From positions 10,619 to 74,618 of the forward strand of contig JACRAK010000012.1 of the NCBI GenBank assembly GCA_016234725.1: a DNA stretch of 64,000 bases, written 5' to 3'. The translations under genes and the position numbers were made by a program. How positions within the stretch are numbered: the stretch's first letter is position 1; each line of letters opens with the position of its first letter. The notes beneath the pieces were generated by a model, which was given only the letters and a program-made list of their open reading frames with translations, was not told where the DNA came from and made no database searches. Positions 1 to 64,000 of this stretch are shown piece by piece. The stretch comes from Candidatus Azambacteria bacterium. GTDB lineage: Bacteria; Patescibacteriota; Minisyncoccia; GWC2-36-17; WO2-46-25.

Positions 1-167
1 AAGAACAGCTGTGGCGCGTGAACCTTGAGTCCGGCAAGAAAGAAATGCTCTATGAATTTGCGGGTATAAGCTTTGACGCGGCCAGCCTCTTACTCTCGCC
101 GCAGGAAGACGTTCTTGTTTTTCTCAATAGAAAAGACGGGTTTCTCTACAGCGTGAAGCTTAAGTAG
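1..167 (+). CDS. 3' end of a gene entering from the left edge (C-terminal ...SPQEDVLVFLNRKDGFLYSVKLK*), beta-propeller-like hypothetical
   Basis: Open frame 3 from window edge to TAG at 165-167; too short for the ORF track; its last 60 bp are duplicated at 950-1010. Confidence 0.3.
   Translation, partial: EQLWRVNLESGKKEMLYEFAGISFDAASLLLSPQEDVLVFLNRKDGFLYSVKLK
107..167. repeat. Direct repeat copy 1 (3' end of left-edge gene)
   Basis: about 90% identical to 950-1010; both copies keep the frame DVLVF(L/F)xRKDGFLYSVxLK*. Confidence 0.6.
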
Positions 168-171
168 CCTT

Positions 172-200
172 AATCTTACGAGACTAAGTCTCATAAGATT
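172..200. repeat. REP-like hairpin (aatcttacgagact-a-agtctcataagatt) overlapping transposase stop
   Basis: 14-bp stem with 1 mismatch; core GAGACT-N-AGTCTC shared with 924-946 and 721-737. Confidence 0.6.
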
Positions 201-915
201 GTGCTTTTGAGCTATATTCCAATGATAGCTCTCTGATAGCTTCGCTGTCTATTTCTTGTAACCAATTAAACATACTCTTTTTGTGTTCTTCTGGTCCGCC
301 AAAGCAACTATGTAAGAAGCTTCGTGAAGTTACTGAGGGGAAGTTGTGTTTGCCGATATAGTCGGGATAACTGGACCACCGATAATTTTCCAAAAACTGC
401 ATTGCGTCCGCACGATCACCCACCTCTCCCTCTCTCCAGTTTGGAAACTTTAACGCAAAGGGATTTAAATGGAGGTAGTAGGGGAGGTGTATGAAATGAG
501 CCTCGCGCTCAACAAGAACGGCTTTGTATGTGCCTTGGAATAGGGCTCCGGTTCTTTGATACTTTTGGTTGAAGTATGTAGCATACCCCAATCCTACTTT
601 ATGCATAAATTTTGCAATACCTCCTTCCCGCCGCTGTCTCAAGAGCAGGTGAAAATGGTTTGGCATTAAAACAAAAGCCAAGATTTCAACGACCATATCT
701 CTTTTCCTTCGTTCTGATTTATGAGACTTAGTCTCATGAGATTGAAGAAAAGGTTTTTTGTAGTACAAATTAGTTGCGGGCAGACTATCATTAAACTCAA
801 ACAGATCGTGAATGAAGCGAAAATGATCGCTGTCATCCATATAAATATCACGCTTTTCTACGCCGCGATTATAGATATGGTAAATTTCTTCTTCTTCGAA
901 TTTTATTTTTCTCAT
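184..915 (-). CDS. IS200/IS605-family HuH (Y1) transposase, REP-associated tyrosine transposase-like
   Basis: 243 aa; HuH motif LMPNHFHLL; C-terminal GALFQGTYKAVLVE...YLHLNP typical of the PF01797 family; flanked by palindromic hairpins. Confidence 0.7.
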   Translation of the reverse strand: MRKIKFEEEEIYHIYNRGVEKRDIYMDDSDHFRFIHDLFEFNDSLPATNLYYKKPFLQSHETKSHKSERRKRDMVVEILAFVLMPNHFHLLLRQRREGGIAKFMHKVGLGYATYFNQKYQRTGALFQGTYKAVLVEREAHFIHLPYYLHLNPFALKFPNWREGEVGDRADAMQFLENYRWSSYPDYIGKHNFPSVTSRSFLHSCFGGPEEHKKSMFNWLQEIDSEAIRELSLEYSSKAQSYET

Positions 916-923
916 ATTATCAT

Positions 924-946
924 CTTACGAGACTAAGTCTCGTAAA
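924..946. repeat. REP-like hairpin (cttacgagact-a-agtctcgtaa) 9 bp upstream of transposase start
   Basis: 10-11 bp stem, same core as 172-200. Confidence 0.6.
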
Positions 947-949
947 GTC

Positions 950-1010
950 AAGACGTTCTTGTTTTTTTCAGTAGAAAAGACGGCTTTCTCTACAGCGTAA
1001 CGCTTAAATA
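950..1010. repeat. Direct repeat copy 2 (duplicated 3' gene fragment) on far side of transposase
   Basis: see 107-167. Confidence 0.6.
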
Positions 1011-2443
1011 AGCTCCCGGGAGGGGCGCATGATCTGCCGCAACACGCGCAGGTCTTCTTGCGTGACGCCTTTGAGCGCATACAGCGCTCCCGCATACACA
1101 AGCACTCCAAGCGCCGTAAGGAACAAAAAGCTCTGGGAAGGAGAAACAACAAGCGCGGCGGCCATCACCGCCGCCGCTCCACCCGCCTTCGCCAGCGCCC
1201 CGATACGCGGAAGATAGGCCGTTGCCCGATAAATGATAAAAAGCATGAGAGAGGACACCACAAGCTCTGTGGCGGCGGTTGTGGCGGCAGCGCCGACGTA
1301 CGAATACCGGGAAATAAGGTACAGGTTCGCAATGATGTTAAGCAGCGCGGCTCCTCCGTACACCCACATCACCCTTTTCTGTTCATGGATCGCGATGATC
1401 GTGCTTCCAAACAGCGCGCCGAAAAAAATAAATACGATCGCGACAAGTAATATCCGAAGCGGCAGTGCCGCTTCCTCAAACCCGCTCCCCGCAAGGATGC
1501 GGACGATGTCGGGAGCGAGATAGATCCCGCCCGCCGTAAGCGGCACCACGAGTATCGCCAGAAAATCGAATGTTTTTTGAAACACCGCGCGAAACATCGT
1601 TTTGTCCGCGGTGAAATATTTTGAAAGAAGCGGCATGACCAGCCCGACGAACATGATCGGAAAGAAAATGATGTTCTCAAGTATCTTATACGCGACGCCA
1701 TATACCCCCACCTCATGCGGCGCCTGTAAAAGCGACAGCAGCAGCGTATCGCCTTTGAAATACACGAGCACGAGCACCGCAGACACCGCCATCGGCCAGC
1801 TTTCTTTCAGCGTTCGCGCAAGCGCTTCTTTTCGGAACATGAGCGCAAAAGGGATCTGCCGCCGCACATACGACCACACGACAAAAAACTGCACGGCTCC
1901 CCCGAGGGTGAACACGAAAAGAAAGTGGAGGAAGCTTCCGCCGGCATAAAAAAGATACGCCGCCGCCGCAAGCTGCGTGACCCGCGCGGCAATATCGGCA
2001 AGCGCGGGGATGGCTGTTTTGAGGTGCTTTTGAAACACCCCCATGAGCACCGCAGAAAGCGACTGGAACGCAAACCCAAGCGCCGCGACCACTACCCCCC
2101 ATTTCACCGCAGCGCTATACGGCATGAACGAAACCACCGCGAAAGAAAGCGCCATGGACGCGCCCAAAAGAAAAAGGCGCGTTGAGAAAATAACGGATAC
2201 GACCTTTGCCTCATCTGCGTCCGGCTTGGCGATCTCCCGCGCAAGAAAGGGGTACAGGCCGAAGTCCGCACACACCGAAAAAATATAGAGGAACGCGAGA
2301 ACCGTGCTGTACGCGCCAAATCCGTCCGTCCCGATGGTTCGCGTGATCAGCGCGACGGAAACGACCCCGAGCGCTCCCGCCGCAAACCTCCCGCCAAACG
2401 AGATAAGAAAGTTCTGCGCTATCTTTTTTTTGAGCTCGCTCAT
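1004..2443 (-). CDS. Polysaccharide/oligosaccharide flippase (Wzx-like, MOP superfamily) membrane protein
   Basis: 479 aa, many TM helices, Gly/Ala-rich hydrophobic pattern typical of Wzx/MurJ-type flippases. Confidence 0.5.
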   Translation of the reverse strand: MSELKKKIAQNFLISFGGRFAAGALGVVSVALITRTIGTDGFGAYSTVLAFLYIFSVCADFGLYPFLAREIAKPDADEAKVVSVIFSTRLFLLGASMALSFAVVSFMPYSAAVKWGVVVAALGFAFQSLSAVLMGVFQKHLKTAIPALADIAARVTQLAAAAYLFYAGGSFLHFLFVFTLGGAVQFFVVWSYVRRQIPFALMFRKEALARTLKESWPMAVSAVLVLVYFKGDTLLLSLLQAPHEVGVYGVAYKILENIIFFPIMFVGLVMPLLSKYFTADKTMFRAVFQKTFDFLAILVVPLTAGGIYLAPDIVRILAGSGFEEAALPLRILLVAIVFIFFGALFGSTIIAIHEQKRVMWVYGGAALLNIIANLYLISRYSYVGAAATTAATELVVSSLMLFIIYRATAYLPRIGALAKAGGAAAVMAAALVVSPSQSFLFLTALGVLVYAGALYALKGVTQEDLRVLRQIMRPSRELI

Positions 2444-2448
2444 TAGGC

Positions 2449-3177
2449 CTACTGCGCTTCCTCTTTGGAGGTGCTTTTAAGCACATGCAGCTGCTGCATG
2501 ATCGAGAACCCGGTCGTTACCGCAAGATACAGCGCGATGCCCGCGGGGAGAATGTATGCCGTGAACGCGATCACCGCCGGCATCACGTACACCATTTGTT
2601 TTGACATGTGCGCGGAGAAATCGTTCTGCGGGGCGCCTTTTTGCCTCTTTTGCTGGTCTTTCAGCATCATGCGTGATTGATAGAACTGGAGCGCCCCCGC
2701 CATGACCGCAAGCACGACGTTGTGCGTTGCCGCAAGATCGACCATTCCTACAAAGAAATGCTGCATGGCCCCGGGATTCGGGATAAAGCCATAGAGCGCA
2801 TTCAGGCTTTCTTCTTTAAACCCCGCAAAAAATACTCGGTACAGGGCAAACAGGACGGGGAGCTGTATGAGGATCGGTAAAAACCCCGAGAACGGATTTA
2901 CTTTTTTTTCTTTGTACAGCGCCATGACGCGCTTCATTTGCTCGTCTTTATTATTTTTGTATTGCTCTTGGATCTTCTTTATTTCCGGTTGCAGCGCCAT
3001 GAGCTCTTTTTGCGAGCGCAGCGCGCGGCTTGCAAGCGGCCACAACGCGAGCCGCAACAGAACCGTGAGAATGATGATGGCGATGCCGAGATCGTAGAAC
3101 GCCGCGGTTTGATACAACCCTACCAGCGCATTGAACAGCGGGCGGTAAAAAACTTCATTGAACAGAGAACCGAGCAT
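2449..3177 (-). CDS. yidC: Membrane protein insertase YidC/Oxa1 (short form)
   Basis: 242 aa; conserved YidC core (…NPFSGFLPILIQLPVLFALYRVF…); position downstream of rnpA. Confidence 0.8.
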   Translation of the reverse strand: MLGSLFNEVFYRPLFNALVGLYQTAAFYDLGIAIIILTVLLRLALWPLASRALRSQKELMALQPEIKKIQEQYKNNKDEQMKRVMALYKEKKVNPFSGFLPILIQLPVLFALYRVFFAGFKEESLNALYGFIPNPGAMQHFFVGMVDLAATHNVVLAVMAGALQFYQSRMMLKDQQKRQKGAPQNDFSAHMSKQMVYVMPAVIAFTAYILPAGIALYLAVTTGFSIMQQLHVLKSTSKEEAQ

Positions 3178-3183
3178 AGTGTA

Positions 3184-3531
3184 TTACTGGGGAAGCGTGG
3201 GGAGTATTTTTTTAAGCGAAGCGAACACCGCTTCTTTTATGTCATTGAATTGCGCGTCGATGATCCCTTTTTTTGCCACAAACACCATGTCGCGCCCCTG
3301 CGCGGCGACGTGCGGATTTTTTTGCACGATCGCGCGCAGCCTTCTTTTTGCCTTATTCCGTTCCGTTGCCTTTTTCGATACCTTCTTGCTTACCACAAAC
3401 CCGTAGCGGTCCTTCGCGGAGTTGTTGCGGATATATTTTAACAAAAAAAACGGGGTGGCCACAAACCTCCCCCTTCCCAACACGGCATTAAAATCTTTTT
3501 CTGTAACGATCCTCCGAGTCCTTGTGAGCAC
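3184..3531 (-). CDS. rnpA: RNase P protein component
   Basis: RnpA motif FVVSKKVSKKATERNKAKRRLR; likely GTG start at 3531 (the ORF-track start 3630 overlaps rpmH in another frame). Confidence 0.75.
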   Translation of the reverse strand: MLTRTRRIVTEKDFNAVLGRGRFVATPFFLLKYIRNNSAKDRYGFVVSKKVSKKATERNKAKRRLRAIVQKNPHVAAQGRDMVFVAKKGIIDAQFNDIKEAVFASLKKILPTLPQ

Positions 3532-3541
3532 TGTGGCAATA

Positions 3542-3676
3542 TTAGACCGAGAGCCTTGTTCGCCCCCTTCTCCTTCTTTTTGTGATCGTTCGTGCGCCGG
3601 TCTTGGTGCCCATGCGCGCAAGAAACCCATGTTTTTTCGCCCGCTTCTTGTTTTTCGGCGTATATGTTTTTCCCAT
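3542..3676 (-). CDS. rpmH: 50S ribosomal protein L34
   Basis: Manual translation MGKTYTPKNKKRAKKHGFLARMGTKTGARTITKRRRRGRTRLSV*; missed by the >=60 aa ORF track. Confidence 0.85.
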   Translation of the reverse strand: MGKTYTPKNKKRAKKHGFLARMGTKTGARTITKRRRRGRTRLSV

Positions 3677-4011
3677 ACCCTTACGTCCTTTGTTTATTTT
3701 TTATATACTGTACGAAGCGAATTATACGAGGATTCGCGTATAAAAGTCAACCCCGTTACAAGCTTATATGAGGCATTCTTTATGTATTGACGCAAGCCGT
3801 AAGGCGGCTTCGCCTTGGCGCTCACATTAAGAAGAAAATCGTCGACGAGCTTGTAACGGGGTCAACAACACAGGAGCGGGGAAATAAGGGAAGTGCACAC
3901 GATATCCACATCATATCAACAGAAATTGTTCTTTTTCTCCTTGTTTTGCCCATTTCTGGAAATCTTTCCCAGGTGGTATACTTTGGGAAGATTTCTTTCG
4001 CCGCGGGATTT
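3677..4011. promoter_or_regulatory. rpmH<->dnaA divergent intergenic region with DnaA box and inverted repeats (oriC part / dnaA promoter)
   Basis: tATCCACAt at 3903-3911; 14-bp inverted repeat accccgttacaagc (3750-3763)/(3849-3862); extended -10 TGgTATACT about 3978-3986. Confidence 0.45.
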
Positions 4012-5379
4012 ATGGAACACACCGAGCTCTGGCAACACGTGCTTTCCGAGGTTGAGCTGAGCGTATCGAAGGCAAGCTTCAATACCTGGTTTCAGCACAC
4101 CGGGATCCAGTCCAAACAGGATGGCGTTGTTTTTATTTCCGTTCCTAACTCTTTCGCGAAAGAGTGGCTGGAGAATAAATTCAACAAGTTCATCCTGAAG
4201 TCGCTTCGCACCATTTCTTCCGAAGTAAAAGACGTTAAATTCGTGATTGCCGCGTCGCCATCGCCGCTCACCCCGCAAAAAACGAAAAAGAAAAAAGAAG
4301 AGGAGGAAAAAGAGATCGCTCTCGACAATCAGTTTGAGTTTGCCGGCGTAGACGCCGAAACCAACTTAAACAGCAAGTACACATTCGATGAATTCGTCGT
4401 CGGCTCGTCAAACGAGCTCGCGCACGCGGCCGCCATCTCCGTTACCAAAAACCTCGGCACGATATACAACCCTTTGTTCGTGTACGGAGGAGTGGGGGCG
4501 GGGAAAACGCACCTCATTCAGGCGATCGGCAACGAAGTGCTGAAAATGCATAAGGGGAAGAAGGTAAAATATGTCTCTTCCGAGAAGTTCACGAACGAAC
4601 TCGTGAACGCGATCCAAAACAGGAGTATGGAGCGATTCAAAGAGGACTATAGGCAAAACGATGTCCTTATCATCGACGACGTCCAATTCCTTGCCGGCAA
4701 AGACAAAACGCAGGAAGAATTTTTTCACACATTCAATGCGCTGTACGAGAAGAACAAACAAATCATCATAAGCTCTGACCGCCCGCCGAAAGCGATCCCT
4801 ACGCTCGAAGACCGCCTGCAATCGCGCTTTGAAGGAGGGATGATCGCAGACATCGGCTATCCGGACTACGAAACGCGCCTCGCTATATTAAAAAACAAGA
4901 TTATTAAAAAACAGGTTGTGCTTTCCGACGACATTGTTGAATTTATCGCAAATAATTTTCAAAAGAACCTCCGCGAACTTGAAGGAGCGCTCAATAAGGT
5001 GCTTGTCCACATGAAAATAGCAAAAAACCCGCTTTCAGTGGAAGAAGTGAAAAAGATATTGTATCCGTCTATCCATACGCCAAAAAAGAACATCAATGTA
5101 AAACAAATAATCCAGGCGGTCGCGAATTTTTACGGCGTACAAGAAAAACAGCTTATTATCAAAACAAGAAAGCAGGAGATCGTGAAGCCGCGTCAGATCA
5201 TTATGTATTTGCTGCGAGAGGAATTTAAGTTTTCCTACCCTTCTATCGGCAGCAAGATAGGGGGCCGCGACCACACCACTGTTATGCACGCGTGCGAGAA
5301 AATAGAAGGACAATTAAAAGAAGACGAGTCGCTTATAGAAGAGCTTAATCTTATTAAAAAAATTGTGTATAACGCATAG
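4012..5379 (+). CDS. dnaA: Chromosomal replication initiator DnaA
   Basis: Start chosen at MEHTELWQHVLSE (canonical DnaA N-term); Walker A GGVGAGKTHL; C-terminal DNA-binding domain. Confidence 0.9.
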   Translation: MEHTELWQHVLSEVELSVSKASFNTWFQHTGIQSKQDGVVFISVPNSFAKEWLENKFNKFILKSLRTISSEVKDVKFVIAASPSPLTPQKTKKKKEEEEKEIALDNQFEFAGVDAETNLNSKYTFDEFVVGSSNELAHAAAISVTKNLGTIYNPLFVYGGVGAGKTHLIQAIGNEVLKMHKGKKVKYVSSEKFTNELVNAIQNRSMERFKEDYRQNDVLIIDDVQFLAGKDKTQEEFFHTFNALYEKNKQIIISSDRPPKAIPTLEDRLQSRFEGGMIADIGYPDYETRLAILKNKIIKKQVVLSDDIVEFIANNFQKNLRELEGALNKVLVHMKIAKNPLSVEEVKKILYPSIHTPKKNINVKQIIQAVANFYGVQEKQLIIKTRKQEIVKPRQIIMYLLREEFKFSYPSIGSKIGGRDHTTVMHACEKIEGQLKEDESLIEELNLIKKIVYNA

Positions 5380-5584
5380 GATAACAAAAGGATAACGCGT
5401 GCATAAAACCGGTGTTTTAAAAAAGATGTTTTTATCCCCCTTTTTTCCACCGCACTATCTCCTTGTTTTCCCCACTATTGCCAACATGAAAAACATACAC
5501 ACCGCCTGTCTCTATCCTTATTATCCCCACTTTTTCACCCTTTAATTATAACTATAAATTTTTCTTTTTATTTATATATTTATT
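5380..5584. promoter_or_regulatory. Candidate oriC (DnaA-box cluster plus AT-rich unwinding element) between dnaA and dnaN
   Basis: Several TTATCCMCA-like boxes (ggataac x2, ttatccccc, tttccaccg, ttatcccca) followed by an almost pure AT 30-mer at about 5555-5584. Confidence 0.5.
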
Positions 5585-6688
5585 ATGCGGATAATCTGTT
5601 TGCAAGAAAATTTAAAAAATAATCTTCTTACTCTTGAAAGGATCTCTTCTAAAAACCAAGAACTTCCTATTTTAGGAAATGTGCTGTTAAAAACAGAAGA
5701 AGGATTTTTAAAAGCGTTTGCCACTGATCTCGAAATCGGGGTGGAGATCGCTATTCCGTGCAAGATAGAAAAAAAGGGGGAAGCGGTGGTGCCGATCAAA
5801 CTTATAGCGGGATTTATTGCGAATCTTCCCAACACAAAACTCACCTTGGAAGAAAAAAACAATGCAATAGTCATAGAAACGGAAGGGGTCACCACGACCA
5901 TTCCCGCCGCGAATAAAAATGAATTTCCCATCGTCCCGAAAATAAAAGAAGAGAATATGATAACGATGAGCGGCGAGGCGCTGCGAGGCGGGATCGCTCA
6001 GGTGATAAATTCCGCAGCGATCTCGTATACGATCCCGGAGATCGCGGGAGTGTTGTTCGTATGCGGCGCGGACGTAGTGAAGATCGTGGCGACAGATAGT
6101 TTTCGGCTCTCGGAAAAAACACTATTTAAAACCAAAGAGTATGCGATAAAAAAAGAACAGTCATTCATCCTTCCGGCAAAAACCGCAGCCGAACTTTCAA
6201 AAATAATAACCCCCGAAGATGAGATCGTGGAAATATACCTCGCGCAAAACCAAGTACTGTTCAAATTAAAACACGCTACGATCGTGTCGCGGTTAGTGGC
6301 CGGAGAATATCCGAAGTATGAGCGGATCATTCCCAAAACAAGCACGACAAAGATAGCGCTCAATAAAACCGAATTTATTTCAAAACTAAAACTCGCAAGC
6401 CTGTTTTCGTCAAAAATTAACGATGTGAAACTGGACATCCGCGCCAATAAAAACGAAATGGAGCTCACGGCGGCAGACCAGGCAAAAGGGAATTTTTCTG
6501 CAACGATACGCGCAGACATGACCGGAGAAAGCGCCGAAGCACTGTTTAATTATAAATACCTCCTAGACGGACTTTCCAATATCAGCGAAGAGGAGATCGT
6601 GTTCGAGGTGAACGGAGCGGCTTCGCCCGCGATCCTGAAAACAAAGAACGACACATACCAATACGTGGCGATGCCGATAAAAATGTAA
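5585..6688 (+). CDS. dnaN: DNA polymerase III beta sliding clamp
   Basis: 367 aa, three-domain clamp pattern, position after dnaA. Confidence 0.9.
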   Translation: MRIICLQENLKNNLLTLERISSKNQELPILGNVLLKTEEGFLKAFATDLEIGVEIAIPCKIEKKGEAVVPIKLIAGFIANLPNTKLTLEEKNNAIVIETEGVTTTIPAANKNEFPIVPKIKEENMITMSGEALRGGIAQVINSAAISYTIPEIAGVLFVCGADVVKIVATDSFRLSEKTLFKTKEYAIKKEQSFILPAKTAAELSKIITPEDEIVEIYLAQNQVLFKLKHATIVSRLVAGEYPKYERIIPKTSTTKIALNKTEFISKLKLASLFSSKINDVKLDIRANKNEMELTAADQAKGNFSATIRADMTGESAEALFNYKYLLDGLSNISEEEIVFEVNGAASPAILKTKNDTYQYVAMPIKM

Positions 6689-6690
6689 CA

Positions 6691-6966
6691 ATGTTTGTCT
6701 CGTTAAAAAACATCATCCCGAAGGCGATCGAGAAACACGGGATCCACAAACACATCCGCGCGCTCACGGAAAAAGAAAACATAGAAAAAACGATCAGCGA
6801 CGTGGTAAAAAGAAACGTGATCCTCGTGAAGCACCACGGGAAGAAGATCAGTGTACGAGGGGGGAATTTCTCGGCAGCAAACGAGATACGGCTGCGGGAG
6901 GAAGAAATAAAAAAACGACTCGCAAAAAAAGGCATTCATATCGACGCCATCCGCTGCGCCCTCTAA
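6691..6966 (+). CDS. Small DUF721/DciA-like protein (possible helicase-operator) following dnaN
   Basis: 91 aa, basic; location and size typical of DciA/DUF721 genes in the dnaA-dnaN neighbourhood; weak sequence support. Confidence 0.35.
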   Translation: MFVSLKNIIPKAIEKHGIHKHIRALTEKENIEKTISDVVKRNVILVKHHGKKISVRGGNFSAANEIRLREEEIKKRLAKKGIHIDAIRCAL

Positions 6967-6975
6967 AGGGCGTTT

Positions 6976-9459
6976 TTATCGTATGAGCGGTAGCTCATAC
7001 GTACCGACGTTGTCGTAGATGTCGTACGCGTGTACGGTGAGCGTGTGGGGCCTCGGGGAGAGTGGTGTGGCGCTTACGATCGTTTCATACGGATATTGAA
7101 AGGCGGAAGAGGCGAACCCATCGTCAAGGGAGAATGAAACCTCTTTGATCGGAAAGGGGGCGGCGATCGATGCGCGCGCGTAGAACGCGTCGGAAACGGC
7201 AGTGTAGGGAAGCGGATCAAGGACGATTATACGGGGCGTGTTTTGTTCCGTGTGGATGTCGTCAAATTGCGTAGGAGGCATTTCTGAGGGAACTGCAAAG
7301 GTTTTGTTTTCCGCGATCCAGTCGCGTATCGCAACTTCCCAGTTGTAATACTGCGGGTCATCCTGCGGGGTGAGCGGCGCGTCCCCAAGCGGATCGTTTT
7401 TATTGATGTAGTGAAGGATGCTGTGAACCTCCTTGAACGCCTTTTCTTCTATCTTATTGGGGGGCGTGCGCGCGGTGACGAGCTTGCGGGAGTCCTTGTC
7501 TATCTGTACCACCGTTTCCCCGATGTAGCTGCCGTTGAGAAGCGGCTTGGCGCTGTATATAGGCTCAGGAGGGGGGAATGATGCCGCTCCTTTTAACTGG
7601 ATCGCTTTTTCCATGAACGCGCGGAAGATAGGTCCTGCGGCGGCAATACCCGCGCCGCCCCGCTCCATCGGGGTTCCGTCGTTGTTGCCGACCCATATCG
7701 CAGCGGAAACGGACGGCGTATACCCGACCACCCATGCGTCGCGGTATTTTTGCGTGGTGCCCGTTTTTGCGGCGACCTGCGCGCTTTCAAAAAACAACGG
7801 ACTCCGTTCGCCAAACACCGGCGCGCGCAACGCGTTGTCGGAAAGGATCGCGGTGATGGTGCGAGCGACATTTTTTGAAAGCACCTCTTTCGATTTCGGC
7901 GCCCATTTTTCTATTATTTTCCCGCGCGCATCCTCGATCTTTAAAATAAACGCTTTTTCTTGCCGCACGCCGTCGTTCGCGAATACGCCGTAGGCATACG
8001 CCATGTCGAGCGGAGAAACTTCGCCGCCGCCTAAAACGAGAGAGAGACCAAGGGCGCTCGGGTCGGTGAGCGTGGTGACGCCCATGTCGTGCGCGAGAGC
8101 AACGACGGATTCCATTCCCGCGAGATACAGCACCTGCACCGACGGCACGTTGAGCGACTGCGCAAGCGCGCTTTTTGCCGATACCGGGCCGCGAAAGCGC
8201 TCATCGTAATTAAGGGGGATGTAGGACTGCAAAGGGTCTGCGGAGAACTCGGTCTTCACATCGAACAGCACGGTGTCGGGAGTAAATCCTTTCTGAAAAA
8301 AGGCGGCGTAGGCAAGCGGCTTGAACGAAGACCCCGGCTGGCGGTTCTTTGACGTGGTGACGTTGTAATTTCCTTCGCGCTCGATATCAAAATAATCGCG
8401 GGAGCCCACCATCGTCAGAAGCTGGCCTGTGGCCGGGTCGATCGCGGCAAGCGCGGCGTTCTGCGCGTTATATTTTTTCTCGTTTTCTTCTCCGATGCGC
8501 GCCACGATCTCCTCTGCGGTTTTTTGCAGCTCGTAGTCGAGCGTGGTGTATACTTTCAGGCCGGCGTTTTCCACGTAGTTCGCGCCGTACTTTTCTTCGA
8601 GGTAGTTTTTTACATACGCCACAAAGTGAGGTGCCTGTATGTCCGCGCGCTGTTTTTGAAAGAGAAGCGGTTCATTTTTCGCCCGTGCGAGGTCTTGCTC
8701 GGCGATAAACCCGACCTTCTGCATGCGCTCAAGCACGTTGTTCTTTCGCGCTATGAGTTCTTCTTTGTGCTGGCCGTACGGAGAGTAGTAGCTTGGCGCC
8801 TTCGGGAGCGCTGCGAGCAGCGCCGCTTCGTTGAGCGAGAGGGCGGCGGCGGATTTGCCGAAAAACGTCTGCGCGGCCGCCTCGGCGCCATAGGCGTTCG
8901 AACCGTAGGGGATCTGGTTCAAATAGAAGGAGAAGATCTCTTCTTTGGTGTAGCTTTTTTCTATTTTATACGAAAGCACTGCCTCCTTTATTTTTCTCGT
9001 GAGCGTTTTTTCCGGCGTGAGAAATGCGTTTTTCACCAATTGCTGGGTGATGGTGGATCCGCCCTGCGCCCTTTTTCCGCGCAACACGTCCACAAAGACC
9101 GCGCGGAGCAGCGAGCGAAGGTCGATGCCGCCGTGCTCGTAGAAATTAAAGTCTTCCGCCACGATCGTCGCGTCTTTCAGGTCTTGGCTGAAGCGGTCAA
9201 ACGGCACAACGGTCCTTTTTTCTTCGCCGTGCACCTCATACAGCAACACTGTGCCCGTGCGGTCATAGATCTTCGTGGACTCCGCCACTTTGCGCTCGCT
9301 GATCGTGAACGGGTTGGGCAGATCGCGCAGTAAAAATACGCCCGCAAGCGCGCCGCCCGCTCCTGCGACGAGGAGTCCTCCAAAAAAAAGAACAAGCATC
9401 GTTTTCATGATGCTCTTTTTCCGGGAGGGGGCATGCGTATAGCGTTTTCGACGTGGCAT
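6976..9459 (-). CDS. Class A penicillin-binding protein (PBP1A-type transglycosylase/transpeptidase)
   Basis: GT51 motifs (EDxxFxxHxG, GGSTITQQ) then transpeptidase SxxK/KTG; start set at MPRRKRYTHAPSRKK before TM helix. Confidence 0.8.
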   Translation of the reverse strand: MPRRKRYTHAPSRKKSIMKTMLVLFFGGLLVAGAGGALAGVFLLRDLPNPFTISERKVAESTKIYDRTGTVLLYEVHGEEKRTVVPFDRFSQDLKDATIVAEDFNFYEHGGIDLRSLLRAVFVDVLRGKRAQGGSTITQQLVKNAFLTPEKTLTRKIKEAVLSYKIEKSYTKEEIFSFYLNQIPYGSNAYGAEAAAQTFFGKSAAALSLNEAALLAALPKAPSYYSPYGQHKEELIARKNNVLERMQKVGFIAEQDLARAKNEPLLFQKQRADIQAPHFVAYVKNYLEEKYGANYVENAGLKVYTTLDYELQKTAEEIVARIGEENEKKYNAQNAALAAIDPATGQLLTMVGSRDYFDIEREGNYNVTTSKNRQPGSSFKPLAYAAFFQKGFTPDTVLFDVKTEFSADPLQSYIPLNYDERFRGPVSAKSALAQSLNVPSVQVLYLAGMESVVALAHDMGVTTLTDPSALGLSLVLGGGEVSPLDMAYAYGVFANDGVRQEKAFILKIEDARGKIIEKWAPKSKEVLSKNVARTITAILSDNALRAPVFGERSPLFFESAQVAAKTGTTQKYRDAWVVGYTPSVSAAIWVGNNDGTPMERGGAGIAAAGPIFRAFMEKAIQLKGAASFPPPEPIYSAKPLLNGSYIGETVVQIDKDSRKLVTARTPPNKIEEKAFKEVHSILHYINKNDPLGDAPLTPQDDPQYYNWEVAIRDWIAENKTFAVPSEMPPTQFDDIHTEQNTPRIIVLDPLPYTAVSDAFYARASIAAPFPIKEVSFSLDDGFASSAFQYPYETIVSATPLSPRPHTLTVHAYDIYDNVGTYELPLIR

Positions 9460-9503
9460 ATCAGCGTGATGGTATTGTACCACAAAAACGAATACTTTCA
9501 AGC

Positions 9504-9531
9504 TTGACACAAAACAAAAAATTGATAAAAT
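9504..9531 (+). promoter_or_regulatory. Sigma70-like promoter (TTGACA-16-TAAAAT)
   Basis: Near-consensus hexamers in PBP1A divergent region, facing the 9625 ORF. Confidence 0.35.
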
Positions 9532-9624
9532 GACTTCGAAAACAGCTTTTATCATTAATCATCTCAGTTTCGTTTCGTGTTTCTACAGCGGGATGCGGGG
9601 CGAAGCTCGTTGTGTTCTTACACC

Positions 9625-9819
9625 ATGAAGGAAGAGTATAAGGATGAAGACGCCATCGAAGGCGTTGAAAAAGAGCCGGGAGAAATTAATGACGAAGAGC
9701 TTGCGCTCGATGCGTGGGACAATAACGATGACGATGGCATCGTGCCTGAGGCCACCGAAGAGCTGAGTCCGTACGAGGACCAAGAAGAAAAGCTCAGCCG
9801 CTTCTCGCCGGAGTACTAG
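9625..9819 (+). CDS. Small highly acidic hypothetical protein
   Basis: MKEEYKDEDAIEGVEKEPGEINDEELALDAWDNNDDDG...; no clear SD; low confidence. Confidence 0.25.
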   Translation: MKEEYKDEDAIEGVEKEPGEINDEELALDAWDNNDDDGIVPEATEELSPYEDQEEKLSRFSPEY

Positions 9820-10325
9820 ACGGTCCGGCGCGTGCTCTGTTCGAGTGTTTTTAATATCATACTACTGTGCGTACAGATCGCGGCGGCCAATGCGTCCGCC
9901 GCATCGTCTTGTGTGAGGGGGCTTTTTATGCCAAGGATCGCTTGCACCATTTTTTGCACCTGCTTTTTTTCCGCTCGTCCGTAGCCGGTGACCGCTTGCT
10001 TGATCTGCAGGGGGGTGAATTCGAGTACCGCGACATGATGCCGTTCGCATGTCGCGAGGATGACGCCGCGCGCCTGCGCGACCTTGATCGCGGTCTTGAG
10101 GTTTTTAAAAAAGAAGATGTCTTCAATGCCGATCACGTCCGGCGCGTGCAGAGAAAGGATCTCCCCAAGCTTTTTTTCAAGTTCGTGGAGCTTTTGCGGG
10201 GTCGTTTTGCCTGCCGACGGGACGGCAATGCATCCGTGCGCGACAAGCGCAATGGACGAACCCGTTTTTTTGATGACCCCGAAGCCGATGAGCGTATCCC
10301 CGGGGTCGATGCCCATGATGATCAT
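9816..10325 (-). CDS. ruvC: Holliday junction resolvase RuvC
   Basis: MIIMGIDPGDTLIGFGVI… with catalytic D/E pattern of RuvC. Confidence 0.85.
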   Translation of the reverse strand: MIIMGIDPGDTLIGFGVIKKTGSSIALVAHGCIAVPSAGKTTPQKLHELEKKLGEILSLHAPDVIGIEDIFFFKNLKTAIKVAQARGVILATCERHHVAVLEFTPLQIKQAVTGYGRAEKKQVQKMVQAILGIKSPLTQDDAADALAAAICTHSSMILKTLEQSTRRTV

Positions 10326-10337
10326 AAGAAAAAGAGA

Positions 10338-11063
10338 TTAGGAGACAAACGAAACGTTCGAATAAATATCTTGCACGTCGTCATTGTCATCAAGCGCATC
10401 AAGAAACGCCTCGACCTGTTTTTGCGCGTGCGGGTTCGCGACGGTCACGGTGTTTTTCGGCGTGTAGTCGAGTTCCGCGCGTTCCGGCACAATGCCCTTT
10501 CCTTCAAAAAATGTTTTTATGTGAAATAACTCATCGGGCTTGGTGATGATGACCGCGGCGCCATCTTCCTGCTGTACATCATGTGCGCCTCCTTCGATCG
10601 CGAGCGCTTCAATGGCTTCAAACGAAGTTCCCGTAAGCGGCACAACGATCCTCCCGCAGCGCTCGAACATCCAGGTGACCGAGCCGGGGGAGGCGAGATT
10701 GCCGCCGTGGTCTGAAAGCAGATGGCGTATCTCTTGCGATGTGCGGTTGCGCGAGTCGGTGATCGCGTCGATGATGACCGCAACGCCTCCGGGCCCGTAT
10801 CCTTCGAATTGCACCGTCTCGATCTTTTCGCCGCCGCCGCCCGACCATTTTTTCATGATCCGCTGGACGTTTTCTGAGGGCATATTCGCCTCTTTTGCTT
10901 TTTCAAGCGCAAGCCGCAGACCGGGGTTCAGTTCGGGGAGAAGCCCCTTTTCTTTGATCGCGATGCTGATCATGCGCGATATCTTGCCGAACACCTTTCC
11001 TTTTTGAACGTCTGCGGCGCCTTTCTTCCTTTTAATGGTCGACCATTTTGAATGTCCCGACAT
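10338..11063 (-). CDS. yebC: YebC/PmpR family DNA-binding transcriptional regulator
   Basis: MSGHSKWSTIKRKKGAADVQKGK… canonical YebC N-terminus. Confidence 0.85.
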   Translation of the reverse strand: MSGHSKWSTIKRKKGAADVQKGKVFGKISRMISIAIKEKGLLPELNPGLRLALEKAKEANMPSENVQRIMKKWSGGGGEKIETVQFEGYGPGGVAVIIDAITDSRNRTSQEIRHLLSDHGGNLASPGSVTWMFERCGRIVVPLTGTSFEAIEALAIEGGAHDVQQEDGAAVIITKPDELFHIKTFFEGKGIVPERAELDYTPKNTVTVANPHAQKQVEAFLDALDDNDDVQDIYSNVSFVS

Positions 11064-11136
11064 GCTGTCTTGAAGCTTGAATCCTGAAACTTGAAACGAG
11101 CTACGTTTCAAGTTTTACGTTACAAGTTTCATGGTG

Positions 11137-12150
11137 TTAGAGTAGCGTTCCCTGATTTTGCCCCGCCTCAAACGGAATGCCCAGGTGCGCGTAGGCGTCT
11201 TTGGTGGCGATCCTTCCTTTCATACTGCGGGCAAGAAAGCCGATCTGCAATAAATACGGCTCGTAAATATCCTCAATGGTCTCGACCTCTTCCGAGGTTG
11301 AGGCGGCGATGGTCTTAAGCCCCACGGGGCCGCCATGGTATTGAGAGATGATGGTCTCAAGAATGCGCAGGTCGGTCGCTTCAAGCCCGATGGGGTCGAT
11401 GTCCATCATCGCGAGCGCCTTGTGCGCAACGTCGCGCGTAACGGGTTCGTGGTCGTGCACCTGCGCATAGTCGCGGACGCGCTTGAGAATACGGTTCGCC
11501 ACGCGCGGGGTGAAGCGCGACGCGTCGGCGATCACATCCACCGCCTCGTCGAGAAGGTTCGCGCCCAAAAGCGCCGCGGAGCGCGCGATGATCTTTTTAA
11601 TTTCGTCTTTCTGGTAAAATTCCAAACGGTGCGTCGCGCCGAACCGCGAGCGGAACGGCGAGGAGAGAAGACCCGCGCGCGTTGTTGCCGCGATAATAGT
11701 AAAGCGGGGAAGCTGTAATTGCAATGTGCGCGCGGAAGGACCTTTGCCTAAAATAATATCAAGCGTGCCGTTTTCCATCGCGGGGTAAAGCATTTCTTCC
11801 ACCACTTTATGCAGGCGATGCGCTTCATCGATAAAAAGCATATCGCCCTCTTCCATATTGGTGAGGATCGCGGCAAGGTCGCCGACCTTTTCTATCGCGG
11901 GGCCCGACGTCACTTTCAGCGCCGCGCCCATTTCTTTTGCGATGAGGTTGGCGAGCGTGGTCTTGCCGAGTCCGGCGGGACCGTACAGCAGAACGTGCTC
12001 GATCGGTTCTTTGCGCTTGCGCGCGGCCTCGATAAGAACGCGCAGATTCCGTTTTATCTTTTCTTGGCCGATGTAGTCGTCCCAGCGCCCCGGTCGGAGG
12101 GCTAGGTCAAGCGAGGCGTCTTCTTTTTTGAGTATTTGTTCGGGAGGCAT
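11137..12150 (-). CDS. ruvB: Holliday junction branch migration ATPase RuvB
   Basis: AAA+ Walker A GPAGLGKTT, sensor motifs, winged-helix C-term. Confidence 0.9.
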   Translation of the reverse strand: MPPEQILKKEDASLDLALRPGRWDDYIGQEKIKRNLRVLIEAARKRKEPIEHVLLYGPAGLGKTTLANLIAKEMGAALKVTSGPAIEKVGDLAAILTNMEEGDMLFIDEAHRLHKVVEEMLYPAMENGTLDIILGKGPSARTLQLQLPRFTIIAATTRAGLLSSPFRSRFGATHRLEFYQKDEIKKIIARSAALLGANLLDEAVDVIADASRFTPRVANRILKRVRDYAQVHDHEPVTRDVAHKALAMMDIDPIGLEATDLRILETIISQYHGGPVGLKTIAASTSEEVETIEDIYEPYLLQIGFLARSMKGRIATKDAYAHLGIPFEAGQNQGTLL

Positions 12151-12191
12151 ACCCCTCTATTTTACTACATTTTTGAGCTTCGCGCGCCCTA

Positions 12192-12220
12192 TTGACAAAG
12201 CCAATTTTGTTTGCTATAAT
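12192..12220 (+). promoter_or_regulatory. Consensus sigma70 promoter TTGACA-N17-TATAAT driving the sRNA candidate
   Basis: Perfect -35 and -10 hexamers with 17-nt spacer. Confidence 0.6.
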
Positions 12221-12225
12221 TGGGC

Positions 12226-12437
12226 ATCAAAAGTATTTGGCAGTACAGCTAAAACATTAAAAACTCACTGACCTGTAGGCAATTAAGATTTTCTCGTTGA
12301 TCTTAAATAGGGGTGCTTCTCAGCTTGGGTAGCTTGGTTCCGACTGAACTATTCCTCGGATGTATTCTTTACTCTTGGCTCCGGCTAGGATTTTTGCCTA
12401 CAGGTTTGTGAGTTTTTTATTTTCTCTGTTTTTTTTG
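12226..12437 (+). ncRNA. Candidate structured small RNA (about 200 nt), unclassified (6S-like long closing stem)
   Basis: No ORF; 12-bp closing helix ACCUGUAGGCAA(12269-12280)/UUGCCUACAGGU(12393-12404) extended by CUCAC/GUGAG, followed by U-run; internal hairpin UUAAGAU..AUCUUAA. Confidence 0.45.
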
Positions 12438-12445
12438 GAGCTATG

Positions 12446-14119
12446 TTATTGTCCTGCGACGGATTCTATCTCTTCAATGGTGGTAAGTCCCGCAAGCACT
12501 TTCAGAAAGCCGTCCTGCTTGATCGATATCATGCCGCTTTTGCGCGCAAGCTCCCATAATTGCGATTGCGTGGGTTTTACGATGATCACTTCTTCCGCGT
12601 CTTTGCCCACCGCGAACATTTCATACAGCCCAACCCTTCCTTTATAGCCGGTGTTGTTGCACAGCTTGCATGCGGAAGGCCGAGACACCATCGTGTATTC
12701 ATCGAGAGCCGGTGCCGCAACGCGCAGCGAGAGGTCCGCGAACGCCGTTTTTAATTTCTGAAGCTCTTCTTTCGTCACCGGGCTTTTCGTGGAACAATGC
12801 GCGCACACTTTCCGCACCAGACGCTGCGCGATCAGCATATTGATCGCCGGCGCGATGATGTTCGGAGAAAGATCCATATCAATGAGCCGCAAGATCGCGC
12901 TTGGCGCATCATTGGTATGCAGTGTAGAGAATACCAGGTGGCCCGTCAAGGCGGCGTGGAGCGCGATGTCCGCTGTTTCCATGTCGCGGATCTCGCCCAC
13001 GAGTATCACGTCGGGGTCTTGGCGTAAAATAGAACGAAGTCCGGAAGAAAACGTATACCCGGCTTCGGTGTTCGTCTGGCTTTGTGAAATGCCGTCGACA
13101 TGATACTCGATCGGGTCTTCGATCGTGATGATCTTCACCGCAGGGGAGTTTATCTTTTTCAAAAACGCGTAGAGCGTCGTGGTTTTTCCCGACCCCGTCG
13201 GGCCGGTGACCAAAATAAGCCCGTTGGGGCGCTTCAGTTCCTTCGCGACCAGCTCCAGGTCGTGCGGCAAAAGGCCCAGGTCCTCAAGCGGAATGGAAAT
13301 GGTCTTGGGATTGAGGATACGCATCACGAGCGATTCGCCGTTGGGCCCCGGAAGCACCGAGGTGCGCACTTCGATCGACTTGTCGCTTGCCGTAATGGAA
13401 AAACGGCCGTCTTGCGGCGCGTTGGTCACGTTCAATTTAAGGCGCGAGAGCACCTTGATACGGCTGTTGAGGAGCGCATACATTTTTTTATCCAGCGTCG
13501 CGACCTCCTGGAGCACGCCGTCGATGCGGAAACGCACCGTCACGCTGTCTTCTCGCGGTTCTATATGGACGTCCGAGCTGTCGAGCGCGAGCGACCCCGC
13601 AATGATAAGCTCGATCACCGCGGTGGCGTTTTTAAGCACTGCGCGCAAAAACACGTCCTTGAAATCGTCGACATAATGGATCTCCTGCTGGAGCTTTTCG
13701 AGGTTCTCGGGCGTGATCTCAATAGTGCCCGACACATCTTCTTTTTCTTTCGGCAGGAGCGCGTAAAACCCCCATGCGTGGTCCAAGCTCCGGCCCGAGG
13801 CGAGAAAAAGATCGACGATAAGCCCTTTGTTCTTGAGATTTTCTATCATGAGCATCGTCTGCGGATCCTTCGGGTTTTTGACGGCGATCTTGAGGTTGGG
13901 GCCGAATTTCTGTATCACCGCGAGATGCGCGCGGCGGGCGGTTTCTTCGTCCACGGTCGAGAGCGAATCCGCGTTGATGGTCTGCGAAGAAAGGTCGACA
14001 TACGGGATGCCTATTTTCTCGGAAAAGCGCTGTGCCGCCTCTTCTTCTTCTTTCTTGCGCAGTTCTTCAAATTTCGCCTGCTCCTTCTTTTCTTCAAATG
14101 TATGTTCACGCATGGTCAT
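12446..14119 (-). CDS. Type II secretion/type IV pilus assembly ATPase (GspE/PilB family)
   Basis: 557 aa; Walker A GPTGSGKTT, Asp box, His box and tetracysteine motif CxxC…CxxC of GspE/PilB. Confidence 0.8.
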   Translation of the reverse strand: MTMREHTFEEKKEQAKFEELRKKEEEEAAQRFSEKIGIPYVDLSSQTINADSLSTVDEETARRAHLAVIQKFGPNLKIAVKNPKDPQTMLMIENLKNKGLIVDLFLASGRSLDHAWGFYALLPKEKEDVSGTIEITPENLEKLQQEIHYVDDFKDVFLRAVLKNATAVIELIIAGSLALDSSDVHIEPREDSVTVRFRIDGVLQEVATLDKKMYALLNSRIKVLSRLKLNVTNAPQDGRFSITASDKSIEVRTSVLPGPNGESLVMRILNPKTISIPLEDLGLLPHDLELVAKELKRPNGLILVTGPTGSGKTTTLYAFLKKINSPAVKIITIEDPIEYHVDGISQSQTNTEAGYTFSSGLRSILRQDPDVILVGEIRDMETADIALHAALTGHLVFSTLHTNDAPSAILRLIDMDLSPNIIAPAINMLIAQRLVRKVCAHCSTKSPVTKEELQKLKTAFADLSLRVAAPALDEYTMVSRPSACKLCNNTGYKGRVGLYEMFAVGKDAEEVIIVKPTQSQLWELARKSGMISIKQDGFLKVLAGLTTIEEIESVAGQ

Positions 14120-14218
14120 ATGCGCTTATCATACCGTCAAATCGCGCATTTGAGCAAGCAATTGCATCGTGCTAATTTCCCCGCTGAAAAGCGGCTTTTT
14201 ATGTGATAAGATGAAGTC

Positions 14219-14482
14219 ATGGAAATCACAGAGAAAAAACTGCAGGCGATTTTAATAAAAGGAAGAAAAGAGTTTCAGCGGTATGTTGGCGCGCTTGGAA
14301 ATAATTTTTCTTCACAAGTGAAGCTGGTCGCTGAATCGTTGTCCGGCATCCAGAATCAGCTCGTGGCCATTCGGGAGATGGTTGCCAAAAACACGGAGGA
14401 CATAGAGACGATGAAGAGGGATCTTCATCTCATCAAGCACGATCTTAAGCGCAAGGTTGGTATGACGAGTTTGCAATATTAG
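14219..14482 (+). CDS. Hypothetical small coiled-coil protein
   Basis: 87 aa, no recognisable motif. Confidence 0.25.
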   Translation: MEITEKKLQAILIKGRKEFQRYVGALGNNFSSQVKLVAESLSGIQNQLVAIREMVAKNTEDIETMKRDLHLIKHDLKRKVGMTSLQY

Positions 14483-14602
14483 AGCGACGCGTGGTCATGC
14501 TGGAAACGAAAGCAAAAAGATAAAAAAACACAATGGCATGGCGAGAAGCCGGAAAGTGAAGTAATAAGGCATGCGGGAGCGGATATACAAAATTATGTAA
14601 AC

Positions 14603-14632
14603 AAAAAGACGGCATTTGATTGCCGTCTTTTT
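14603..14632. terminator. Bidirectional intrinsic terminator (aaaaagacggca-tttgat-tgccgtcttttt)
   Basis: Perfect GC-rich stem flanked by A-run and T-run; near-identical copy at 21817-21848. Confidence 0.6.
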
Positions 14633-14639
14633 AAATTAT

Positions 14640-15302
14640 CTACTGATTCGCAAAATTTCTCTCTGCTTCAGATAATGAGATCCCAAAGATTTCTTTGAAT
14701 TTTTCTTCAAACTGAGGATGGTAGTAGTTTTTATTCAAGGATCGTAATAATCCCAATATTTTTTCAAAGGAATATTTTTCTATCAAAAAGGAGGTAAACA
14801 AGCATGCATGTTTATATGCATCATGGTTAGCATATACGCTCCATCCATACTCAGTGGAGAGCTTCGCGACATAATTCTCTTCTATATAATATCCCCGCTG
14901 ATTTTTATATTGATCGACTTGGCCCGCTACATACATCGCTATCCCTTCATTCAGCCATACGGGAATGGCCGCCGCGCCCACGATCTTCTTTGCGAACGCA
15001 TGCCACAGCTCATGCTTTAAGATTTTTATAAAATCACTTTTTGGGTGAGAGCTTTGCTTTTCAAAAGAGTTCGGATGAAGAATGTCTATAGAACCATCCG
15101 CAGATGTGTTTCCCACATGCCATGGTGGTGTTTTCATCCCGATCCGCTTCTCATAGTTAGCTCTGGATTCGTGGAGTCGGATAACGATAGGGAAGTCGGC
15201 GGGTATGTGCAGCTGACCCCCGAGATCAGCAAGCGCCTTTTCAACTTCTTTCTTTATTACATTAAGACCCCTCTTCGGTCCTTGCAGCGTGAAATTACTC
15301 AT
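14640..15302 (-). CDS. HExxH-motif putative zinc metallopeptidase (paralog family 1 of 4)
   Basis: 220 aa; HELWH … NEGIAMY (HExxH+E); same architecture as 22081, 25568, 28265. Confidence 0.4.
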   Translation of the reverse strand: MSNFTLQGPKRGLNVIKKEVEKALADLGGQLHIPADFPIVIRLHESRANYEKRIGMKTPPWHVGNTSADGSIDILHPNSFEKQSSHPKSDFIKILKHELWHAFAKKIVGAAAIPVWLNEGIAMYVAGQVDQYKNQRGYYIEENYVAKLSTEYGWSVYANHDAYKHACLFTSFLIEKYSFEKILGLLRSLNKNYYHPQFEEKFKEIFGISLSEAERNFANQ

Positions 15303-15553
15303 AAGAGGATTATATCACAAAGAAGCAGTCTTATTTCACCGGCATCAGCCATTTTTTTGTGCAAAATTAATTCAATGTATAAATTAACTGAATAACCCAT
15401 GTTTTTTGGTGTTAAAAGAGCTTAAAAGACATTAAGATATTAAAATTGACAAAAACAAATCTTAGTATATTATTCAACATAGTTAAGGGTAAGGAGAAAG
15501 ATCTTTAAAAACATAGATTGCAAAATTTAACCCGAGAAAAGGAGGTGGCCGAA

Positions 15554-15793
15554 ATGATCACAAACATGGATGAAAAACTGAAGTTTTATTGTCCTCGGTG
15601 CAAAGTAATGTTTTCTTGTGCTGGTGACGATGGCGTGGCAAAATGTCCAATTTGCAAGGTCAAAAGAAGTGATGGTTTTAATCAAATCGGACACAACTGC
15701 TTTCAGTGCGTAGCCTGCAAATGCCGATTTGAAAACATTTCAAAAGAAGGACTAAAATGTCCTAACGGATGTGTAAAGGAGGATGTGGAATGA
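15554..15793 (+). CDS. Small double zinc-ribbon protein, translationally coupled to trpS
   Basis: 79 aa from MITNMDEK; strong SD aaggagg; CPRC…CPIC…CFQCVAC…CPNGC; stop overlaps trpS ATG. Confidence 0.4.
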   Translation: MITNMDEKLKFYCPRCKVMFSCAGDDGVAKCPICKVKRSDGFNQIGHNCFQCVACKCRFENISKEGLKCPNGCVKEDVE

Positions 15794-16791
15794 AAAGCAA
15801 GAGTGTTATTCTGTCAGGAATACGAGCAACAGGGAGGCTTCATTTCGGAAATTTTCTTGGCGCGGTTCAAAATTTTGTTAAGTTTCAGCAACCAGGGAAT
15901 ACCTGTCTTTATTTTATCGCTGACTGGCATACCCTCACGACTTTTCAAGACCCTAAAGAGCTTCGAGGAAATTTGATAGAGATAGTGAAAGATTACATTG
16001 CTGCCGGCCTTGATCCCGAGCGGTCCATTATTTACGCTCAATCAAGTGTTCCGGAGATTGCGGAGCTCTGTCTCTATCTAAGCATGATCCAGCCTTTTGG
16101 TGATCTGGTGAGGATTCCGACGTTTAAGGATCTTATTCGAAAGAATCCAAACAATGTGAATCTGGGAATTGTGACGTATCCGGTTCTTATGGCAGCCGAT
16201 ATCCTTGGTCCAAGAGCAACGCTAGTTCCTGTTGGCGAAGATCAGATTCCAAATATTGAACTTGCGCAATCATTAGCGCGCAAGTTCAATAATCATTTCG
16301 GCGATACATTTGTTATCCCCGATATGATGATGCAGATGATTCGGGTTCCCGGTCTAGATGGGAATAAGATGGGAAAATCGGAGGCAGATAATGCAATCGA
16401 TGTAAATTCCCCAATTTCTGTAATTCGCGAGCGATACCTAAAAAAAGGAATAACAGACATTGAACGTAAGCGAGCAAAAGATCCCGGGGACCCCTATAAT
16501 CGTTGCCAGTCCGTGTATCCTTTGCACGAGCTTATCACGATTGGTGAGGCCGAAACGCGAACCATAGCAACCGCATGCCTAGAAGCCAGGATTGGATGTG
16601 TGGAATGCAAGCATCGTCTTGTGGATGGCATTGATAAGATATTGGGGCCATTCCAAGAGGCGCGCGCTAAGCTCGCTGACAAAAACGACCAAATCAGGGA
16701 AATTCTTCACGAGGGAGGGAAAAAGGCGAGAGTGCTGGTCCGTGAAACAACAATGGTCGTGCGCGAAAAGATGGGTATTGTCATCCATTAA
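15790..16791 (+). CDS. trpS: Tryptophan--tRNA ligase
   Basis: Class I motifs (GRLHFGN HIGH-variant, KMGKS); SD aaggagg before ATG 15790. Confidence 0.85.
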   Translation: MKSKSVILSGIRATGRLHFGNFLGAVQNFVKFQQPGNTCLYFIADWHTLTTFQDPKELRGNLIEIVKDYIAAGLDPERSIIYAQSSVPEIAELCLYLSMIQPFGDLVRIPTFKDLIRKNPNNVNLGIVTYPVLMAADILGPRATLVPVGEDQIPNIELAQSLARKFNNHFGDTFVIPDMMMQMIRVPGLDGNKMGKSEADNAIDVNSPISVIRERYLKKGITDIERKRAKDPGDPYNRCQSVYPLHELITIGEAETRTIATACLEARIGCVECKHRLVDGIDKILGPFQEARAKLADKNDQIREILHEGGKKARVLVRETTMVVREKMGIVIH

Positions 16792-16817
16792 CTCTAAAGA
16801 AGGAGGAGGGAAATGTT

Positions 16818-17942
16818 ATGGAACAGTTCTTGAGCTTAAAAGAACTGGGGAGCCGACTCTATAAGGTCGACATGCTTGTTGTTGCTCTCTTGAAGCGCCG
16901 AATGGATTTGGCGCTTCAAGTAGGGGAGTTCAAGGTAAGGAATGGGCAAAAGATTTTTCGTGCAAGCGTCGAATCAAAACGATTGGCTCAGGTGAAAGCT
17001 GAGGCGCGCAAGCGCAATCTAAGCCAGCACTTTGCAGCATCCATTCTGTATCAAGCTATAAATGAATCATGTAAGCAGCAAATGATTCAGTTGCAAAATA
17101 CAAATGCTCGGCGGCACAAAAAGGCAAAAACCGAAAAAGAGAGCTACCGCCTCTTGAAAAAAAACCTTCTGCTTCTTACGAGGCGATGGGCTGATTCATA
17201 TGATGATCAGTATGACAAAGCTTTTTTTGCGACGCACGCTTATCTTGATTTCGAGGATCAGATCCTCGAGCAAGAGATAAGGCAAATTGCTGATCGGGGA
17301 ATTGCTTTGGACTTGGGGTGTGCAACAGGAAGGTTGTCTACGAAGCTTTCCCCGTCATTCAGATGGGTGTATGGATACGATCTGAGTCCTCATATGCTCA
17401 TGAAGGCAAACGCAAAAGAAAAAAAAGTCCAAAATGTCAGCTTCATTGAAGCTGATTTAGAAAAAGGAATTCCTCAGTCAGACAGTTCGGTATCGTTTGT
17501 GGCAATGAATTTAGGTACGGCAAGCGATATCCGTGATATTTCCGGAGTTCTTAAGGAGGTTAAGCGCGTCCTTGTCTCTGGCGGAAGGTTTTTCTTCTCG
17601 TTTTACAATCGAGAAGCGTTGTTGTATCAATGGGATTTCATCCCATGGCCAGTTGGACTTGCTGCTGAAATCAACATCCACAAACATTGCCTAGACGTTC
17701 ATTTAGGCGCAAAGGTTTTGTCAGTATATGCTCGTCCGTACACCTCGAAGGAGGCGAGGAATCTTTTCCCTAAAGGAATGAAGCTTTCGAAGGTTCTTAC
17801 TCACCCAACGATCAGCTCCATTCTTCCTAATAATCTGTTTGAAGGAAAAGCATCCATTCAAAAGTCTGTGGCTGATATCGATCGACACCTTGCAAAGGCT
17901 CACGATGGCGCATATATCATCGTAACAGGTAAAAAAATGTAG
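16818..17942 (+). CDS. Fusion protein: N-terminal AroQ-type chorismate mutase-like domain + class I SAM-dependent methyltransferase
   Basis: N-term RLYKVDMLVVALLKRRMDLALQVGEFK (AroQ pattern R..ID..D..LL.LL..R..L..VG..K); C-term LDLGCATGR and VLVSGGRFFF methyltransferase motifs. Confidence 0.55.
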   Translation: MEQFLSLKELGSRLYKVDMLVVALLKRRMDLALQVGEFKVRNGQKIFRASVESKRLAQVKAEARKRNLSQHFAASILYQAINESCKQQMIQLQNTNARRHKKAKTEKESYRLLKKNLLLLTRRWADSYDDQYDKAFFATHAYLDFEDQILEQEIRQIADRGIALDLGCATGRLSTKLSPSFRWVYGYDLSPHMLMKANAKEKKVQNVSFIEADLEKGIPQSDSSVSFVAMNLGTASDIRDISGVLKEVKRVLVSGGRFFFSFYNREALLYQWDFIPWPVGLAAEINIHKHCLDVHLGAKVLSVYARPYTSKEARNLFPKGMKLSKVLTHPTISSILPNNLFEGKASIQKSVADIDRHLAKAHDGAYIIVTGKKM

Positions 17943-17946
17943 CTTT

Positions 17947-17977
17947 AAAGACCCCTGTATCCCGGGGGTCTTTTTTA
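17947..17977 (+). terminator. Intrinsic terminator after CM-MTase gene
   Basis: agacccc-loop-ggggtct followed by TTTTTT. Confidence 0.6.
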
Positions 17978-18007
17978 TATCTGGTGTCTTGAGGCGCTCT
18001 AAAGCTC

Positions 18008-18035
18008 TTGACAAATTTTTTTATGGTGCTAGATT
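18008..18035 (+). promoter_or_regulatory. Promoter TTGACA-16-TAGATT for the TrpD-like gene leader
   Basis: Consensus -35; about 355-nt untranslated leader follows. Confidence 0.45.
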
Positions 18036-18041
18036 TAGCTC

Positions 18042-18397
18042 AGGTCTTTTATAGTAGCAAAACCTTTGATGTGGGTCCCTCGAGTAGTCGAGGGATTGGG
18101 CTCATATCGCTCGACATGACATATGGCGAGCAAGGTGGCTTCTGCGAAAGTGGAAACCCGGATTCCTCCGTAATCATGGGATAATTGATGTCAGCCGAAA
18201 GGCACTTGAGTCAATGAGGGAAGCTTTTGCTTCCGAAAAAGGGTGGTAGCACGTAGATAAAACTCTTCGTCCCTTTGCGTAATTTTTTGCGCACAGAGAT
18301 GAGGAGTTTTTTGTTAAAACCCTCAGCATTTAAGGCGAGTTCTTTTACAAATCACGCACAAATCGTGCACAACCGTTTGACCCAAAGGGAGGGTGTT
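18042..18397 (+). promoter_or_regulatory. Long structured 5' leader with internal intrinsic terminator; weak T-box-like motif AGGGUGGUAGCACG
   Basis: AAAAAGGGUGGUAGCACG at 18231-18253 overlapping a terminator (AAAGGG…CCCUUUgcg + UUUUUU at 18283-18288) upstream of SD/ATG 18398. Confidence 0.3.
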
Positions 18398-19783
18398 ATG
18401 AAAAAAGTTTCGCGCATCATTTTGTCTGGACACAAATTGTTAAAGCAAAAAGCTCGGGAAATCTTGGCTATCGACTACGATGTATCCAAACGGGCCGTGG
18501 GCAACGAAGGCATTCTTCATTTGCTGGAAAGTACAACAGTTGGCATGCTGGATCGGAAAGTAAAGCACGGAGAAAATCTTTCGTTCGAGGAAGCATTTTG
18601 CGGAATGTGTTATGTGCTTGCAGCAACAAACGCCCATTTTTATGAAGCATATCGCGGTCTGTTTGAACGAGCCTACGGCAACACAAACTTCACGAGTGAA
18701 AAAGCGCTGGCAATAGCCTCGTCCTTTTTGAGCCTTATGGCGGCGAAAGAATCACTGAATTACCTTACAGCTGAAGAAATTGCTGGAATGGTTGCCGCCG
18801 GAATGATGGACACCGTTATTTCGCTTGATGTGCCAAGGGTCGTTGAAACCTGCGGCATGGGAGGCGACAAAGGATTTCGCCGTTCCCGCGTTGGCATTTC
18901 CAAGAAAACGATCAACGTTTCAACGCTGAGTGCTCTCGTGCTTTCTGCCATCGGACTTCCTGCCGCTAAGCACGGATCCTACGCAAATACATCCGCAGTA
19001 GGCAGCACAGAGGCCATCGAGTTATTTGGGGCAAAAACCTCAATGATATCGGAAGCAGAGGTGTTGGACGTCTTGGAAAAAGCAAACTTTTGCTTTTTTG
19101 ATGCCCACTGGTGCAAAACCATCCATGATTTATCACATCTTTTAATGATGGAAACGATCAATCATGTGATTGGGCCGATGACCCCACCTTTTAGTTCAAA
19201 AACGGAGGTGAACAAGCTCATGGGGGTGAATGAAAAAATTCACCCCAAGACAGTTGCTGAAGCGTATGCGATTCTCCATCAAAAAAGGAAGCAGAATGTT
19301 GGGGGCGTCATCATTGTGTGCGGGCTTGACGAAAAAGCTCGAGGAATTGACCCCCTGAATTTTGCTACGGTTAAGAAGCATGCAATTGTTGATGAAGTAT
19401 CTCCGTATGTTTCTGTGGTTTCCGCGACGCTTAAGGGCGAGTACCTTGGAACATGGATGCTTTCTCCGGAGGATTTTGGGGTTAGCATTGATGCAGAAAA
19501 GATTCAGATCGTTAATAAGCAGGAGGAGATCCAAGAAGCAAATATTGCAGCGTTAAGCGGCGCAAACTCCGAGCTCGCAGACTACCTTGCGGTAAATGCG
19601 GCGCTGGGATTGTACGCAGCGGAATATTTATCGCGAAACGATGCGATTACGCCGAATGGGCTTAATCATCATTACCTGCGAGAATGTTTCAGGCGTTGCC
19701 GAAAGGCAATTTCATCCGGTGCGGCAAAAAATGTTCTTGATGGATATGTGCGGGTAAGTAAAAATGTTCTTTTGTTGACATGA
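18398..19783 (+). CDS. Anthranilate phosphoribosyltransferase family protein (TrpD/TrpD2-like, glycosyltransferase family 3), N-terminally extended
   Basis: CGMGGDKGF and KHGSYANTSAVGSTEAIELFG motifs; SD aaagggaggg; 461 aa. Confidence 0.6.
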   Translation: MKKVSRIILSGHKLLKQKAREILAIDYDVSKRAVGNEGILHLLESTTVGMLDRKVKHGENLSFEEAFCGMCYVLAATNAHFYEAYRGLFERAYGNTNFTSEKALAIASSFLSLMAAKESLNYLTAEEIAGMVAAGMMDTVISLDVPRVVETCGMGGDKGFRRSRVGISKKTINVSTLSALVLSAIGLPAAKHGSYANTSAVGSTEAIELFGAKTSMISEAEVLDVLEKANFCFFDAHWCKTIHDLSHLLMMETINHVIGPMTPPFSSKTEVNKLMGVNEKIHPKTVAEAYAILHQKRKQNVGGVIIVCGLDEKARGIDPLNFATVKKHAIVDEVSPYVSVVSATLKGEYLGTWMLSPEDFGVSIDAEKIQIVNKQEEIQEANIAALSGANSELADYLAVNAALGLYAAEYLSRNDAITPNGLNHHYLRECFRRCRKAISSGAAKNVLDGYVRVSKNVLLLT

Positions 19784-19797
19784 GCAGCATTTTAATA

Positions 19798-19826
19798 AAG
19801 AGGGGGGAAAAATTCTCCCCTCTTTA
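19798..19826 (+). terminator. Intrinsic terminator (aaagagggg-ggaaaaattc-tcccctcttt)
   Basis: Perfect stem and T-run. Confidence 0.6.
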
Positions 19827-19871
19827 TTATTAGAGAAAAAGAGATATAATAAACTTATTGACATTTCATTA

Positions 19872-20690
19872 ATGGATACTAAATTTAAAAAAATATTTAA
19901 TAAGGAAAAAGGGGTCATTGTCGGAGCGATTCATTTTCCGCCACTCCTTGGTTTTTCGGAGTTTCCGGGTTTTGAGATCGCTCGTTTAAATGCGCTTAAG
20001 GACCTCGAAGCGTTCGTTCATGGTGGAGCAGATGCCATTGTTTTTGAAAATAATTATGATATCCCGCACACGGAATTTGTCGGGCCAGAGATTTGCGCAT
20101 CAATGCTTCTTTTAGGCGCAGAAATTAAAAAAGCAACGACCCTGCCTGTTGGGATAAGTGTTTTGTGGAATGATTACAAAACAGCGTTGTCTATCGCGAA
20201 AGTTTTAGACCTTCAATTTATTCGTATACCGGTTTTTGTTGATACCGTTAAAACAAGCTATGGCATCATTGAAGGAAAGCATGAAGAGATCATGGCATAC
20301 AGGAAGAACATTCAAGCGGAACGCATTGCGCTGTTTACTGATATCCATGTTAAGCATGCTGAAACCGTGTCGGCGTTTTCAATAATCGAATCCGCACAGA
20401 GGGCAATCACAAGAGGATCCGATGGGCTAATTGTGACAGGAAAGTGGACGGGCAACGCACCCACCCTTGCTGAGCTCAAGAGCATAAGGGAGGCAGTGGC
20501 AGATTTCCCCGTCATATGCGGCAGCGGAGTTGATAGCAAAAATATTCATGAATTGTTTGAATGTGCAGATGGAGCAATTGTCAGCACTTCTTTAAAAGAA
20601 GGAGTTCGCAAGCAAGGGGAGATAAATGTGAAGGGTTACGAACAGCGCATTGATGAAGAGAGGGTCAGAGAATTGGTGATAAGTATTTAA
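19872..20690 (+). CDS. BtpA/SgcQ family TIM-barrel protein
   Basis: N-terminal GVIVGAIHFPPLLGFSEFPG matches the BtpA signature. Confidence 0.5.
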   Translation: MDTKFKKIFNKEKGVIVGAIHFPPLLGFSEFPGFEIARLNALKDLEAFVHGGADAIVFENNYDIPHTEFVGPEICASMLLLGAEIKKATTLPVGISVLWNDYKTALSIAKVLDLQFIRIPVFVDTVKTSYGIIEGKHEEIMAYRKNIQAERIALFTDIHVKHAETVSAFSIIESAQRAITRGSDGLIVTGKWTGNAPTLAELKSIREAVADFPVICGSGVDSKNIHELFECADGAIVSTSLKEGVRKQGEINVKGYEQRIDEERVRELVISI

Positions 20691-20718
20691 AAACACCGGA
20701 GAGCGTCCGGTGTTTTTA
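20691..20718. terminator. Bidirectional terminator (aaaacaccgga-gagcg-tccggtgttttt)
   Basis: Perfect 9-bp stem with flanking A/T runs between convergent genes. Confidence 0.6.
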
Positions 20719-20733
20719 ATGAGCTAATTAATT

Positions 20734-21708
20734 TCACTCAAAGATTGTTATTTTTGGAGGTCGTACGAAGAACATCACTTCCTCATCCAAATTCTTCACA
20801 GTCATTCCCGATGGAGCAAGGATCACGTGCCCTGTGAGCGGTGCAAAGAGGTTGTGTTTTCCATTAGTGGCAATTTTTTGGCCAGCGATAACCTCTTCGT
20901 AGGGTTTAAATTGTTTCACTAGCGAATAAGAAGCATCGGGAAAGATGAGAGAGCTATCAACAAAGTATTCCCGATATTTCTGATCATTGGTTGTTGTTCC
21001 TCCTTCGATCATTCCAAGATTTTTCAACAAAACCTCGGTGCAGGCAATCGCTCGCGTGAATGCTTGGGGGCTTTCGTGAGATCCCGCTTCAATTCCCATT
21101 ACCGGTATCGAGCCATTTCCATAGAAAAATACAGCGGGTTTCGCTATCTGCACGTTTTCTATGTTGGTAATGATATCTGTGATTGGGAATCCGCGAATCA
21201 ATTGGGGGTGAACAGCCCCGATGTTCATAATCATTCCGTCATTTTCTTGGGTGGTGCTATGAATGTCAAAGCCGACATCAAATTGCTCCCAGATATTTTT
21301 TAGTTCTTGGACACGACGGATTTCATACCGAGAGTCATTTTTGTTGCACCTCATAACATTGTCCGGTAGGCGATTCATATTGATGTCCACGAAACGAGAC
21401 GACATCTTTTCTTCTGTGTTTTTGGCGGCTAAAAATCTTTCAGTTGCGCGAATGTTATTGAGAGAAAAAATAACCACCCCATTTTTAAGACGCTGCTCAA
21501 GTGGAAATTTTTCTCTAAAGTACTCAAGTACCGCGAGTCCGCTAGGCTCATTTCCGTGAGTGTGAATCGTTATGCCGAGCACTGGTCCCGATTTGCTCGC
21601 ACCAATTTTCCAAATCCCACCTACTCCTTGATATGAGGAATTTTTGATAAAATTAAGGTGCTTTTTTAAGTATCCTATCCCTAGGTATTTCGGTGATTTC
21701 GGCTCCAT
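20734..21708 (-). CDS. Succinylglutamate desuccinylase/aspartoacylase (AstE/AspA, M14-like) family protein
   Basis: ITIHTHGNEPSG (HGNE zinc-ligand motif). Confidence 0.5.
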   Translation of the reverse strand: MEPKSPKYLGIGYLKKHLNFIKNSSYQGVGGIWKIGASKSGPVLGITIHTHGNEPSGLAVLEYFREKFPLEQRLKNGVVIFSLNNIRATERFLAAKNTEEKMSSRFVDINMNRLPDNVMRCNKNDSRYEIRRVQELKNIWEQFDVGFDIHSTTQENDGMIMNIGAVHPQLIRGFPITDIITNIENVQIAKPAVFFYGNGSIPVMGIEAGSHESPQAFTRAIACTEVLLKNLGMIEGGTTTNDQKYREYFVDSSLIFPDASYSLVKQFKPYEEVIAGQKIATNGKHNLFAPLTGHVILAPSGMTVKNLDEEVMFFVRPPKITIFE

Positions 21709-21816
21709 TTTAACCTCCTATTTTAAATGAGCAACTAAATTCCTTATTTTTTTGAAGATATCACCTGTGTGTTTTTTTGTAAATACTCGTCAAGCATTAC
21801 ACGCGCCCAAAAAACA

Positions 21817-21848
21817 CCATATCTAGAAAAAAGACGGCATTTGATTGC
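21817..21848. terminator. Bidirectional terminator hairpin, near-copy of 14603-14632
   Basis: aaaaaagacggca-tttgat-tgccgcctttttt. Confidence 0.5.
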
Positions 21849-21871
21849 CGCCTTTTTTGCCGATGATTCTC

Positions 21872-21950
21872 TATTTCGCTGCCGTCAGTCACTTTTTGTA
21901 GCGGGGGAGTGCGCCGGAAACTATCTGCGCATATGTTTCTCGGAGGTGTT
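21872..21950. repeat. Conserved about 75-bp noncoding element, copy A
   Basis: about 88% identical to 24551-24624 (…cactttttgtagcgggggagt…ccggaaactatctg…atatgtttctcg.aggtgt.tggtc). Confidence 0.55.
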
Positions 21951-22080
21951 TGGTCATCGGACCTTCTTTTTGCTTGTTAAATACAACGCCGTCGATTTTC
22001 CCGATGCCGTTCACTTCCACCGCAGTGCCGCAAAAAACGCTTCATCGAATTTTTTATAGTAAGAAAAATAAAAACCCCGG

Positions 22081-22821
22081 CTAATGAGCCGGGGTTTTTA
22101 TTAATTCAATTACCTTATCAAGAAAGAGGGTAAAATTTTGCTTTGTTTTCTTATGCTTCTTGTATAATTGCAAGACTTTTTGTCTTATTTCTTTGTGACC
22201 ATAATAGCCGCGGTCAGGAAGATAAAGAAATTCGGAAAGATCCTCGTTTAGCAAAACTGTTAAAATTTCTTTTAGGTCCCCGACCTGTTTCTCGCCCAAT
22301 CCTTTTTCATTACAATAACCGCTATATCTTTTTAAAAATTCTATATGCATGATCTCGTGCGATGCTGTATTGGGGAAATCGCTAAATTGATTAAACATGA
22401 AGCTGTTCTTTCCAAAAGGAATTCTTTTCCCGAAGGTAAAATAAGCGCGATATTCTTTTTCAAATTCTTTAAGAGGAATATCTAGCATTTTTGAAAGACC
22501 TAAAAGGCATTCCTTGCCTGCTTCACCCCATCTTTTTTCTGCTCTTGCTGATATGTCTTTTATAATATGCGTTGCTTTGGGTGTTTTTAAGAATTTATCA
22601 AGAACCTTTTCTATTTTAGGAAGAATTTTTTCTTCGGAATCTGTTTTTTCAGCGAGTAATTCAATTTCCTGAGGAATGCCGCCCAAATCCCATTTTTTAT
22701 GCCCGCCGGCATCATACGATATATTTTTGACACATGAATCAACCCAATTTTTTAATTCCCAATCCTTATTAAATTCAAGTGTGATTTTAGGGAATAAGTT
22801 CTTTTTTGAGGCATTTTTCAT
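22081..22821 (-). CDS. HExxH-motif putative metallopeptidase (paralog, module A)
   Basis: Start set at MKNASKK; TASHEIMHIEF … ILTVLLNEDL, homologous to 28265 protein (TAMHEIMHIFF … MTVLLNLWF). Confidence 0.45.
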   Translation of the reverse strand: MKNASKKNLFPKITLEFNKDWELKNWVDSCVKNISYDAGGHKKWDLGGIPQEIELLAEKTDSEEKILPKIEKVLDKFLKTPKATHIIKDISARAEKRWGEAGKECLLGLSKMLDIPLKEFEKEYRAYFTFGKRIPFGKNSFMFNQFSDFPNTASHEIMHIEFLKRYSGYCNEKGLGEKQVGDLKEILTVLLNEDLSEFLYLPDRGYYGHKEIRQKVLQLYKKHKKTKQNFTLFLDKVIELIKTPAH

Positions 22822-22854
22822 GCGTTTAAAATACCATAAAAAGAGAAAATGCGC

Positions 22855-22890
22855 TAGCCTATTTAGGCTAGCGCATTTTGAGGCCGGAGA
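22855..22890 (-). terminator. Intrinsic terminator after peptide A (gcgctagccta-aat-aggctagcgc + U-rich)
   Basis: Perfect 10-bp stem immediately after peptide stop. Confidence 0.55.
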
Positions 22891-22894
22891 AGCG

Positions 22895-23026
22895 TTAATA
22901 ATCAGTGCAGCAGTCTCCGTCAGGACAGTCGCAGTCACTACACTGACTCGTGCAATCGAGCAAGGTCTTGCTGGCGACTTCTGATTCAGCAAGAACCAAA
23001 ACTCGATTTTTATCTGTTGTTCCCAT
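22895..23026 (-). CDS. Cys-rich RiPP precursor candidate A (43 aa, six Cys; SCIFF/ranthipeptide-like)
   Basis: Manual ORF MGTTDKNRVLVLAESEVASKTLLDCTSQCSDCDCPDGDCCTDY*; perfect SD aaggaggtgatc; ATG directly abuts the rSAM stop. Confidence 0.6.
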   Translation of the reverse strand: MGTTDKNRVLVLAESEVASKTLLDCTSQCSDCDCPDGDCCTDY

Positions 23027-24115
23027 TTAGATCACCTCCTTTGTTTTGACATGCCCCCAAATTAACTGTAAGGCTTTAAGTTCAATTAATCGTGGAATCA
23101 TGATCTTAAAGAGTTTGCAGTATGGGGAAGAAGTGGTGGCTAGGTCATGAGCTCCAAAATTGATGACGGGACATCCGCCCCCACAAACAAGAGACCACTG
23201 GCAATCTTGACAGCCCTTGTAATCAAGCACATCTTTTGAATGTAGTTCGGGAAAAGTGTCTTGAGACCACGCCATTTCCAAAAAGGTTTTCTTGGTTTCA
23301 AGATTGCCTATCGGCTTTTTATCCATCCTTGCCTGGCAAACAAATACATTGCCGTTATGATCAACGGCTACGCCGGAATGGCCAAGATTGCACCCTCGTA
23401 AATGAGGCTTCCTATCGAGATGAATCTCGCACAGCTGTTGCGCGGCAACGGCGCTATGATTACGAATTGCAAGAGCGTAATAATCATAGCAATCATTAAG
23501 GGCGCTCGAAGCTTTTTTCATAAAGTCTTCGTATCCCTTAAAATCTCCTACATTATCCCGATATAGACCATAACGAAACGGAATGCTTGCATCAATCAAA
23601 AAACGGCTCAGCATAGGCACGCCGGAAATATTTCTATCCGTTATGGTTGTTAGTATCGTCGGGCGGACATCATTCCCCATGCATAAGTTCAGATTTTTGG
23701 CCACGACATCAAAAGAACCGGTGCCAGCGCCGAAGAAGCGTGTTTTGTTGTGCCACTCACCTAAACCATCTAACGACATACAGACCCTCACCGAGTTATC
23801 TTTAATCATCTTTATTAGATTAAGATCGAGCAGAGTCCCGTTTGTCAGTAAGATTAATTTAGCGCGAATACCTTTTTCTACGAATCGTTTCTGAGTCTGT
23901 TCGATCAAAAAATTAATCAACGTTTTATGCAGCGTGGGCTCTCCTCCAGCAAGACGTATTGTTACTAGGTCCAGACCGTGATGGCTTACAGTTTGTTCAA
24001 GCTTATCCAGATATAAGCTTGCTGTCTGAAAAGACATGAACTTTTTGTCCTTATTTATATAACAGTAAGGACATTTTAAATTACAGCAGTTGGCTATATG
24101 GAGCCATGTGCTCAT
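23027..24115 (-). CDS. Radical SAM/SPASM-domain peptide maturase A
   Basis: CNLKCPYC (CxxxCxxC) and C-terminal SPASM CQDCQWSLVCGGGC; start at MSTWLH (upstream TTG extension possible). Confidence 0.7.
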   Translation of the reverse strand: MSTWLHIANCCNLKCPYCYINKDKKFMSFQTASLYLDKLEQTVSHHGLDLVTIRLAGGEPTLHKTLINFLIEQTQKRFVEKGIRAKLILLTNGTLLDLNLIKMIKDNSVRVCMSLDGLGEWHNKTRFFGAGTGSFDVVAKNLNLCMGNDVRPTILTTITDRNISGVPMLSRFLIDASIPFRYGLYRDNVGDFKGYEDFMKKASSALNDCYDYYALAIRNHSAVAAQQLCEIHLDRKPHLRGCNLGHSGVAVDHNGNVFVCQARMDKKPIGNLETKKTFLEMAWSQDTFPELHSKDVLDYKGCQDCQWSLVCGGGCPVINFGAHDLATTSSPYCKLFKIMIPRLIELKALQLIWGHVKTKEVI

Positions 24116-24185
24116 GCCCTTAACATTGTTTTTTTCTAGACTAGGTCTAAACAGCGGAGCATCTTTTGGTTGAATAAGTCCGTTT

Positions 24186-24491
24186 TCAAGCAGAAGTTTT
24201 ATCCGTGGCAAATCTTTCTCGGTCTGAAAAAGGGACAGATTGTCTATAAAGAAGCTTAGTTCTCATGTCGAGCAGGACCACGCCTCTTTTGCTTCCAGGG
24301 ACAAGCGCATAACCATAGCCGTCTACTTCTCCTGTGTAACAATTACCCGTCTTTTTATATGCCTCTATTTCCCTCATTTTCTTTCCTCCGTAGGTTTTAT
24401 GATGTTGTAAAAGATCTTTTCGTATTTGTCTTTCTAATAACATAACAATAGCGTTTTTGTCAAATTCTTCATAAGAAGGGTTACTAATCAA
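24186..24491 (-). CDS. Hypothetical 101-aa protein upstream of rSAM A (non-ATG start)
   Basis: ORF with TTG start and no SD; possibly an accessory/RRE-like protein or not expressed. Confidence 0.2.
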   Translation of the reverse strand: MISNPSYEEFDKNAIVMLLERQIRKDLLQHHKTYGGKKMREIEAYKKTGNCYTGEVDGYGYALVPGSKRGVVLLDMRTKLLYRQSVPFSDRERFATDKTSA

Positions 24492-24502
24492 TAAAAATGA
24501 AA

Positions 24503-24529
24503 AACTCCCTTTCTAAGGAGTTTTTCTTG
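24503..24529. terminator. Bidirectional terminator hairpin (aaaaactccc-tttctaa-gggagttttt)
   Basis: Perfect stem with flanking A/T runs; followed by repeat copy B. Confidence 0.5.
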
Positions 24530-24550
24530 GTTCGCGTTTTTACTGTACAA

Positions 24551-24624
24551 CCGTCAACCACTTTTTGTAGCGGGGGAGTTTGCCGGAAACTATCTGGGTA
24601 TATGTTTCTCGCAGGTGTCTGGTC
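24551..24624. repeat. Conserved about 75-bp noncoding element, copy B
   Basis: see 21872-21950. Confidence 0.55.
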
Positions 24625-24686
24625 GTGGATCGGTAAGCATTGTAAATAAAAGACCTTTTGTGTAGGATACAAGCGAAAGGAAAACC

Positions 24687-25400
24687 ATGATCCCACGACT
24701 TGTCCAGCAAATCACCTATTGGCCGATATACCTCTTTTTTAAAGTGTTTTTTTGTTTTCGCGTGGAAGGACAGGAGAATCTGAAAGGACTGGAAGACAAG
24801 CCGGTTATTTTTGCGTCAAACCATGCAAGCTTTCTCGATGGTCCCATGTGTGCAGTGGCGATGCCGCGGGAAGGAATCGTACCAAAAAAGTTTTTTGCCA
24901 TGCGGTTTCTTGTCGCAAAAGAAGCGTTCGCGTTGGTAAAAAACGTCGTTCCGTTTCCCATATCTATAATCTTTGCGATCTATGTGCGTATGAATGGGGG
25001 CGTTCCCGTGGTGAGAGGCATGAACAATATTCAAAAAAATCTTGAGGAAGCAGTGAGGATACTTAGCAAGGGAACAAAAATGTGGATTTTCCCGGAAGGG
25101 AAACTGTCAAAAGACGGAACGCTTCAAAAAGGGAAGCGGGGCGTTGCCTATTTGCATCAAGCAACTAGCGCGGCTATTGTGCCGGTAGGGCTTATCGGCA
25201 CGTGTCGCATGCCTTCACAATTTTTTCGTTTCCAGCGTCCGTGCGTGACGGTGCGCATTGGCTTGCCAATGCATATTCCCGAAGGCGTTTCCTTGGAAGA
25301 GGGGACGGACATGATAATGAAGGAAATAGGACTGCTTCTTAGTGGCATGGCCACTTCATTGACCACGGCACGCGTAGAAAAAGCGCCATCAGCGATTTAA
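24687..25400 (+). CDS. plsC: 1-acyl-sn-glycerol-3-phosphate acyltransferase (PlsC family)
   Basis: NHASFLDG (HX4D) and FPEG motifs; putative promoter TTGTAA-17-TAGGAT at 24638-24666. Confidence 0.7.
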   Translation: MIPRLVQQITYWPIYLFFKVFFCFRVEGQENLKGLEDKPVIFASNHASFLDGPMCAVAMPREGIVPKKFFAMRFLVAKEAFALVKNVVPFPISIIFAIYVRMNGGVPVVRGMNNIQKNLEEAVRILSKGTKMWIFPEGKLSKDGTLQKGKRGVAYLHQATSAAIVPVGLIGTCRMPSQFFRFQRPCVTVRIGLPMHIPEGVSLEEGTDMIMKEIGLLLSGMATSLTTARVEKAPSAI

Positions 25401-25419
25401 ATTAGAAAATAAAAAGGCG

Positions 25420-25455
25420 GCGTAGGCGATAATTGAATCGCCGCCTTTTTATTTT
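25420..25455. terminator. Bidirectional terminator (aaaaaggcggcg…cgccgccttttt)
   Basis: GC stem with A/T flanks after plsC. Confidence 0.55.
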
Positions 25456-25465
25456 AGAATAACTC

Positions 25466-25561
25466 CACCCTCTTTTGTTTTTTGCCGACAGGATCAGAAA
25501 AACCGGGCGTGGCGGAAGTTATGGCGGAAAGCTTTGAAAAATAAAGGTTTTTTGGTATCAT
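25466..25561 (+). promoter_or_regulatory. Conserved regulatory element copy 1 (GGCGGAA-N5-GGCGGAA direct repeat + TTGAAA-N17-TATCAT promoter)
   Basis: Shares the core (a)tc(t/a)gaaaaaccgggcgtggcggaagttatggcggaaa(a/g)ctttgaaaaataaa with copies 2 and 3. Confidence 0.6.
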
Positions 25562-25567
25562 GAAAAC

Positions 25568-26587
25568 ATGAAGCTACGATTTATAACATCAAAAATAGAG
25601 AATCAATTCTTCTTTATCGCGAATCTTTCTGAATGGCATTTTTCATGTCGATTAGATTATAACCAGGCGTGGATCGAGGAAACAGGAGCATTGAGCAATG
25701 AAGAGAAAAGGAAGCTCAAAGTCTTCGCAAGTATCTTGCAGAAACATGGATTTACTTACGATAAGAATGGAAAAACAAAATACATCGGTAAATATTTTTA
25801 TTGTTATTCGGAGGAAAAAGCATGGGAAGAATTGGGAAAAAATATTACCAAAAAAGAGGCCCTAAGAATAAAAAATGTTTTTAAGATTTTTGAACCACGA
25901 TTTGAAAAAACATGGAACCCGCAAGAGCTCGCGGCAAGAGTAAAAACAATACAAAGTTTTACAAAAGAAAAAAGATGGAAGGAGCTCGTGCAGCGCGTAA
26001 ATATATTATTTGGGGGGCCTGCCATAACAAAAAAGATTTTTATTGTTGTCTTGATTTCTCCTCTGGCAGGAGAAGGAGTGACGGCTGCCGGTAGCGCAAA
26101 TAACGGAGATCAATGCATAACATACGAGATTCCCAAATTAAAAAATGGAGGGTGGGAGCGTGATTATTCTATGGGAGTTTTAGCTCACGAGATCGCTCAC
26201 GCGTTGTTTTCTAAAAAAGGCGGCGAAAAAGAGATTGCAAAGATTATTAAAAAAGAAAATATTCCTGCGCATATAAAAGGATTCCCCACGAGCGCTGTTT
26301 CTGTGATTAACGAGGCCATTACAGAGAGCTTTATTCCCCTCGGCTACCTTGGTCAAAAATATGCTGGGAGAGACCTCGCTCCGTTATTGTTAGATAATAG
26401 CGATAAAGGATGGCTCACAGAAGAAAAGACAAAGAAAGAGAGAGGAATTAATTACCGCAATATAAGAAAATATCTTATCTGGCAATTGTATCCTCTTGCT
26501 GTTATATATGGACGACAAAGTAAATCCATCGATGCATATTTTATCAGGCAGGCAGTATTATTACTGAAAAATGCGCTCGGCAAATAA
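25568..26587 (+). CDS. HExxH-motif putative metallopeptidase (paralog, module B)
   Basis: 339 aa; GVLAHEIAHALF … VINEAITESF. Confidence 0.4.
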   Translation: MKLRFITSKIENQFFFIANLSEWHFSCRLDYNQAWIEETGALSNEEKRKLKVFASILQKHGFTYDKNGKTKYIGKYFYCYSEEKAWEELGKNITKKEALRIKNVFKIFEPRFEKTWNPQELAARVKTIQSFTKEKRWKELVQRVNILFGGPAITKKIFIVVLISPLAGEGVTAAGSANNGDQCITYEIPKLKNGGWERDYSMGVLAHEIAHALFSKKGGEKEIAKIIKKENIPAHIKGFPTSAVSVINEAITESFIPLGYLGQKYAGRDLAPLLLDNSDKGWLTEEKTKKERGINYRNIRKYLIWQLYPLAVIYGRQSKSIDAYFIRQAVLLLKNALGK

Positions 26588-26601
26588 AAAAAAGGCAACC
26601 G

Positions 26602-27681
26602 TTAGGGTGCCTGTGGTATTGCCGATGCTTTTTGGAGAAAAAGCTTGATGTAGTCGAACATCCTTTTTCTTGTCTCGCAAAAAGGGTAGTCTCCGCCATA
26701 GTTTCCTGTCGCCCAGTAGGAGTCGGCTCTGCATCCGCCACGACAAATTGCTACATATTCGCAACGGCCGCATTTTTCAGCATTGTGATTGCTTCTTATT
26801 TCAGCGAGCGCCTTAGTTTTTGATCCCGCTAAAGCATTGATCAGTGATTGGCTGAGGATGTTACCAAGCATAAACCTCTCTTCCACCAATGAACCACAGG
26901 GAACGATGTTTCCTTCTTGATCAATGGTGATCATTTTCTTTAAGCAAGAGTTAGCAAAGGAGCACCCTCTCGGTCTCTGGCCAAGAAGCGAGCGCATCAT
27001 TGTGTCGAGCGGCTCGATTGAGGGAAAAGAGTTTTCCGTATGCGCCCAAAGATCGAATACGTCCTTATAGAAAGCAAACATTTCATCGTTTGAGGGCATT
27101 ATCGGTCTTTCTGAAAGTGGCACGCTTTTTAGAGGCAGCAAGCCAAATGAGTTCACGCCGAGAGCTTCATAGAAATGAAATATCTCTTTGGCGCGAGAAA
27201 CATTTAGTTTACTTATAACAGAAAGAACACCAAGAGGCATGCCAGTCGCTTTTATTTCTGCGCAAGTTCTTAATAGCGCACTTATATCAGAGCGGCGATG
27301 AGCTATGTATACATCTGTTGGCGCATCAAGACTAATCCCCACATGGAAATCATTCTTTTGAAGAAAATCAATCCACGAGGCATCCAGCAAGAGGCCGTTT
27401 GTTTGGATGTTGTTGTGATATACAATGCCTCTTTTTTCCGTTTCCTCCTTCTGGGCATTTATTACTTCTTGATAAAAATTTTTACCAACAAGAAGCGGTT
27501 CGCCGCCATGCCAGCAGAACTCGACACTGTCAAAGCCGATGGAGGCATTATGAATCATAACCCTGATGTTTTTTATCTCGAACTTTTTTATGTTTCTTCG
27601 AGAGGCGCGTGAGTAACAATACACGCACTGAATGTTGCAGTCAGATCCCGTGATCATGATGATCGTCATGGCTTTCTTCAT
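26602..27681 (-). CDS. Radical SAM/SPASM-domain peptide maturase B
   Basis: CNIQCVYC and SPASM CGRCEYVAICRGGC. Confidence 0.7.
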   Translation of the reverse strand: MKKAMTIIMITGSDCNIQCVYCYSRASRRNIKKFEIKNIRVMIHNASIGFDSVEFCWHGGEPLLVGKNFYQEVINAQKEETEKRGIVYHNNIQTNGLLLDASWIDFLQKNDFHVGISLDAPTDVYIAHRRSDISALLRTCAEIKATGMPLGVLSVISKLNVSRAKEIFHFYEALGVNSFGLLPLKSVPLSERPIMPSNDEMFAFYKDVFDLWAHTENSFPSIEPLDTMMRSLLGQRPRGCSFANSCLKKMITIDQEGNIVPCGSLVEERFMLGNILSQSLINALAGSKTKALAEIRSNHNAEKCGRCEYVAICRGGCRADSYWATGNYGGDYPFCETRKRMFDYIKLFLQKASAIPQAP

Positions 27682-27756
27682 AAAATTCGCTCCCGTGTTT
27701 TTTTGAATGCGGATGTGGAGGGAGGGGGTATTTACTACCCCCTCCTGTTCGAGCTA

Positions 27757-27939
27757 TTACTTGGTGCTGGCGTCGCGATAATGATCGTGCGACGGTTGAT
27801 CGACCCAGTGATCGTGTTTCATGCTCAGCGAGTCACCGTTTTTAATCTTGGCAGTCGCTTGAGTAATGATCTTTTGCACGGGTCCGGATATGCAGACGCC
27901 TGACATATCCTTAACATGACTATCGATTCCGCGTTCCAT
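27757..27939 (-). CDS. 60-aa candidate precursor peptide B (His/aromatic-rich C-terminus)
   Basis: SD aaggagggtaaat-ATG; MERGIDSHVKDMSGVCISGPVQKIITQATAKIKNGDSLSMKHDHWVDQPSHDHYRDASTK; hairpin GGAGGGGG…CCCCCTCC between it and rSAM B. Confidence 0.45.
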   Translation of the reverse strand: MERGIDSHVKDMSGVCISGPVQKIITQATAKIKNGDSLSMKHDHWVDQPSHDHYRDASTK

Positions 27940-28100
27940 ATTTACCCTCCTTTCTTTGAGTTTTCAGCCCATTAGATGGCTGAAATTGGGGTTTCCATTA
28001 ACGAAATTATTAAAGGACATAACAAGCGCATATATACGCTTTTCCCTTTATGATGTCAACGCCCTGTGTATGCCGCGCCCTGTATGACACTGTATGGCAA

Positions 28101-28238
28101 GTTTAAGAAACTACGCAACCACTCAAAACATATTTTATCACCCAACAACCCCATTGTTTTTAAAGATAATCTGAAAAACCGGGCGTGGCGGAAGTTATGG
28201 CGGAAAACTTTGAAAAATAAAATTGTTTTTGATATGAT
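28101..28238. promoter_or_regulatory. Conserved regulatory element copy 2 between divergent promoters (rSAM-B operon on - ; HExxH c on +)
   Basis: about 125 bp about 90% identical to copy 3; -35 TTGAAA 28210-28215, -10 TATGAT 28233-28238; minus-strand TTGACA-17-TATATA at about 28020-28050. Confidence 0.6.
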
Positions 28239-28264
28239 GGAGAGGGAAATTAAACAAAGAAACA

Positions 28265-28978
28265 ATGAGCACCCCGCGTGTTATATTTTCTTACAATCAG
28301 GAAAAAGATATCAAAAACATTCAAATTGGACTTGATACTGTGAGTCGCGGCAGACAACCAGATAGAGAGCTTGTACAAATTATCCAGCAATACGGCAGCG
28401 CGCCATCAGAAGAAGACATCAAGGAATATTTAATTTCTCGATGGAAGAATAAAAGGGGTGTCCCTGACCTTATCGTAAAACAACTCCAAGAATATTGGGA
28501 CACAATAGAAGAAAAATATTTTAATCATCTTGCAGATCGAATGCAGCTCACGTCCTTTCATGGAATTAAACAGCTAGGCGGTTTTTTAAGTGTGCGTTAC
28601 GGAAGCGGTTATAATACTGAACAACAATGGTTTGCGGTAAGTGTGTATAATAGCACCCTAAAGAACACATTAACGGCAATGCATGAGATCATGCATATTT
28701 TTTTTCATAAACAATGGTGGGATTTTTGCAAAAAACAAGGATTGCCCGATAACAATATATGGGATGTAAAAGAATCAATGACGGTGCTTTTAAATTTGTG
28801 GTTTAAAAATCAGGTTATTGATACTGATTGGGGATATGATGAGCACGCCGAGCTTCGCCGTTTCATTATAGATTGGTTTTTGGAAACGAGAGATTTTAAA
28901 AAAACATTGGAAAGGGCGTGTATATATATGAAAGAACACTCAGAAAAAAGCCCTGATTGGATAACCAATCAGGGCTAG
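28265..28978 (+). CDS. HExxH-motif putative metallopeptidase (paralog, module C)
   Basis: 237 aa; TAMHEIMHIFFHK … ESMTVLLNLWF. Confidence 0.45.
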   Translation: MSTPRVIFSYNQEKDIKNIQIGLDTVSRGRQPDRELVQIIQQYGSAPSEEDIKEYLISRWKNKRGVPDLIVKQLQEYWDTIEEKYFNHLADRMQLTSFHGIKQLGGFLSVRYGSGYNTEQQWFAVSVYNSTLKNTLTAMHEIMHIFFHKQWWDFCKKQGLPDNNIWDVKESMTVLLNLWFKNQVIDTDWGYDEHAELRRFIIDWFLETRDFKKTLERACIYMKEHSEKSPDWITNQG

Positions 28979-29002
28979 TTTGCTGATGTAAAACACCAGC
29001 TT

Positions 29003-29155
29003 TTAGGAGCCATCGCAGCCGTCTGTGCCGCCGTGACATCCTGACTGGCATACGTTGCAGCCGCTGTTGTCACAGGTGCCACCGCTGTTGTCGCATGCGG
29101 CTAGTACGGTAGTAGCCGACGATCCTTCAATGAGCGAAGAAAAAGCGAGCTTCAT
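29003..29155 (-). CDS. Cys-rich RiPP precursor candidate C (50 aa, seven Cys)
   Basis: Manual ORF MKLAFSSLIEGSSATTVLAACDNSGGTCDNSGCNVCQSGCHGGTDGCDGS*; perfect SD aaggaggtgattg; downstream of rSAM C on same strand. Confidence 0.6.
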   Translation of the reverse strand: MKLAFSSLIEGSSATTVLAACDNSGGTCDNSGCNVCQSGCHGGTDGCDGS

Positions 29156-29226
29156 AACAATCACCTCCTTATTGGGAGTTTCTGTGTTTTGCTGACTCCT
29201 TCCCAGTGAGTAGCAAGTGGGGGTGT

Positions 29227-30534
29227 TTACACCACCAGCTCCAAAACATTTCTGCTGATAAGCTCGCTAAGAAAATGCAGATATTTTGCATTTTCCATAG
29301 AGATTTTATACATAGCGCGAAGAGATTTTGGAGTGAACGACAGTTTTTTGATGTGAATGTCTTCTATGAGATTCAGTGTCTCGTGCTCCACGAAGGTGTT
29401 TTTAATGCCACTCGTGTTGATTATCCCTAATGGTTCATCTCGGCGAAAGCGACAAGCTCTTCTTACGCGGAGCACCGTGTTGTTCTTAAGAAGCGCATGT
29501 GTTTTTGGAACCGCGCGTTTTTGAGCCATTTGTGCTCTCATGATCGAGTCTTCACCGTGAACATCGCCATTAAGGGAGGCGACTCGGCAGCCACCACCAC
29601 ACATAGCGACAAGCTTACAGGAAAGACAGGCCCGAGGAAGAAGAGATCCGTCACGCCACTGAACCATTTTTAACCAAATGGATTTCAAATCTTCAGTGGA
29701 AAGAGATCCATAAGCGATTTCGTGGTGGGGGCATGCGCGCACCGATCCATCTGAAGCAATGGCGATGGACGTTTTACCAGCAGAACAGGTTCGCTGACCA
29801 AGGAGGGAATAAGCATCGTCGTTGTCGAAAAAACAGATGGGGTAGGGAACGAGAGAGTCTAATTGCATGCCAGTGGTTTTCAGATCAAGTAGCTGGTCAA
29901 CAATTAAACCGACGCTTTTTATTGGAAGAGCGAGTTCCTTTGAAGACTGTTTGTTTGGTAAGCGCGGAGATGTAACGCGTGTCGCAGAAAATGCTACCAC
30001 CCCAAGCTTATGTGCAAACTCGCCAGTTTTTTTCACATCTAGCAGGTTTTGCTCCATTACAACCATATTTACAGCGGTGCGGATGCCGGCGGCATGAGCA
30101 CACTCAATACCCCGCACGATACGCTGAAAAGATCCTTTTGTGCCGGAAAGAGAATCGTGGGTATTGGAATCATACGATAAGAGCGATGTTAATATTGTTC
30201 GGAGTCCCACCGAAAAAAGCTCCTTTGCAATTTTTTCAGTAAGTAGAACAAGGTTTGAATTTAGGCTGAACGAGATTTTCCTCTTCGAAAGTTCCTTAAT
30301 GAGAAAAATAAGTTCGCCCTTATTTAGAAGTGGTTCTCCTCCTGTAAGTATGACGTGGAAAATCTTGTGGGCAGCAAGTTGCTCAGCAATTCGAATCGAC
30401 AACGCCTCCGAAATGCTTTTATTTGGAACTAATCCATCGTCTCGCCAAAAATTGTAGCAGTGGAAACATTTTTGGTTGCAGCCAGTATTGATTTCAACAT
30501 GAGCAGCTAGTGGAGCATCAAGCGTTTTATACAT
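29227..30534 (-). CDS. Radical SAM/SPASM-domain peptide maturase C with C-terminal PqqD-like (RRE-like) extension
   Basis: CNQKCFHC; SPASM CLSCKLVAMCGGGC; C-terminal about 110 aa …KKLSFTPKSLRAMYKISMENAKYLHFLSELISRNVLEL resembling PqqD/RRE; SD aaaaggaggctgtt. Confidence 0.7.
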   Translation of the reverse strand: MYKTLDAPLAAHVEINTGCNQKCFHCYNFWRDDGLVPNKSISEALSIRIAEQLAAHKIFHVILTGGEPLLNKGELIFLIKELSKRKISFSLNSNLVLLTEKIAKELFSVGLRTILTSLLSYDSNTHDSLSGTKGSFQRIVRGIECAHAAGIRTAVNMVVMEQNLLDVKKTGEFAHKLGVVAFSATRVTSPRLPNKQSSKELALPIKSVGLIVDQLLDLKTTGMQLDSLVPYPICFFDNDDAYSLLGQRTCSAGKTSIAIASDGSVRACPHHEIAYGSLSTEDLKSIWLKMVQWRDGSLLPRACLSCKLVAMCGGGCRVASLNGDVHGEDSIMRAQMAQKRAVPKTHALLKNNTVLRVRRACRFRRDEPLGIINTSGIKNTFVEHETLNLIEDIHIKKLSFTPKSLRAMYKISMENAKYLHFLSELISRNVLELVV

Positions 30535-30646
30535 AACAGCCTCCTTTTGTTTTTAAAGCTCTTCCTCGACATATCAATAATGCACGAGGTTTATTAATAA
30601 AAACATTAATACATTTATATTAATTTGTCAATACATTATGGAGCGG

Positions 30647-30786
30647 TTTCAAGAAACTAACGCAACCCCTCAAAACATATTTTATCACTCACCAGCCCCC
30701 TTTGTTTTTTAAAGATAATCTGAAAAACCGGGCGTGGCGGAAGTTATGGCGGAAAACTTTGAAAAATAAAGGTTTTTTGGTATGAT
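30647..30786. promoter_or_regulatory. Conserved regulatory element copy 3 between divergent promoters (rSAM-C operon on - ; MTase/HK on +)
   Basis: Same 125-bp element; -35 TTGAAA 30759-30764, -10 TATGAT 30781-30786; minus-strand TTGACA-17-TAATGT about 30600-30630. Confidence 0.6.
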
Positions 30787-30822
30787 AACCTTGTTCTCAC
30801 TATTTATACTAAAAAGAAATAT

Positions 30823-31695
30823 ATGCACGATCTCGAAAATATTAAAATTATTATTGATAGCGATCGTAAGCTTTATGAAATTCATAGTTTCATAAGGAAA
30901 ACAATCGATATTTTTTTAGTCCCAATCTTAAATAGATTGCCACGTGGTTTATTTAGGAAATCAAGCAAAAAAGCAGAAACAGTGAATAAGCATGCAACAA
31001 CCCATAGAGCATTAGAAGTGATTTATTCGTTTAACAACCAGGTAAATTTCGAAAAAGGCATCTTCGACGGGTTTTTTACTTATTTTTGGCAGAAAACCAG
31101 TCATGCTAAGGCTTTAAGAAATCGGCTTAAATTAGTAAAGAGAGAGCTCTTAAAAGCAATACATTCTCTAAATAAAAAGGAAATAAAAATACTGAATCTT
31201 GCGTGTGGTTCAAATAGAGCGGTTATAGAGGTTGTGGGAATGCACAAAAACGATTTCGATTTTAAGGTATTTGGGATGGATAAAAATGAAAGCGCGATCG
31301 AAGATGCGAAAGCATTAACAACCGCTTTTGATGTTGACCATCTGTTTAGCTGGCATCAAAATACGGTTTCCGGTTTTTTAAAAGAGGCGGAGCAAGCCCA
31401 GTTTGATATAGTAGAGATGGTTGGATTTTTGGATTATGTGCCGGACGAGAAAGCCGTTTTTTTGTTTGATCAAATTTATTCAGTTCTGGCTGACGGCGGC
31501 TTCTTCATCACAGGGAATATAAAAGATAATAAGGAAAGAAGATTTGTTACCGAGGTGGTTGGTTGGCCGCATCTTATTTTTCGTAGCGAGAATGACCTTG
31601 CGAGAATATTGAAGCAATCCAAATTTAAAGACGCAGCTACCCATATCGTATACGAACCGCACAATATCCACGGAGTGGTAGTGTGTAAAAAATAA
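30823..31695 (+). CDS. Putative class I SAM-dependent methyltransferase
   Basis: ILNLACGSNRAV (motif I-like) and LADGGFFITG (post I/II). Confidence 0.4.
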   Translation: MHDLENIKIIIDSDRKLYEIHSFIRKTIDIFLVPILNRLPRGLFRKSSKKAETVNKHATTHRALEVIYSFNNQVNFEKGIFDGFFTYFWQKTSHAKALRNRLKLVKRELLKAIHSLNKKEIKILNLACGSNRAVIEVVGMHKNDFDFKVFGMDKNESAIEDAKALTTAFDVDHLFSWHQNTVSGFLKEAEQAQFDIVEMVGFLDYVPDEKAVFLFDQIYSVLADGGFFITGNIKDNKERRFVTEVVGWPHLIFRSENDLARILKQSKFKDAATHIVYEPHNIHGVVVCKK

Positions 31696-31704
31696 ATCCG
31701 TTTT

Positions 31705-33882
31705 GTGTTCTATTTTATAGCAACGTCTTTAGTAAATGCTTTTATTGCCGGCTTGCTCGGATTCCTTGTCATTTCAAAAAATTGGAGGGATCTCGCGAAC
31801 AAGTTATTTTTTGGACTTAGCATTTCTGTTGTCTTCTGGGCATTAAATTATTGGCAATGGCTTTCTTCTCAAAACGCAAATTCCGCGCTGGTTTTTTCAC
31901 GGCTATTTTCGGTAGGAGCTCTTTTTATTCCCATTTTTTATTTTCATTGGGTTCTTATTTTCAGCGGAACAAACAAACAATACAAGACATTTCTTAAAGT
32001 TTTATATTTCATCGCTTTTGTTTTTCTTTCCCTTTCCTTCTCAAAACTATTTATCGAAGGAGTGGGGCAAAAACTTTTTTTCCCTTTTTGGCCAACCCCC
32101 GGAATTCTTTACAATATCTATTTAATTGTTATCTATTTTGGACTCACGATCTATTCTTTGTTTATTCTCTGGAGGAGTTATATTCGTAGTAATGACAGCC
32201 ATCAGAAAGCAATCATTAAATATATCATATTGGGATCCTTCATTGGGTTTAGCGGGGGAGCAACAAACTTTTTCTTATGGTACGATATCCCGATTTTGCC
32301 GTATGGAAATATTCTTGTTAGTTTCTATCCCTTAGCTCTTGCTCTCGCCAGCTTCCGGCACGGCCTTTTCAACATCAAGGTCATCGCCACAGAATTGCTG
32401 ACGCTCACTGTCTGGATCGCGGTATTGGTTGAATTGATATTAGCTGAAACATGGGAAAAGCGGCTTTTGGAAGCGGGGTTGTTGGCGTTCGTGGTGGTGT
32501 CCGGTATTTTTATTATCCGCAGCGTGTTGAAGGAGGTTGAGCAGAAGGACAAGTTTAAAGATTTATCAGAACGACTGGAAAGCGCGAATGCGCAGCTTAA
32601 ACAAAAAACGCTGTATCTGACGACATTACAGGGGTTTACGCATGACATCGGCAGGACGCTTGATTTTAAGGAGATCACTCAAAAGATCGTTGACGGCATT
32701 TCGGAAAAATTTGGGTATCTTGCCGGCCTGCTTCTCTTGGTGTCCGAAGACGGCAAGATGATCTTTCCCGTTACTATCACGGAGAACACGATCACGAAGA
32801 TCGCGCTTAAGATATTGCCAAAACAGATGCATGAATATGCCGGCGATTTTGAGCATGACGATACGCTATCGATCCGGGCGGTCAAGGACAACGCGATACA
32901 GCAAAGCAATGCCATAGCCGATTTTCTCAGCCCGCCGATCTCCGAAACGCTGTGCGTGACGATCCAGAAGGCAACCGGGCTGAAATCCGGCGTAGCGATA
33001 CCGATACGCTCTGAAGGGAAGGCGATCGGCGTACTCGATATTTTTCTTGATCGGCCGAAAGAAGAGATAGGAGGCGACGAGCTCGAGGTGATGAAAACGC
33101 TTGCAAACCAGATCGGCATCGTACTCAAAAATGCATCGCTGTTCGAACAAGTGAAGGAAGCAAACGAAAAGCTGAAAGAATTGGACGATCTGAAAACGGA
33201 CTTTATTTCCATCGCGTCGCATCAGTTGCGTACGCCGCTCACGGCGATCAAGGGGTATACCTCTATGATCATGGAAGGGTCATACGGCGAGGTGTCTGAT
33301 AAAGTGAGAGTAACAATAGGAAAGGTGTTTCAATCCGCCCAGCGCCTTATTTATATCGTGAATGACTTGCTTGATATTTCCCGTATCGAGCAGGGGCGGT
33401 TTACCATTGCGCTTGAGCCGATAAAGGTGGCGAATGTGCTGAAAGATGTGGTGGAGGAGCTCCAGCAGAATGCAAAAAGCAAGAACCTTTCACTTGAGCT
33501 TGCGGTAGCACCGGAAAATATGGAGGTAACGGCGAGCGCCGACTTTAACAAGATACGGCAGGTGTTTTTGAATGTGATCGACAATGCGATCAAATATACC
33601 AACGAAGGATATGTGCGCGTGGGAGTTGAGAAGAGAGCGAATGATGTGCTTATGTCCGTAAAGGATTCCGGCATCGGTATTTCAGAGGCAAGCATGAAGA
33701 ATCTGTTCCAGAAATTCAGCCGGGCAAAAGGCGTGACAAAGCTCCATACCGACGGCTCCGGCCTCGGGCTCTTTATCGTCAAGAAGATCATGGAAGCCCA
33801 TGGCGGCACCGTGTGGGCGGAATCGGAAGGCGAAGGCAAGGGCTCGCAGTTTTATGTTTCCATCCCTTTGCAAAAGGAGTAG
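31705..33882 (+). CDS. Sensor histidine kinase with N-terminal 7TM domain, GAF-like region, HisKA and HATPase_c
   Basis: 7 hydrophobic helices; H-box SHQLRTPLTAIKGY; N/G1/G2 boxes; AT-rich 5' half vs GC-rich 3' half. Confidence 0.75.
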   Translation: MFYFIATSLVNAFIAGLLGFLVISKNWRDLANKLFFGLSISVVFWALNYWQWLSSQNANSALVFSRLFSVGALFIPIFYFHWVLIFSGTNKQYKTFLKVLYFIAFVFLSLSFSKLFIEGVGQKLFFPFWPTPGILYNIYLIVIYFGLTIYSLFILWRSYIRSNDSHQKAIIKYIILGSFIGFSGGATNFFLWYDIPILPYGNILVSFYPLALALASFRHGLFNIKVIATELLTLTVWIAVLVELILAETWEKRLLEAGLLAFVVVSGIFIIRSVLKEVEQKDKFKDLSERLESANAQLKQKTLYLTTLQGFTHDIGRTLDFKEITQKIVDGISEKFGYLAGLLLLVSEDGKMIFPVTITENTITKIALKILPKQMHEYAGDFEHDDTLSIRAVKDNAIQQSNAIADFLSPPISETLCVTIQKATGLKSGVAIPIRSEGKAIGVLDIFLDRPKEEIGGDELEVMKTLANQIGIVLKNASLFEQVKEANEKLKELDDLKTDFISIASHQLRTPLTAIKGYTSMIMEGSYGEVSDKVRVTIGKVFQSAQRLIYIVNDLLDISRIEQGRFTIALEPIKVANVLKDVVEELQQNAKSKNLSLELAVAPENMEVTASADFNKIRQVFLNVIDNAIKYTNEGYVRVGVEKRANDVLMSVKDSGIGISEASMKNLFQKFSRAKGVTKLHTDGSGLGLFIVKKIMEAHGGTVWAESEGEGKGSQFYVSIPLQKE

Positions 33883-33924
33883 GTAGCATTGGTTATTTTA
33901 TAAAATAAAACCCATATTAAGTAT

Positions 33925-34947
33925 ATGAATACACTAAACAGGAAATATAAAGCCGGGGTTATTGGCCTCGGCCATCAATCTTTGGAGGATCATATTCCCG
34001 CTATTAAGGCGTCTCCCGATGTTGAATTAGTAGGTGTGGTCGAGGTAGATGAACAGAAGTTAAAATCGTTTCTTGAAGAAAACAAAGATATAGATGGTTA
34101 TAATAATATAGATGATTTTTTAAAAAACAAACAACCAGATTTTATTGTCATTACTGTCCCGCACCACCTGCATTATGAAATAGTAAAAAAGGCAACGGAA
34201 AGAAGAATTCACATTCTTAAAGAAAAGCCATTCGCTATTTCCTTTGAACAAGGAAAGGAAATAAAAAAATTGGCAGAAAAAACCGAGACCCAGATTATGA
34301 TTACCCTCCAAAGAAGATTTAATCCAATATATTCTACTTTTTTTCAATTAATAGATAAGATTGGCGAACCCTTTTTTATTGAATCAAAATATACTTTTTA
34401 TACTGATTCGCCGCATGAAGGGTGGAGGGGGAGAAAAGATTTAGCTGGAGGAGGGTGTTTAATAGATATGGGGTATCATGCGATTGATCTTTTGATGTGG
34501 TATTTTGGGTTGCCTGATTTAGTTTTTGCTGAAACATCGTGTGCAGCAAAAGAAAATACTTGTTACGATGCGGAGGATACAGCACAAATCACTTTTCGCT
34601 ATAATAGTGAAAAGAATATTTTTGGTTCGCTTCTTGTTTCACGGGTAATCCCTCCAAAGCAAGAGTTTATAAATATATATGGTACAAGGGGAATTATCCA
34701 TATTGAGAGAGGAAAAATTGAGAGGTATGCTTCAAATGGCGAAACGCAAGAGGCTCTCAAAAGGGAGCAGCAATGGTCATCAGCGGCGCAAGATCAGATC
34801 GAATATTTTTTGAAGGTAATAGAAGGAAAAAAAGAAAATCTAAGTAATCCAGAGTTTCATTTACAACACCTCGCCTTTATTGAAGCAGCATATAAAGCAA
34901 GAGAATCGAAACAATATATAAATCCAAAAAAATATCTGGAAAAATGA
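33925..34947 (+). CDS. Gfo/Idh/MocA family NAD(P)-dependent oxidoreductase
   Basis: N-terminal Rossmann GVIGLGHQ…; family-typical length. Confidence 0.65.
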   Translation: MNTLNRKYKAGVIGLGHQSLEDHIPAIKASPDVELVGVVEVDEQKLKSFLEENKDIDGYNNIDDFLKNKQPDFIVITVPHHLHYEIVKKATERRIHILKEKPFAISFEQGKEIKKLAEKTETQIMITLQRRFNPIYSTFFQLIDKIGEPFFIESKYTFYTDSPHEGWRGRKDLAGGGCLIDMGYHAIDLLMWYFGLPDLVFAETSCAAKENTCYDAEDTAQITFRYNSEKNIFGSLLVSRVIPPKQEFINIYGTRGIIHIERGKIERYASNGETQEALKREQQWSSAAQDQIEYFLKVIEGKKENLSNPEFHLQHLAFIEAAYKARESKQYINPKKYLEK

Positions 34948-36206
34948 AAAAGGAAAAACAAAAACTTGCAATTTTAGGAGGATCTCCAACTATAAAAAGC
35001 AAGAGGTCTCATTATCAATGGCCAAAGATAACAAAAAGTATAGAGAAAGCAGTTATAAAGCAGCTTTATGAAGGCATTTCCATATACGATAAAAGCGGCA
35101 TCTTTGAAAGGTTTGAGGAGAATTTTGCTAAGTATCACGAAAGAAAGTATGCGCTATTATGCAATTCTGGCACAACAGCGATTCACTCGATGTTTGTTGC
35201 TGCTGGATTCAAACAAGGAGATGAGGTAATTTGTCCAGCTTACACATTTTTTGCTACGGTAACCCCTCTTTTATTTGTTGGTGCAAAGCCAATACTTTGT
35301 GATTGTGATGAAAACGGGAATATAGATCCAGGGGAAATTAAAAAGAAAATCAATTCAAAAACTAAGGGAGTGGTTATAACCCATATGTGGGGGATTCCTT
35401 GCCAAATGGATGAGATTGTAAAAATTTGCAAAAAAAATAAATTACTGTTATTAGAAGACTGTTCTCATGCGCATGGAGCAACATATAAAAGCAAACCTCT
35501 CGGCTCTTTTGGTGATTTAGCAGCATGGAGCCTTCAGGGGTTAAAAAATGTGAGTGGTGGAGAGGGTGGAGTTCTTGTCGCAAATAATGATGAATTCTAC
35601 TATAAAGCACTCCTCCTTGGGCATTACAATAAGCGATGCAAGCAAGAGATTCCCAAAACACATAAATTTTATAAATATGCAATAACAGGCATGGGATTAA
35701 AATACAGAGCTCATCCTCTTGCGATTGCCATTGCATACAATGTGTTTAAAGACCTAGATGCTTATAGGAAAATTAAAAATAAATTTGCTTTAAAAATAAT
35801 AAAAGAGCTTAGAAGCATAAATGGCCTTGCTGCTCCAAAAATAAAATCAGGGGTCACTCCCTCTTGGTATGCGCTCGTGTTTCAATATAAGAAGGATAAG
35901 TTTCAAGATCTTCCCATCGAGAAAATTTTTAGTGCTTTCCAAGCAGAAAACCTAACAGAAGTGGATCGTCCAGTATCAACCGCCCCTCTTAATCTTTTAC
36001 CCCTATTTCAAAGCCCTGAAGAGTTGTTTCCTGTCTATAAAAATAATCTGTTTTCGTATAAACCGGGAGATTTCCCGCGCGCGGAAAATTTTTATCACAA
36101 CGCAATCAAACTTCCCTTATGGACAAGTAAGAAAGACGCAAAAATGGTAGCTATGTATATAAAAGGAATCAAAAAAGTTATTAAAAATTATAGAAAATTA
36201 CTATGA
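34944..36206 (+). CDS. DegT/DnrJ/EryC1/StrS family PLP-dependent sugar aminotransferase
   Basis: …DLAAWSLQGLKNVSGGEGG (Schiff-base Lys region), fold-type I pattern. Confidence 0.65.
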   Translation: MKKEKQKLAILGGSPTIKSKRSHYQWPKITKSIEKAVIKQLYEGISIYDKSGIFERFEENFAKYHERKYALLCNSGTTAIHSMFVAAGFKQGDEVICPAYTFFATVTPLLFVGAKPILCDCDENGNIDPGEIKKKINSKTKGVVITHMWGIPCQMDEIVKICKKNKLLLLEDCSHAHGATYKSKPLGSFGDLAAWSLQGLKNVSGGEGGVLVANNDEFYYKALLLGHYNKRCKQEIPKTHKFYKYAITGMGLKYRAHPLAIAIAYNVFKDLDAYRKIKNKFALKIIKELRSINGLAAPKIKSGVTPSWYALVFQYKKDKFQDLPIEKIFSAFQAENLTEVDRPVSTAPLNLLPLFQSPEELFPVYKNNLFSYKPGDFPRAENFYHNAIKLPLWTSKKDAKMVAMYIKGIKKVIKNYRKLL

Positions 36207-36646
36207 ATCAGAAAAAAATTGTACAAAAAGTCGTTCTTGCAGGAGTAGTGATGAATGAAGGGAAAATTTTAATTCTTCAAAGGCATAGTGGTGAAGACGT
36301 ATATCCGGGTATATGGGAATTGCCAAGTGGAAAAAGAGAAGCTCTTGAGCTATCTGAGGAGTCTCTTGCTCGCGAGGTGAAGGAGGAAAGCGGTCTTGAC
36401 ATTAAAATTATTTCGCCTTTTTCCATGTTTGATTATCAAATTGAAAAGCCCGATGAAATTCGCGATTCAACTCAAATAAATTTTCTTGTGATTCCAATTA
36501 ATAACCCCGAGGTTATTTTAAGTTCTGAACATCAGGCATTTGTATGGATTGGGGTTGATGAAATTGACAGATATGATATTACTGAAGACACAAAAAAAGT
36601 TATTAAAAAAGGATTTGAGTTTGCTCTATTGTTAAAATTAGTATAA
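36203..36646 (+). CDS. NUDIX hydrolase
   Basis: Nudix box GKREALELSEESLAREVKEESGL. Confidence 0.65.
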   Translation: MNQKKIVQKVVLAGVVMNEGKILILQRHSGEDVYPGIWELPSGKREALELSEESLAREVKEESGLDIKIISPFSMFDYQIEKPDEIRDSTQINFLVIPINNPEVILSSEHQAFVWIGVDEIDRYDITEDTKKVIKKGFEFALLLKLV

Positions 36647-37314
36647 TGATGGGAAAAGAGAGTCCTTTTTTTTGGATAAACATAGAAGGTACAGATGGAG
36701 TTGGAAAAACAACGATATCCAGAAAACTCCGCGATCATCTACAAGAGCTTTATCCTAACGAGAAATTTATTTTATTTAATGAATTTTCTAATTTTGAAAT
36801 AGGGAAAATAATAAAGCGGGTAATAAAAAAAGAAAAGTTTTTTAAATTAAATTCAAATACTCACTATCCTCTCGCGGAAACACTTATGCTCGTTACTGAT
36901 CTAATGTGTCAATTTGAAGCGGAGGTGTTTAGTAGAAAAAGCAGAAAAAAAGTATATATTATTTCAGATAGAGGCCCCCATTCTTTTTTAACCTATCAAT
37001 TAATAAGGCTAAACGATTTTTATCCGCAAGGGAAGTGGAAAAAATGGGTAGAAGATATATTAAGACCGTTTGGCAGACCAGATCTTTCTATTTTTCTTGT
37101 TTCAGATATTGGTGAAATAAAAAATAGATTGATAAAAAGAGGAGATGATCGAGTATTAGAGGATTTGCAATTTATTACGAAAATACAAAGCTCTTATATA
37201 AATTTAGCAAAAAAAGATAAAAAATCTTTTGTTTTAAAAAATAAAAATAATGCCCTACAGCGAACAGTAGATGATGCTACTCAAATTGTAAAACAATATT
37301 TACTGGGGAAGTGA
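36646..37314 (+). CDS. Thymidylate kinase-like P-loop kinase
   Basis: P-loop IEGTDGVGKTT (Tmk EGxDGxGKTT). Confidence 0.5.
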   Translation: MMGKESPFFWINIEGTDGVGKTTISRKLRDHLQELYPNEKFILFNEFSNFEIGKIIKRVIKKEKFFKLNSNTHYPLAETLMLVTDLMCQFEAEVFSRKSRKKVYIISDRGPHSFLTYQLIRLNDFYPQGKWKKWVEDILRPFGRPDLSIFLVSDIGEIKNRLIKRGDDRVLEDLQFITKIQSSYINLAKKDKKSFVLKNKNNALQRTVDDATQIVKQYLLGK

Positions 37315-37379
37315 TAATTCCATCAAAAAAGCATTTATAAAAGAAACAGCGCAATAATTTTGTTATTGCGCTGTTAAAA

Positions 37380-37841
37380 CTACTCAATCTTAAGGATGAT
37401 GATGGCTTTTCTTTTTCCTCCAACCTTGCCTTCTCTGGCATCGTTAATCATAGCTCCTACTAATAAACGAGCAAGAGGAGCATTGTAAGAAATGGTGTTT
37501 TTTTGATCGTGAAAGATCATAAAACTACCTATCCGGATGGTTTGAATCTTGCCAGTTTCCTCGTCTTGAAATGTTGCGCATTTCCCGATACTTACTTTTT
37601 CACTGCTTGTTTCCGGTGATACTACTTTTGCATTATTTCTTATCTTGATAAGTTCACGTAGCCTTGAAGACCACATGTATTGCTGACGCTCCCCATCCTC
37701 AAAAGCAAAATTATCATGGAATGTCTCCGCTCCTTCCTGACAGCTTTTCCCCATTTCTTGTCCTATTTCTTTTATCTTATCGCAAATTTGCTCGATTTGC
37801 TTATCTAAACCCTCAAAATCTTCTTTCAAAAAAAAGTACAT
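37380..37841 (-). CDS. Transcription elongation factor GreA/GreB family
   Basis: Coiled-coil N-term; C-terminal …ISYNAPLARLLVG (GreA SPLGxALLG). Confidence 0.65.
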   Translation of the reverse strand: MYFFLKEDFEGLDKQIEQICDKIKEIGQEMGKSCQEGAETFHDNFAFEDGERQQYMWSSRLRELIKIRNNAKVVSPETSSEKVSIGKCATFQDEETGKIQTIRIGSFMIFHDQKNTISYNAPLARLLVGAMINDAREGKVGGKRKAIIILKIE

Positions 37842-37957
37842 GATCGCCTCCTTTATGTGTGACTAATTTTTTAAAGATCGTCTTACGTGCTACAATACCC
37901 CCAAACACCGAGGTCTGTCAATCATTAAAAACTGGAAAAGTTTATTAATACATCATT

Positions 37958-38082
37958 TCATCGTAAAAAAGATCATGGAAGCTCATGGCGGCACCGTGTG
38001 GGCGGAATCGGAAGGCGAAGGCAAGGGCTCGCAGTTTTATGTTTCCATCCCGCTTGCGGCAGTGCAGACGGTGGTGAAGTAA
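37958..38082 (+). pseudogene. Duplicated 3'-terminal fragment of the histidine kinase gene (copy of 33775-33882)
   Basis: about 97% nt identity to the HK C-terminal coding end (…MEAHGGTVWAESEGEGKGSQFYVSIP…); GC-rich island in AT-rich surroundings. Confidence 0.7.
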
Positions 38083-38117
38083 TAAAGGAGCACATGAAGT
38101 AATGAGGTCGTAGCAAA

Positions 38118-38588
38118 ATGCACTCCTTTAAAGTATTATTCAAATATATGATTGAACAAAAAACTCATTTAGGTATTTATGGCGTGATACAGAGTGACAA
38201 TAATATTCTCTTAATAAAAAAGTCTCGCGGACCCTATAAGGGGAAGTTTGATTTGCCCGGCGGAAAGTTAGAACATGGAGAGGGTTTGTGTGATGGATTA
38301 GCGAGGGAGATCAATGAAGAAACGGGGCTCACAGCAAAGGATTTTAAATTGTACGATAACTACAGTGTTACCGTTGATTTTAACGATGGGAAAAAAGAAA
38401 TTAGTATGTATCATGTTGGGCTGATATATTTAGTTATCGTGGCGAGTATAGACGATATAAAAGAAACCACAGATGAAGAGGACTCATTGGGCTCGTTTTG
38501 GCATACAATTGCGAATTTAGATGTTGAACAACTTTCTCCTTTTGCAAAAATGGCGGTTAAGACTATAAGAAATGAACCGCAGAAATAA
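38118..38588 (+). CDS. NUDIX hydrolase
   Basis: Nudix box GGKLEHGEGLCDGLAREINEETGL. Confidence 0.65.
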   Translation: MHSFKVLFKYMIEQKTHLGIYGVIQSDNNILLIKKSRGPYKGKFDLPGGKLEHGEGLCDGLAREINEETGLTAKDFKLYDNYSVTVDFNDGKKEISMYHVGLIYLVIVASIDDIKETTDEEDSLGSFWHTIANLDVEQLSPFAKMAVKTIRNEPQK

Positions 38589-38606
38589 AAACGACTACAT
38601 AATTTT

Positions 38607-39158
38607 ATGAGTGATGTATCGCATACAATACATAAACCGTATCAATCTTTTTGGGTAGAGAAGTTCGAAGAAGAGAAGATAATGCTGAAGGAAATATTTG
38701 GCGATAAAACCATTGCTATTGAGCATATAGGAAGCACTTCAATCCCAGGGCTTTTATCGAAGCCGATAGTTGATATTGCGGTGATGATCGAGAATCCGGA
38801 AGACGCGGACTCCTTTACTGAACCTCTTGTTAATCTAGGATATAGATTTCATTCATCAAGCACCGAAAGATATTTCTATACCAAAGGCACTCCCATTGAA
38901 TATCATGTATCGATAGCGTATGCAGACCGAGGAGGTTTTTGGCCTCGGCAGATCTTGTTTCGAGATTATTTACGGACCAATCCGGAAGCTCGGGATGAGT
39001 ATGCAAGATTGAAAGAAAGATTGTTGCAGAAAGATCCGACCGGGAAAGGCGAATACTTGAGCGGCAAAACCGAATTTGTTCAAAAAATATTAGAAAGAGC
39101 GGGGTGGAAAGAGGGTCAGACATACAGAACAATGCTTCCTTTGCAAAAGAGGGTATAA
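38607..39158 (+). CDS. GrpB/UPF0157 family protein
   Basis: …IEHIGSTSIPGLLSKPIVDIAVMIE… signature. Confidence 0.55.
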   Translation: MSDVSHTIHKPYQSFWVEKFEEEKIMLKEIFGDKTIAIEHIGSTSIPGLLSKPIVDIAVMIENPEDADSFTEPLVNLGYRFHSSSTERYFYTKGTPIEYHVSIAYADRGGFWPRQILFRDYLRTNPEARDEYARLKERLLQKDPTGKGEYLSGKTEFVQKILERAGWKEGQTYRTMLPLQKRV

Positions 39159-39169
39159 TAAGGTAGATT

Positions 39170-41035
39170 TTGAGTATGAATATCTACCGGAAAATCGCGG
39201 ATGCGATGCAGGATCCATCTGTTTCTGCATTTGTTGAAGAAGAAAAGATCGGGCTTGCGGAGGTAAAGCATATAAAAGAAGCCATATCCCAAAAAGAGAA
39301 GCAGGAGGAGTTTTTGGATTTACCGGAAGGCGAGGATGCATATCCGTTTCTTACATATAAACATTCTATTAGGGATTTTCTAAGAGGGGAGTATGGATTT
39401 GATGAATTAGCGGAGGTGCCGAAAGGGGTGGATGCGGATTTCGCAATCCCGTGTTTTTCTATTGCGATGATAAAGGGAATAAAACCACAGGAGGCGGCGA
39501 TAGAAATTGCGGAAGCGATAAAAAAAGAATGTGCATTCATTGAGCGCGCGGAGGTTACCGGCGGATATGTGAATATATATGTAGACGCAAAAGCACTGGG
39601 GCAGGAAACGATAGTTTCGGTGGAAACGCTGAAGGAGCACTATGGCGCGTCTCGTGCGGGAAAGCGGGCGAAGGTGGTTATCGAATATTCCTCTCCGAAT
39701 GCGGCAAAGCCGATGAGCGTGGGGCATTTGCGCTCGACCATTATCGGCGAGTCGCTGAAAAAGATATATGAGGCGCAAGGATTTACAGTGATCGGCATCG
39801 ATCATGTCGGTGATTTTGGCACGCAATTTGGGAAATTGCTGTATGCGATATCGCAATGGAAAGATGACGATGCATTTGCGAAAGAGCCGGTGAAAGAAAT
39901 GCTGCGGTTGTATGTGAAATTCCATGAAGAAGCAAAGAGCGATCCCACGCTTGAAGATAAGGGAAGGGAAATGTTTCAGAAGCTGGAGGCGGGAGATGCC
40001 AAGCTTGCGCGCCAGTGGGCGGATCTGTGTGCGGTGAGCGCGGATGATTTTGAAAAGATCTATGCGATGCTCGGGGTGAAGATCGATCTTCTGCTCGGGG
40101 AAAGCTTTTATCAAAGCAGAATACCCGATGTGATCGCGCGGTGTTTGGAAAAAAATATCGCGGTGAAAAATGAAGACGGTTCGGTGGCGGTGAATTTTGC
40201 GGATGAAGAATTTCCGTCGTTTCTGCTTGCGAAAAAAGACGGGTCGTCGTTGTATGCGGCGCGCGATATTGCGGCGGCTGAATTCCGGCTTGAGCAGTTT
40301 GATCCCGTAAAGATCATCTATGTGGTGGGCGGGGAGCAAACGCTCCACTTTAGACAAGTATTTAAAACACTCGGACTCCTCGGGCATGATGCGGGAAAAT
40401 TCACGCACGACAGCTTCGGGCTTGTGTCGCTGCCGGAAGGGAAGATGTCGACGCGAGAAGGACGCGTGATATTTTTGGAAGATCTGATCAACGAATCAAT
40501 CGAGCGCGCGAGGAAGATCGTGGCCGAAAAAAACCCTGAGCTGACAGATGCGGAAAAGAAGGAGATCGCGGAAGCGGTGGGTATCGGCGCTATCATCTAC
40601 AATGATCTTTCGCAAAGCAGAGAAAAGAATATTCAATTCACGTGGGATCGGGCGCTCAGCATGGAAGGAAACAGTGCGCCGTATCTGCAGTATGCCTATG
40701 CACGCGCGATGAGTATTGTAAAGAAAGCGGGCGATGTTCCTGTATTTGTAAAAGAGCATATCGTTATCGAAGCGGAGCAGGAGCAAAAACTGGTGCGCAT
40801 GATCGCGCGGCTTCCCGAGGCGGTACAGCATGCGCAGGTGGCAGGCGCCCCGCATATCGTGGCGACATATCTCAATGCGCTCGTGCAGGAATTCAGCCGG
40901 TTTTATAACGAGTGCCCGGTGCTTACCGCAGAGGGCGCGACGAGGGAAACACGGCTTCACCTTGTGCGCGCGACCGCGCAGGTGATCAAAAATGGACTTT
41001 TCTTATTAGGAATCCGCACACTCGATCGGATGTGA
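39170..41035 (+). CDS. argS: Arginine--tRNA ligase
   Basis: Class I ArgRS: SSPNAAKPMSVGHLRSTIIG, DALR anticodon-binding C-term. Confidence 0.9.
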   Translation: MSMNIYRKIADAMQDPSVSAFVEEEKIGLAEVKHIKEAISQKEKQEEFLDLPEGEDAYPFLTYKHSIRDFLRGEYGFDELAEVPKGVDADFAIPCFSIAMIKGIKPQEAAIEIAEAIKKECAFIERAEVTGGYVNIYVDAKALGQETIVSVETLKEHYGASRAGKRAKVVIEYSSPNAAKPMSVGHLRSTIIGESLKKIYEAQGFTVIGIDHVGDFGTQFGKLLYAISQWKDDDAFAKEPVKEMLRLYVKFHEEAKSDPTLEDKGREMFQKLEAGDAKLARQWADLCAVSADDFEKIYAMLGVKIDLLLGESFYQSRIPDVIARCLEKNIAVKNEDGSVAVNFADEEFPSFLLAKKDGSSLYAARDIAAAEFRLEQFDPVKIIYVVGGEQTLHFRQVFKTLGLLGHDAGKFTHDSFGLVSLPEGKMSTREGRVIFLEDLINESIERARKIVAEKNPELTDAEKKEIAEAVGIGAIIYNDLSQSREKNIQFTWDRALSMEGNSAPYLQYAYARAMSIVKKAGDVPVFVKEHIVIEAEQEQKLVRMIARLPEAVQHAQVAGAPHIVATYLNALVQEFSRFYNECPVLTAEGATRETRLHLVRATAQVIKNGLFLLGIRTLDRM

Positions 41036-41151
41036 TACAATATATAGAGGAATAAAGCACCTTTTTATCCTTTTCTCATCCGTTCACGCCTTCCATATTA
41101 TGCAAAAACAGGAAGGCTCCACTTCGGTTAAGAATCGGAAAGAATAAAAAG

Positions 41152-41622
41152 GTGCTTAACGTCGCTAAAAACACAGTGAATATCATAATCACCAAAAGCG
41201 CGGAGGAGACGAAGGCCGTGGCGAAGCTGTTCGCCGAGATGATCGCGCAGGAAAGGACGGCACAAGGCGCAGTGGTGGTGGCGCTTGAGGGTTCGCTCGG
41301 CGCAGGGAAGACCACGTTCGCGCAGGGGTTTGCTGAAGGGCTTGGCGTGAAAGAGAAAGTGAAGAGCCCGACATTCGTGCTCGTGCATGCGCACGCGCTG
41401 AAAAAGAAGATGCGGTTTAAGAATTTTTATCACGCTGATTGTTATCGTCTTGAGAGTGAAAAGGATGTGAGCGCGATCGGGCTTGATGAGGCGATGCGAG
41501 ACCCCGAGAATATCGTACTGGTGGAGTGGGCGCGGCGCATCAAAAAAGCGATGCCGAAAGATACGATACGTGTGACATTTAAATATATCAATGAACAAAC
41601 AAGAAAGATTAATTTTAATTGA
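41152..41622 (+). CDS. tsaE: tRNA threonylcarbamoyladenosine biosynthesis protein TsaE
   Basis: P-loop ALEGSLGAGKTTFAQG, about 155 aa. Confidence 0.75.
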   Translation: MLNVAKNTVNIIITKSAEETKAVAKLFAEMIAQERTAQGAVVVALEGSLGAGKTTFAQGFAEGLGVKEKVKSPTFVLVHAHALKKKMRFKNFYHADCYRLESEKDVSAIGLDEAMRDPENIVLVEWARRIKKAMPKDTIRVTFKYINEQTRKINFN

Positions 41623-44134
41623 CGGAAACGCGCTCGTGCACCGCGCGTTTCACGCATTGCCGCCGCTCTCCCACGAAGGAGAGCCGACGAATGCCGTGTA
41701 TGGATTTACGAGCGTTTTGCTTAAGGTACTCCGCGAGCTGAAGCCCGATTACGTCATTGCGACGTTCGACTTGGCCGCGCCGACATTCCGCCATGAGGAA
41801 TTCGCCGAATACAAGGCGCACCGACCCAAGACCGCTGATGACCTCGTGGTGCAATTCCCGAAAGTGAAAGATATGGTGCGCGCATTTGATATTCCTATTT
41901 TTGAAAAAGAAGGTTTTGAAGCGGACGATCTTATCGGCACGATCGCTTTGCTTGCAAAACAGCACACGCCGCGGGTGAAAACCATTATTATCACCGGCGA
42001 TCTTGACACGCTCCAGCTCGTTGATGACGACACCGAGGTGTATACGCTCAAAAAAGGAATTTCAGATACGGTGGTGTATGATGAAAAAGCTGTGCGGGAG
42101 CGGTTTGGCATCGCGCCGTCGCAGATGAATGATTTCAAAGGGCTCAAAGGAGACCCGTCGGACAATATTCCCGGCGTGCCGGGCGTGGGGGAAAAGACCG
42201 CAACGCAACTATTGCAAGAGTACGGCTCGCTTGAAAATATATATGAAAACATCGGCGTGATGCCCGAAAAGGTGCGGGCAAAAATAGAGCCGTTCAAAGA
42301 CCAGGCGTTCTTTTCCAAAAGTTTGGCGACCATCAAGCGCGATGTGCCGATAGAGCTCGATATGGAAAAAGCGAAGTTCGGCGGGTATGACCAAGCAGGA
42401 ATAGAAGAAACGCTGAGAAAATACGGATTTGCAAGCTTGATCCCGCGGCTGGCGCTGCATCGAGCGCACCACGAAGAGATGGCGGTGAGCGGGCAAGCGC
42501 CGACGACAGTAGGGAGCGGGGACATCGGCAAGCTGGGCAAAGAAAAAATGATCGCATGCGCATGGGACGGCGCGCACGCGCAGGTAGCGACACAGGGCGG
42601 CGCGATATATCAGTGCGCGTTCGCAGACATAAAAAGCGTGCTTGAAGACGAGCGCGTGAAAAAGATCTGCTACGACAGCAAGCAGTTTATCAAAGCGTGC
42701 CGGAAAAAAGGCGTCGCGCCGCGCGGCATCGAGTTTGATATCATGCTCGCGGCGTATCTGTTGGCGCCGGGGGAGCGGGGGTATCCGCTTGAGCATATCG
42801 CCCATAAAGAAGATGTCGCCGCGCGGCCGCCGCTTTCTTTTTTTGCGCTGCGGGAGAAGCTGGACGACACATTGCGCGCAGAAGGGCTTGTGAAAGTGAT
42901 GTATGAAATAGAAATGCCGCTTGTGCCGGTGCTTGCCGAGATGGAGCGGGTGGGCGTGAAAATAGATGTGCGGGCGCTTGAGACGCTTTCTTTGCATCTT
43001 GAACAGGAAAAAAACGAGGCGACACAGCGCATTTTTGCGCACGCAGGGGAGGAGTTCAACCCTGATTCGCCCGCCCAGCTTTCAAAGATATTATTTGAAA
43101 AACTGAACATTGCGCTTCCGGCGCGCGCAAAGCGCGTGAAGTCGGGCCTTTACAGCACCAAGGCGGATGAGCTTGAAAAGATACGGGACGCGCACCCGCT
43201 TGTGGGCGAGATCATTCGGTATCGCGAAGTGGCGAAACTGAAAAGCACCTACGCGGACGCGTTGCGCGAAGCGGTGCATCCCGACACGGGACGAATACAC
43301 ACCATTTTTAACCAGACCGGCACGGCAACAGGGCGGCTGTCTTCATCGGACCCGAATATGCAGAACATTCCCCAGCGCGGGGAGTTTGCCGACGCCGTAC
43401 GTTCCGCGTTCGTTGCCGATGAGGGCTTCAGCTTTGTCGCGCTGGATTTTTCACAGATCGAATTGCGCATCATCGCGTCGCTTTCGGGCGATGAGAAAAT
43501 GATCCACATCTTTGAATCGGGCGGGGATATTCACCGAGCGACCGCCGCGGAGGTGAATCACGTGCCGCTTGAAGCTGTGACGAAAGAAATGCGCAACAGC
43601 GCAAAAGCGCTCAATTTCGGGATACTGTACGGGATGGGCCAGCGCGCATTTGCACAGACCGCGGGCATTGATATCAAGACCGCAAAACAATTCATCGAAG
43701 AATATTTCAAGAATTTTACCGGCGTTGCCGCATTTATAGAAAAAACAAAGGAACACGCAAAGAAATACGGTTTTGCGCAGACGCTTACGGGGCGGAAGCG
43801 GTGGCTGCCCGAGATACGCTCGCAAAACCCGATGATCCGCAACGGCGCCGAGCGCATGGCGCAGAACATGCCGACACAGGGCCTGCAGGCCGACATCATC
43901 AAGCTCGCGATGATACGCATTGCGCGTGAGGTGCTTGCGCCGCGGCACACTGACGATGTGCGCTTGCTGCTGCAGATACACGACGAATTAATTTTTGAGG
44001 TGAAGGATGATATAATCAAGGAGGTCGTGCCGATACTCCGGCACATCATGGAGTCCGTGTTTCCTTTGCGCGTGCCTATCCGTGTCGATGTGCACGCGGG
44101 CAAGCGGTGGGGGGCTCTTCACCCGTTTCTCTAA
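41591..44134 (+). CDS. polA: DNA polymerase I (5'-3' exonuclease + family A polymerase, Taq-like length)
   Basis: N-terminal LILIDGNALVHRAFHAL; motifs A/B/C (…DYSQIELR…, RRSAKAINFGIIYG-like, …HDE…). Confidence 0.9.
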   Translation: MNKQERLILIDGNALVHRAFHALPPLSHEGEPTNAVYGFTSVLLKVLRELKPDYVIATFDLAAPTFRHEEFAEYKAHRPKTADDLVVQFPKVKDMVRAFDIPIFEKEGFEADDLIGTIALLAKQHTPRVKTIIITGDLDTLQLVDDDTEVYTLKKGISDTVVYDEKAVRERFGIAPSQMNDFKGLKGDPSDNIPGVPGVGEKTATQLLQEYGSLENIYENIGVMPEKVRAKIEPFKDQAFFSKSLATIKRDVPIELDMEKAKFGGYDQAGIEETLRKYGFASLIPRLALHRAHHEEMAVSGQAPTTVGSGDIGKLGKEKMIACAWDGAHAQVATQGGAIYQCAFADIKSVLEDERVKKICYDSKQFIKACRKKGVAPRGIEFDIMLAAYLLAPGERGYPLEHIAHKEDVAARPPLSFFALREKLDDTLRAEGLVKVMYEIEMPLVPVLAEMERVGVKIDVRALETLSLHLEQEKNEATQRIFAHAGEEFNPDSPAQLSKILFEKLNIALPARAKRVKSGLYSTKADELEKIRDAHPLVGEIIRYREVAKLKSTYADALREAVHPDTGRIHTIFNQTGTATGRLSSSDPNMQNIPQRGEFADAVRSAFVADEGFSFVALDFSQIELRIIASLSGDEKMIHIFESGGDIHRATAAEVNHVPLEAVTKEMRNSAKALNFGILYGMGQRAFAQTAGIDIKTAKQFIEEYFKNFTGVAAFIEKTKEHAKKYGFAQTLTGRKRWLPEIRSQNPMIRNGAERMAQNMPTQGLQADIIKLAMIRIAREVLAPRHTDDVRLLLQIHDELIFEVKDDIIKEVVPILRHIMESVFPLRVPIRVDVHAGKRWGALHPFL

Positions 44135-44135
44135 C

Positions 44136-46268
44136 ATGGCGCTTTTCACTCACCACGATAAAAAAACAGCGGCACGGGAAACGCCAAGCGCGTTTCCCGT
44201 GTGGCGGACGGTGGCCGTCGGCTTGGTCGTCGTCGTGGCTTTTAATATCTTTTGGCTTGTTCCCGCGCTTCGCGACATGGAAGACAGGGTGCTTGCTCAT
44301 TTGCTTGAAACAGCGGAGAAGATCGAGATCGAAGCGAAAGAGATCGTTATCAGTCATCCAAAAAACCAGATCGATGAGCTTGCGCTCTTTGTGCTGCAAA
44401 AGCTGCGCGGCAATGTGACGCTCGATACGTTCGACGCGGGAGAGATCACGGCATTCTTGCAGGACAGGAACGAGGTGGTCGAGGTGTTTATCATCGATGC
44501 ATCAGGCATGGAAAAGGCGCGCGTATCGCATGGAAGAGTATTTGCGCCGCACGAACTCCGCAATGTCGCGGGAAGCGATTATTTTATCGAAGCACTCAAC
44601 GGGGGGTTTACCGCCCGCGCGTATCATTTGCCGCAGAAAGGCATTCCAAACATTCTCGCGTATGAACGCGTTGATGTGCCCGACCTCGGCACGTTCGTGT
44701 TCGGCGTGAATGTCGACATCCGCGATCGGCTGGAAGGGTTTTCGCAGAAGATCATGGAGGAAGAAGGGGAGCGCGTGTATATCGCCGATGATACCGGCGC
44801 GATCATCGACCACTATGCCCCGGAGCGGGTCGGCAATTCTTTGCTGCAGCTGGATTTCGTGAAGAAGGTGTTTGACGAGAGGGGAGGGGAAAAATATACG
44901 TATCAGTCCGGCGCGTATACCGACCGATCCGGCGAGAAAATGCAGGCGGTCGCGCTGTTGTTCGAGCCGATAAATTTCGTGATCGTTGCCGAAGAAGAAT
45001 ACGGGGAAGTGTGGCAAACATGGAACAAATTTCTCTTTTTTGCCATTGCGGGCCTGATCCTTTTTGTGCTGCTCGCGCTTGTGCTGACGCGGAGCACGCT
45101 TCGCGCGGTTGATTTTTCAAATCAGCTCATACGGGAAAAAGGAAGAACGGAGTCGGTGATCGCAAATCTCGAAACAGGCATCATCGAGTACAGCCCTGAT
45201 TTCCTCGTAACGCTTATGAATCCGAAAGCAGAGCAGATCCTCGGCGTTACAAAAGAAGATGCGCTCGGAGCCATTATCCATCCGAACATTATCCATAAAA
45301 ATCCGGCGCTCACGTCTCTGGCGCAGGTGCTGTACCCCATTCTCGCCGAGAACGTGCGGAAGGTCCGCCTTCAAAAAGGGATGCCTGATATCATTGAAAT
45401 GAGGTTGAGCAGGCCTTCCGAGATCGAGCTGCAGATCTCCACCATCCCTATTCGCGACGAGAAGAATAGCGTGGTGCGGTATTTGAAGGTGCTTCGCGAC
45501 GTATCGCGCGAGCAGGCGATCGCAAAGTCGAAGTCGGAATTCATTTCCGTTGCGGCGCATCAGCTGCGCACGCCGCTGTCGGCGATCAAGTGGGTCATGA
45601 AGCTCATGCTGGACCAGGACGCGGGGCCGATCACCCCTGAACAAAAAGACCTGTTGACGAAAGGGTATGAGTCCAATGAGCGGATGATCGAGCTGGTGAC
45701 CGACATGCTTGATGTTGCGCGCATTGAAGAAGGGAAGTTCGGATTTTCCTTTCAGCATACGAACCTCATCGCGCTGGTCCAGAAAGCGATGGATGCGTTC
45801 GTCGTAAAGGCGAAAGAAAAGAACATCATGCTCGTGTTTGAAAAGCCGGAAACGGCCTATTCGCTCAAGATCGATGCCGCGCGCATCGAGCTGGTGCTGC
45901 AGAATTTCATCGATAACGCGCTCAAATACACCCCCAATGACGGAACGATCACGGTAAGCATCACGGCAACCGGGAGATATGTAAAGATAAGCATTCGGGA
46001 CACGGGCATCGGCGTGCCCAAGGAGCAGGCGGTGCGCCTGTTCACGAAATTCTTCCGCGGGACGAACGCGGTGAAACGGCAAACGGAGGGAAGCGGGCTC
46101 GGGCTGTTTTTGGCAAAGAACATCGTGATGCGCCATGGGGGGAATGTTTCCGTGGAAACGGAAGAAGGGAAGGGCTCGGCATTCTCCTTTACATTGCCGC
46201 TGGACGAAGATAAGATTCCCGGAGAAGAGGGCAAGAACGAGGAATTCGTAAACGGACTCTCCACATGA
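44136..46268 (+). CDS. Sensor histidine kinase (TM/extracytoplasmic region, PAS, HisKA, HATPase_c)
   Basis: H-box AAHQLRTPLSAIKW; G-boxes; start placed just after polA stop. Confidence 0.75.
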   Translation: MALFTHHDKKTAARETPSAFPVWRTVAVGLVVVVAFNIFWLVPALRDMEDRVLAHLLETAEKIEIEAKEIVISHPKNQIDELALFVLQKLRGNVTLDTFDAGEITAFLQDRNEVVEVFIIDASGMEKARVSHGRVFAPHELRNVAGSDYFIEALNGGFTARAYHLPQKGIPNILAYERVDVPDLGTFVFGVNVDIRDRLEGFSQKIMEEEGERVYIADDTGAIIDHYAPERVGNSLLQLDFVKKVFDERGGEKYTYQSGAYTDRSGEKMQAVALLFEPINFVIVAEEEYGEVWQTWNKFLFFAIAGLILFVLLALVLTRSTLRAVDFSNQLIREKGRTESVIANLETGIIEYSPDFLVTLMNPKAEQILGVTKEDALGAIIHPNIIHKNPALTSLAQVLYPILAENVRKVRLQKGMPDIIEMRLSRPSEIELQISTIPIRDEKNSVVRYLKVLRDVSREQAIAKSKSEFISVAAHQLRTPLSAIKWVMKLMLDQDAGPITPEQKDLLTKGYESNERMIELVTDMLDVARIEEGKFGFSFQHTNLIALVQKAMDAFVVKAKEKNIMLVFEKPETAYSLKIDAARIELVLQNFIDNALKYTPNDGTITVSITATGRYVKISIRDTGIGVPKEQAVRLFTKFFRGTNAVKRQTEGSGLGLFLAKNIVMRHGGNVSVETEEGKGSAFSFTLPLDEDKIPGEEGKNEEFVNGLST

Positions 46269-46516
46269 AAAAGAACGTAAAAAAGAAGGCGACAGCGATC
46301 ACCAAGGACGCGGTCATCGCCGACGTGGTGCGCAAACACCCGGAAGCCATTCCCGTCTTTTTGCGGTATGGGCTTCACTGCGTGGGGTGCGCGATGGCGC
46401 AATTTGATACGATCGCATCCGGCGCGCGTTCGCACGGCGTGAATCCCGAGTATATCGTGAAAGATCTTAATGCGCATATTGCGGCGATGCGGCGCGCGGA
46501 CCGGAAAAAGAAATAA
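46265..46516 (+). CDS. DUF1858-like small redox/disulfide-domain protein
   Basis: 83 aa with LHCVGCAMA CxxC. Confidence 0.4.
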   Translation: MKKNVKKKATAITKDAVIADVVRKHPEAIPVFLRYGLHCVGCAMAQFDTIASGARSHGVNPEYIVKDLNAHIAAMRRADRKKK

Positions 46517-46530
46517 TTTCTTGCACACAT

Positions 46531-47244
46531 ATGCTTTTTTTAGAAGTCAAAAATCTTTCAATAAAAATAGGGCGGGAGAAGGTGGTGGACAACGTCTCTT
46601 TTACGATAAAAAAAGGGGAAAATGTCGCGATCATCGGGCCCAATGGCGCAGGGAAAACCACGATGCTTCGCGCGCTCTTGGGAAGTGCACGGTATGAGGG
46701 AGAGGTGGTCTGGCACGAGAAGCCGATCATCGGGTATGTGCCGCAAAAGTTCGACTTTGATAAAACGGTCCCGTTTACGGTTGAGGAATTCTTTTTGGTA
46801 TATAGCAGGAAAAGCAAAGGGTTTTGGTTTCCGTCCTGCGCGGCGGTACGGGAGATCGAAAAATATTTGAAGTACGTGAAGGCCGAACATCTTCTTAAAA
46901 GAAATCTCGGAGAGATATCGCACGGCGAGCTTCAGCGGGTGCTTATCGCGCAGGCGATATTCGAGCGTCCGAACATTCTGTTATTGGACGAGCCGACCGC
47001 GAGCGTCGATGTGGAGGGGGAGCGCACGATCTACTATCTGGTAAAAGAGATGATAAAGGATTTTTCCTTGACCTCCATCATTATTTCGCATGATCTGCAC
47101 GTGGTGCATGATTTTGCCGACCGGGTCATCTGTTTGAATCGAAAAATGCTGTGCGAAGGCGCGCCGAACGCGGTGCTGAACAAGGAAAATCTCAGCGCGC
47201 TCTACGGCGGCGACGTCACACTATATAGGCATGAACACAAATAG
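46531..47244 (+). CDS. Metal (Zn/Mn) ABC transporter ATP-binding protein
   Basis: Walker A GPNGAGKTT, signature ISHGELQR, Walker B LLLLDEP. Confidence 0.75.
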   Translation: MLFLEVKNLSIKIGREKVVDNVSFTIKKGENVAIIGPNGAGKTTMLRALLGSARYEGEVVWHEKPIIGYVPQKFDFDKTVPFTVEEFFLVYSRKSKGFWFPSCAAVREIEKYLKYVKAEHLLKRNLGEISHGELQRVLIAQAIFERPNILLLDEPTASVDVEGERTIYYLVKEMIKDFSLTSIIISHDLHVVHDFADRVICLNRKMLCEGAPNAVLNKENLSALYGGDVTLYRHEHK

Positions 47245-47246
47245 AT

Positions 47247-48020
47247 ATGGATAGTAATCTTCTTTTGTTAAGCGTGGTGGTTGCGATCGCGGCGTCGTTC
47301 CTCGGCGTATTTATCATTCTTCGCCGGCTCGCGCTCGTGTCCGATGTGCTTTCGCATGTGGCGCTTCCCGGGGTTGCGCTTGCGCTGATTCTGGGCGTGA
47401 ACCCGTTTTTCGGTGCGTTTCTGGCGCTTGGAGCGGTGACCGTTGTTATTTTCTTCCTTGAGCGGCGGTTCGCGCTTTCCATCGATGCGATCGTAGGTGT
47501 TGCCTTCACCGTGGCGCTTGCGGTCGGTATGATCCTTATTCCGGATGAACACGCGGCAGAGGCGCTGTTTGGCGATATTGCCGCGATCGGGCGGGGAGAT
47601 GCGGTGTTTGGCGTGGCGCTCGGCGCGCTGCTCATCGCGCTTACTTTTGTGCTGTTTCGGCGGTTCGCGCACGCGACGTTCTCAAAGGAGCTTTCCCGGG
47701 ACGAGACGGTCGCGGATGGACGGGCGGAGTTCGTTTTTTTGGTCGCGCTTGCGCTTGCGATCGCGCTCGGCATTAAAGTGGTGGGTACATTGCTCATGGG
47801 CGCGATGATGATCCTGCCGGTAGTGGCGGCAAAAAATATCGCCTGGAGCTTAAAAAGCATGACGGCGCTTGCCATTGTGCTTGGAGTGCTTGAAATGGTG
47901 GGAGGGGTGTCGCTTGCGCAGGCATATGACACGGTTCCCGGCGCGGCGATCATTTTGATCGGCGGCGCGGTATTCGCGGTATCGCTGGTTTCGCGCGCCG
48001 TGGGGCGCGCGAAACCATGA
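47247..48020 (+). CDS. Metal ABC transporter permease (ABC-3/ZnuB family)
   Basis: 257 aa, 7-8 TM helices, adjacent to the ATPase. Confidence 0.7.
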   Translation: MDSNLLLLSVVVAIAASFLGVFIILRRLALVSDVLSHVALPGVALALILGVNPFFGAFLALGAVTVVIFFLERRFALSIDAIVGVAFTVALAVGMILIPDEHAAEALFGDIAAIGRGDAVFGVALGALLIALTFVLFRRFAHATFSKELSRDETVADGRAEFVFLVALALAIALGIKVVGTLLMGAMMILPVVAAKNIAWSLKSMTALAIVLGVLEMVGGVSLAQAYDTVPGAAIILIGGAVFAVSLVSRAVGRAKP

Positions 48021-48045
48021 GATAGGTTCTGACAGAGAAACATAA

Positions 48046-48078
48046 AAAACACTCCGCAAAAGAGCGGAGTGTTTTTTA
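48046..48078. terminator. Bidirectional terminator (aaaaaacactccgc-aaaag-agcggagtgtttttt)
   Basis: Perfect 10-bp stem with flanking A/T runs between convergent genes. Confidence 0.65.
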
Positions 48079-48096
48079 TGTTTGCGCGGGCAATGG

Positions 48097-48441
48097 TTAT
48101 TTTGCCGCCGCGACGATCTTTGAGAATATCACGGGGTGTTCTTTCGCGACGTGCGCGAGCATTTTTCTGTTGATCGCGATCTTGCTCGTGTTCAGCTTGT
48201 TGATGAGCGCATTGTAGGGGAGTCCGTTCTCGCGTGATGCCGCGTTGATCTGGACGTTCCACAGCGTGCGGAAATCGCCCTTCTTTTTTCTGCGGTGCGC
48301 GAACATGTAGCTGAATGCGTGCAGGGTCGCTTCACGCATGCGCGTGATCTTTGAATTTCTTCCCGAACGAAATCCTTTCGTGTGTTTCCGAAGATTCTTT
48401 CTCCTTTTATTCGCAATGGTCCCTCTTTTTACTCGTGGCAT
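48097..48441 (-). CDS. rplT: 50S ribosomal protein L20
   Basis: MPRVKRGTIANKRRKNLRKHTKGFRSGR…. Confidence 0.9.
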   Translation of the reverse strand: MPRVKRGTIANKRRKNLRKHTKGFRSGRNSKITRMREATLHAFSYMFAHRRKKKGDFRTLWNVQINAASRENGLPYNALINKLNTSKIAINRKMLAHVAKEHPVIFSKIVAAAK

Positions 48442-48581
48442 ACCCCGTAATACAACTTCGACTTGTTTTGCAAACGCAAAACAAGGAAATCGCTTTTAAT
48501 TAAAAATTAACACATATTCGCATATAATGCGTGTTGCGAAAAAATCGTTTATATATTGTCGAAGTTGATATACGGGGCATA
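48439..48581 (-). promoter_or_regulatory. about 143-nt long-stem RNA structure (two helices, 11+10 bp, 3x3 internal loop) whose 3' arm contains the rplT AUG
   Basis: Arms cataccccgtaatacaacttcgac (48439-48462) / gtcgaagttgatatacggggcata (48558-48581); homologous element precedes rpmI. Confidence 0.5.
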
Positions 48582-48586
48582 TTTTT

Positions 48587-48781
48587 TTATCGAGAGAACG
48601 GCATTTTATCGCGCATTTTCGGGGCGTCGGTACCGGCGACCGCTCCAAACCCGCGCTTACTTCGTTCCGCTTCTCCTGTTTGTCGTGCGTTAAAATGATT
48701 CTGACCGATGGTGCGCCGCATGAGCTTGCCTCGCGCGGTTACCTTTATTCTTTTTGAGACCGATTTGTTTGTTTTTTGCAT
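48587..48781 (-). CDS. rpmI: 50S ribosomal protein L35
   Basis: Start at MQKTNKSVSKRIKVTARGKLMRR…. Confidence 0.8.
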   Translation of the reverse strand: MQKTNKSVSKRIKVTARGKLMRRTIGQNHFNARQTGEAERSKRGFGAVAGTDAPKMRDKMPFSR

Positions 48782-48921
48782 ACCCCGTATATCAACTTGG
48801 ATAATATTCACATTATCGAAAGTTGTAATAAATAATTATTCTTGCGTATATCCTTTAGCATGCCCCCGCGCAAGGTCTTTCGCATGCGAAAGACCAATCC
48901 AAGTTGTATTACGGGGCATAC
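48779..48921 (-). promoter_or_regulatory. Second copy of the long-stem structure; 3' arm contains the rpmI AUG
   Basis: Arms cataccccgtatatcaacttggat (48779-48802) / atccaagttgtattacggggcata (48898-48921); stem-end bases covary with copy 1 (cgac/gtcg vs ggat/atcc). Confidence 0.5.
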
Positions 48922-48923
48922 TG

Positions 48924-49427
48924 TTATTTTCCTAATACCGTTATAAATCCTGACGGAAGCTGCTTGATGGGCTGCTCTACGGTGTGCTCCATGGTTACCT
49001 TGCTTAAAAAGAGCACAAACCTCTTTCGCGCAAACTCTTTATTCGCCCGCTCCCTTCCCCGCAAGAACATCTCAACCTTTACCTTATACCCTTCTTTGAG
49101 AAATTCTTCAAGCTGCTTGATCTTGATCATCATATCGTGCTCTGACGTCGCTTGGCCGATCTTTACCGCTTTCAGCTCCCCCGCTTTATGTTTTACCTTC
49201 TGTTTTTTAAGCTGTTTTTCCTGCTGGTAGAGATATTTGCCCAGATTGATGATCTTTGCAACAGGGGGCACGGCGGTGGGGGCGATCTCGACGAGATCAA
49301 GCCCTTTCTCGCGCGCCGCATGCAAGGCCGCCGCAAGGTCCATGATGTCCAAATTCTTTCCCTCTTCGTCGATCACCCGTAATTTCGGAGCCCGTATTTG
49401 ATTGTTGACCCGTGGTTTTGGTGCGAT
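48924..49427 (-). CDS. infC: Translation initiation factor IF-3 (non-AUG start)
   Basis: Frame extends upstream of the GTG at 49376: …IAPKPRVNNQIRAPKLRVIDEEGKNL (canonical IF3 N-term); probable AUC/AUA start about 49427/49394. Confidence 0.75.
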   Translation of the reverse strand: MAPKPRVNNQIRAPKLRVIDEEGKNLDIMDLAAALHAAREKGLDLVEIAPTAVPPVAKIINLGKYLYQQEKQLKKQKVKHKAGELKAVKIGQATSEHDMMIKIKQLEEFLKEGYKVKVEMFLRGRERANKEFARKRFVLFLSKVTMEHTVEQPIKQLPSGFITVLGK

Positions 49428-49476
49428 TGCCGTTGCGTATTACTGATAACTACCGGTTGTTCCGGTGGTGTATTTG

Positions 49477-49850
49477 TGGAGATGGCGAGAGTTGAACTCG
49501 CATCCAAAAAGCTATTCACACTATTTCTCCAAACGTAGGTTGTTTGTTGTTCTCGCGTGCCGGCTGGAAAGCAACCAAAATGCCGGAACGTACAGCCGCT
49601 TAGCTTAACGATACGCTGCGGCGGCGTATCGCGCAACCTGATACTATAACACCGGAGGCCCACCTATCAGGCGTTAGCAGGTCCGATGGCAAGAGTACTA
49701 GACCCTTGCGAAAGAAAGAGGAGCAAAGCTTAACGCTATTGCATTCTTTACTTTTGAGAATAAGTTTGCACTTATTGGTGTGTGCCGCCGTTTTCCGAGC
49801 AGGCGACGACCTCGGTCTGCATAGTGTGAAAAGAACTCTCTGTCAAAGCC
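49477..49850 (-). ncRNA. ssrA: tmRNA (SsrA)
   Basis: 5' GGGGAUGUUGGGCUUUGACAGAG…; 3' tRNA-like T-arm GCGAGUUCAACUCUCGC and acceptor CAUCUCC pairing with 5' GGGGAUG; adjacent to smpB; CCA not encoded. Confidence 0.75.
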
Positions 49851-49916
49851 CAACATCCCCGAAACTATAAAACATAAAACATGGAACTTGAAACATAAAA
49901 CTAAAAGATTCAAGTT

Positions 49917-50366
49917 TTACGCTTCATGTTTCATGATTTTTGCTTTCTCGCGTGTAAACTCTTTTTTCTTGATGTCCTCACGCTTTTCGAACTTCTTTTT
50001 CGAGCGTGCGAGGCCGAATTCAAGCTTGATTTTACGACCCTCATTGTACAGCGAAATGGGAATGAGTGTCAAGCCTTTTTTGGCCGTTTTTCCTGCAAGT
50101 TCAGCGATCTCCCGCTTGGTCAGCAAGAGTTTTCGCGGGCGGGTTTTATCATACCCCGCGGGCGTGTTCTGGGGCTGGTAGGGCGCGATAGGCGCATTGA
50201 TCCAAAACGCCTCGCCGCCGCGGATGATGACGAAGGAACCAGCAAGGTTCGCCTTTTTCGAGAATGCCGCCTTCGCCTCAAAACCAAAAAGCACGATGCC
50301 TGCGCGGTATCGGTCAAGTATTTCATAGTCAAATAACACTTTTTTGTTTTCAGCAAGTAAGGCCAT
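49917..50366 (-). CDS. smpB: SsrA-binding protein SmpB
   Basis: MALLAENKKVLFDYEILDRYRAGIVL… canonical SmpB. Confidence 0.9.
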   Translation of the reverse strand: MALLAENKKVLFDYEILDRYRAGIVLFGFEAKAAFSKKANLAGSFVIIRGGEAFWINAPIAPYQPQNTPAGYDKTRPRKLLLTKREIAELAGKTAKKGLTLIPISLYNEGRKIKLEFGLARSKKKFEKREDIKKKEFTREKAKIMKHEA

Positions 50367-50423
50367 AGATATAGTATACCAAAAGAATGCCCCGGCTGGG
50401 TAAGAGCCGGGGCGGTTGTGTTA

Positions 50424-51614
50424 CTACAAAGGAAGATAGATCTTGAAGATCGTACGATGCGCGATCTTTTTATGTCTTTTTTTCGTTTTGCTTTCCGCAA
50501 TGATCGTGCCGCCGTGTCCCTGGACGATCTGTTCGGTCGTCGCAAGACCGAGGCCGGTGCCGTTCGTTTTCGTGGTGAAGAACGGGTTGAATATCTCCTT
50601 GAGATCTTCCTGATCGATCACTTTTCCGTCGTTCGCGATCGAAACGAGGATGCGCTTTCTGCGCGGCCGGATCTTCATTCTCACCCATGTGTTCTTCGCT
50701 CCCGCTTCATCCGCGTTTCGTATGATATCGTGCAGGCACGTCTCCATCATTTCTTTATCGAAACATACCGTGATGTCGTGATCGAGTTGGAAGAGGTGGA
50801 AATGGACGGTGGGGTGTGATGGGCGTATTTTTTCAAGAAAGTGCCGCAAAAATCCGTTTACGCCATAATCGCCCAGCTTGAGCCGCTCGGGAGCGAACTT
50901 TGAGTACTCAAGGACGTTCTTCGTTACTCGTTCGAGTCCTTTGACCTCCTCGGAGACCAAAGATGCATATTTTCTTCCGGCGCTTGAAAGCGACTGGTCT
51001 TCCTTGAGGCGGTTTGAGAGCCCGCCGATGATCATAAGCGCGTTCCGCACCACATGCGCGACTTGCGCATATTTCTGCCCCATAAGCGATAACCGCTCCC
51101 GTTGCAGCGCTCTTTTTTCTTCCTCCATGTTTTTGTGCGCTTTTTCTATCGCGCGCGCTACGGGCCCGCTGACGATCTTTGCTGTTTTCATGACTTCCGA
51201 CGGTCTTTCTATGACCGATGTGAAATCGAACACCATGATACCGAGCGGTTCTTCTTTTGAAAGAAGCGGGGCAAAGATAATGTCAGAAATGCCGTAGCGC
51301 GCGGCATGCTCTTTGAGGTGCGGCGTCCGCGGATTCCGCGCAGGATCATGTATGTGCACTACGCGCTGGTGTTCGTTCATGACGCCCCGTAAGAATTCGG
51401 CGTGTTTCTCGGTAACTTCTTGTCCAACGGCATGACCTCCTTCTGGATATCCCGCATACAGGACCAGCCCGTTTTTTTTCACGGGGAGTACGATGCAGCA
51501 GCGCGGGCATCCGGCGATCTGCGCGCTCTTTGCTGCGGCAATGCGCAGCGCCTCCGAAAGCGATTTGATTATGATCTCCTCCGCCATCTCCGCAAATGCG
51601 ATCAACTTGTTCAT
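50424..51614 (-). CDS. Cytoplasmic sensor histidine kinase with GAF domain
   Basis: GAF-like N-term; H-box; C-terminal GLGLATTEQIVQGHGGTI. Confidence 0.7.
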   Translation of the reverse strand: MNKLIAFAEMAEEIIIKSLSEALRIAAAKSAQIAGCPRCCIVLPVKKNGLVLYAGYPEGGHAVGQEVTEKHAEFLRGVMNEHQRVVHIHDPARNPRTPHLKEHAARYGISDIIFAPLLSKEEPLGIMVFDFTSVIERPSEVMKTAKIVSGPVARAIEKAHKNMEEEKRALQRERLSLMGQKYAQVAHVVRNALMIIGGLSNRLKEDQSLSSAGRKYASLVSEEVKGLERVTKNVLEYSKFAPERLKLGDYGVNGFLRHFLEKIRPSHPTVHFHLFQLDHDITVCFDKEMMETCLHDIIRNADEAGAKNTWVRMKIRPRRKRILVSIANDGKVIDQEDLKEIFNPFFTTKTNGTGLGLATTEQIVQGHGGTIIAESKTKKRHKKIAHRTIFKIYLPL

Positions 51615-51753
51615 GTCTCCCTCCCTTTATATTTTGTTTTAATGTGCGTCGTTTTTTGAATACGCGTGTTGTACGCTATTTTTATGCATCAGTCAAGAGT
51701 GTAAAAAGCCTGTTTTCTTGATAGTTTCTAGGTTTTCGAGTACCATAGCTACT

Positions 51754-54700
51754 ATGAGTACACAAGAAAAACAGGAAAAATCTCAGCTTGCGCGCATGGA
51801 AGAAGAGGTGCTTGCGTGGTGGAACGAACAGAAGGTGTTTGAGCAGGTTCTCGCAAAACGAAAAAAAGGGAAATTATTCGTGTTTTATGAGGGTCCTCCG
51901 ACCGCCAACGGCATGCCGCATCCGGGGCACGTGATGGGGCGGTGCTTTAAGGATCTTTTTTTGCGGTATAAATCGATGCAGGGGTATTTTGTTCCGCGGA
52001 ACGCGGGGTGGGATACGCACGGCTTGCCGGTGGAGATAGAAATAGAAAAAAAACTCGGCATCACCAAAAAATCCGACATCGAGAAATTCGGCATCGGGGA
52101 ATTCAACCGGTTGTGCAAAGAGTCGGTATGGAAATACAAAGACGAATGGGAAAAGATGACCAATCGCATCGGGTTCTGGCTCGATATGAAGCATCCGTAT
52201 ATCACGTATGAAGCGAAATATATGGAAACGCTGTGGTGGATCATCAAACGCATATTCGAGAAAGGGCTTTTGGTGGAGGAGTACAAGGTGATGCAATACT
52301 GCGCGCGGTGCGGGACCGGCCTTTCGTCGCATGAGATCGCGCAGGGATATAAAACGGTCAAAGACAAGTCGGTATATGTGAAATTCCCTCTGGCGCGGCG
52401 TGCGGCCGAAGAGCGCGTGCATGAGAAAGCGAAACACAAAGCGGTGTTTGATGAGCACGATGATCCCGATGGGCGCGAATATTTTTTGGTATGGACGACG
52501 ACGCCCTGGACGCTCCCCGCGAATGTTGCGCTCGCAGTACACCCTGATATCGAGTATGTAAAGGCGAAAAAAGAGAACGAAGTGCTTATCGTAGCGAAGG
52601 ATCGCGTGAGCATCCTCGGCGAAGGATGGGAGGTCGTGCGGACGATGAAGGGAAAGGAACTTCTCGGTGTGCGGTATGAGCAGCTTTTCACATTCCTTAC
52701 GCCAGACAAAGACGCGTTCTTTGTCGTTGCGGGTGATTTTGTGTCTGCTCTAGACGGGTCGGGGATAGTGCATCTGGCGCCCGCATACGGAGAAGACGAC
52801 ATGGCGGCGGCAAAAAAATACAACCTTCCCGTATTGCACCCGGTGCAGGAGAATGGGGAGTTTGGCGCGCCGATCCCGTGGCGGGGGACGTTCGTGAAAA
52901 ATACGGACGGAGCGATCGTGAACGAGCTTCGAGAGCGCGGACTCTTTTTCAAAGAAGAAGCATACGAACATGAATATCCGTTCTGCTGGCGGTGCGATAC
53001 GCCGATTTTATATTACGCGCGGAAATCGTGGTTCATCACGATGTCTCAATTGCGAGGAAAGCTGATCGAAAGCAATAAAAAAGTAAATTGGGTGCCCGCC
53101 CATACAAAAGAAGGGAGATTCGGCGAATGGCTCACGCAGGCAAAGGATTGGGCGTTCTCGCGCGAGCGGTATTGGGGCACGCCGCTGCCGTTGTGGCGGT
53201 GCGACGGGTGCGGCACAGTGGAGGCCATCGGGAGCGTTGCCGAGCTCGGCGCGCGGTCCCGGTTGCGCAACCGGTATTTCATGATACGGCACGGGCAGGC
53301 GGCGTTCAACGCGAAACGCATAGCGGAAACATCAGGAAGGGCGGAAAATCATCTCACAAAAAAAGGTATTTTGGAGAGCACGGCTGCGCTCGCGCGATTT
53401 GCAAAAAAACACAAAGGAGTCGTTCCCGATGTTATTATCTCATCTCCGTTCGTACGCACACAGGAAACGGCGCGCATCGTGGCGGAACATTTTGGCATCG
53501 CGCCCGAGCGCATCGTGACGGATGCGGCGATCCAGGAGATGGACATCGGCGTGTTTGATGGCAAGCCGGTAAAACAATACCATGCGTATTTTGCTTCGTA
53601 TGAAGAGATGTTTGAAAAGCGGCCTCCCGAAGCGAAAGAGAATCTGACCGATCTTCGCGCGCGCGTCGCCGCGTTCATACAGGATGCGGAGAAACGACAC
53701 GAAGGGAAGACCATTTTTATCGTGGGGCACGAGTATTCATTATGGATGCTGGAAACAGCATTATATGGATATGACCTTGCAGAGACCATCGCGGCAAAAA
53801 AGAAAAAAGGAGACGACTATATCGCAACCGGAGAGATGCGCGAACTGCCGCGCATGCATTTGCCGCTTGATGAGAACGGATCTTTGGATCTGCACAAGCC
53901 GCACATTGATGCTATTACCTTTGCATGCCGGGCGTGCGAAAAGGGAATGATGCGACGCGTGCCGGAAGTATGCGATGTGTGGTTTGATTCCGGTGCGATG
54001 CCCTTCGCGCAGATGCATTTTCCGTTCGCGCAGGGCGACACGAGCGGCGCTAAAAAAAGCATCGTTCAACTCATGAAGCAGATCCCGTACCCCGCCGATT
54101 TTATCACCGAGGGCGTTGATCAGACGCGCGGGTGGTTCTATACGCTCCTTGCGGTCGCGACCGCGCTTGATGCGGGCGTCCCGTACCGCACCGTGATCTC
54201 GCAGGGGCATATTTTGGACAAGCACGGCAAAAAGATGTCGAAGTCAAAAAAGAATTATACCGATCCGCTTATGATCGCCGACACATACGGCATCGATGCG
54301 CTGCGGTGGTTTTTTTTCGTGGTGAATCCGGTGGGGGAGCCGAAGCGGTTTGATGAAAAAGACGTGCTTGATGCGCAGCGCAAATCGGTCATGATGCTTA
54401 TCAACATCGGGAACTTTCTCAGATCATACGCATACGCGGGGCGCGCGCCGGCGGCCCTGCCCCCGGCCAAAAACCCGCTTGACCGATGGATCATATCAAA
54501 ACTGAACCATGCGGTGGCCGCCGTGACGGATGCGATGGAGGCGTATGACGCGCAAAGCGCGGGACGGCACATCGCGGCGCTCCTTGACGACGTTTCCAAT
54601 TGGTATATCCGCCGCTCGCGCGAACGGTTCCAGCTCGCCGAAGATGCGCACGATCACAAAGCCGCAAGCATGGTGCTCACAATGGTGTTTGAGCGCACGC

Positions 54701-55323
54701 TGACGCTTGCAGCGCCGTTCATTCCATTTACCACTGAACGGCTGTGGTTGAACATGGGCAAAAAAACAAGTATTCATTGTGAAAAGTATCCGCGCGCGGA
54801 CAAAAAACGCATTGATAAGAAGCTCGAATATGCTATGATGCGGGTACGGGAAGCGGCGAGCGCGGCGCTCAAAGCGAGAGCGGAAGCGCGCATGAAAGTG
54901 CGCCAGCCGCTTGGCATAGTAAAGATCAGCGGCAAGGCATTTGGTCATGTGAAAAAAGAATTGCTCCATCTTCTTAAAGATGAGGTGAATGTAAAAGAGG
55001 TCGTGGTGGATGATGCGCTTGCCGAAGGAGTGTGGCTCGACACGACCGTCACGCCGGAGCTGAAAGAAGAAGGAATGATGCGGGAGGTCACGCGGCACAT
55101 CCAGCAGGCGCGCAAAGAAGCCGGGCTTACGAAGAAAGACAGCGTCGTGCTCCAATGCGCCGCCGACGGAGAAATGAGACGTACGCTTGAAGCATGGGGT
55201 GAGCGGCTGTCCTTAAGGATCGTTGCGCGAAACATAGAGTATGTCGCGCGCGATGGTATGAAGGATCCCCGCGAGATCACCGGAGACGATTATCATTTGT
55301 GGTTTGCACTAAAACCGATATGA
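51754..55323 (+). CDS. ileS: Isoleucine--tRNA ligase carrying an in-frame histidine-phosphatase (PGAM-like) domain insertion
   Basis: HIGH (PHPGHV), KMSKS, CP1 editing region, zinc-knuckle WRCDGCG; inserted about 200 aa with RHG (FMIRHGQAAFN) and GHE (IVGHEYS) motifs at about 53248-53856. Confidence 0.85.
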   Translation: MSTQEKQEKSQLARMEEEVLAWWNEQKVFEQVLAKRKKGKLFVFYEGPPTANGMPHPGHVMGRCFKDLFLRYKSMQGYFVPRNAGWDTHGLPVEIEIEKKLGITKKSDIEKFGIGEFNRLCKESVWKYKDEWEKMTNRIGFWLDMKHPYITYEAKYMETLWWIIKRIFEKGLLVEEYKVMQYCARCGTGLSSHEIAQGYKTVKDKSVYVKFPLARRAAEERVHEKAKHKAVFDEHDDPDGREYFLVWTTTPWTLPANVALAVHPDIEYVKAKKENEVLIVAKDRVSILGEGWEVVRTMKGKELLGVRYEQLFTFLTPDKDAFFVVAGDFVSALDGSGIVHLAPAYGEDDMAAAKKYNLPVLHPVQENGEFGAPIPWRGTFVKNTDGAIVNELRERGLFFKEEAYEHEYPFCWRCDTPILYYARKSWFITMSQLRGKLIESNKKVNWVPAHTKEGRFGEWLTQAKDWAFSRERYWGTPLPLWRCDGCGTVEAIGSVAELGARSRLRNRYFMIRHGQAAFNAKRIAETSGRAENHLTKKGILESTAALARFAKKHKGVVPDVIISSPFVRTQETARIVAEHFGIAPERIVTDAAIQEMDIGVFDGKPVKQYHAYFASYEEMFEKRPPEAKENLTDLRARVAAFIQDAEKRHEGKTIFIVGHEYSLWMLETALYGYDLAETIAAKKKKGDDYIATGEMRELPRMHLPLDENGSLDLHKPHIDAITFACRACEKGMMRRVPEVCDVWFDSGAMPFAQMHFPFAQGDTSGAKKSIVQLMKQIPYPADFITEGVDQTRGWFYTLLAVATALDAGVPYRTVISQGHILDKHGKKMSKSKKNYTDPLMIADTYGIDALRWFFFVVNPVGEPKRFDEKDVLDAQRKSVMMLINIGNFLRSYAYAGRAPAALPPAKNPLDRWIISKLNHAVAAVTDAMEAYDAQSAGRHIAALLDDVSNWYIRRSRERFQLAEDAHDHKAASMVLTMVFERTLTLAAPFIPFTTERLWLNMGKKTSIHCEKYPRADKKRIDKKLEYAMMRVREAASAALKARAEARMKVRQPLGIVKISGKAFGHVKKELLHLLKDEVNVKEVVVDDALAEGVWLDTTVTPELKEEGMMREVTRHIQQARKEAGLTKKDSVVLQCAADGEMRRTLEAWGERLSLRIVARNIEYVARDGMKDPREITGDDYHLWFALKPI

Positions 55324-55901
55324 GCCAGCGATCGACCATTGCACTTGTCGTGAAAAGAAAAAACAAGGGGGAGCACGACCAACTGCTCACCCTGTTCACG
55401 AAGCGATACGGAAAGATCGAGTGCGTGTGCCGGGGGATCCGCAAGAAGGAGGCGAAGCTTGCCGGACATCTCGGGTTGTTGTGCGTTTCCGACGTCAGCT
55501 TCGTGTTGGGGAAACACACGAAAGTGCTCACCTCCGCATGCGATCGCGAGCATTTTTCGGCGATCAAAAAGGACCTTATCAAGTTGAAAGCCGCACAGCG
55601 CATCGTGAAGCTCCTTGATGCGTATACGATCACGGAAGCAAAAGACGAGGCGATCTTCAACCTGGTGGTCGGCGCGCTTGATTATCTGAATCGGCGGGAG
55701 ATGACGATGCTTGAATTGAAATTTTTCCTCCGCTATTTTGAATTTAAATTCTTGAGCCTGCTGGGGTATGAGCCGGAAGACAAGACGATCATGCGGGCGT
55801 TTTGCAATGAGCATATCGCGCTCTCCGAGCAAGAGCTCGATACGATGGAAGAGATCTTTGACCGGCATTTCAGGGATATTTACGGAGTAGTGAATATGTA
55901 A
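55320..55901 (+). CDS. recO: DNA repair protein RecO
   Basis: OB-fold N-term; ATG overlaps ileS stop (ATGA). Confidence 0.65.
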   Translation: MSQRSTIALVVKRKNKGEHDQLLTLFTKRYGKIECVCRGIRKKEAKLAGHLGLLCVSDVSFVLGKHTKVLTSACDREHFSAIKKDLIKLKAAQRIVKLLDAYTITEAKDEAIFNLVVGALDYLNRREMTMLELKFFLRYFEFKFLSLLGYEPEDKTIMRAFCNEHIALSEQELDTMEEIFDRHFRDIYGVVNM

Positions 55902-55908
55902 CCTTTGA

Positions 55909-56070
55909 ATTACGAAATGTATTTTTATTTTGCCGCCGTCACCTTCAATTCTTTCTTTTATCTTAACGGAAGCGCAGCCTTTCCATACCTATTATATAAA
56001 TAAAAAGGCGTGAGAGGATGAAAGAAAGAATTGAAGGTGACGGCGGCAGGAAAAGGCGTTGTTTCGTAAT
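55909..56070. repeat. Large inverted repeat (28-bp perfect arms tgccgccgtcaccttcaattctttcttt / aaagaaagaattgaaggtgacggcggca, extended imperfectly), 62-bp centre
   Basis: Arms 55931-55958 and 56021-56048; outer 9-bp attacgaaa/tttcgtaat; between recO and surface-protein gene. Confidence 0.6.
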
Positions 56071-56087
56071 GCAAGGATATAATAAAT

Positions 56088-57974
56088 ATGGATAGTCGTT
56101 TAGAAGAATTCGAAAAAAAATTATACGCGCGCAAGGAGGGCGAGGGGGCGAAGCGCAAAGGATATGAAGCATACAAAGAAGAAGATGCGGTGCGCATGCG
56201 CGGCGGGTGGGAAAAGGACGAGCCGGCCTCTCTTACGGTCGGCGTGAAAAAAATACGCCTCAAGCCGATCATCGCGGTGGCGGTAGTCGCGCTTATGCTG
56301 GGCGGCGGATATTATCTTTTTACGCGCGAACGTCCGTTTGACGTTGCCGGAGTGCGCGGCACCATCGAGGGGCCGGCGCGCGTGTCATCGGGCGACGAGG
56401 TATCCTATGTCATTACCTATCGGAACAATACGAGCGTTGCGTTGCGGGGAGGGAAGGTGGTGTTCACGTGGCCGGAAGGCGCGGTGGTTGCCGAAGGAAG
56501 CGACGGAGCGGCGCGGGAAGCGAAAGAAGAGGTGGGCATGATCGTGCCGGGCCAGGAGAAAAGCGCGACGTTCAAAGGAAGGATATACGGAACACAGGAC
56601 GAGCATAAAGAGATCGCGGTGGTATTTCAGTATACGCCGGAAAATGTTGCGGCGGTATTTGAAGATAAAAAAACGCTGGCCCTTACCATTGCGGCAACGC
56701 CGATCGCGCTCATTATCCAGGCGCCCGGGCAGGCGGTCTCCGGCAAGGAAGTGGAGATCGCGGTGGAGTATCAGAATCAATCCGATGCGCCTTTTTCCGA
56801 CATGACGCTGCGCGCCATATATCCGGAAGGATTTGCTTTTGTGTCCGCCGACCCCGCGCCGTCTTCCGAGAATAATACATGGAAGCTCGGCGCTATAGAA
56901 GGAAGGGAGAGCGGGAAAATAAAGATCAAAGGGAGTTTCTCCGGCGCGCAAGGAGAAGCGAAGTCGGTGTACATGGAGCTTGGTATTGTGGGGGACAACG
57001 GTGCGTTCGCGCAGTATGCGCGCGCCGACAGCGCGGTGACCATTGCATCGTCCGCGCTCTTTGTGTTTTTGACCGCGAACGACTCACGGGATTACGTAGC
57101 AAATCCCGGGGGGTCGATAAAATTTAAGGTGCACTACAAGAACACCACGAATGTGCAGATCCCGAATGTCACAATATTGGCGAACATTGACGACACATAC
57201 ATAGATATCAGGACGTTGTCCGTGCAATGGGGGTATGTTGATGGAAGAACGAATTCGATCATATGGAATCCTGTCAGTGTGCCGGAGCTCGCGGTGCTTG
57301 ATCCGAAAGAAGAAGGCGTTGTGTCGTTTTCCGCCACAGTGAAACCGTCGTTTTTGCCAAAGAGCTTTTCAGACAAAAACTTGAAGGTGTCCGCGCGTAC
57401 GCGCATCACCGCCTCAGCGCAACCGGAAAGCTTGAAAGGGCTGCCGCTTGAAAGCGAGGATACCGTCAGCGTAAAGATCAACACGCAATTTTCATTCAAC
57501 GAAAAAGCATATTTCCAGGACGGGTTTCTTTTAAACACCGGTCCGCTTCCCCCTACGGTTGGCCAACGCACCACGTATGGGATATCATGGCAGCTGTCGA
57601 GCACCATCAACGATGTTGACGAAGTTGAAGCGACCGCGGTAATTCCGCCGAATGTCGAATGGACGGGGAAGGTGTATCCTCAGGATGCGAATATCACGTA
57701 TGATCCCGATAGGGGGATCATACGATGGAAGCCGGGAAAGGTGTTTGCAGGGACCAGCAATCTTATTTCTCCTGTGCGGGTTGATTTTCAGCTTGCGTTT
57801 ACGCCTGCGGACGTGCATGTGGGCCAAGTGATCAATCTGGTTTCCGGCGCAACATTGAAGGCGGTAGATGCGTTCACCGGTACGCAGATGGAGCGGCAGG
57901 TGTCTCCGGTCAACACGGATCTGCTAAACTCCCTGAAGGGGGAGCAAGGGCGGGTTATCGGGACAGGCATATAA
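56088..57974 (+). CDS. Membrane-anchored surface protein with tandem beta-sandwich (DUF11/CARDB-like) repeats
   Basis: Charged N-term, single TM (IIAVAVVALMLGGGYYLF), repetitive extracytoplasmic Ser/Thr/Val-rich domains. Confidence 0.4.
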   Translation: MDSRLEEFEKKLYARKEGEGAKRKGYEAYKEEDAVRMRGGWEKDEPASLTVGVKKIRLKPIIAVAVVALMLGGGYYLFTRERPFDVAGVRGTIEGPARVSSGDEVSYVITYRNNTSVALRGGKVVFTWPEGAVVAEGSDGAAREAKEEVGMIVPGQEKSATFKGRIYGTQDEHKEIAVVFQYTPENVAAVFEDKKTLALTIAATPIALIIQAPGQAVSGKEVEIAVEYQNQSDAPFSDMTLRAIYPEGFAFVSADPAPSSENNTWKLGAIEGRESGKIKIKGSFSGAQGEAKSVYMELGIVGDNGAFAQYARADSAVTIASSALFVFLTANDSRDYVANPGGSIKFKVHYKNTTNVQIPNVTILANIDDTYIDIRTLSVQWGYVDGRTNSIIWNPVSVPELAVLDPKEEGVVSFSATVKPSFLPKSFSDKNLKVSARTRITASAQPESLKGLPLESEDTVSVKINTQFSFNEKAYFQDGFLLNTGPLPPTVGQRTTYGISWQLSSTINDVDEVEATAVIPPNVEWTGKVYPQDANITYDPDRGIIRWKPGKVFAGTSNLISPVRVDFQLAFTPADVHVGQVINLVSGATLKAVDAFTGTQMERQVSPVNTDLLNSLKGEQGRVIGTGI

Positions 57975-57988
57975 GATAAACACATACC

Positions 57989-59389
57989 ATGGCAGGGCAA
58001 ACAACATTGGAAGACATCGTTTCGCTGTGCAAGCGGCGAGGGTTCGTGTATCCGTCGTCCGAGATCTACGGCGGGTTTGCCGGCGTGTATGACTACGGGC
58101 ATTACGGCGTGTTGCTGAAAAACAATATTCAGGCGGCATGGTGGCGGCACATGGTGCAGCTGCGCGACGATGTGTACGGGCTCGACAGCGCCATCTTCAT
58201 GCACCCAAAAACGTGGGTGGCATCCGGCCATGTCGGCGGCTTTAACGACCCGCAGATCGATTGCAGGAAATGCAAGAACCGCATGCGCGCGGATCATGTG
58301 CTTGAGGCGTTCGGCATCAACGCCGATAAGGCGACGATCGAATACATTAATACCGAGCTCGACAAGCTGAAAGAGAAAAAAGCATTGAAATGCGCGAACT
58401 GCGGATCTTCCGATCTGACGCCGGCACGGGTCTTTTCGCTCATGGTGAAATCAAATCTCGGCTCTCCGACCGAGGAGTTGAGCGATGAGAACGCGGCATA
58501 CCTCCGCCCGGAAACGTGCGGCGGTATTTATCTGGAATACAAAAACACCATTGATTCTTTGCATCCGAAGCTGCCGTTTGGGATCGCGCAGGTGGGGAAG
58601 GCGTTCCGCAATGAGATCGTTGCCCGCCAATTCGTGTTCCGCACCCGGGAGTTCGAGCAAATGGAGATGCAGTATTTTTTGCATCCCGATGACATGAAAA
58701 AAAGCTACGAGATGTGGAAGCAGGAGCGGTGGCGATGGTATCTGGCGTACGGGATCCCACAGGAGAAGATACGATGGTACCAGCACGAGAAGCTCGCGCA
58801 CTACGCGTCGGAAGCGTACGATATCGAGTTTTCGTTCTCGTCGCTCGGCGGCTTTAAGGAGGTTGAAGGCATCCATGCGCGCGGCGATTGGGACTTGTCA
58901 CAGCACGCAAAGCATTCCGGCGCCGACCTGTCGTATACGGATGAAACGACCAAACAGAAATTCATTCCGCATATCATGGAAACGTCCGTCGGGCTGGGGC
59001 GATTGTTTTTGATGTTCATTGATCACGCGTATACGCAAGAAGAGGTGAACGGAGAAACGCGGACGGTGCTGAAGCTCGATAAGCGCCTCGCTCCCGTGAA
59101 GGCTGCGGTGTTTCCGCTGTTGCGCAACAAGCCGGAGCTCGTGAGCAAAGCGCGCGAGGTATACGACCTGCTGAAAGGCGTGTTCATGTGCGAGTTCGAC
59201 GACAACGGCAACATCGGCAAGCGCTACCGGAGGCAGGACGAAATAGGCACGCCATGGTGCCTTACCATTGATTTTCAAACACTGGAAGACGGCACGATCA
59301 CCGTGCGCGACCGCGACACGCTCGCGCAGGAGCGCGTGGCGATCGCCGATTGCGTTGCATATCTAAAGGAACGCTATGAATCCCGTTAG
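57989..59389 (+). CDS. glyQS: Glycine--tRNA ligase (dimeric alpha2 type)
   Basis: MAGQTTLEDIVSLCKRRGFVYPSSEIYGGFAGVYDYG… class II motifs. Confidence 0.9.
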   Translation: MAGQTTLEDIVSLCKRRGFVYPSSEIYGGFAGVYDYGHYGVLLKNNIQAAWWRHMVQLRDDVYGLDSAIFMHPKTWVASGHVGGFNDPQIDCRKCKNRMRADHVLEAFGINADKATIEYINTELDKLKEKKALKCANCGSSDLTPARVFSLMVKSNLGSPTEELSDENAAYLRPETCGGIYLEYKNTIDSLHPKLPFGIAQVGKAFRNEIVARQFVFRTREFEQMEMQYFLHPDDMKKSYEMWKQERWRWYLAYGIPQEKIRWYQHEKLAHYASEAYDIEFSFSSLGGFKEVEGIHARGDWDLSQHAKHSGADLSYTDETTKQKFIPHIMETSVGLGRLFLMFIDHAYTQEEVNGETRTVLKLDKRLAPVKAAVFPLLRNKPELVSKAREVYDLLKGVFMCEFDDNGNIGKRYRRQDEIGTPWCLTIDFQTLEDGTITVRDRDTLAQERVAIADCVAYLKERYESR

Positions 59390-59486
59390 AAGTCCTTGGC
59401 ATAAAATTTCTTAGAAATTTTATGCGAGACAGCAACAGGGGAAACACGCAAAACATTATTTTTTTCATGACAATGATACTATTAAA

Positions 59487-60791
59487 ATGCGAACTTCTAA
59501 CGGGATGAAAAATAAACTTACGTATCGAAAAACAACGCTCGAAAACGGATTACGCATCATCACCATTCCTATGCGAAACACGTCTACTGTGGCTTCCATG
59601 GTGTTCGTGAAAACCGGGTCGCGGTATGAGCAAAAAAAAGAGAACGGCATTTCGCATGTGTTGGAACATATGTTTTTCGAAGGGACGAAAAAGAGGCCAA
59701 GCAGCATGAGCGTGAATAGAGAGCTCGACAGGGTGGGGGCGGTGAAAAATGCGTATACGTCAAACGACCACACCGCATATTATGTGAAGACGGACGCAAA
59801 ACACTTCGACTTAGGGCTGGATGTTTTGTCGGATATGTACCTTCATTCATTATTCCGTCCGGCATCTATTGAAAAAGAGCGGCGGGTGGTGGTGGAGGAG
59901 ATCCGCATGTATAAAGACACGCCACAGCGGCAGGTATGGGATAATTTTTCCCAACTCCTGTATCCCGACAATTCGCTCGGGCGGTCTGTTCTCGGCCCCG
60001 AGAGCACGGTGTTGTCGCTTACGCGCGCAAACCTTCTTTCATATTTAAAAGAGTTTTATGTTGCGCAAAATACGACAGTGGTGATCGCGGGGAATATTGA
60101 TGAACATGCGGCGATCGCGAAAGTGAAGCGCTATTTTAAAACCATAAGAACGGGAAAACCCTCTGTGTTTTCGCCGGTGGGCGGTCGGCAGGAAAAACCG
60201 CGCGTGCATGTGGAATATAAAAAAATAGATCAGGCGCATCTTGTGCTTGGCGCGCAGGGGTATGCGATCGGCGATAAACGGCGACATGCGCTTGAGGTGC
60301 TTGAGGCGATCTTGGGCGGATATTTCAGCTCGCGGCTTATGACGTCGGTGCGGGACACATTAGGCCTTGCGTATTATGTCGGCGCTGATGCGGATCATCA
60401 CGAAGATACGGGGTCGTTTTCGGCATATGCGGGCATCAATCTTGCAAAGGTGGAGCTCGGCATTACCGCGATCTTGAAGGAGTTTGAAAAAGTACGAACG
60501 CGCGTCGTTCCGAAAAAAGAGATCGATGATGCGAAAACCCACATTGAGGGAGCGTTGAGCTTGCAGTTGGAATTGTCCAACAGCGTTGCACTCGGCGCGG
60601 GGTGGTCAGAGGTGCTGTCGGGGCGCATCGAAACGCCAAAGGAGTATATGCGAAAGATCAAAGCGGTGACCGCAGCGGATATCCGCGCGGTCGCCAACGA
60701 CGTATTGAGGCCGCAGAGCATGAATCTTGCCATTATCGGCCCGTTTAAAGAAAAAGATATAAAACGTTTTCAGGCGTTGCTTCACATATAA
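59487..60791 (+). CDS. M16 family (insulinase-like) zinc peptidase
   Basis: Inverted zinc motif HVLEHMFFEGT (HxxEH). Confidence 0.75.
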   Translation: MRTSNGMKNKLTYRKTTLENGLRIITIPMRNTSTVASMVFVKTGSRYEQKKENGISHVLEHMFFEGTKKRPSSMSVNRELDRVGAVKNAYTSNDHTAYYVKTDAKHFDLGLDVLSDMYLHSLFRPASIEKERRVVVEEIRMYKDTPQRQVWDNFSQLLYPDNSLGRSVLGPESTVLSLTRANLLSYLKEFYVAQNTTVVIAGNIDEHAAIAKVKRYFKTIRTGKPSVFSPVGGRQEKPRVHVEYKKIDQAHLVLGAQGYAIGDKRRHALEVLEAILGGYFSSRLMTSVRDTLGLAYYVGADADHHEDTGSFSAYAGINLAKVELGITAILKEFEKVRTRVVPKKEIDDAKTHIEGALSLQLELSNSVALGAGWSEVLSGRIETPKEYMRKIKAVTAADIRAVANDVLRPQSMNLAIIGPFKEKDIKRFQALLHI

Positions 60792-61061
60792 TTATGCAGA
60801 ACTCATTTCAATACTCTTTCCTGCCGCGATACGTGTCCATGCTGTGTCGGGACAAGGAGCGACGACGAAGGAGTAGTTTTCACTACTTCAAGGAGGAGCG
60901 ACGCCGTATCCGGCACAGCATGGCCGTATCCCGAAGGGTTCTGGCGATTTTCATTCATCGCTTCGTTGCTCCTCGTCATGGTAATATAATTAGCATTTCC
61001 TCGTCGCGCCTCGCGAGTGAAAGAAAATCGCTCAAGAACGCGGCTAGGAAATAGTATTAAA

Positions 61062-62444
61062 ATGAGTTCTACTCAATATCCAAAACTTACGTTTTACGGC
61101 GGCGCGGGGGCGGTGACAGGTGCGTGTTATTTACTCGAAACGGCGCACACGAAGATCATCATCGATTGCGGGATGTTCCAAGGGTCGCGTTTTTCCGAAA
61201 CGCTCAACAGCGATCCGTTTCCGTTCGATCCTAAAGAGCTCAAGGCGGCGCTCATCACCCACGCGCATATCGACCATACCGGGCGCCTGCCGAAGCTGTG
61301 CAAGGACGGATTTAGCGGGAACATCCACGCGACCATGCCGACGCTTGATTTTACGAAAGCGCTTCTGATCGATTCGCAGCATGTGATCGCGATGGAGGCG
61401 AAACATGAAGGGCAAGAACCGTTCTATACCGAGAAAGACGTCGAGCTTGTGTTCGCGCTTGTCAAGCCCGTCGAATACGGAATGATGGTGCATATTGCCG
61501 AAGATATGGCATGTAAGTTCTACGATGCGGGGCATATTTTAGGGTCCTCTATGATCGAGGTGTTCGTCACGGTGGGGGATAAAAAAACAAAGATCGTGTT
61601 CACGGGCGACCTCGGCAATTCACCCGGACCGTTGTTGCGCGATACGCACAAGGAAACCGAAGCGGATTACGTCGTGATCGAATCGGCGTACGGCGACCGG
61701 TTGCATGAAGGGGAAGGAGAGAGGAAAGACACCTTGGAAGACATTATTGAAGAAACGGCTGCCGCAGGCGGCGTGCTTATGATCCCGGCGTTTGCCACCG
61801 AGCGCACGCAAGAGCTGTTGTACGAATTCAACGAGCTTGTGGAGCATGACCGCATTCCGAAAATGCCGGTGTTCATCGATTCTCCGCTCGCGATAAAGAT
61901 CACGGAAGTGTATAAGCGCTACTCGTCGTTTTACGATGAAGAGGCGTTGCGCCTGCTGAAGTCGGGCGATGAGATATTCAGTTTTCCCGGGTTGAAATTC
62001 ACGCCGACCATCGAGGATTCCAAGCGCATCAACAGCGTGCCGCCGCCCAAGATCATTTTAGCGGGTTCCGGCATGTCGCACGGCGGGAGGATCGTGTATC
62101 ACGAAAAATTATATCTGCCCGACCCCAAGAGCACGCTGCTTATCATCGGGTACCAGATCAAGGGATCGCTCGGGAGACGGCTGCTTGACGGAGAAAAAAC
62201 GGTACGGATCCACGGCGATGAGGTGACTGTCCGCGCGAGGATCAGGCAGATCTCGGGGTATTCGGCGCACGCCGACCAGCAAGGGCTGTATCGGTGGGTG
62301 GAGCCGATGCGGCTGTCGATCAAGAAATTGTTCGTGGTGCAAGGGGAGGAGAGCGCATCAGAGACCTTTGCGCAGATCGTGAAAGATCAGCTGGCGATAG
62401 ATGCGATCGCGCCGAAGGTCGGCGACTCGTTTGTTTTGGAATAG
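61062..62444 (+). CDS. MBL-fold beta-CASP ribonuclease (RNase J / CPSF-like)
   Basis: HAHIDHTG (HxHxDH) and beta-CASP motifs; start set at MSSTQYPKLTFYGG. Confidence 0.7.
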   Translation: MSSTQYPKLTFYGGAGAVTGACYLLETAHTKIIIDCGMFQGSRFSETLNSDPFPFDPKELKAALITHAHIDHTGRLPKLCKDGFSGNIHATMPTLDFTKALLIDSQHVIAMEAKHEGQEPFYTEKDVELVFALVKPVEYGMMVHIAEDMACKFYDAGHILGSSMIEVFVTVGDKKTKIVFTGDLGNSPGPLLRDTHKETEADYVVIESAYGDRLHEGEGERKDTLEDIIEETAAAGGVLMIPAFATERTQELLYEFNELVEHDRIPKMPVFIDSPLAIKITEVYKRYSSFYDEEALRLLKSGDEIFSFPGLKFTPTIEDSKRINSVPPPKIILAGSGMSHGGRIVYHEKLYLPDPKSTLLIIGYQIKGSLGRRLLDGEKTVRIHGDEVTVRARIRQISGYSAHADQQGLYRWVEPMRLSIKKLFVVQGEESASETFAQIVKDQLAIDAIAPKVGDSFVLE

Positions 62445-62473
62445 GGCGCGTGGTATCATTGAGTAAAACACCT

Positions 62474-63064
62474 ATGGTTTCATCACCAAAATATAAGATA
62501 TGCGTATCGGGCGCCGCGGAATCAACGCATTGCGGCGCGGCCGTGCTTGCGCTCGCCGAAGAGATCGGACGGGAGATCGTACGGCAGGGGGCGGTGCTCG
62601 TGACCGGCGCGACGTCAGGCATTCCGTATTGGGCGGCAAAAGGCGCGAAGGCGGAAGGAGGGATCTCGATCGGCCTGTCCCCGGCGGCTTCCGAGCTTGC
62701 GCATGTGAAAGCGTACAAGCTCCCGATCGATTACTTCGATCTCATTATTTATACCGGGTTTGATTATTCGGGAAGGAATTTGCTTCTCACGCGCGCGGCG
62801 GACGCGGTGATCACGATCTGCGGGCGCATGGGCACGCTGAACGAATTCACCATCGCATTTGAAGACCGCAAGCCGCAAGGAGTGCTTATCGGCACCGGCG
62901 GCACCGCTGATTATCTGAAGAACATCATTGATAAGATGCATCGGGGCCCCGGGAAAGTGGTGTATCATAAAGAACCGAAAAAACTTGTCGCAGAAGTGAT
63001 CAAGCTTATCAGCAAGGATCAGAGAATGAAAACAGAACCGTCAAAGCGGAGAAATTCGTCATAA
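62474..63064 (+). CDS. LOG/TIGR00725-like Rossmann-fold protein
   Basis: VTGATSGIPYWAAKGA … CGRMGTLNEF (LOG GGGxGxM … PGGxGTxxE pattern). Confidence 0.45.
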   Translation: MVSSPKYKICVSGAAESTHCGAAVLALAEEIGREIVRQGAVLVTGATSGIPYWAAKGAKAEGGISIGLSPAASELAHVKAYKLPIDYFDLIIYTGFDYSGRNLLLTRAADAVITICGRMGTLNEFTIAFEDRKPQGVLIGTGGTADYLKNIIDKMHRGPGKVVYHKEPKKLVAEVIKLISKDQRMKTEPSKRRNSS

Positions 63065-63079
63065 CCATTCATCATCGGT

Positions 63080-63532
63080 ATGCTCGACACCCATCAATTT
63101 TCCATGATCGTCTCGCTTGTCGTTGCGGCGACACTCGGGTTCATTGTCGGCATAGAGCGCGAATTCGTGCGGAAAGAAGCGGGCATCAAAACATATGCGC
63201 TGGTCACGCTCGGCGCCGCATTGTTCACGGTCATTTCATTCGACCCGAATTTTCCCGACCCTTCCCGCATCATCGCGCAGATCGTCACCGGCATCGGTTT
63301 TATCGGCGCGGGGATCATCATTTTCCATCAAAACAAGATACACGGACTCACGACCGCCGCGGGGTTGTGGACGATGGCGGGGGTGGGGGTCGCCGCCGGT
63401 ATGCGGTATTACACGCTTGCGGTCGCGGGCACGCTCATCGTGCTTTTTATCCTTCTCGCGTTACGGAAACTCAAGATCGAGGACCGGATCCATGCTTTTG
63501 TCGGCATACAAGATGAGGAGGAGAAGCAATAG
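63080..63532 (+). CDS. MgtC/SapB family membrane protein
   Basis: …ATLGFIVGIEREFVRKEAGIKTYALV… canonical MgtC N-term. Confidence 0.75.
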   Translation: MLDTHQFSMIVSLVVAATLGFIVGIEREFVRKEAGIKTYALVTLGAALFTVISFDPNFPDPSRIIAQIVTGIGFIGAGIIIFHQNKIHGLTTAAGLWTMAGVGVAAGMRYYTLAVAGTLIVLFILLALRKLKIEDRIHAFVGIQDEEEKQ

Positions 63533-63553
63533 TTAAACAGGGAGCGAAAATAT

Positions 63554-64000
63554 ATGAAAATGATCGTATTCGGGAACGCGCGGTACGGGGTCGCAACGCT
63601 CGTGGGAACGATCATCGGCGTGGGTATTTTCGGGCTGCCGTACGCGGCATCCAAGGCGGGGTTTTTTACCCAGCTTTTTTATTTAGGCGCATTTGCGGGA
63701 GTGTTCGTACTGCTTCATCTCATGTTCGGTGAGATCATGCTGCGCACCACACAGCGGCATCGTCTTGCGGGATATGTGGGGGTGTATTTTGGCGATGCGG
63801 CAAAAAAATTCATCGAGCTCATCACGGTCGTGGGAACGCTTGGCGGCATGCTCGCATATCTTTTGGTCGGCGGGCTGTTCTTAAAAACGCTGACGGGGGG
63901 CGTATTCGGCGGCATCGAGCAGCATTATATCGTTTTTTGGGCGCTGTTGAGTTTTGTGCTGTTCTCGGGATTAAAAATGGTTGAGCGGACGGAGGCCATC
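63554..64000 (+). CDS. Amino-acid permease (aromatic amino acid/TnaB-Mtr-TyrP-like), 5' partial to window end
   Basis: SD agggag; VGTIIGVGIFGLPYAASKAG motif; runs off the window. Confidence 0.5.
   Translation, partial: MKMIVFGNARYGVATLVGTIIGVGIFGLPYAASKAGFFTQLFYLGAFAGVFVLLHLMFGEIMLRTTQRHRLAGYVGVYFGDAAKKFIELITVVGTLGGMLAYLLVGGLFLKTLTGGVFGGIEQHYIVFWALLSFVLFSGLKMVERTEAI

Follow-up and report, generated by a model that had tools for sequence, protein, structure and literature searches.

A probable ranthipeptide-like RiPP cassette with a Cys/Asp-rich precursor and an HExxH partner protein in CPR bacteria

We analyzed a 64,000-nt stretch of DNA (the window) from Candidatus Azambacteria, an ultra-small groundwater bacterium, in which three radical SAM (rSAM)-peptide modules lie side by side. 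Module A is a three-gene unit on the minus strand, encoding an rSAM-SPASM maturase, a 43-aa Cys/Asp-rich peptide, and an HExxH protein (Table 1). The first-pass annotation had placed the precursor downstream of the maturase, the reverse of scfA-scfB, with an HExxH protein on the same strand. Both the partnership and the order rSAM, peptide, terminator, HExxH were found to be kept in related loci, and the HExxH gene co-occurs with the rSAM and peptide genes in other loci. The Module A family occurs across Parcubacteria-type lineages and is under strong purifying selection.

Table 1. Features of Module A and its flanks in the window
Feature	Position	Strand	Remarks
rSAM-SPASM peptide maturase gene, N-terminal RRE-fold domain, interrupted by 1-nt insertion	23027..24377	-	
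Shine-Dalgarno GGAGG of maturase gene	24385..24389	-	conserved in L161/L162
C-terminal maturase ORF, TTG start, 394 aa	23027..24211	-	CX3CX2C radical-SAM core + SPASM
N-terminal fragment ORF left by frameshift	24186..24377	-	
Extra base (A on the minus strand)	24247	-	CTTCTTTATAGAC vs CTTCTTT-TAGAC in relatives
Precursor peptide gene, 43 aa	22895..23026	-	homologues, selection
Shine-Dalgarno AGGAGGT of peptide gene	23034..23040	-	within last maturase codons (..KEVI*)
Intrinsic terminator-like hairpin (15 pairs) and U-tract between peptide and HExxH genes	22836..22879	-	
HExxH protein (HEIMH), 246 aa	22081..22821	-	unnamed gluzincin-like family
Terminator-like hairpin (16 pairs) closing the HExxH gene and the unit	22067..22102	-	
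Upstream direct-repeat copy, 3'-end relic of class IV aminotransferase (ilvE-like) gene	24551..24624	-	
Terminator-like hairpin after upstream relic	24526-24499	-	
Downstream copy of ilvE-like 3'-end relic	21882..22008	-	

The peptide ORF, read from 23026 to 22895, translates to MGTTDKNRVLVLAESEVASKTLLDCTSQCSDCDCPDGDCCTDY and contains six Cys, as the first-pass annotation had stated; all six lie within residues 25-40. The rSAM stop codon TAA (23029-23027) directly adjoins the peptide ATG (23026-23024); therefore, there is no spacer between the two genes. The Shine-Dalgarno sequence that had been claimed was also recovered and is strong, and the maturase C-terminus KEVI, at whose codons it lies, is conserved in P0001-P0003. 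We divided the peptide into a leader (about residues 1-24), in which the motif (V/I)LVL(A/S)ESE(V/I) is conserved, and a core (about residues 25-43), CTSQCSDCDCPDGDCCTDY, with six Cys and five Asp and, as read from the sequence, several Cys-Xn-Asp motifs. Downstream, a strong terminator had been predicted, and we found a hairpin of 15 pairs at 22879-22846 followed by CTCTTTTT (-25 kcal/mol); an equivalent hairpin, not conserved in sequence, follows the precursor gene in 8/8 loci examined.

We then asked how the peptide fares beside orthologous rSAM genes, where the first-pass annotation would have taken the lack of a Cys-rich ORF as grounds to abandon its proposal. Among orthologous loci having downstream sequence, all 16 (48-86% enzyme identity) carry a peptide homologue of 38-60 aa, starting -31 to +30 nt relative to the rSAM stop, and most loci still carry one at 30-35% enzyme identity. 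The family shares the motif QCxxECxxCxDCxCxDGDC. These conserved homologues bear out the proposal that the small ORF encodes a precursor-type peptide and is coupled with an rSAM-SPASM enzyme.

The maturase starts at the ATG 24377-24375. The first-pass annotation had let its interval run over the N-terminal piece of the maturase (24186-24491) without remark; the part up to 24491 does not make up a gene of its own. The annotation had also missed an insertion of one base at 24247, which throws translation out of frame past codon 43, in helix 1 of the RRE-fold domain. The N-terminal fragment thus left comprises 43 native residues (MREIEAYKK...RTKLL) and 20 out-of-frame residues before a stop, while removal of base 24247 restores an intact, stop-free protein of 449 aa. 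A programmed +1 frameshift at CUU-UAU-AGA was considered and rejected, because each of the 59 close homologues is encoded by one ORF (~450 aa) and neither of the two nearest relatives has the base. The frameshift in this assembly is very recent.

By motif and domain scores, the enzyme is a member of the Radical SAM / SPASM peptide-maturase superfamily: it has the CX3CX2C motif and scores 52 bits against PF04055 (cut-off 29.5) and 27.2 bits against PF13186 (cut-off 21.5). Across 53 homologues, C98, C102, and C105 of the core and C329, C347, C389, C392, C398, C402, and C420 of the SPASM domain are invariant. The N-terminal domain has the winged-helix, PqqD-like form of a RiPP recognition element (RRE), and the closest structure, RRE included, is the ranthipeptide maturase CteB. 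Among NCBIfam models, PapB (NF047865; 2.4e-41, 142.1 bits, model positions 6-322 of 330) matches best, and there are further matches to QhpD, ScfB, and cyclophane-forming and other maturases; among solved structures, anSME is the best match by sequence (8.7e-38). No member of the cassette family reaches the cut-off of SCIFF, ScfB, PapB, or any other named family. Compared with the related locus L161, the repaired rSAM gene has a dN/dS of 0.156, indicating purifying selection.

The HExxH gene starts at the ATG at 22821, not at the TTG of a longer mechanical ORF (22081-22992), and its product is identical to the NCBI entry 'hypothetical protein HY839_01900 [Candidatus Azambacteria bacterium]'. 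Its unnamed family comprises about 420 clusters, in which only HExxH and a downstream Glu, the gluzincin signature, are invariant. In the window protein, HExxH lies on one helix and the Glu ligand on the following helix. The gene is under constraint as well (dN/dS 0.10 against L161). Because the family invariants are those of gluzincins, the protein is probably a leader peptidase. A sequence-profile search of the family against the PDB and a Foldseek search of the protein against the PDB gave nothing and nothing significant, respectively. The HExxH protein of module B (25568-26587) was tried as a family member and is unrelated beyond the motif.

In the scheme that we infer, Module A would be a RiPP maturation cassette consisting of a precursor, an RRE-bearing rSAM/SPASM cross-linker, and a zinc leader peptidase, and as a whole we consider this reading probable. 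The maturase and the 43-aa precursor would share a transcript, a terminator coming right after the precursor, and the RRE-fold domain at the N-terminus of the enzyme would bind the precursor's leader. The maturase would cross-link the Cys/Asp-rich core using SAM and auxiliary Fe-S clusters, the most likely products being ranthipeptide-type thioethers from Cys sulfur to a side-chain carbon (Cys to Asp, as for PapB and QhpD). In Cys-Xn-Asp motifs with n = 0-6, PapB links Cys to Asp/Glu by thioethers (PMC9413430). The downstream HExxH protein, a putative zinc metallopeptidase of a new gluzincin-like family, would then remove the leader. Any biological activity of the product is likewise presumptive.

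Several other explanations were weighed against this scheme. The 43-codon ORF could be an accidental reading frame in intergenic DNA. It is unannotated in the source record and has no exact match in the collections, and its Cys-richness is not beyond chance, because in the six-frame translation of the window there are about 30 places where 25 aa hold 5 or more Cys. However, its position and sequence are conserved across enzyme identities from 86% to 30%, it has a strong Shine-Dalgarno sequence, and its homologues are called as genes in other assemblies. Further, the core is identical to that of L161 from residue 27 on, and nearly all changes in residues 25-43 are synonymous (5 against 1 non-synonymous; dN/dS 0.02), with a dN/dS of 0.28 in the leader. 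Judged by this conservation in other genomes, the ORF at 22895-23026 is a real gene; on the comparative data the chance reading is already refuted, and we give it next to no weight. Granted the gene, the enzyme might perform other SPASM chemistry (sactionine S to C-alpha bonds, anSME-like formylglycine formation, carbon-carbon cross-links, or epimerisation), or the peptide might be a small cofactor or metal-binding precursor. The anSME match, the scores of cyclophane-forming and other maturases, the resemblance of the CxxCxxCxC core pattern, as read from the sequence, to metal-cluster binding motifs, and the absence of an exporter gene from the unit all fit such a reading. On the other side, PapB, QhpD, and ScfB, which are among the NCBIfam matches and include the best one, all form Cys thioethers, and the best structural match is CteB; cyclophanes need aromatic residues, whereas the conserved core residues are Cys and acidic. 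We consider these alternatives together unlikely, and thioether cross-linking remains our preferred reading.

As to the HExxH partner, it might be an oxygenase of the ChlH/BpmH/PflC type, HExxH enzymes that depend on Fe(II) and alpha-ketoglutarate, and hydroxylate residues of the core, for example Asp. None of 36 family members matched the alpha-KG HExxH model in NCBIfam at E<=10, with TIGR04267, which we take to be the model of the alpha-KG-dependent HExxH beta-hydroxylase domain (IPR026337), presumed to be in the searched release; none of 102 members matched a related Pfam family. A ChlH-like fold may apply to the protein; its structural score is lower to these oxygenases than to true peptidases. 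We hold this role to be quite improbable and favor leader peptidase. More serious is the prospect that the cassette is dead in this genome, the insertion at 24247 being a real mutation that destroys the RRE, the peptide unmodified or unused, and the locus starting to decay. The extra base is absent from two independent relatives, and the protein collection lacks an identical maturase but holds the HExxH protein of the same MAG, which fits a pseudogene annotation in the source record. The module-C rSAM gene of L161 likewise matches in two frames, so such cassettes appear to break. Nevertheless, the maturase is otherwise intact and constrained, with only 6 lineage-specific substitutions compared with 4-8 in its closest relatives, and the peptide and HExxH genes are both intact. 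The base could also come from a mistake in assembly or consensus calling, or represent a minority variant of the metagenome bin, or a TTG restart at 24211 could yield an RRE-less enzyme; PapB reportedly acts leader-free on some substrates (PMC12715619). With the frameshift in the RRE domain, the cassette may therefore be inactive or impaired in this particular genome, and to its outright death here we assign slightly less than an even chance.

We also examined the flanks. In three genomes, the cassette is bracketed by direct repeats of ~75-100 nt made of duplicated host-gene 3' ends: ilvE-like in the window and in L161, and an unrelated gene plus its own terminator in L001. In the window, the 74-nt repeat proper (21882-21955) has 89% identity to the upstream copy, and peptide-level similarity (GIGKIDGVVFNKQKEGPMTKHLRETYAQIVSGALPRYKK) extends the downstream relic to 22008. 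Closely related genomes carry the cassette in different neighbourhoods. Rfam and tRNA scans, run in case the flanking repeats were RNA genes or tRNA att sites, turned up nothing but a distant tmRNA, and these candidates were discarded, the repeat being the 3'-end relic of an aminotransferase gene instead. The D1 repeat as a riboswitch or leader was dropped too, as the L161 downstream copy faces a convergent gene and the substitutions are codon-like. We speculate that the cassette is self-contained and spreads among CPR genomes by recombination at duplicated host-gene 3' ends; that the HExxH partner is the founding member of a new RiPP leader peptidase family, which works with two or more unrelated rSAM classes (modules A and C); and that the product is a new class of Cys-Asp cross-linked peptides specific to ultra-small, host-dependent bacteria. 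We judged these three claims jointly, and that all of them hold at once seems doubtful.

Taken together, CPR bacteria have in Module A a real ranthipeptide-like RiPP cassette that is uncharacterised, its chemistry being a proposal. The genomes of CPR/Patescibacteria measure about 1 Mb, and specialised metabolism is usually said to be scarce in these bacteria; our literature search on this family in CPR bacteria returned generic BGC surveys only. The family offers an unexplored Asp-rich precursor scaffold, CxxxCxxCxC..DC(C), and a maturase that has an RRE and is related to PapB and CteB, enzymes of biotechnological use, and the new small zincin-like partner family could supply a leader peptidase of compact size. 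Should the peptides act between episymbionts and their hosts or competitors, they would give a handle on CPR biology. There is also a lesson for annotation: the precursor genes are systematically missed, and in this MAG the maturase is broken.

Many related bacteria have kept the unit, which falls into none of the named families. The first-pass annotation had called it SCIFF/ranthipeptide-like. The second term agrees with CteB as nearest structure and PapB as best NCBIfam match, and a peptide of ~45 residues with six Cys in its C-terminal half is SCIFF-like in form. However, the window peptide has no match to SCIFF TIGR03973 at E<=0.01, none of 20 family peptides matches it at E<=10, and none of the 20 matches any NCBIfam model. 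'SCIFF-like' is only an analogy, because the enzyme lies far below the cut-offs of ScfB (TIGR03974; 89.3 bits against 425) and PapB (142.1 against 340). In SCIFF systems (scfA-scfB; CteA-CteB, thermocellin), which occur in Clostridia, the precursor lies upstream of the maturase, whereas in this CPR family it lies downstream in all orthologous loci, its core is Asp-rich with other Cys spacing, and an HExxH partner is present. As in PapA-PapB (freyrasin, Cys-X3-Asp thioethers), the core is Cys/Asp-rich with several Cys-Xn-Asp motifs, but the peptide is unrelated to PapA in sequence, shorter, and without six regular CX3D repeats.

QhpD, also of the rSAM-SPASM type, makes thioethers from Cys to Asp/Glu. 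The Module A enzyme scores 3.4e-26 against its model (TIGR03906; 92 against a cut-off of 453), but the QhpD/QhpC substrate is the gamma-subunit of quinohemoprotein amine dehydrogenase, not a small leader peptide, and the dehydrogenase genes are absent here. Similarly, anSME does without an RRE domain and acts on a sulfatase, of which it oxidises a single Cys or Ser, whereas Module A has a dedicated small peptide gene and no sulfatase nearby. The alpha-KG HExxH oxygenases (ChlH, BpmH, PflC, PesO) differ in that their family model is unmatched in 138 HExxH sequences. In M1 aminopeptidases and thermolysin, the spacing from His to Glu is ~18-19 residues; in the HExxH protein, 25 residues separate the second His of HExxH from the Glu. 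The protein has no significant sequence or Foldseek match to M1 aminopeptidases, thermolysin, or YydH/LiaK, and unlike gluzincins and YydH/LiaK it is a small, stand-alone, soluble protein of 246 aa with an N-terminal half of its own.

The anatomy of module A was checked on the window sequence (see table). The minus-strand junction reads ...AAAGGAGGTGATC TAA ATG GGA..., and the peptide ORF begins on the base right after the rSAM stop. What the first-pass annotation had stated of the ORF, its abutting ATG, the SD, the terminator and the HExxH gene was all correct. Six-frame translation of the window gave about 30 stretches with ≥5 Cys in 25 residues, so Cys-richness alone is unremarkable, and the case for a peptide gene rests on comparing sequences. 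The window's own peptide is absent from every collection searched and is therefore unannotated in the source record.

Coordinates of module A, its flanking repeats and the neighbouring modules (window positions unless a locus is named)
Feature	Position	Strand	Remarks
rSAM ORF as listed, 394 aa	23027-24211	-	Radical_SAM and SPASM domains
rSAM stop TAA	23029-23027	-	read from sequence
SD AGGAGGT of peptide ORF	23040-23034	-	read from sequence
Peptide ORF, 43 codons	23026-22895	-	encodes MGTTDKNRVLVLAESEVASKTLLDCTSQCSDCDCPDGDCCTDY; read from sequence
15-pair hairpin and U-tract, 3' of peptide ORF	22879-22846	-	-25 kcal/mol
HExxH protein gene, 246 aa	22821-22081	-	next after hairpin
Second terminator-like hairpin	22102-22067	-	after HExxH gene; from sequence
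74-nt direct repeat bracketing module A	21882-21955, 24551-24624		89% identical
L161 repeats	5546-5776, 8273-8375		duplicated 3' end of ilvE-like gene
L001 repeats, 79 nt	4809-4887, 7292-7370		95% identical; unrelated to ilvE-like; bracket same three genes
L086 repeats, 47-nt, hairpin-like	3733-3916, 6636-6765		different repeats, on both sides
Module B	25568-27939		rSAM-SPASM, HEIAH protein, candidate precursor
Module B rSAM-SPASM, 359 aa	26602-27681	-	anSME-/DynA-like, 208 and 203 bits, below cut-offs
Module B HEIAH protein, 339 aa	25568-26587	convergent	
Module B candidate precursor	27757-27939	-	upstream of rSAM gene; C-terminus rich in His, Trp, Tyr (...SLSMKHDHWVDQPSHDHYRDASTK)
Module C	28265-30534		rSAM-SPASM, small ORF, HEIMH protein
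Module C rSAM-SPASM, 435 aa	29227-30534	-	best NCBIfam GeoRSP and NirJ2 type, all below cut-off
Module C Cys/Gly/Asp-rich small ORF	29003-29164	-	downstream of rSAM gene; ...MKLAFSSLIEGSSATTVLAACDNSGGTCDNSGCNVCQSGCHGGTDGCDGS
Module C HEIMH protein, 237 aa	28265-28978	convergent	paralogue of module A HExxH
Promoter-like element, three copies	25493-25553, 28169-28229, 30718-30786		90-95% identical; sigma-70-like, TTGAAA-N17-TATGAT/TATCAT

We retrieved loci coding for rSAM relatives and scanned the DNA 3' of every enzyme stop codon for peptide ORFs. The Cys-rich precursor ORF proposed in the first-pass annotation recurs beside orthologous rSAMs in related genomes: a homologue of 38-51 aa, starting -28 to +25 nt from the rSAM stop, was found in 16/16 loci whose enzyme is 48-86% identical and whose downstream DNA is long enough. 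Most loci with 30-35% enzyme identity also have one (38-60 aa, start -31 to +30 nt). Examples are MGTTDKNRVLVLAEADVARESLLDCASQCSDCDCPDGDCCTDY in L161, from a close relative, and ...EVIVLSEAEASKAISFTYECECSDCPCPDGDCCTDY and MSNEEILVISESETDNTASANECQCGDCDCPDGDCCTDY in L001 and L163, from other assemblies. Family members combine the leader motif (V/I)LVL(S/A)ESE(V/I) with the core QCxxECxxCxDCxCxDGDC(C)xD(Y) across a variable linker; the final 22 residues hold 4-7 Cys and 5-7 Asp+Glu, with basic residues nearly absent. Across the 43 peptide codons the window and L161 differ at 14 positions. Six amino-acid changes result, all at residue ≤26, and changes from residue 27 onward are exclusively synonymous; the core (residues 25-43) has a dN/dS of 0.02, the leader one of 0.28. 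The homologous ORFs are called as genes in other assemblies, labelled 'hypothetical protein' every time. Judged by these comparisons, the peptide ORF is a real, conserved gene.

The NCBIfam matches of the maturase are exclusively peptide maturases or anSME, and none reaches its own cut-off; PapB is best (142 bits vs 340), followed by DynA, anSME, CefB, QhpD and ScfB. Homologues are 445-460 aa long, and their first 43 residues align to an upstream window ORF (MREIEAYKKTGNCYTGEVDGYGYALVPGSKRGVVLLDMRTKLL...), beyond which that ORF runs out of frame. Aligned to L161 and L162 (a locus from a further assembly), the window has one extra base at position 24247, CTTCTTTATAGAC vs CTTCTTT-TAGAC. Deleting it restores an intact 449-aa frame from ATG 24377 to TAA 23027, whose product is 86% identical to P0001 and P0002, the nearest homologues (P0002 from L161). 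Because the repaired gene is otherwise intact, with a dN/dS of 0.156 and no excess of lineage-specific substitutions (6, vs 4-8 in the nearest relatives), the frameshift either arose very recently or reflects an assembly error or minority variant. The protein collection holds no protein identical to the maturase, though it does include the HExxH protein from the adjacent gene of this MAG, which fits pseudogene status of the gene in the record.

In an AlphaFold model of the maturase family (pLDDT 92), residues 7-36 form a strand-rich N-terminal segment, after which come helices (38-45, 52-64). On this model the first 85 residues make up an RRE-fold domain, predicted to bind the leader, which the Pfam PqqD model does not detect. 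The frameshift interrupts this domain after codon 43.

In most loci that offer enough sequence, a homologue of the HExxH protein neighbours the rSAM-peptide pair, as far down as 30% enzyme identity. Its gene commonly follows on the same strand; in some loci it is convergent or lies upstream. The 246-aa protein falls into no Pfam or NCBIfam family, and a PDB search gave no sequence relative. An exhaustive profile search returned 423 cluster representatives (205 of them at E≤1e-10), and with few exceptions these are stand-alone proteins 210-250 aa long. Only H155, E156, H159 and E185 are invariant in 102 divergent members; this HExxH with a further Glu on the next helix is the gluzincin zinc-ligand pattern. 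Weak HMM matches among members are to metallopeptidase families only: Peptidase_M78 (5 members), DUF6782, DUF5700 and YydH/LiaK. Since the module C protein is a paralogue over its full length (hhalign 99.3%, E 1.7e-20), the family would act with two or more distinct rSAM classes, which would suit a generic processing step.

The recurrent gene order is rSAM, peptide (coupled or overlapping), hairpin terminator, HExxH. A GC-rich hairpin with a U-tract separates the peptide and HExxH genes in 8/8 loci examined; its structure rather than its sequence appears conserved, as the stems differ in sequence. We propose that the terminator would keep maturase-precursor transcript in excess of peptidase transcript and that the RRE would bind the peptide leader. 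The radical-SAM core would then take hydrogen from an acceptor residue, a Cys thiolate held at an auxiliary cluster would form the thioether, as in CteB and PapB, and the zincin-like protein would afterwards cleave off the leader. The core carries Cys-Xn-Asp motifs with n = 0-3 (C29-D33, C32-D36, C34-D38, C39-D42 and others), a pattern accepted by PapB (PMC9413430). Nothing within the module A unit indicates export or immunity.

Direct repeats bracket the rSAM-peptide-HExxH unit in four genomes (window, L161, L001 and L086, the last from another assembly). Repeat-related stretches in the window span 21882-22008 and 24551-24624. On the module strand the window repeat encodes ...GIGKIDGVVFNKQKEGPMTKHLRETYAQIVSGALPRYKK, and its differences from the L161 copies lie largely at third codon positions. 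An intact class IV aminotransferase (ilvE-like) gene (PF01063, 1.7e-54) lies immediately upstream of the L161 cassette, and this sequence forms its C-terminus; the gene's last ~100 nt recur after the HExxH gene at 97% identity, and the upstream copy contains a 100-N scaffold gap. The window repeats, like those of L161, are the duplicated 3' end of such a gene. The L001 repeat comprises the final 16 nt of the upstream gene and its terminator. Window and L161 are closely related (T2SSE ATPase 95% identical), yet their cassette neighbourhoods differ. The cassette looks like one inserted through recombination at gene 3' ends, and the unit, which contains no recombinase, may be mobile. Directly past the downstream repeat, on the same strand, lies an AstE_AspA (succinylglutamate desuccinylase/aspartoacylase) zinc-hydrolase family gene (20734-21708), unlinked to the module in L161, L001 and L163.

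Two further rSAM-peptide modules, B and C, lie beside module A. The HEIAH protein of module B shares the motif with the module A HExxH family and is otherwise unrelated to it; the candidate precursor's C-terminal composition would suit a cyclophane-type maturase. L001 has a comparable second module (rSAM 8486-9883, peptide 8322-8489, HExxH 7588-8250). The L161 homologue of the module C rSAM gene (2416-3800) aligns to its window counterpart partly in one frame (about 2418-3065) and partly in another (about 3079-3786); the sole called gene there is 221 aa, and this rSAM gene may be frameshifted too. Two TGGCGGAA boxes, 12 nt apart, precede every promoter-like element, and the three copies lie just upstream of plus-strand genes: HExxH-B, HExxH-C and a methyltransferase (30823-31695). 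A histidine kinase gene (31705-33882) comes after the third copy. This arrangement suggests that a response regulator co-regulates the modules.

The module A HExxH protein matches 'hypothetical protein HY839_01900 [Candidatus Azambacteria bacterium]' at 100% identity, which places the source in the Parcubacteria group of Patescibacteria, i.e. CPR. Close homologues of all three module A genes come from groundwater and other metagenomes, their named sources being the Patescibacteria Jorgensenbacteria, Berkelbacteria, Paceibacterota and Parcubacteria. Elsewhere in the window, the isoleucyl-tRNA synthetase ORF (51718-55323, 1201 aa) appears to be interrupted at about residues 518-697 by a histidine-phosphatase (phosphoglycerate-mutase-like) domain that separates the two halves of the IleRS match. 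A 374-aa ORF (16818-17942), adjoining trpS- and trpD-like genes, is an unusual fusion of an N-terminal chorismate-mutase-like segment (residues 1-90) and a class I SAM-methyltransferase domain (about 150-270). A tmRNA gene lies at 49474-49860 on the minus strand (Rfam 129 bits; predicted tag peptide ANLFSKVKNAIALSFAPLSFARV).

Module A is thus solidly real and conserved, in an unusual lineage. Uncharacterised rSAM-RiPP clusters are numerous, the module's chemistry is deduced and its maturase is broken in this genome, which tempers the finding. Our literature search found no paper on the family. The proposed SCIFF/ranthipeptide-like character holds in so far as module A would work like such systems, but not as membership of SCIFF/ScfB (ScfB 89 bits, cut-off 425); module A also stands outside PapB, QhpD and every other curated family. 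Three traits set it apart: the maturase comes first in a conserved order of genes, the Asp-rich core has a Cys spacing of its own, and the zincin-like partner belongs to a new family.

Follow-up and report, generated by a model that had tools for sequence, protein, structure and literature searches.

The window analysed here is a 64-kb stretch of a CPR 'Candidatus Azambacteria' MAG, in which a family of repeats lies between an acyltransferase gene and an operon encoding a methyltransferase and a 7TM histidine kinase (Table 1). Two radical-SAM/SPASM RiPP units make up the insert between these genes, each opening with a zincin-like HExxH gene that is a putative leader peptidase, and each sitting between copies of a promoter region. 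CPR RiPP loci that combine SPASM maturases with zincin peptidases and a UbiE-like methyltransferase have been described (Biol Direct 2022, PMC8939145), and the island studied here has the same kinds of genes: its radical-SAM enzymes are of the SPASM type, its methyltransferase is UbiE-like, and its two zincin-like HExxH proteins are distinct from each other. Unlike the ATP-grasp (graspetide) loci in that paper, the window's units have no ATP-grasp gene, and promoter repeats are not described in the paper's passages on those loci.

Table 1. Features of the repeat locus, in window coordinates
Feature	Position	Strand	Remarks
Acyltransferase gene	24687-25400	+	part of presumed left ancestral flank 24687..25460
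Acyltransferase terminator hairpin	25401-25460	+	presumed left ancestral flank
Copy 1	25466..25561	+	presumed ancestral position, directly past acyltransferase terminator; heptad block + core promoter
GGCGGAA-GTTAT-GGCGGAA, copy 1	25511..25529	+	unit TGGCGGAA repeated, 12-bp period
Predicted promoter 1	25534..25561	+	TTGAAA, 16-nt spacer, TGgTATCAT
Unit 1	25568..28100	both	also found in L051, L034
HExxH gene, 339 aa (unit 1)	25568-26587	+	
rSAM/SPASM maturase, 359 aa (unit 1, rSAM359)	26602-27681	-	
Precursor candidate, 60 aa (unit 1)	27757-27939	-	
Predicted minus-strand promoter of unit 1	28059-28031	-	
Copy 2	28101..28238	+	A2 (28101-28166) + heptad block + -35, then native 237-aa-gene -10/5' UTR
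GGCGGAA-GTTAT-GGCGGAA, copy 2	28187..28205	+	exact pattern match
Predicted promoter 2	28210..28238	+	TTGAAA, 17-nt spacer, TGaTATGAT
Unit 2	28221..30631	both	collinear with L031 8114-10521
Zincin-like HExxH gene, 237 aa (unit 2)	28265-28978	+	
Cys-rich precursor candidate, 53 aa (unit 2)	29003-29164	-	
rSAM/SPASM maturase, 435 aa (unit 2, rSAM435)	29227-30534	-	
Predicted minus-strand promoter of unit 2	30631-30603	-	
Copy 3	30647..30786	+	A2' (30647-30715) + heptad block + core promoter
GGCGGAA-GTTAT-GGCGGAA, copy 3	30736..30754	+	proximal heptad ends 4 nt before -35
Predicted promoter 3	30759..30786	+	TTGAAA, 16-nt spacer, TGgTATGAT
Class I SAM methyltransferase	30823-31695	+	presumed ancestral downstream operon 30823..33882
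HisKA_7TM-GAF-HisKA-HATPase histidine kinase	31705-33882	+	second gene of that operon

The first-pass annotation had described three copies of a promoter region, of which copies 2 and 3 are alike over the full element and copy 1 shares the core only, and this description holds. Exactly three copies are present. A repeat search returned one direct-repeat family of three members (25481-25553, 28157-28229 and 30706-30778; 84-100% identical) and a second family made up of copies 2 and 3 only (28113-28161 / 30660-30708, 86%); by blastn-short, copy 3 is 92.5% identical to copy 2 over 120 nt and 98.4% identical to copy 1 over 62 nt. In every copy, GGCGGAAGTTATGGCGGAA occurs without mismatch and is followed, 4 nt on, by TTGAAA-16/17-TGnTAT(G/C)AT, and the likeness among the three stops directly past the -10 hexamer. 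When the 64-kb window was searched with a profile of the three copies, no fourth emerged (the next hit had E = 0.46), and related loci contained no further copies. The element was also absent from 185,579 representative genomes and the JGI metagenome collection, where all matches were due to chance.

The assignment as a promoter region for plus-strand genes is likewise upheld by the near-consensus -35, the extended -10 and the conservation of the core in a relative. Over the 10.5 kb scanned (21.5-32 kb), the copies contain the three top-ranking sigma-70-like sites, with TTGAAA, a 16/17-nt spacer and TAT(C/G)AT (10/12 matches) and an upstream TG in each. Furthermore, the core is 100% identical over 35 nt to the orthologous promoter of L039, the closest syntenic relative, whereas coding DNA there is only 78-83% identical. 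Promoter activity and transcription start sites are predicted from these motifs. Copy 1 would now drive the 339-aa HExxH gene, for which a leaderless mRNA is predicted, since its ATG (25568) falls 6 nt past the -10. Promoter 2 is a hybrid of a methyltransferase-type -35 and the native 237-type -10, and promoter 3 is identical to the L039 methyltransferase promoter. The layout also agrees with the claim that copies 2 and 3 sit between divergent promoters: TTGACA-17-TATATA and TTGACA-17-TAATGT, which lie outside the rules of the promoter scan, are readable on the minus strand. A mini-ORF present in all copies, which had been considered probably incidental, is indeed so: it lies upstream of the -10 and has no ATG in L039. 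Its sequence has AGC in copy 1 vs AAC in copies 2 and 3.

In L039, the promoter region is single-copy. The gene order in L039/L040 is acyltransferase, one 170-bp spacer, methyltransferase (an 87% orthologue), kinase, NUDIX, GrpB and ArgS. By blastn, window 24537-25345 corresponds to L039 8975-9768, window 25529-25571 and 30754-33883 both match L039 starting at 9935 (the latter to 13061), and window 25572-30753 has no L039 match; the extra DNA between acyltransferase and methyltransferase amounts to 5.2 kb. The upstream flank of copy 1 matches L039 (31/38 terminator columns identical), and copy 3 runs on without a break into the methyltransferase-kinase operon's orthologous 5' UTR. From about 28222 onward, copy 2 gives way to the -10 and 5' UTR that are native to the 237-aa gene, the change to the L030/L031 type falling between 28222 and 28238. 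Unit 2 is 83% identical to its L031 counterpart, which there adjoins an intact class IV aminotransferase gene; this homology ends at the minus-strand TTGACA (30626-30631), and the unit 1-type flank (A2) comes next. At the L051 locus, A2 is the native right flank of unit 1, which adjoins an aminotransferase gene there and in L034 stands behind a 237-like gene. In addition, one plus-strand promoter family, TTT(G/C)A(A/T)AAA(A)TAA..GGTTTTT(T)G(G/A)TAT(G/A)AT, precedes the methyltransferase in L039, the 237-aa gene in L030/L031 and the 339-aa gene in L051.

Duplications are seen elsewhere in the window as well. A duplicated aminotransferase 3' end (21882-21955 / 24551-24624) flanks an rSAM394 cassette, and a 4.1-kb block that is not in L039 lies between duplicates of the kinase 3' end (33772-33866 / 37957-38051). 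Between the same aminotransferase-fragment repeats, L031 and L039 carry differing cassettes.

The repeat, the synteny, the positions of the junctions, the pattern of conservation across species and the absence of RNA structure were all observed directly. With a probability of roughly three in four, one ordinary promoter region was triplicated when two peptide-modification units recombined into it. In this model, the element would be the native promoter region of the methyltransferase/7TM-histidine-kinase operon, made up of an extended -10 promoter of the sigma-70 type together with the preceding 45 bp or so. The two RiPP units would have recombined into the acyltransferase-methyltransferase spacer to leave three promoter copies, with junctions inside promoter sequence common to resident and incoming DNA (the plus-strand promoter family and the minus-strand TTGACA hexamer), which would explain why each unit is flanked by a copy. 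The second event would also have duplicated about 65 bp of the right flank of unit 1 (A2), thus accounting for the greater length of copies 2 and 3. The two other duplication-flanked blocks have the same signature and lend support to this model. We infer an insertion here rather than a deletion in L039 through repeat recombination; it is parsimony that favors the former. However, copies 2 and 3 do not differ at any of 42 positions in the heptad block but at 10/69 in A2 (P about 0.0014 at the A2 rate). This unevenness is not explained by a single neutral duplication, and gene conversion or selection on the core must be added.

It had been postulated that the element is a conserved regulatory one and that its GGCGGAA-N5-GGCGGAA repeats form the site of a winged-helix response regulator. 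This part of the first-pass annotation is not supported, given that the copies are paralogous duplicates of one ancestral intergenic region and that the heptad block lacks conservation in the L039 orthologue of the promoter. There, it is about 40% identical (16-17/40) with a 12-nt gap, lacking one 12-nt unit and any GGCGGAA, and has diverged like neutral spacer (spacer 15/40, core promoter 19/19). With up to 2 mismatches allowed, the pattern matches the window only at 25511, 28187 and 30736, all exactly; three matches were reached in 1/100 shuffles. GGCGGAA shows no enrichment once duplicates are collapsed and no strand bias. The heptads are private to this genome and lack comparative support as a regulator-binding site. 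The motif is a 12-bp unit repeated once (TGGCGGAAGTTA / TGGCGGAAAACT), which probably arose in this lineage before the triplication and was then copied along with the promoter. It should be noted that there is one alignable orthologous methyltransferase promoter, L039-L042 carrying identical sequence, so that the heptads could instead have been lost in the L039 lineage. It is also conceivable, if unlikely, that a regulator encoded outside the window (a response regulator or other) binds the two units at about -57/-51 and -45/-39 and thereby co-regulates the two HExxH genes, the methyltransferase-kinase operon and possibly the divergent rSAM operons. An operator role is compatible with the duplication origin but unproven. 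The invariance of the block between copies 2 and 3, with 1-2 differing positions in copy 1, would fit selection, although gene conversion among the three copies explains it equally well. The block is GC-rich and lies directly upstream of the -35, where orthologous promoters of the same family have a different GC-rich block (TACCACGCCGCGCAAACCCCNCGAA in L030 and L051), as would fit fast-evolving operators; moreover, a 7TM histidine kinase is conserved beside these RiPP units in several CPR lineages. Yet the three sites descend from one ancestor without independent recurrence, no receiver-domain protein is encoded within the 64-kb window, and the kinase operon of the distant relatives L044/L045 carries a protein with a receiver domain only. 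Tandem winged-helix binding does not typically go with a period of 12 bp, and that of OmpR/PhoB operators is typically 10-11 bp. The spacing from the element to the minus-strand -35 is also unequal, at 41 nt for copy 2 vs 20 nt for copy 3. Finally, given the 5/6 -35 and the extended -10, the promoter need not depend on an activator.

Other explanations have less in their favor. The core might be a recombination site, homologous or site-specific, for the capture of RiPP cassettes, generating an integron-like array in which units inherit promoters. Promoter sequence does bound the units on both sides with junctions in promoter homology, one promoter family has different genes downstream in different genomes, two other insertions in the window are flanked by 75-95-bp local duplications, and cassettes differ between the same aminotransferase-fragment repeats in L031 vs L039. 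This idea is nevertheless improbable: the units have no integrase or recombinase, the sole transposase-like ORF (IS200-like, 184-915) is 24 kb off, the three repeat families have no common core, GGCGGAA is neither enriched nor strand-biased, the sample is a handful of loci, and ordinary RecA-dependent recombination at short homologies suffices. An assembly artefact, in which a repeat common to separate loci misled the MAG assembler into joining them so that the tandem array is unreal, is very improbable. What speaks for it is the identity of the core over about 56 nt or more, within which contigs break in an independent short-read assembly (Logan, SRR12113407) with the same units; such breaks are also expected if the repeat is true. 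These contigs confirm the junction sequences, and the unit order itself is taken from the MAG assembly. However, each copy has distinct flanks (A1, A2 or A2' to the left and a different downstream sequence to the right of each), the substitutions private to copy 1 go with the 339-aa gene in the independent assembly as well, and even a wrong order would leave three copies. Least probable of all is the reading as a MITE-like miniature mobile element or as a gene or leader for a structured RNA, despite the intergenic, multi-copy nature and size (about 80-140 bp) of the element. No terminal inverted repeats or target-site duplications were found among the copies, no further copies are dispersed elsewhere in the window, related loci or public collections, there is no Rfam match, and folding z-scores are -0.94 to +1.49 on both strands; furthermore, the likeness ends at the -10, placing the conserved part upstream of the predicted transcript. 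This reading is largely refuted.

The proposed promoter triplication by insertion resembles the attL/attR ends of genomic islands and Campbell-type single-crossover integration, in which local direct repeats also flank inserted DNA, the relative's empty site is single-copy and the inserted units occur at other loci elsewhere. Unlike in those systems, the units have no integrase, a promoter region takes the place of a tRNA or gene 3' end as the duplicated sequence, the junctions fall within promoter homology, and the array of three copies would have come from two successive events. Repeated promoters with direct repeats bound by LytTR response regulators occur in the class II bacteriocin/quorum-sensing loci blp, pln, com and agr; there, repeats of about 9 bp are spaced by 12 bp, giving a 21-bp period, are conserved across species and have an adjacent LytTR regulator. 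The locus studied here is similarly devoted to peptide biosynthesis, with several near-identical promoter modules, repeats just upstream of the -35 and a histidine kinase encoded alongside, but its units are 8 bp with a 12-bp period and private to one genome, it has no regulator gene, and its kinase is of the HisKA_7TM-GAF type. In the pho box, an OmpR/PhoB-type operator, 7-bp direct repeats recur every 11 bp and abut or replace the -35. Here, heptameric direct repeats are also found immediately upstream of the -35, but their period is longer, the -35 is intact and near consensus, the orthologue does not conserve the repeats, and a winged-helix regulator was not found. If the promoter region was triplicated as proposed, copies of the kinase operon's promoter would now drive both HExxH genes, which consequently may share whatever input the kinase promoter receives.

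The three promoter elements (copies 1, 2 and 3) found upstream of + strand genes in the window are paralogues that go back to a single ancestral promoter region, and the positions of their junctions and their pattern of conservation across species are observed directly. A three-copy element had been proposed by the first-pass annotation, and it was recovered by a repeat search of the window (see the table), by blastn-short and by pattern matching. Reads of run SRR12113407, assembled independently, yield these genes as well, on contigs whose ends fall within the part of the core that is repeated exactly. Copy 3 is 92.5% identical to copy 2 over 120 nt and 98.4% identical to copy 1 over 62 nt (blastn-short), and similarity among the copies ends right after the -10 hexamer. 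A motif search of the 64-kb window, with up to two mismatches allowed, finds GGCGGAA-N5-GGCGGAA exactly three times, each time as GGCGGAAGTTATGGCGGAA and each time within a copy. What repeats is in fact an octamer, TGGCGGAA, with a period of 12 bp. Tandem Repeats Finder calls neither this 12-bp unit nor a CTGTATG triplet elsewhere in the island, both being too short for it; both were read straight from the sequence. Searches with an nhmmer profile of the three copies detected no fourth copy in the 64-kb window and no weaker copies there or in related loci.

Positions of the promoter copies, neighbouring genes and other repeats (window coordinates unless a related locus is named)
Feature	Position	Strand	Remarks
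Copy 1	25466-25561	+	
Copy 2	28101-28238	+	
Copy 3	30647-30786	+	
Repeat family 1, three direct copies	25481-25553, 28157-28229, 30706-30778	+	repeat search of window
Repeat family 2, copies 2 and 3 only	28113-28161 / 30660-30708	+	86% identical
Unit 1	25568-28100		339-aa HExxH gene, rSAM359, 60-aa precursor
Unit 2	28221-30631		237-aa HExxH gene, 53-aa precursor, rSAM435
Radical-SAM/SPASM maturase	23027-24211	minus	candidate precursor 22895-23026
Radical-SAM/SPASM maturase	26602-27681	minus	candidate precursor 27757-27939
Radical-SAM/SPASM maturase	29227-30534	minus	candidate precursor 29003-29164
339-aa HExxH protein	behind copy 1	+	no Pfam family
237-aa HExxH protein	behind copy 2	+	no Pfam family
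Class I SAM methyltransferase, then HisKA_7TM-GAF histidine kinase	behind copy 3	+	
CTGT(G)TATG, three times	28064-28096		CTGTGTATG, CTGTATG, CTGTATG
D2, last ~95 nt of histidine-kinase gene	33772-33866 / 37957-38051		96% identical
Block between D2 copies	33884-37956		4.1 kb
D3, two class IV (ilvE-like) aminotransferase 3' ends	21882-21955 / 24551-24624	minus	relics 21827-22056, 24537-24626
D4, 61-nt direct repeats	106-166 / 950-1010		90%; around ORF 184-915
tmRNA gene, full-length	49474-49860	minus	Rfam RF00023, 129 bits
Methyltransferase/HisKA_7TM kinase pair beside RiPP genes, related loci	L037 4986-10702; L044 1-5916; L050 1196-5519; L039 5695-13060		
Duplicated intergenic segments in L037	7627-7660 / 9852-9885; 9756-9823 / 10993-11060		

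A consensus scan of the region from 21.5 to 32 kb returned, as its three best sigma-70-like sites, those inside the copies, each with TTGAAA, a 16/17-nt spacer and TAT(C/G)AT (10/12 matches) and all three with TG ahead of the -10. Sigma-70 promoters of the extended -10 class are recognized by hexamers near TTGACA and TATAAT, a 16-18-bp spacer and a TG placed one base ahead of the -10. Furthermore, a + strand ORF starts 6-36 nt downstream of every copy, and the core promoter is 35/35 identical to that of L039, the closest syntenic locus in a relative (blastn-short). The earlier promoter reading is thus borne out in hexamers, spacer, position and orientation, and orthologue conservation, and each copy is likely to be an active sigma-70-type promoter. 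Judged from sequence, the element would act as an ordinary promoter of the housekeeping type, and it is present several times through insertion-associated segmental duplication. At window 25556-25570, and likewise at 2628-2642 in the related locus L051, which has a 72% orthologue of the 339-aa HExxH gene, 6 nt separate the -10 hexamer from the ATG, so that a leaderless mRNA without a Shine-Dalgarno sequence is predicted for this gene, which is probably expressed in that form.

The methyltransferase gene of the window has an 87% orthologue on L039, a 55-kb groundwater contig, and three other loci (L040-L042) have the same sequence. The order on L039 is acyltransferase, one 170-bp spacer, the methyltransferase-kinase operon, NUDIX, GrpB and ArgS, a backbone common to the window. 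Both window 25529-25571 (the copy 1 promoter) and window 30754-33883 (copy 3 and the operon) align by blastn from L039 position 9935, and the sequence between them, 25572-30753, has no L039 counterpart in the same search; therefore, 5.2 kb of extra DNA lies inside what is one promoter region in L039. This DNA is bounded by copies of that region, in the order copy 1, unit 1, copy 2, unit 2, copy 3, and the orthologous site in L039, L040, L041 and L042 has one spacer, one promoter and no insert. A single-copy empty site, together with direct repeats that bound DNA found at other loci, is what characterizes insertion-associated segmental duplication, and the element is a new instance of an event of this established kind rather than a novel regulatory element.

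Both inserted units are found elsewhere. Unit 2 is collinear with L031 8114-10521 (83%), where it adjoins an intact class IV aminotransferase gene; unit 1 also adjoins a class IV aminotransferase gene in L051 and is located behind a 237-like gene in L034. The left flank of copy 1 is the ancestral acyltransferase terminator. Copy 2 changes at 28222-28238 to the -10 and 5' UTR of the 237-aa gene as these occur in L030 and L031, and the TTGACA hexamer on the minus strand (30626-30631) is the exact point at which the homology of unit 2 with L031 stops. The sequence that follows this hexamer, the left part of copy 3 (A2'), is a copy of the native right flank of unit 1, judged from L051, and because of this, copies 2 and 3 share ~65 nt beyond copy 1. 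The resident methyltransferase promoter (TTTGAAAAATAAAGGTTTTTTGGTATGAT) is visibly similar to the promoters native to the 237-aa and 339-aa genes (TTTCATAAAATAACGGTTTTT(T)GATAT(G/A)AT), a similarity that probably served as the substrate for recombination. In this model of the island's history, the units would have entered by recombining within promoter sequence that both sides had in common, and the two putative leader-peptidase genes would now be subject to whatever regulatory input reaches the promoter of the kinase operon.

It had also been postulated that the heptad block, GGCGGAA-N5-GGCGGAA and its surroundings just upstream of the -35, has the geometry of an operator for a winged-helix response regulator. 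Copies 2 and 3 differ at 10 of the 69 aligned columns of their left parts (A2 and A2') vs 0 of the 42 nt of the heptad block, a result that argues for an operator: the probability of zero differences in the block at the A2 rate is ~0.0014, and a Fisher test of A2 against the heptad block plus -35 region gives p = 0.022. The block has therefore been either selected within this genome or homogenised by gene conversion. Conversion is plausible because the core has three copies and A2 only two; the identity fits either process, and these data do not separate them. However, the block is not conserved in the orthologous promoter. Compared with L039, identity is 31/38 in the terminator segment, 15/40 in the spacer segment and 16-17/40, with a 12-nt gap, in the heptad block, vs 19/19 in the core promoter, a pattern that points to strong constraint on the core promoter between species and to a heptad block that has diverged like unconstrained spacer. 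At the heptad position, L039 has GGGAGAATGGCCG and CGTCAAGAAAC on the two sides of the gap, with one 12-nt unit missing and no GGCGGAA; the native 237/339 promoters have another GC-rich block there, TACCACGCCGCGCAAACCCCNCGAA, and heptad-like repeats are absent from the more distant methyltransferase promoters of L044 and L050.

The geometry does not fit well either. OmpR/PhoB winged-helix operators have tandem direct repeats about one helical turn (10-11 bp) apart, whereas in every copy the two units start 12 bp apart. In addition, no cognate DNA-binding regulator is encoded in the 64 kb: tblastn, together with Pfam searches of 10 candidate ORFs, found no receiver domain there, the L044 receiver query alone being fully reliable since the CheY, PhoB and Spo0F queries were approximate; a regulator may be encoded elsewhere in the genome. 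The L044/L045 operon, by comparison, continues with a 134-aa protein whose sole Pfam match is Response_reg. Pho-box-type operators are alike in having direct repeats in a promoter, but repeat period, orthologue conservation and an associated regulator are not matched. Bacteriocin quorum-sensing loci resemble the island in their repeated promoters bearing direct repeats; LytTR bacteriocin-locus promoters have two ~9-bp direct repeats with ~12 bp between them (21-bp period) and an adjacent LytTR regulator. The window, in contrast, has 8-bp units at a 12-bp period and no regulator gene in 64 kb. Given all of these findings, it is unlikely that the heptad block is an operator. Still more doubtful is the fuller proposal that a new operator was born by a 12-bp duplication in the kinase-operon promoter and was copied to two RiPP leader-peptidase genes at cassette capture, so that a signal-responsive CPR regulon was enlarged by promoter duplication, not by de novo sites, with promoter modules doubling as RiPP-island recombination joints.

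Several other identities were rejected. A cis-regulatory or small RNA is not indicated, as the element region has no Rfam match, neither strand has a stable fold (z-scores of -0.94 to +1.49 vs shuffled sequence), and what is conserved precedes the -10. A MITE or dispersed mobile repeat, a scattered mobile repeat being what the first-pass annotation had named as a refuting outcome, was looked for in the window, related loci and public collections, with no terminal inverted repeats, target-site duplication or dispersed copies found. A relic of a gene 3' end, like D2 and D3, is not supported, since six-frame translation yields only a 16-codon open stretch to the mini-ORF stop and no homology was found to back it. 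GGCGGAA occurs 15 and 6 times in the window vs 9.8 and 5.3 expected, falling to ~10 on the + strand with duplicates collapsed, and so is not enriched as a Chi-like hotspot common to three repeat families would be. A sigma-54 reading of TGGC-N8-TGGC fails because the GG/GC spacing is off by one from the consensus and the elements are followed by a good sigma-70 promoter. Elsewhere, GGCGGAA-N5-GGCGGAA-N4-TTGAAA has 28 matches in 185,579 representative genomes, ascribed to chance, their flanks being only 16-41% identical to the element and most looking coding; the single match to TGGCGGAA-N4-TGGCGGAA-N4-TTGAAA in a metagenome collection lies inside a coding region and is likewise ascribed to chance.

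The island has three mutually dissimilar candidate precursors beside three different SPASM maturase types. The 43-aa and 53-aa candidates are Cys/Asp-rich, ending in CTSQCSDCDCPDGDCCTDY and CDNSGGTCDNSGCNVCQSGCHGGTDGCDGS, respectively, and the 60-aa candidate has a His/Asp/Trp-rich tail. CPR RiPP loci described in PMC8939145 pair SPASM maturases with a UbiE-like methyltransferase and two zincin peptidases, and the gene content of the window island agrees with this. The methyltransferase and HisKA_7TM kinase pair adjoins RiPP genes in four related loci, its neighbours being either rSAM/SPASM cassettes or an MvdD-type ATP-grasp, a 37-aa ORF and DUF6624; in L044/L045, a receiver-only protein and FtsZ come after the pair. 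Its presence beside RiPP genes in several CPR lineages suggests that the kinase and the peptides are linked in function and that this link is conserved.

Other duplications are seen in the window and in relatives. The CTGT(G)TATG repeats sit just ahead of the -35 from which the 60-aa precursor/rSAM359 operon on the minus strand would be transcribed, and the L051 flank has a single CGCTGTAGAGG; given this private expansion, small tandem duplications occur in this lineage's spacers. The D3 aminotransferase relics bracket the rSAM394 cassette, and no intact aminotransferase gene was noted in the window. In L031 this pair of fragments likewise surrounds the rSAM394 cassette, and in L039 it encloses another one; it thus looks like a recurrent insertion site. 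The block between the D2 copies, absent at this position in L039, has ORFs whose translations indicate a putative GFO/IDH-like oxidoreductase, DegT-like aminotransferase, NUDIX protein, thymidylate-kinase-like protein and GreA. With duplicated junctions also at D2 and D3, the region is a plastic island, and insertions into it regularly leave the sequence at their junctions duplicated. The ORF within D4 has an IS200-like Y1 transposase domain, and a 479-aa ORF lies immediately downstream of the second D4 copy. The duplicated segments of L037, a distant relative, lie around its rSAM cassette and its HExxH gene and are unrelated to the window element; one is a 68-nt terminator-plus-promoter module (96% identity). 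Islands of this type may therefore often have junction or promoter modules in duplicate.

Since the three near-identical elements are one promoter copied thrice by rearrangement, they are no independent evidence for a binding site. Neat direct repeats in near-identical intergenic elements resemble the signature of a regulon, and caution is needed because paralogous copies are not independent motif evidence. If the heptads were nevertheless an operator, they would provide a clear case of regulon growth by promoter duplication. What the comparison offers is a base-pair-level example of RiPP island assembly in uncultivated Parcubacteria (CPR), in which units are bounded by promoters, junctions lie in shared promoter sequence, and peptidase genes that come in are brought under promoter copies from a conserved methyltransferase/7TM-kinase operon.

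What the first reader, a model, noticed from the sequence alone, without database searches (positions are those of the whole stretch)
26602..27960. Module B: 60-aa His/Trp/Tyr-rich peptide + attenuator hairpin + rSAM-SPASM (possible cyclophane/streptide-like chemistry)
ORF 27757-27939 (-) has a consensus SD (aaggagggtaaat-ATG) and a C-terminus …SMKHDHWVDQPSHDHYRDASTK with a single Cys, unlike A/C. The W-V-D and Y-R-D triads fit the aromatic-X-polar motifs crosslinked by three-residue-cyclophane-forming SPASM enzymes. A GGAGGGGG…CCCCCTCC hairpin between the peptide and rSAM genes resembles precursor/enzyme transcript attenuators.
Basis: inference. Interest (0 to 1): 0.7.

Follow-up and report, generated by a model that had tools for sequence, protein, structure and literature searches.

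The report
Conserved radical-SAM peptide cassette in CPR bacteria
A tiny uncultivated bacterium (Candidatus Azambacteria) carries a conserved three-gene set (a 60-residue His/Asp/aromatic-rich peptide, a radical-SAM enzyme that most likely cross-links it, and a zinc-protease-like partner) that belongs to the known class of ribosomal cross-linked peptides but to no described family.

Summary
The 60-aa ORF, the 10-bp hairpin and the rSAM/SPASM gene are all present as described.

The peptide is a real, conserved gene:
- 40 homologous peptides (27 distinct cores) lie beside orthologous rSAMs, mostly in Patescibacteria.
- The core motif is H-x-[HY]-[WYH]-x-[DE]-x-P-x-[HY]-[DE]-H.
- It occurs once per family locus and never in 1.19 Mb of non-family loci.

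The rSAM scores equally against the anaerobic sulfatase maturase and DynA models, and passes no curated cut-off. It lacks the Asp at the anSMEcpe position-277 site, which I recall (unverified) as the catalytic base. Its nearest relatives sit beside triceptide-like precursors. The most likely chemistry is therefore three-residue cyclophane cross-linking, at W45-V46-D47 and H51-D52-H53.

It encodes a zincin-fold HExxH protein, either a leader peptidase or a ChlH-like hydroxylase.

The hairpin recurs structurally in homologous loci, but here it lacks a U-tract.

Verdict: an uncharacterised variant of a known RiPP kind. The chemistry is inferred, not shown.

The parts
28031..28059 (-). Candidate sigma-70-type promoter for the precursor gene: TTGACA (28059-28054), 17-nt spacer, TATATA (28036-28031). 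It lies about 90 nt upstream of the ATG.
   Evidence: Read directly from the sequence. The consensus scan did not report it because the -10 hexamer ends in A. Inference only.
27757..27939 (-). Precursor peptide gene, 60 aa (GenBank HY839_01930). Leader is roughly residues 1-41, core residues 42-56, followed by a 4-residue tail.
   Evidence: ORF with SD AGGAGG. 40 homologous peptides lie beside orthologous rSAMs.
27865..27888 (-). Conserved leader motif S-G-P-V-Q-K-I-I (residues 18-25). The family pattern is [LV]-[SP]-x-P-[VIL]-x-x-[IL]-[IL]. It is the presumed recognition sequence for the maturase.
   Evidence: Alignment A3 and the additional peptides. The recognition role is inferred.
27772..27816 (-). 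Core HDHWVDQPSHDHYRD (residues 42-56). Conserved triads are W45-V46-D47 and H51-D52-H53, on either side of the invariant P49.
   Evidence: Column statistics over 27 distinct cores. Motif specificity test.
27721..27745 (-). Intercistronic stem-loop: 10-bp perfect stem, 5-nt loop, dG -20 kcal/mol, no U-tract. Probably a leaky terminator or an mRNA-stabilising 3' structure that raises the precursor:enzyme transcript ratio.
   Evidence: Analogous hairpins, with unrelated sequences, have z <= -2 in 10 of 14 family loci (this window included) whose intergenic region is at least 40 nt. Three of them have canonical U-tracts. Not called as a terminator in the window.
26602..27681 (-). Radical SAM/SPASM peptide maturase, 359 aa, with no RRE extension. 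CX3CX2C at C15/C19/C22. Eight auxiliary-cluster Cys: C240, C246, C262, C304, C307, C313, C317, C335.
25568..26587 (+). Conserved partner protein, 339 aa (GenBank HY839_01920), convergent with the rSAM gene. Zincin-like fold with invariant H207-E208-x-x-H211 and E249, plus an invariant N-terminal NLSEWHF motif. Either a leader peptidase or an alpha-KG/Fe hydroxylase.

Best explanation
Module B is a three-gene RiPP cassette in a Candidatus Azambacteria (Patescibacteria/CPR) genome.

**Proposed pathway**
1. The 60-aa precursor is bound through its conserved leader motif (…SGPVQKII…) by an anSME/ChlB-fold radical SAM/SPASM enzyme that has no RRE domain.
2. The enzyme reductively cleaves SAM.
3. 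It abstracts a C-beta hydrogen from the third residue of aromatic-X-X triads in the core HDHWVDQPSHDHYRD, and couples that carbon to the aromatic ring two residues upstream.
4. The product carries three-residue cyclophanes of the triceptide type.

**Predicted rings.** W45 to C-beta of D47, and H51 to C-beta of H53. That is -2 Da per ring, -4 Da in total. D47 sits two residues before the invariant Pro, the same register as the Cys/Ser that anSME attacks in C/S-x-P-x-R.

**Partner protein.** The convergently encoded HExxH zincin-fold protein then either removes the leader (slightly favoured) or beta-hydroxylates Asp/His in the rings, as ChlH does.

**Hairpin.** The stable hairpin between the precursor and enzyme genes limits read-through or protects the precursor transcript, so that the peptide message outnumbers the enzyme message.

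**Shown versus inferred.** Shown: gene conservation, synteny, motifs, folds, and absence of the anSME Asp. Inferred: the bond type, the ring positions, the role of the HExxH protein, the role of the hairpin, and the biological function of the product.
For: **The peptide is conserved and specific**
- It is conserved beside orthologous rSAMs in all distinct family loci. The profile search found 19 clusters.
- 39 of 40 peptides fit one core pattern, giving 27 distinct cores.
- The motif is absent from 1.19 Mb of non-family loci.

**The rSAM is a complete SPASM enzyme outside any named family**
- It has CX3CX2C and 8 invariant auxiliary Cys.
- All 11 members tested score anSME 184-225 bits and DynA 177-222 bits. 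None reaches a curated cut-off of 349 or 450.
- The column aligned to anSMEcpe D277 is Asp in 23 of 23 Bacteroidales anSME-like proteins. It is Asp in 0 of 45 family members (G/S/A/C/V), and S/S/S/A/S in the five nearest neighbours.

**The nearest relatives modify peptides**
- Three of three informative nearest-neighbour contexts have precursors full of aromatic-X-K/R/D triads: L168, L169 (YFR/YDR/YTR/HSR/YMK/YTK) and L171 (PYDK x3, HDK).

**No sign of a sulfatase role**
- No sulfatase signature is present in the window.

**Possible substrate-binding residues**
- The family-specific invariant residues R296 and R318 could pair with the acidic core, by analogy with HtkB D214 and Lys3 (PMC11499958).

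**The HExxH partner is conserved and zincin-like**
- It has conserved synteny, invariant H207/E208/H211/E249 and a zincin-like fold.
- Published precedent exists for rSAM cyclophane synthases working with HExxH enzymes that hydroxylate Asp and His (PMC12636437).

**The hairpin recurs**
-.
Against: - No chemistry was tested.
- The family fails every curated 3-CyFE model: GrrM/OscB 135 bits against 310, AmcB 130 against 425, YhhB 111 against 445, XyeB 65 against 450.
- It is as close to anSME as to any RiPP maturase.
- I have no evidence that an acidic residue at X3 of a triceptide ring has been characterised.
- Which triads are actually used cannot be told from sequence, because the core offers overlapping alternatives: H42-D43-H44, H44-W45-V46, Y54-R55-D56.
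- No transporter, immunity gene or other tailoring gene is conserved nearby, so the fate of the product is unknown.
- The HExxH gene is convergent, not co-transcribed.
- The window hairpin lacks a U-tract, and 7 of 21 loci have intergenic regions too short for any hairpin.
Confidence: 0.6

Rival explanations
1. Dynobactin/darobactin-type chemistry rather than the canonical triceptide C-C link. The same enzyme-peptide pair would make two unfused rings of a different bond type. Examples are a His-N to C-beta link in the H-D-H-Y segment, an ether link, or rings larger than three residues.
For: DynA (NF041298) is the best-scoring RiPP maturase model and equals anSME: 203 bits here and 177-222 bits across the family. 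It matches end to end and the proteins are the same length, 356 against 359 aa. Fourteen of the 106 nearest neighbours reach E <= 1e-90 on DynA. The core layout W-x-D…linker…H-x-H-Y-R loosely resembles dynobactin WNSNVHSYRF (sequence from PMC10125368). The bond types of dynobactin are recalled from memory only.
Against: The score is far below the DynA cut-off of 450 bits. The precursor shares no detectable homology with DynA peptides. The aromatic residue after the second His (position 13) is Thr or Ser in 11 of 27 cores, so a His-to-Tyr link cannot be universal. The producers are CPR bacteria, not nematode symbionts.
Confidence: 0.2
2. The peptide is a sacrificial scaffold for a small molecule or a metal-binding product, along PQQ/mycofactocin or metallophore logic. 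The rSAM would cross-link an aromatic and an acidic residue, and the HExxH protease would excise the product for use inside the cell.
For: The cassette of peptide + rSAM-SPASM + metalloprotease-like protein, with no exporter or immunity gene, matches the PqqA/E/F and MftA/C/E logic. The parallel with those systems rests on established knowledge. The core is extremely rich in His and Asp: 4 His and 4 Asp in 15 residues.
Confidence: 0.08
3. The enzyme is an anaerobic sulfatase-maturating enzyme (Cys/Ser to formylglycine) acting on a sulfatase encoded elsewhere, and the small ORF is incidental.
Against: The score is below the 349-bit cut-off in all 11 members tested. The Asp at the anSMEcpe-277 position is absent in 45 of 45 family members, against 23 of 23 present in Bacteroidales anSME-like proteins. 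No sulfatase signature is found in the 64-kb window. The small ORF and its core motif co-occur strictly with the enzyme. The core has no conserved Cys or Ser in the C/S-x-P-x-R register; Asp or Glu sits there instead.
Confidence: 0.03
4. Sub-hypothesis on the partner gene: the HExxH protein at 25568-26587 is an alpha-ketoglutarate/Fe(II) beta-hydroxylase of Asp/His in the pre-formed rings (ChlH-like), not a peptidase.
Confidence: 0.35

Closest known systems
Triceptides and their three-residue cyclophane-forming rSAM enzymes (3-CyFEs: XyeB, GrrM/OscB, YhhB, HaaB, HtkB, ChlB)
   Different: It fails all curated 3-CyFE HMM cut-offs. There is a single non-repeated 15-residue core with an invariant Pro between two triads. 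The third ring position would be acidic (Asp/Glu) or His, rather than Lys, Arg, Asn or Ala. The family is almost confined to Patescibacteria. No cross-link has been demonstrated.
ChlBH: fused rSAM cyclophane synthase + alpha-KG HExxH hydroxylase (Chlorogloeopsis; PDB 9gm3, 8s5f)
DynA / dynobactin (NF041298)
   Same: It is the best-scoring RiPP maturase model, at about 200 bits over the full length, and has the same domain layout. The core has two aromatic/His segments separated by a linker.
   Different: The score is less than half the 450-bit cut-off. The precursor is unrelated. The producer phylum differs. No BamA-related context is present.
Anaerobic sulfatase-maturating enzyme (anSMEcpe, PDB 4K36-4K39; TIGR03942)
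   Same: It is the closest solved structure and the top HMM. All three clusters' Cys ligands are conserved. The target-like residue D47 sits at -2 from a Pro, like the Cys/Ser of C/S-x-P-x-R.
   Different: The score is below the cut-off. The Asp at the D277 position is replaced by Gly, Ser or Ala in the whole family. No sulfatase is present. A dedicated co-conserved peptide is present instead.
PQQ and mycofactocin pathways (PqqA/E/F, MftA/C/E)
   Same: The gene logic is the same: small peptide + rSAM-SPASM + peptidase, with no exporter. In PQQ the cross-link joins an aromatic and an acidic residue.

Membership tests
Radical SAM / SPASM subfamily | CX3CX2C cluster motif in a radical SAM core | tested here: met
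   C15, C19 and C22. PF04055 scores 57.2 bits against a cut-off of 29.5.
Radical SAM / SPASM subfamily | C-terminal SPASM domain with Cys ligands for two auxiliary 4Fe-4S clusters | tested here: met
   PF13186 scores 29.9 bits (cut-off 21.5) and TIGR04085 57.7 bits (cut-off 27). C240, C246, C262, C304, C307, C313, C317 and C335 are invariant in 43 sequences.
Anaerobic sulfatase maturase (TIGR03942) | Score above the curated equivalog cut-off (349.45 bits) | tested here: not met
   207.7 bits for the window protein and 184-225 bits for ten other family members.
Anaerobic sulfatase maturase (TIGR03942) | Asp following the Aux-I Cys (D277 of anSMEcpe). I recall it as the catalytic base, but the source paper could not be retrieved. 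| tested here: not met
   It aligns to G263. Asp occurs in 0 of 45 family members, against 23 of 23 Bacteroidales anSME-like proteins.
Anaerobic sulfatase maturase (TIGR03942) | A sulfatase substrate carrying C/S-x-P-x-R | tested here: not met
   No PROSITE-type sulfatase signature is present in the six-frame translation of the window. The rest of the genome was not available.
DynA dynobactin maturase (NF041298) | Score above the curated cut-off (450 bits) | tested here: not met
   202.8 bits, and 177-222 bits across the family.
DynA dynobactin maturase (NF041298) | Dynobactin-type precursor core (WNSNVHSYRF-like) | tested here: not met
   The core is HDHWVDQPSHDHYRD. It shares only a loose W…H.YR layout (PMC10125368).
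Triceptides / 3-CyFE | An rSAM/SPASM maturase encoded beside its precursor peptide | tested here: met
   Synteny holds in every distinct family locus.
Triceptides / 3-CyFE | Conserved aromatic1-X2-X3 motifs in the core | tested here: met
   [WYH]-x-[DE] occurs in 27 of 27 distinct cores, and [HY]-[DE]-[HY] in 25 of 27 (24 with His at the third position). The pattern used to extract the cores fixes these positions, but 39 of 40 peptides fit it.
Triceptides / 3-CyFE | Aromatic carbon to C-beta cross-link on a three-residue ring | not testable with these tools
   This needs MS/MS and NMR of the co-expressed product.
Triceptides / 3-CyFE | Score above the cut-off of a curated 3-CyFE model (GrrM/OscB, AmcB, YhhB, FxsB, XyeB) | tested here: not met
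   135.1 bits against 310; 129.5 against 425; 111.2 against 445; 76.3 against 370; 64.9 against 450.
Gluzincin (clan MA) metallopeptidase, for the 25568-26587 protein | HExxH plus a downstream Glu ligand on a separate helix | tested here: met
   H207, E208, H211 and E249 are invariant in 20 sequences. E249 lies in helix 243-253 of the model.
Gluzincin (clan MA) metallopeptidase, for the 25568-26587 protein | Match to a curated peptidase family model, or a significant fold match | tested here: inconclusive
Alpha-KG HExxH beta-hydroxylase (ChlH/BpmH/PflC type), for the 25568-26587 protein | Membership of the HExxH hydroxylase sequence family | tested here: not met
   No NCBIfam hit at E <= 0.01. 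A profile search of PDB sequences does not retrieve 8s5f at E <= 1.
Alpha-KG HExxH beta-hydroxylase (ChlH/BpmH/PflC type), for the 25568-26587 protein | Structural similarity to ChlH | tested here: inconclusive
Intrinsic (Rho-independent) terminator, for the hairpin | GC-rich stem immediately followed by a U-tract | tested here: not met
   The stem is present, but the tail reads CTCCACATCC. The scan did not report it. Homologous loci L009, L093 and L095 do have U-tracts.

The most novel reading that the evidence does not exclude
The cassette makes a doubly ring-locked, His/Asp-rich peptide with two unusual features. The rings are closed onto acidic or imidazole C-beta positions, and the stand-alone HExxH partner is a divergent ChlH-like oxygenase that adds beta-hydroxy-Asp/His. 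Together these would create a metal-chelating peptide (a metallophore or metal buffer), or a host-directed effector, specific to ultra-small CPR bacteria. That would be a new RiPP subclass and a new HExxH enzyme family, in organisms thought to have minimal secondary metabolism.
Probability: 0.12. Interest if true: 0.8.

Novelty: new variant of a known kind. Interest (0 to 1): 0.55.

Why it matters
Patescibacteria/CPR have tiny genomes and are usually described as poor in secondary metabolism. This Azambacteria contig nevertheless carries three rSAM-peptide modules within about 9 kb.

Module B defines a compact family that is conserved mainly across Patescibacteria, with a few members in Bacteroidota and Ignavibacteriota. 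The family has a precursor motif, a maturase and a partner protein that match no curated model.

If the predicted chemistry holds, it would extend triceptide-type cyclophanes to acidic and His third positions. It would also supply a new stand-alone HExxH partner, either a peptidase or an oxygenase.

The small size of the cassette (about 2.4 kb, three genes) makes it directly testable by co-expression.

The family also gives a clean sequence discriminator between sulfatase maturases and look-alike peptide maturases: the residue after the Aux-I Cys is Asp in the former and Gly/Ser/Ala in the latter. This is useful for annotation.

Tried and rejected
- **Genome scan with the single rSAM protein** found nothing. 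It was repeated with the family alignment.
- **Rfam scan of 26300-28400** gave only chance-level hits with E of about 0.4. No riboswitch or known RNA is present.
- **Terminator scan** does not call the hairpin.
- **Foldseek of the HExxH model against the PDB** found nothing significant. The afdb50 library was not available.
- **PDB sequence search with the HExxH profile** gave only marginal hits, with best E 0.0097 to a 'zinc metallohydrolase lipoprotein'.
- **ChlH-type sequences for a profile comparison.** I looked among the long (660-806 aa) rSAM neighbours, but they are tandem rSAM-rSAM fusions, not rSAM-HExxH fusions.
- **The anSME structure paper** (for D277) could not be retrieved. The catalytic-base role of D277 therefore rests on my recollection, together with the 23 of 23 conservation in anSME-like proteins.
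- **Literature searches for this family in CPR/Patescibacteria/Parcubacteria** found nothing.
- **A conserved exporter, immunity gene or extra tailoring gene** was looked for. None recurs, and none lies nearby in the window.
- **A sulfatase in the window** was looked for and not found.
- **'Chance ORF' reading** was considered and rejected on conservation.
Full report
**1. What is in the sequence.**

On the minus strand, ORF 27757-27939 encodes a 60-aa peptide: MERGIDSHVKDMSGVCISGPVQKIITQATAKIKNGDSLSMKHDHWVDQPSHDHYRDASTK. An AGGAGG Shine-Dalgarno lies 6 nt before the ATG.

Seventy-five nucleotides downstream starts a 359-aa ORF (26602-27681). It matches Radical_SAM (PF04055, 57 bits) and SPASM (PF13186, 30 bits; TIGR04085, 57.7 bits against a cut-off of 27).

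The intergenic region holds a perfect 10-bp stem, GGAGGGGGTA/TACCCCCTCC, with a 5-nt loop at 27721-27745. Its dG is -20 kcal/mol. The region has MFE z = -4.6, and 0 of 200 shuffles fold as well. No U-tract follows, and the terminator scan does not call it.

A plausible promoter lies about 90 nt upstream of the peptide gene: TTGACA, 17 nt, TATATA at 28059-28031. This was read by eye and not otherwise tested.

**2. Source.**

The neighbouring 339-aa protein is 100% identical to HY839_01920 of a Candidatus Azambacteria bacterium MAG, and the peptide is HY839_01930. The lineage is Patescibacteria group, Parcubacteria group, Candidatus Azamiibacteriota. An independent Logan assembly carries the same three genes, all of them called.

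**3. The peptide is a conserved gene tied to the enzyme.**

A protein search with the rSAM found about 48 homologues at 42-85% identity, followed by a gap down to 31%. Most named sources are Patescibacteria (Jorgensenbacteria, Pacebacteria/Paceibacterota, Minisyncoccia). A few are Bacteroidota or Ignavibacteriota.

Every distinct family locus recovered contains a 57-80-aa ORF with a homologous C-terminus. It usually lies immediately upstream of the rSAM. In L004 it lies beyond the partner gene instead.

A profile search added further peptides. Of 40 peptides, 39 fit one pattern, giving 27 distinct 15-residue cores. The exception has a 4-residue insertion.

| Core position | Residue counts in 27 distinct cores |
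|---|---|
| 1 | H 26 |
| 3 | Y 15, H 11 |
| 4 | Y 15, W 9, H 3 |
| 6 | D 25, E 2 |
| 8 | P 27 |
| 10 | H 13, Y 13, C 1 |
| 11 | D 21, E 6 |
| 12 | H 24 |
| 13 | Y 13, T 10, W 2, H 1, S 1 |

The leader carries a conserved [LV]-[SP]-x-P-[VIL]-x-x-[IL]-[IL] motif.

The core pattern occurs once per family locus. It occurs once in all six frames of the 64-kb window. It never occurs in 146 non-family loci totalling 1.19 Mb.

Y-R-D does not. The conserved second triad is [HY]-[DE]-H, which is H51-D52-H53 here.

**4. What the enzyme is.**

It has CX3CX2C (C15, C19, C22) and eight invariant Cys for two auxiliary clusters. It has no N-terminal RRE extension.

Against NCBIfam, the best models are the anaerobic sulfatase maturase (207.7 bits, cut-off 349) and the dynobactin maturase DynA (202.8 bits, cut-off 450). 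These are followed by the cyclophane-forming GrrM/OscB (135), DarW (135) and AmcB (130). None reaches its cut-off. Ten further family members give the same near-tie: anSME 184-225 bits and DynA 177-222 bits.

Two further observations do.

- **The Asp after the Aux-I Cys.** This is D277 in anSMEcpe by the numbering of the alignment. I recall it as the proposed catalytic base but could not retrieve the paper. It is Asp in 23 of 23 Bacteroidales anSME-like proteins. It is never Asp in 45 family members (G 24, S 11, A 5, C 4, V 1). It is S/S/S/A/S in the five closest non-family representatives.
- **The closest non-family relatives with usable context sit beside peptides rich in aromatic-X-K/R/D triads.**
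  - L168: …KYSDQHCDEPRNSPGQYIDHANHSD.
  - L169: YFR, YDR, YTR, HSR, YMK and YTK repeats.
  - L171: PYDK three times, plus HDK.
  - These are the hallmark of triceptide precursors (definition in PMC11499958).

An exhaustive HMMER search shows the family as one tight cluster (512 bits) at the edge of a continuum of 2,704 proteins with E <= 1e-30. Few of these reach strong scores on any named model. No sulfatase signature exists in the window.

Family-specific invariant residues include R296 and R318, next to the cluster Cys317. Basic residues would suit an acidic substrate. This parallels the HtkB D214 / Lys3 pairing (PMC11499958), but it is inference only.

**5.

The only other gene that recurs beside the rSAM is the homologue of window 25568-26587. 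It is found in 14 of 20 loci analysed, this window included. It is usually convergent with the rSAM gene, and their 3' ends abut or overlap.

It has no Pfam or NCBIfam match. It does have invariant H207-E208-x-x-H211 and E249, and an invariant N-terminal NLSEWHF motif.

The literature shows that HExxH proteins partnered with cyclophane rSAMs can be alpha-KG/Fe oxygenases. These beta-hydroxylate Asp and His within pre-formed rings, and some can also hydrolyse peptide bonds (PMC12636437). Characterised triceptides are cleaved just before the first ring (PMC12912966).

I therefore keep two readings:

- **Leader peptidase, about 0.55.** Support: the better peptidase fold matches, an NEAITE third-ligand helix resembling thermolysin's, and the mostly anaerobic lifestyle of the hosts.
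- **ChlH-like hydroxylase, about 0.35.** Support: the genomic context, and the Asp/His-rich core whose [HY]-[DE]-H triad resembles ChlB's native Y-D-R motif.

**6. The hairpin.**

| Loci, this window included | Count |
|---|---|
| Distinct family loci examined | 21 |
| Peptide-rSAM spacer of at least 40 nt | 14 |
| Of those, MFE z <= -2 | 10 |
| One more locus, L093: terminator-like hairpin overlapping the stop codon | 1 |
| Spacer of 1-36 nt, no room for a structure | 7 |

The stems share no sequence, so the structure and its position recur rather than the sequence. Three have canonical U-tracts (L009, L093, L095). Three have partial ones. The rest, including the window, have none.

This fits a leaky terminator or a 3'-stabilising stem that biases transcript levels toward the precursor, as is commonly described for RiPP operons. 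The function is inferred. No Rfam family matches.

**7. Mechanism proposed.**

1. The leader is bound by the RRE-less enzyme.
2. The enzyme cleaves SAM.
3. It abstracts the C-beta hydrogen at D47. This residue lies two positions before the invariant P49, the same register as the Cys/Ser attacked by anSME in C/S-x-P-x-R (the register argument is mine).
4. The radical adds to the W45 ring. A second ring forms in the same way from H51 to C-beta of H53. The expected mass change is -4 Da.
5. The HExxH protein then trims the leader or hydroxylates the rings.

The product's role is unknown. No exporter or immunity gene is linked. With 4 His and 4 Asp in 15 residues, a metal-binding role is possible.

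Confidence that this is a RiPP precursor-maturase pair is about 0.9. Confidence in three-residue aromatic-to-C-beta cyclophanes specifically is about 0.5-0.6.

**8. Comparison and novelty.**

It works most like a triceptide system, and it resembles ChlBH in pairing an rSAM with an HExxH protein. It is not a member of any curated family: the anSME, DynA, GrrM/OscB, AmcB, YhhB, FxsB and XyeB cut-offs all fail.

Full-text searches of the held library found no description of this family, nor any rSAM RiPP precursor work in Patescibacteria or Parcubacteria. That library is incomplete.

I rate it a new variant of a known kind. It is of moderate interest, compact, and directly testable.

Noticed in passing
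window 22081-24211 (-): Module A. The rSAM/SPASM gene at 23027-24211 scores best on the PapB ranthipeptide maturase model (142 bits, below the 340 cut-off). A 43-aa Cys/Asp-rich ORF follows directly downstream (22895-23026, …LLDCTSQCSDCDCPDGDCCTDY), and then an HExxH protein (22081-22992, HEIMH). It looks like a separate thioether-type RiPP module in which the precursor lies after the enzyme gene.
   Followed up: partly
window 28265-30534: Module C. The rSAM/SPASM gene at 29227-30534 (-) scores best on the GeoRSP and NirJ2 models, below their cut-offs. A 53-aa Cys/Gly-rich ORF lies downstream (29003-29164, …ACDNSGGTCDNSGCNVCQSGCHGGTDGCDGS). A convergent HExxH protein (28265-28978, +) is homologous to the Module A HExxH protein (E 1e-13), but resembles the Module B protein only around the motif itself.
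   Followed up: partly
window 14640-15302 (-): A fourth zincin-type protein (Peptidase_MA_2, PF13485, 38.7 bits) lies about 7 kb from Module A. This stretch of the genome is unusually rich in HExxH proteins.
   Followed up: no
window 14000-40000: G+C is 0.34-0.46 over roughly 14-40 kb, against 0.51-0.55 in most flanking 2-kb windows (a few dip to 0.44-0.49). The low-GC stretch holds all three rSAM modules. It also holds housekeeping genes (a class I Trp/Tyr-tRNA synthetase, thymidylate kinase), so it is not obviously a horizontally acquired island.
   Followed up: partly
L007:4656-4958, L089:717-1043, L094:2226-2552: Three family loci show no Module B-type HExxH partner in the fetched sequence. 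They share instead a homologous ORF of about 100-108 aa beside the precursor/rSAM pair. This may be an alternative accessory protein.
   Followed up: no
L004:7276-7470: In this Jorgensenbacteria locus the precursor gene lies beyond the HExxH gene rather than upstream of the rSAM. The cassette order is therefore not fixed.
   Followed up: partly
L090:3739-4098: One family locus also encodes, just past its Module B-type HExxH gene, a protein similar to the Module A and Module C HExxH proteins of the window (tblastn E about 3e-15). The two HExxH types can co-occur elsewhere.
   Followed up: no
proteins P0093, P0103, P0114, P0117, P0121, P0138, P0158, P0180, P0183: Among the nearest relatives of the rSAM are proteins of 660-806 aa with two Radical_SAM regions each. 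They are tandem rSAM-rSAM fusions of unknown role.
   Followed up: partly
L171:545-880: The precursor beside neighbour rSAM P0087 has an N-terminus that looks like a twin-arginine signal (SRRELLAGLGALVAGAG), followed by PYDK and HDK repeats. It may be an exported triceptide-like precursor.
   Followed up: no
window 27690-27756 (-): In the predicted fold, GCUC just after the peptide stop codon pairs with GAGC inside the rSAM gene's GGGAGC ribosome-binding region. This encloses the main hairpin. The helix is weak (4 + 3 bp) but could couple rSAM translation to the state of the structure.
   Followed up: no
window 26602-27681 (-): The window's own rSAM protein did not appear at 100% identity in the large protein collection (best hit 85%). 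Both of its neighbours (HY839_01920 and HY839_01930) did. The gene is called on the Logan contig L167.
   Followed up: no
window 30823-33882 (+): A SAM-dependent methyltransferase (30823-31695) and a 7TM-GAF histidine kinase (31705-33882) lie next to Module C. No response regulator was noticed nearby.
   Followed up: no
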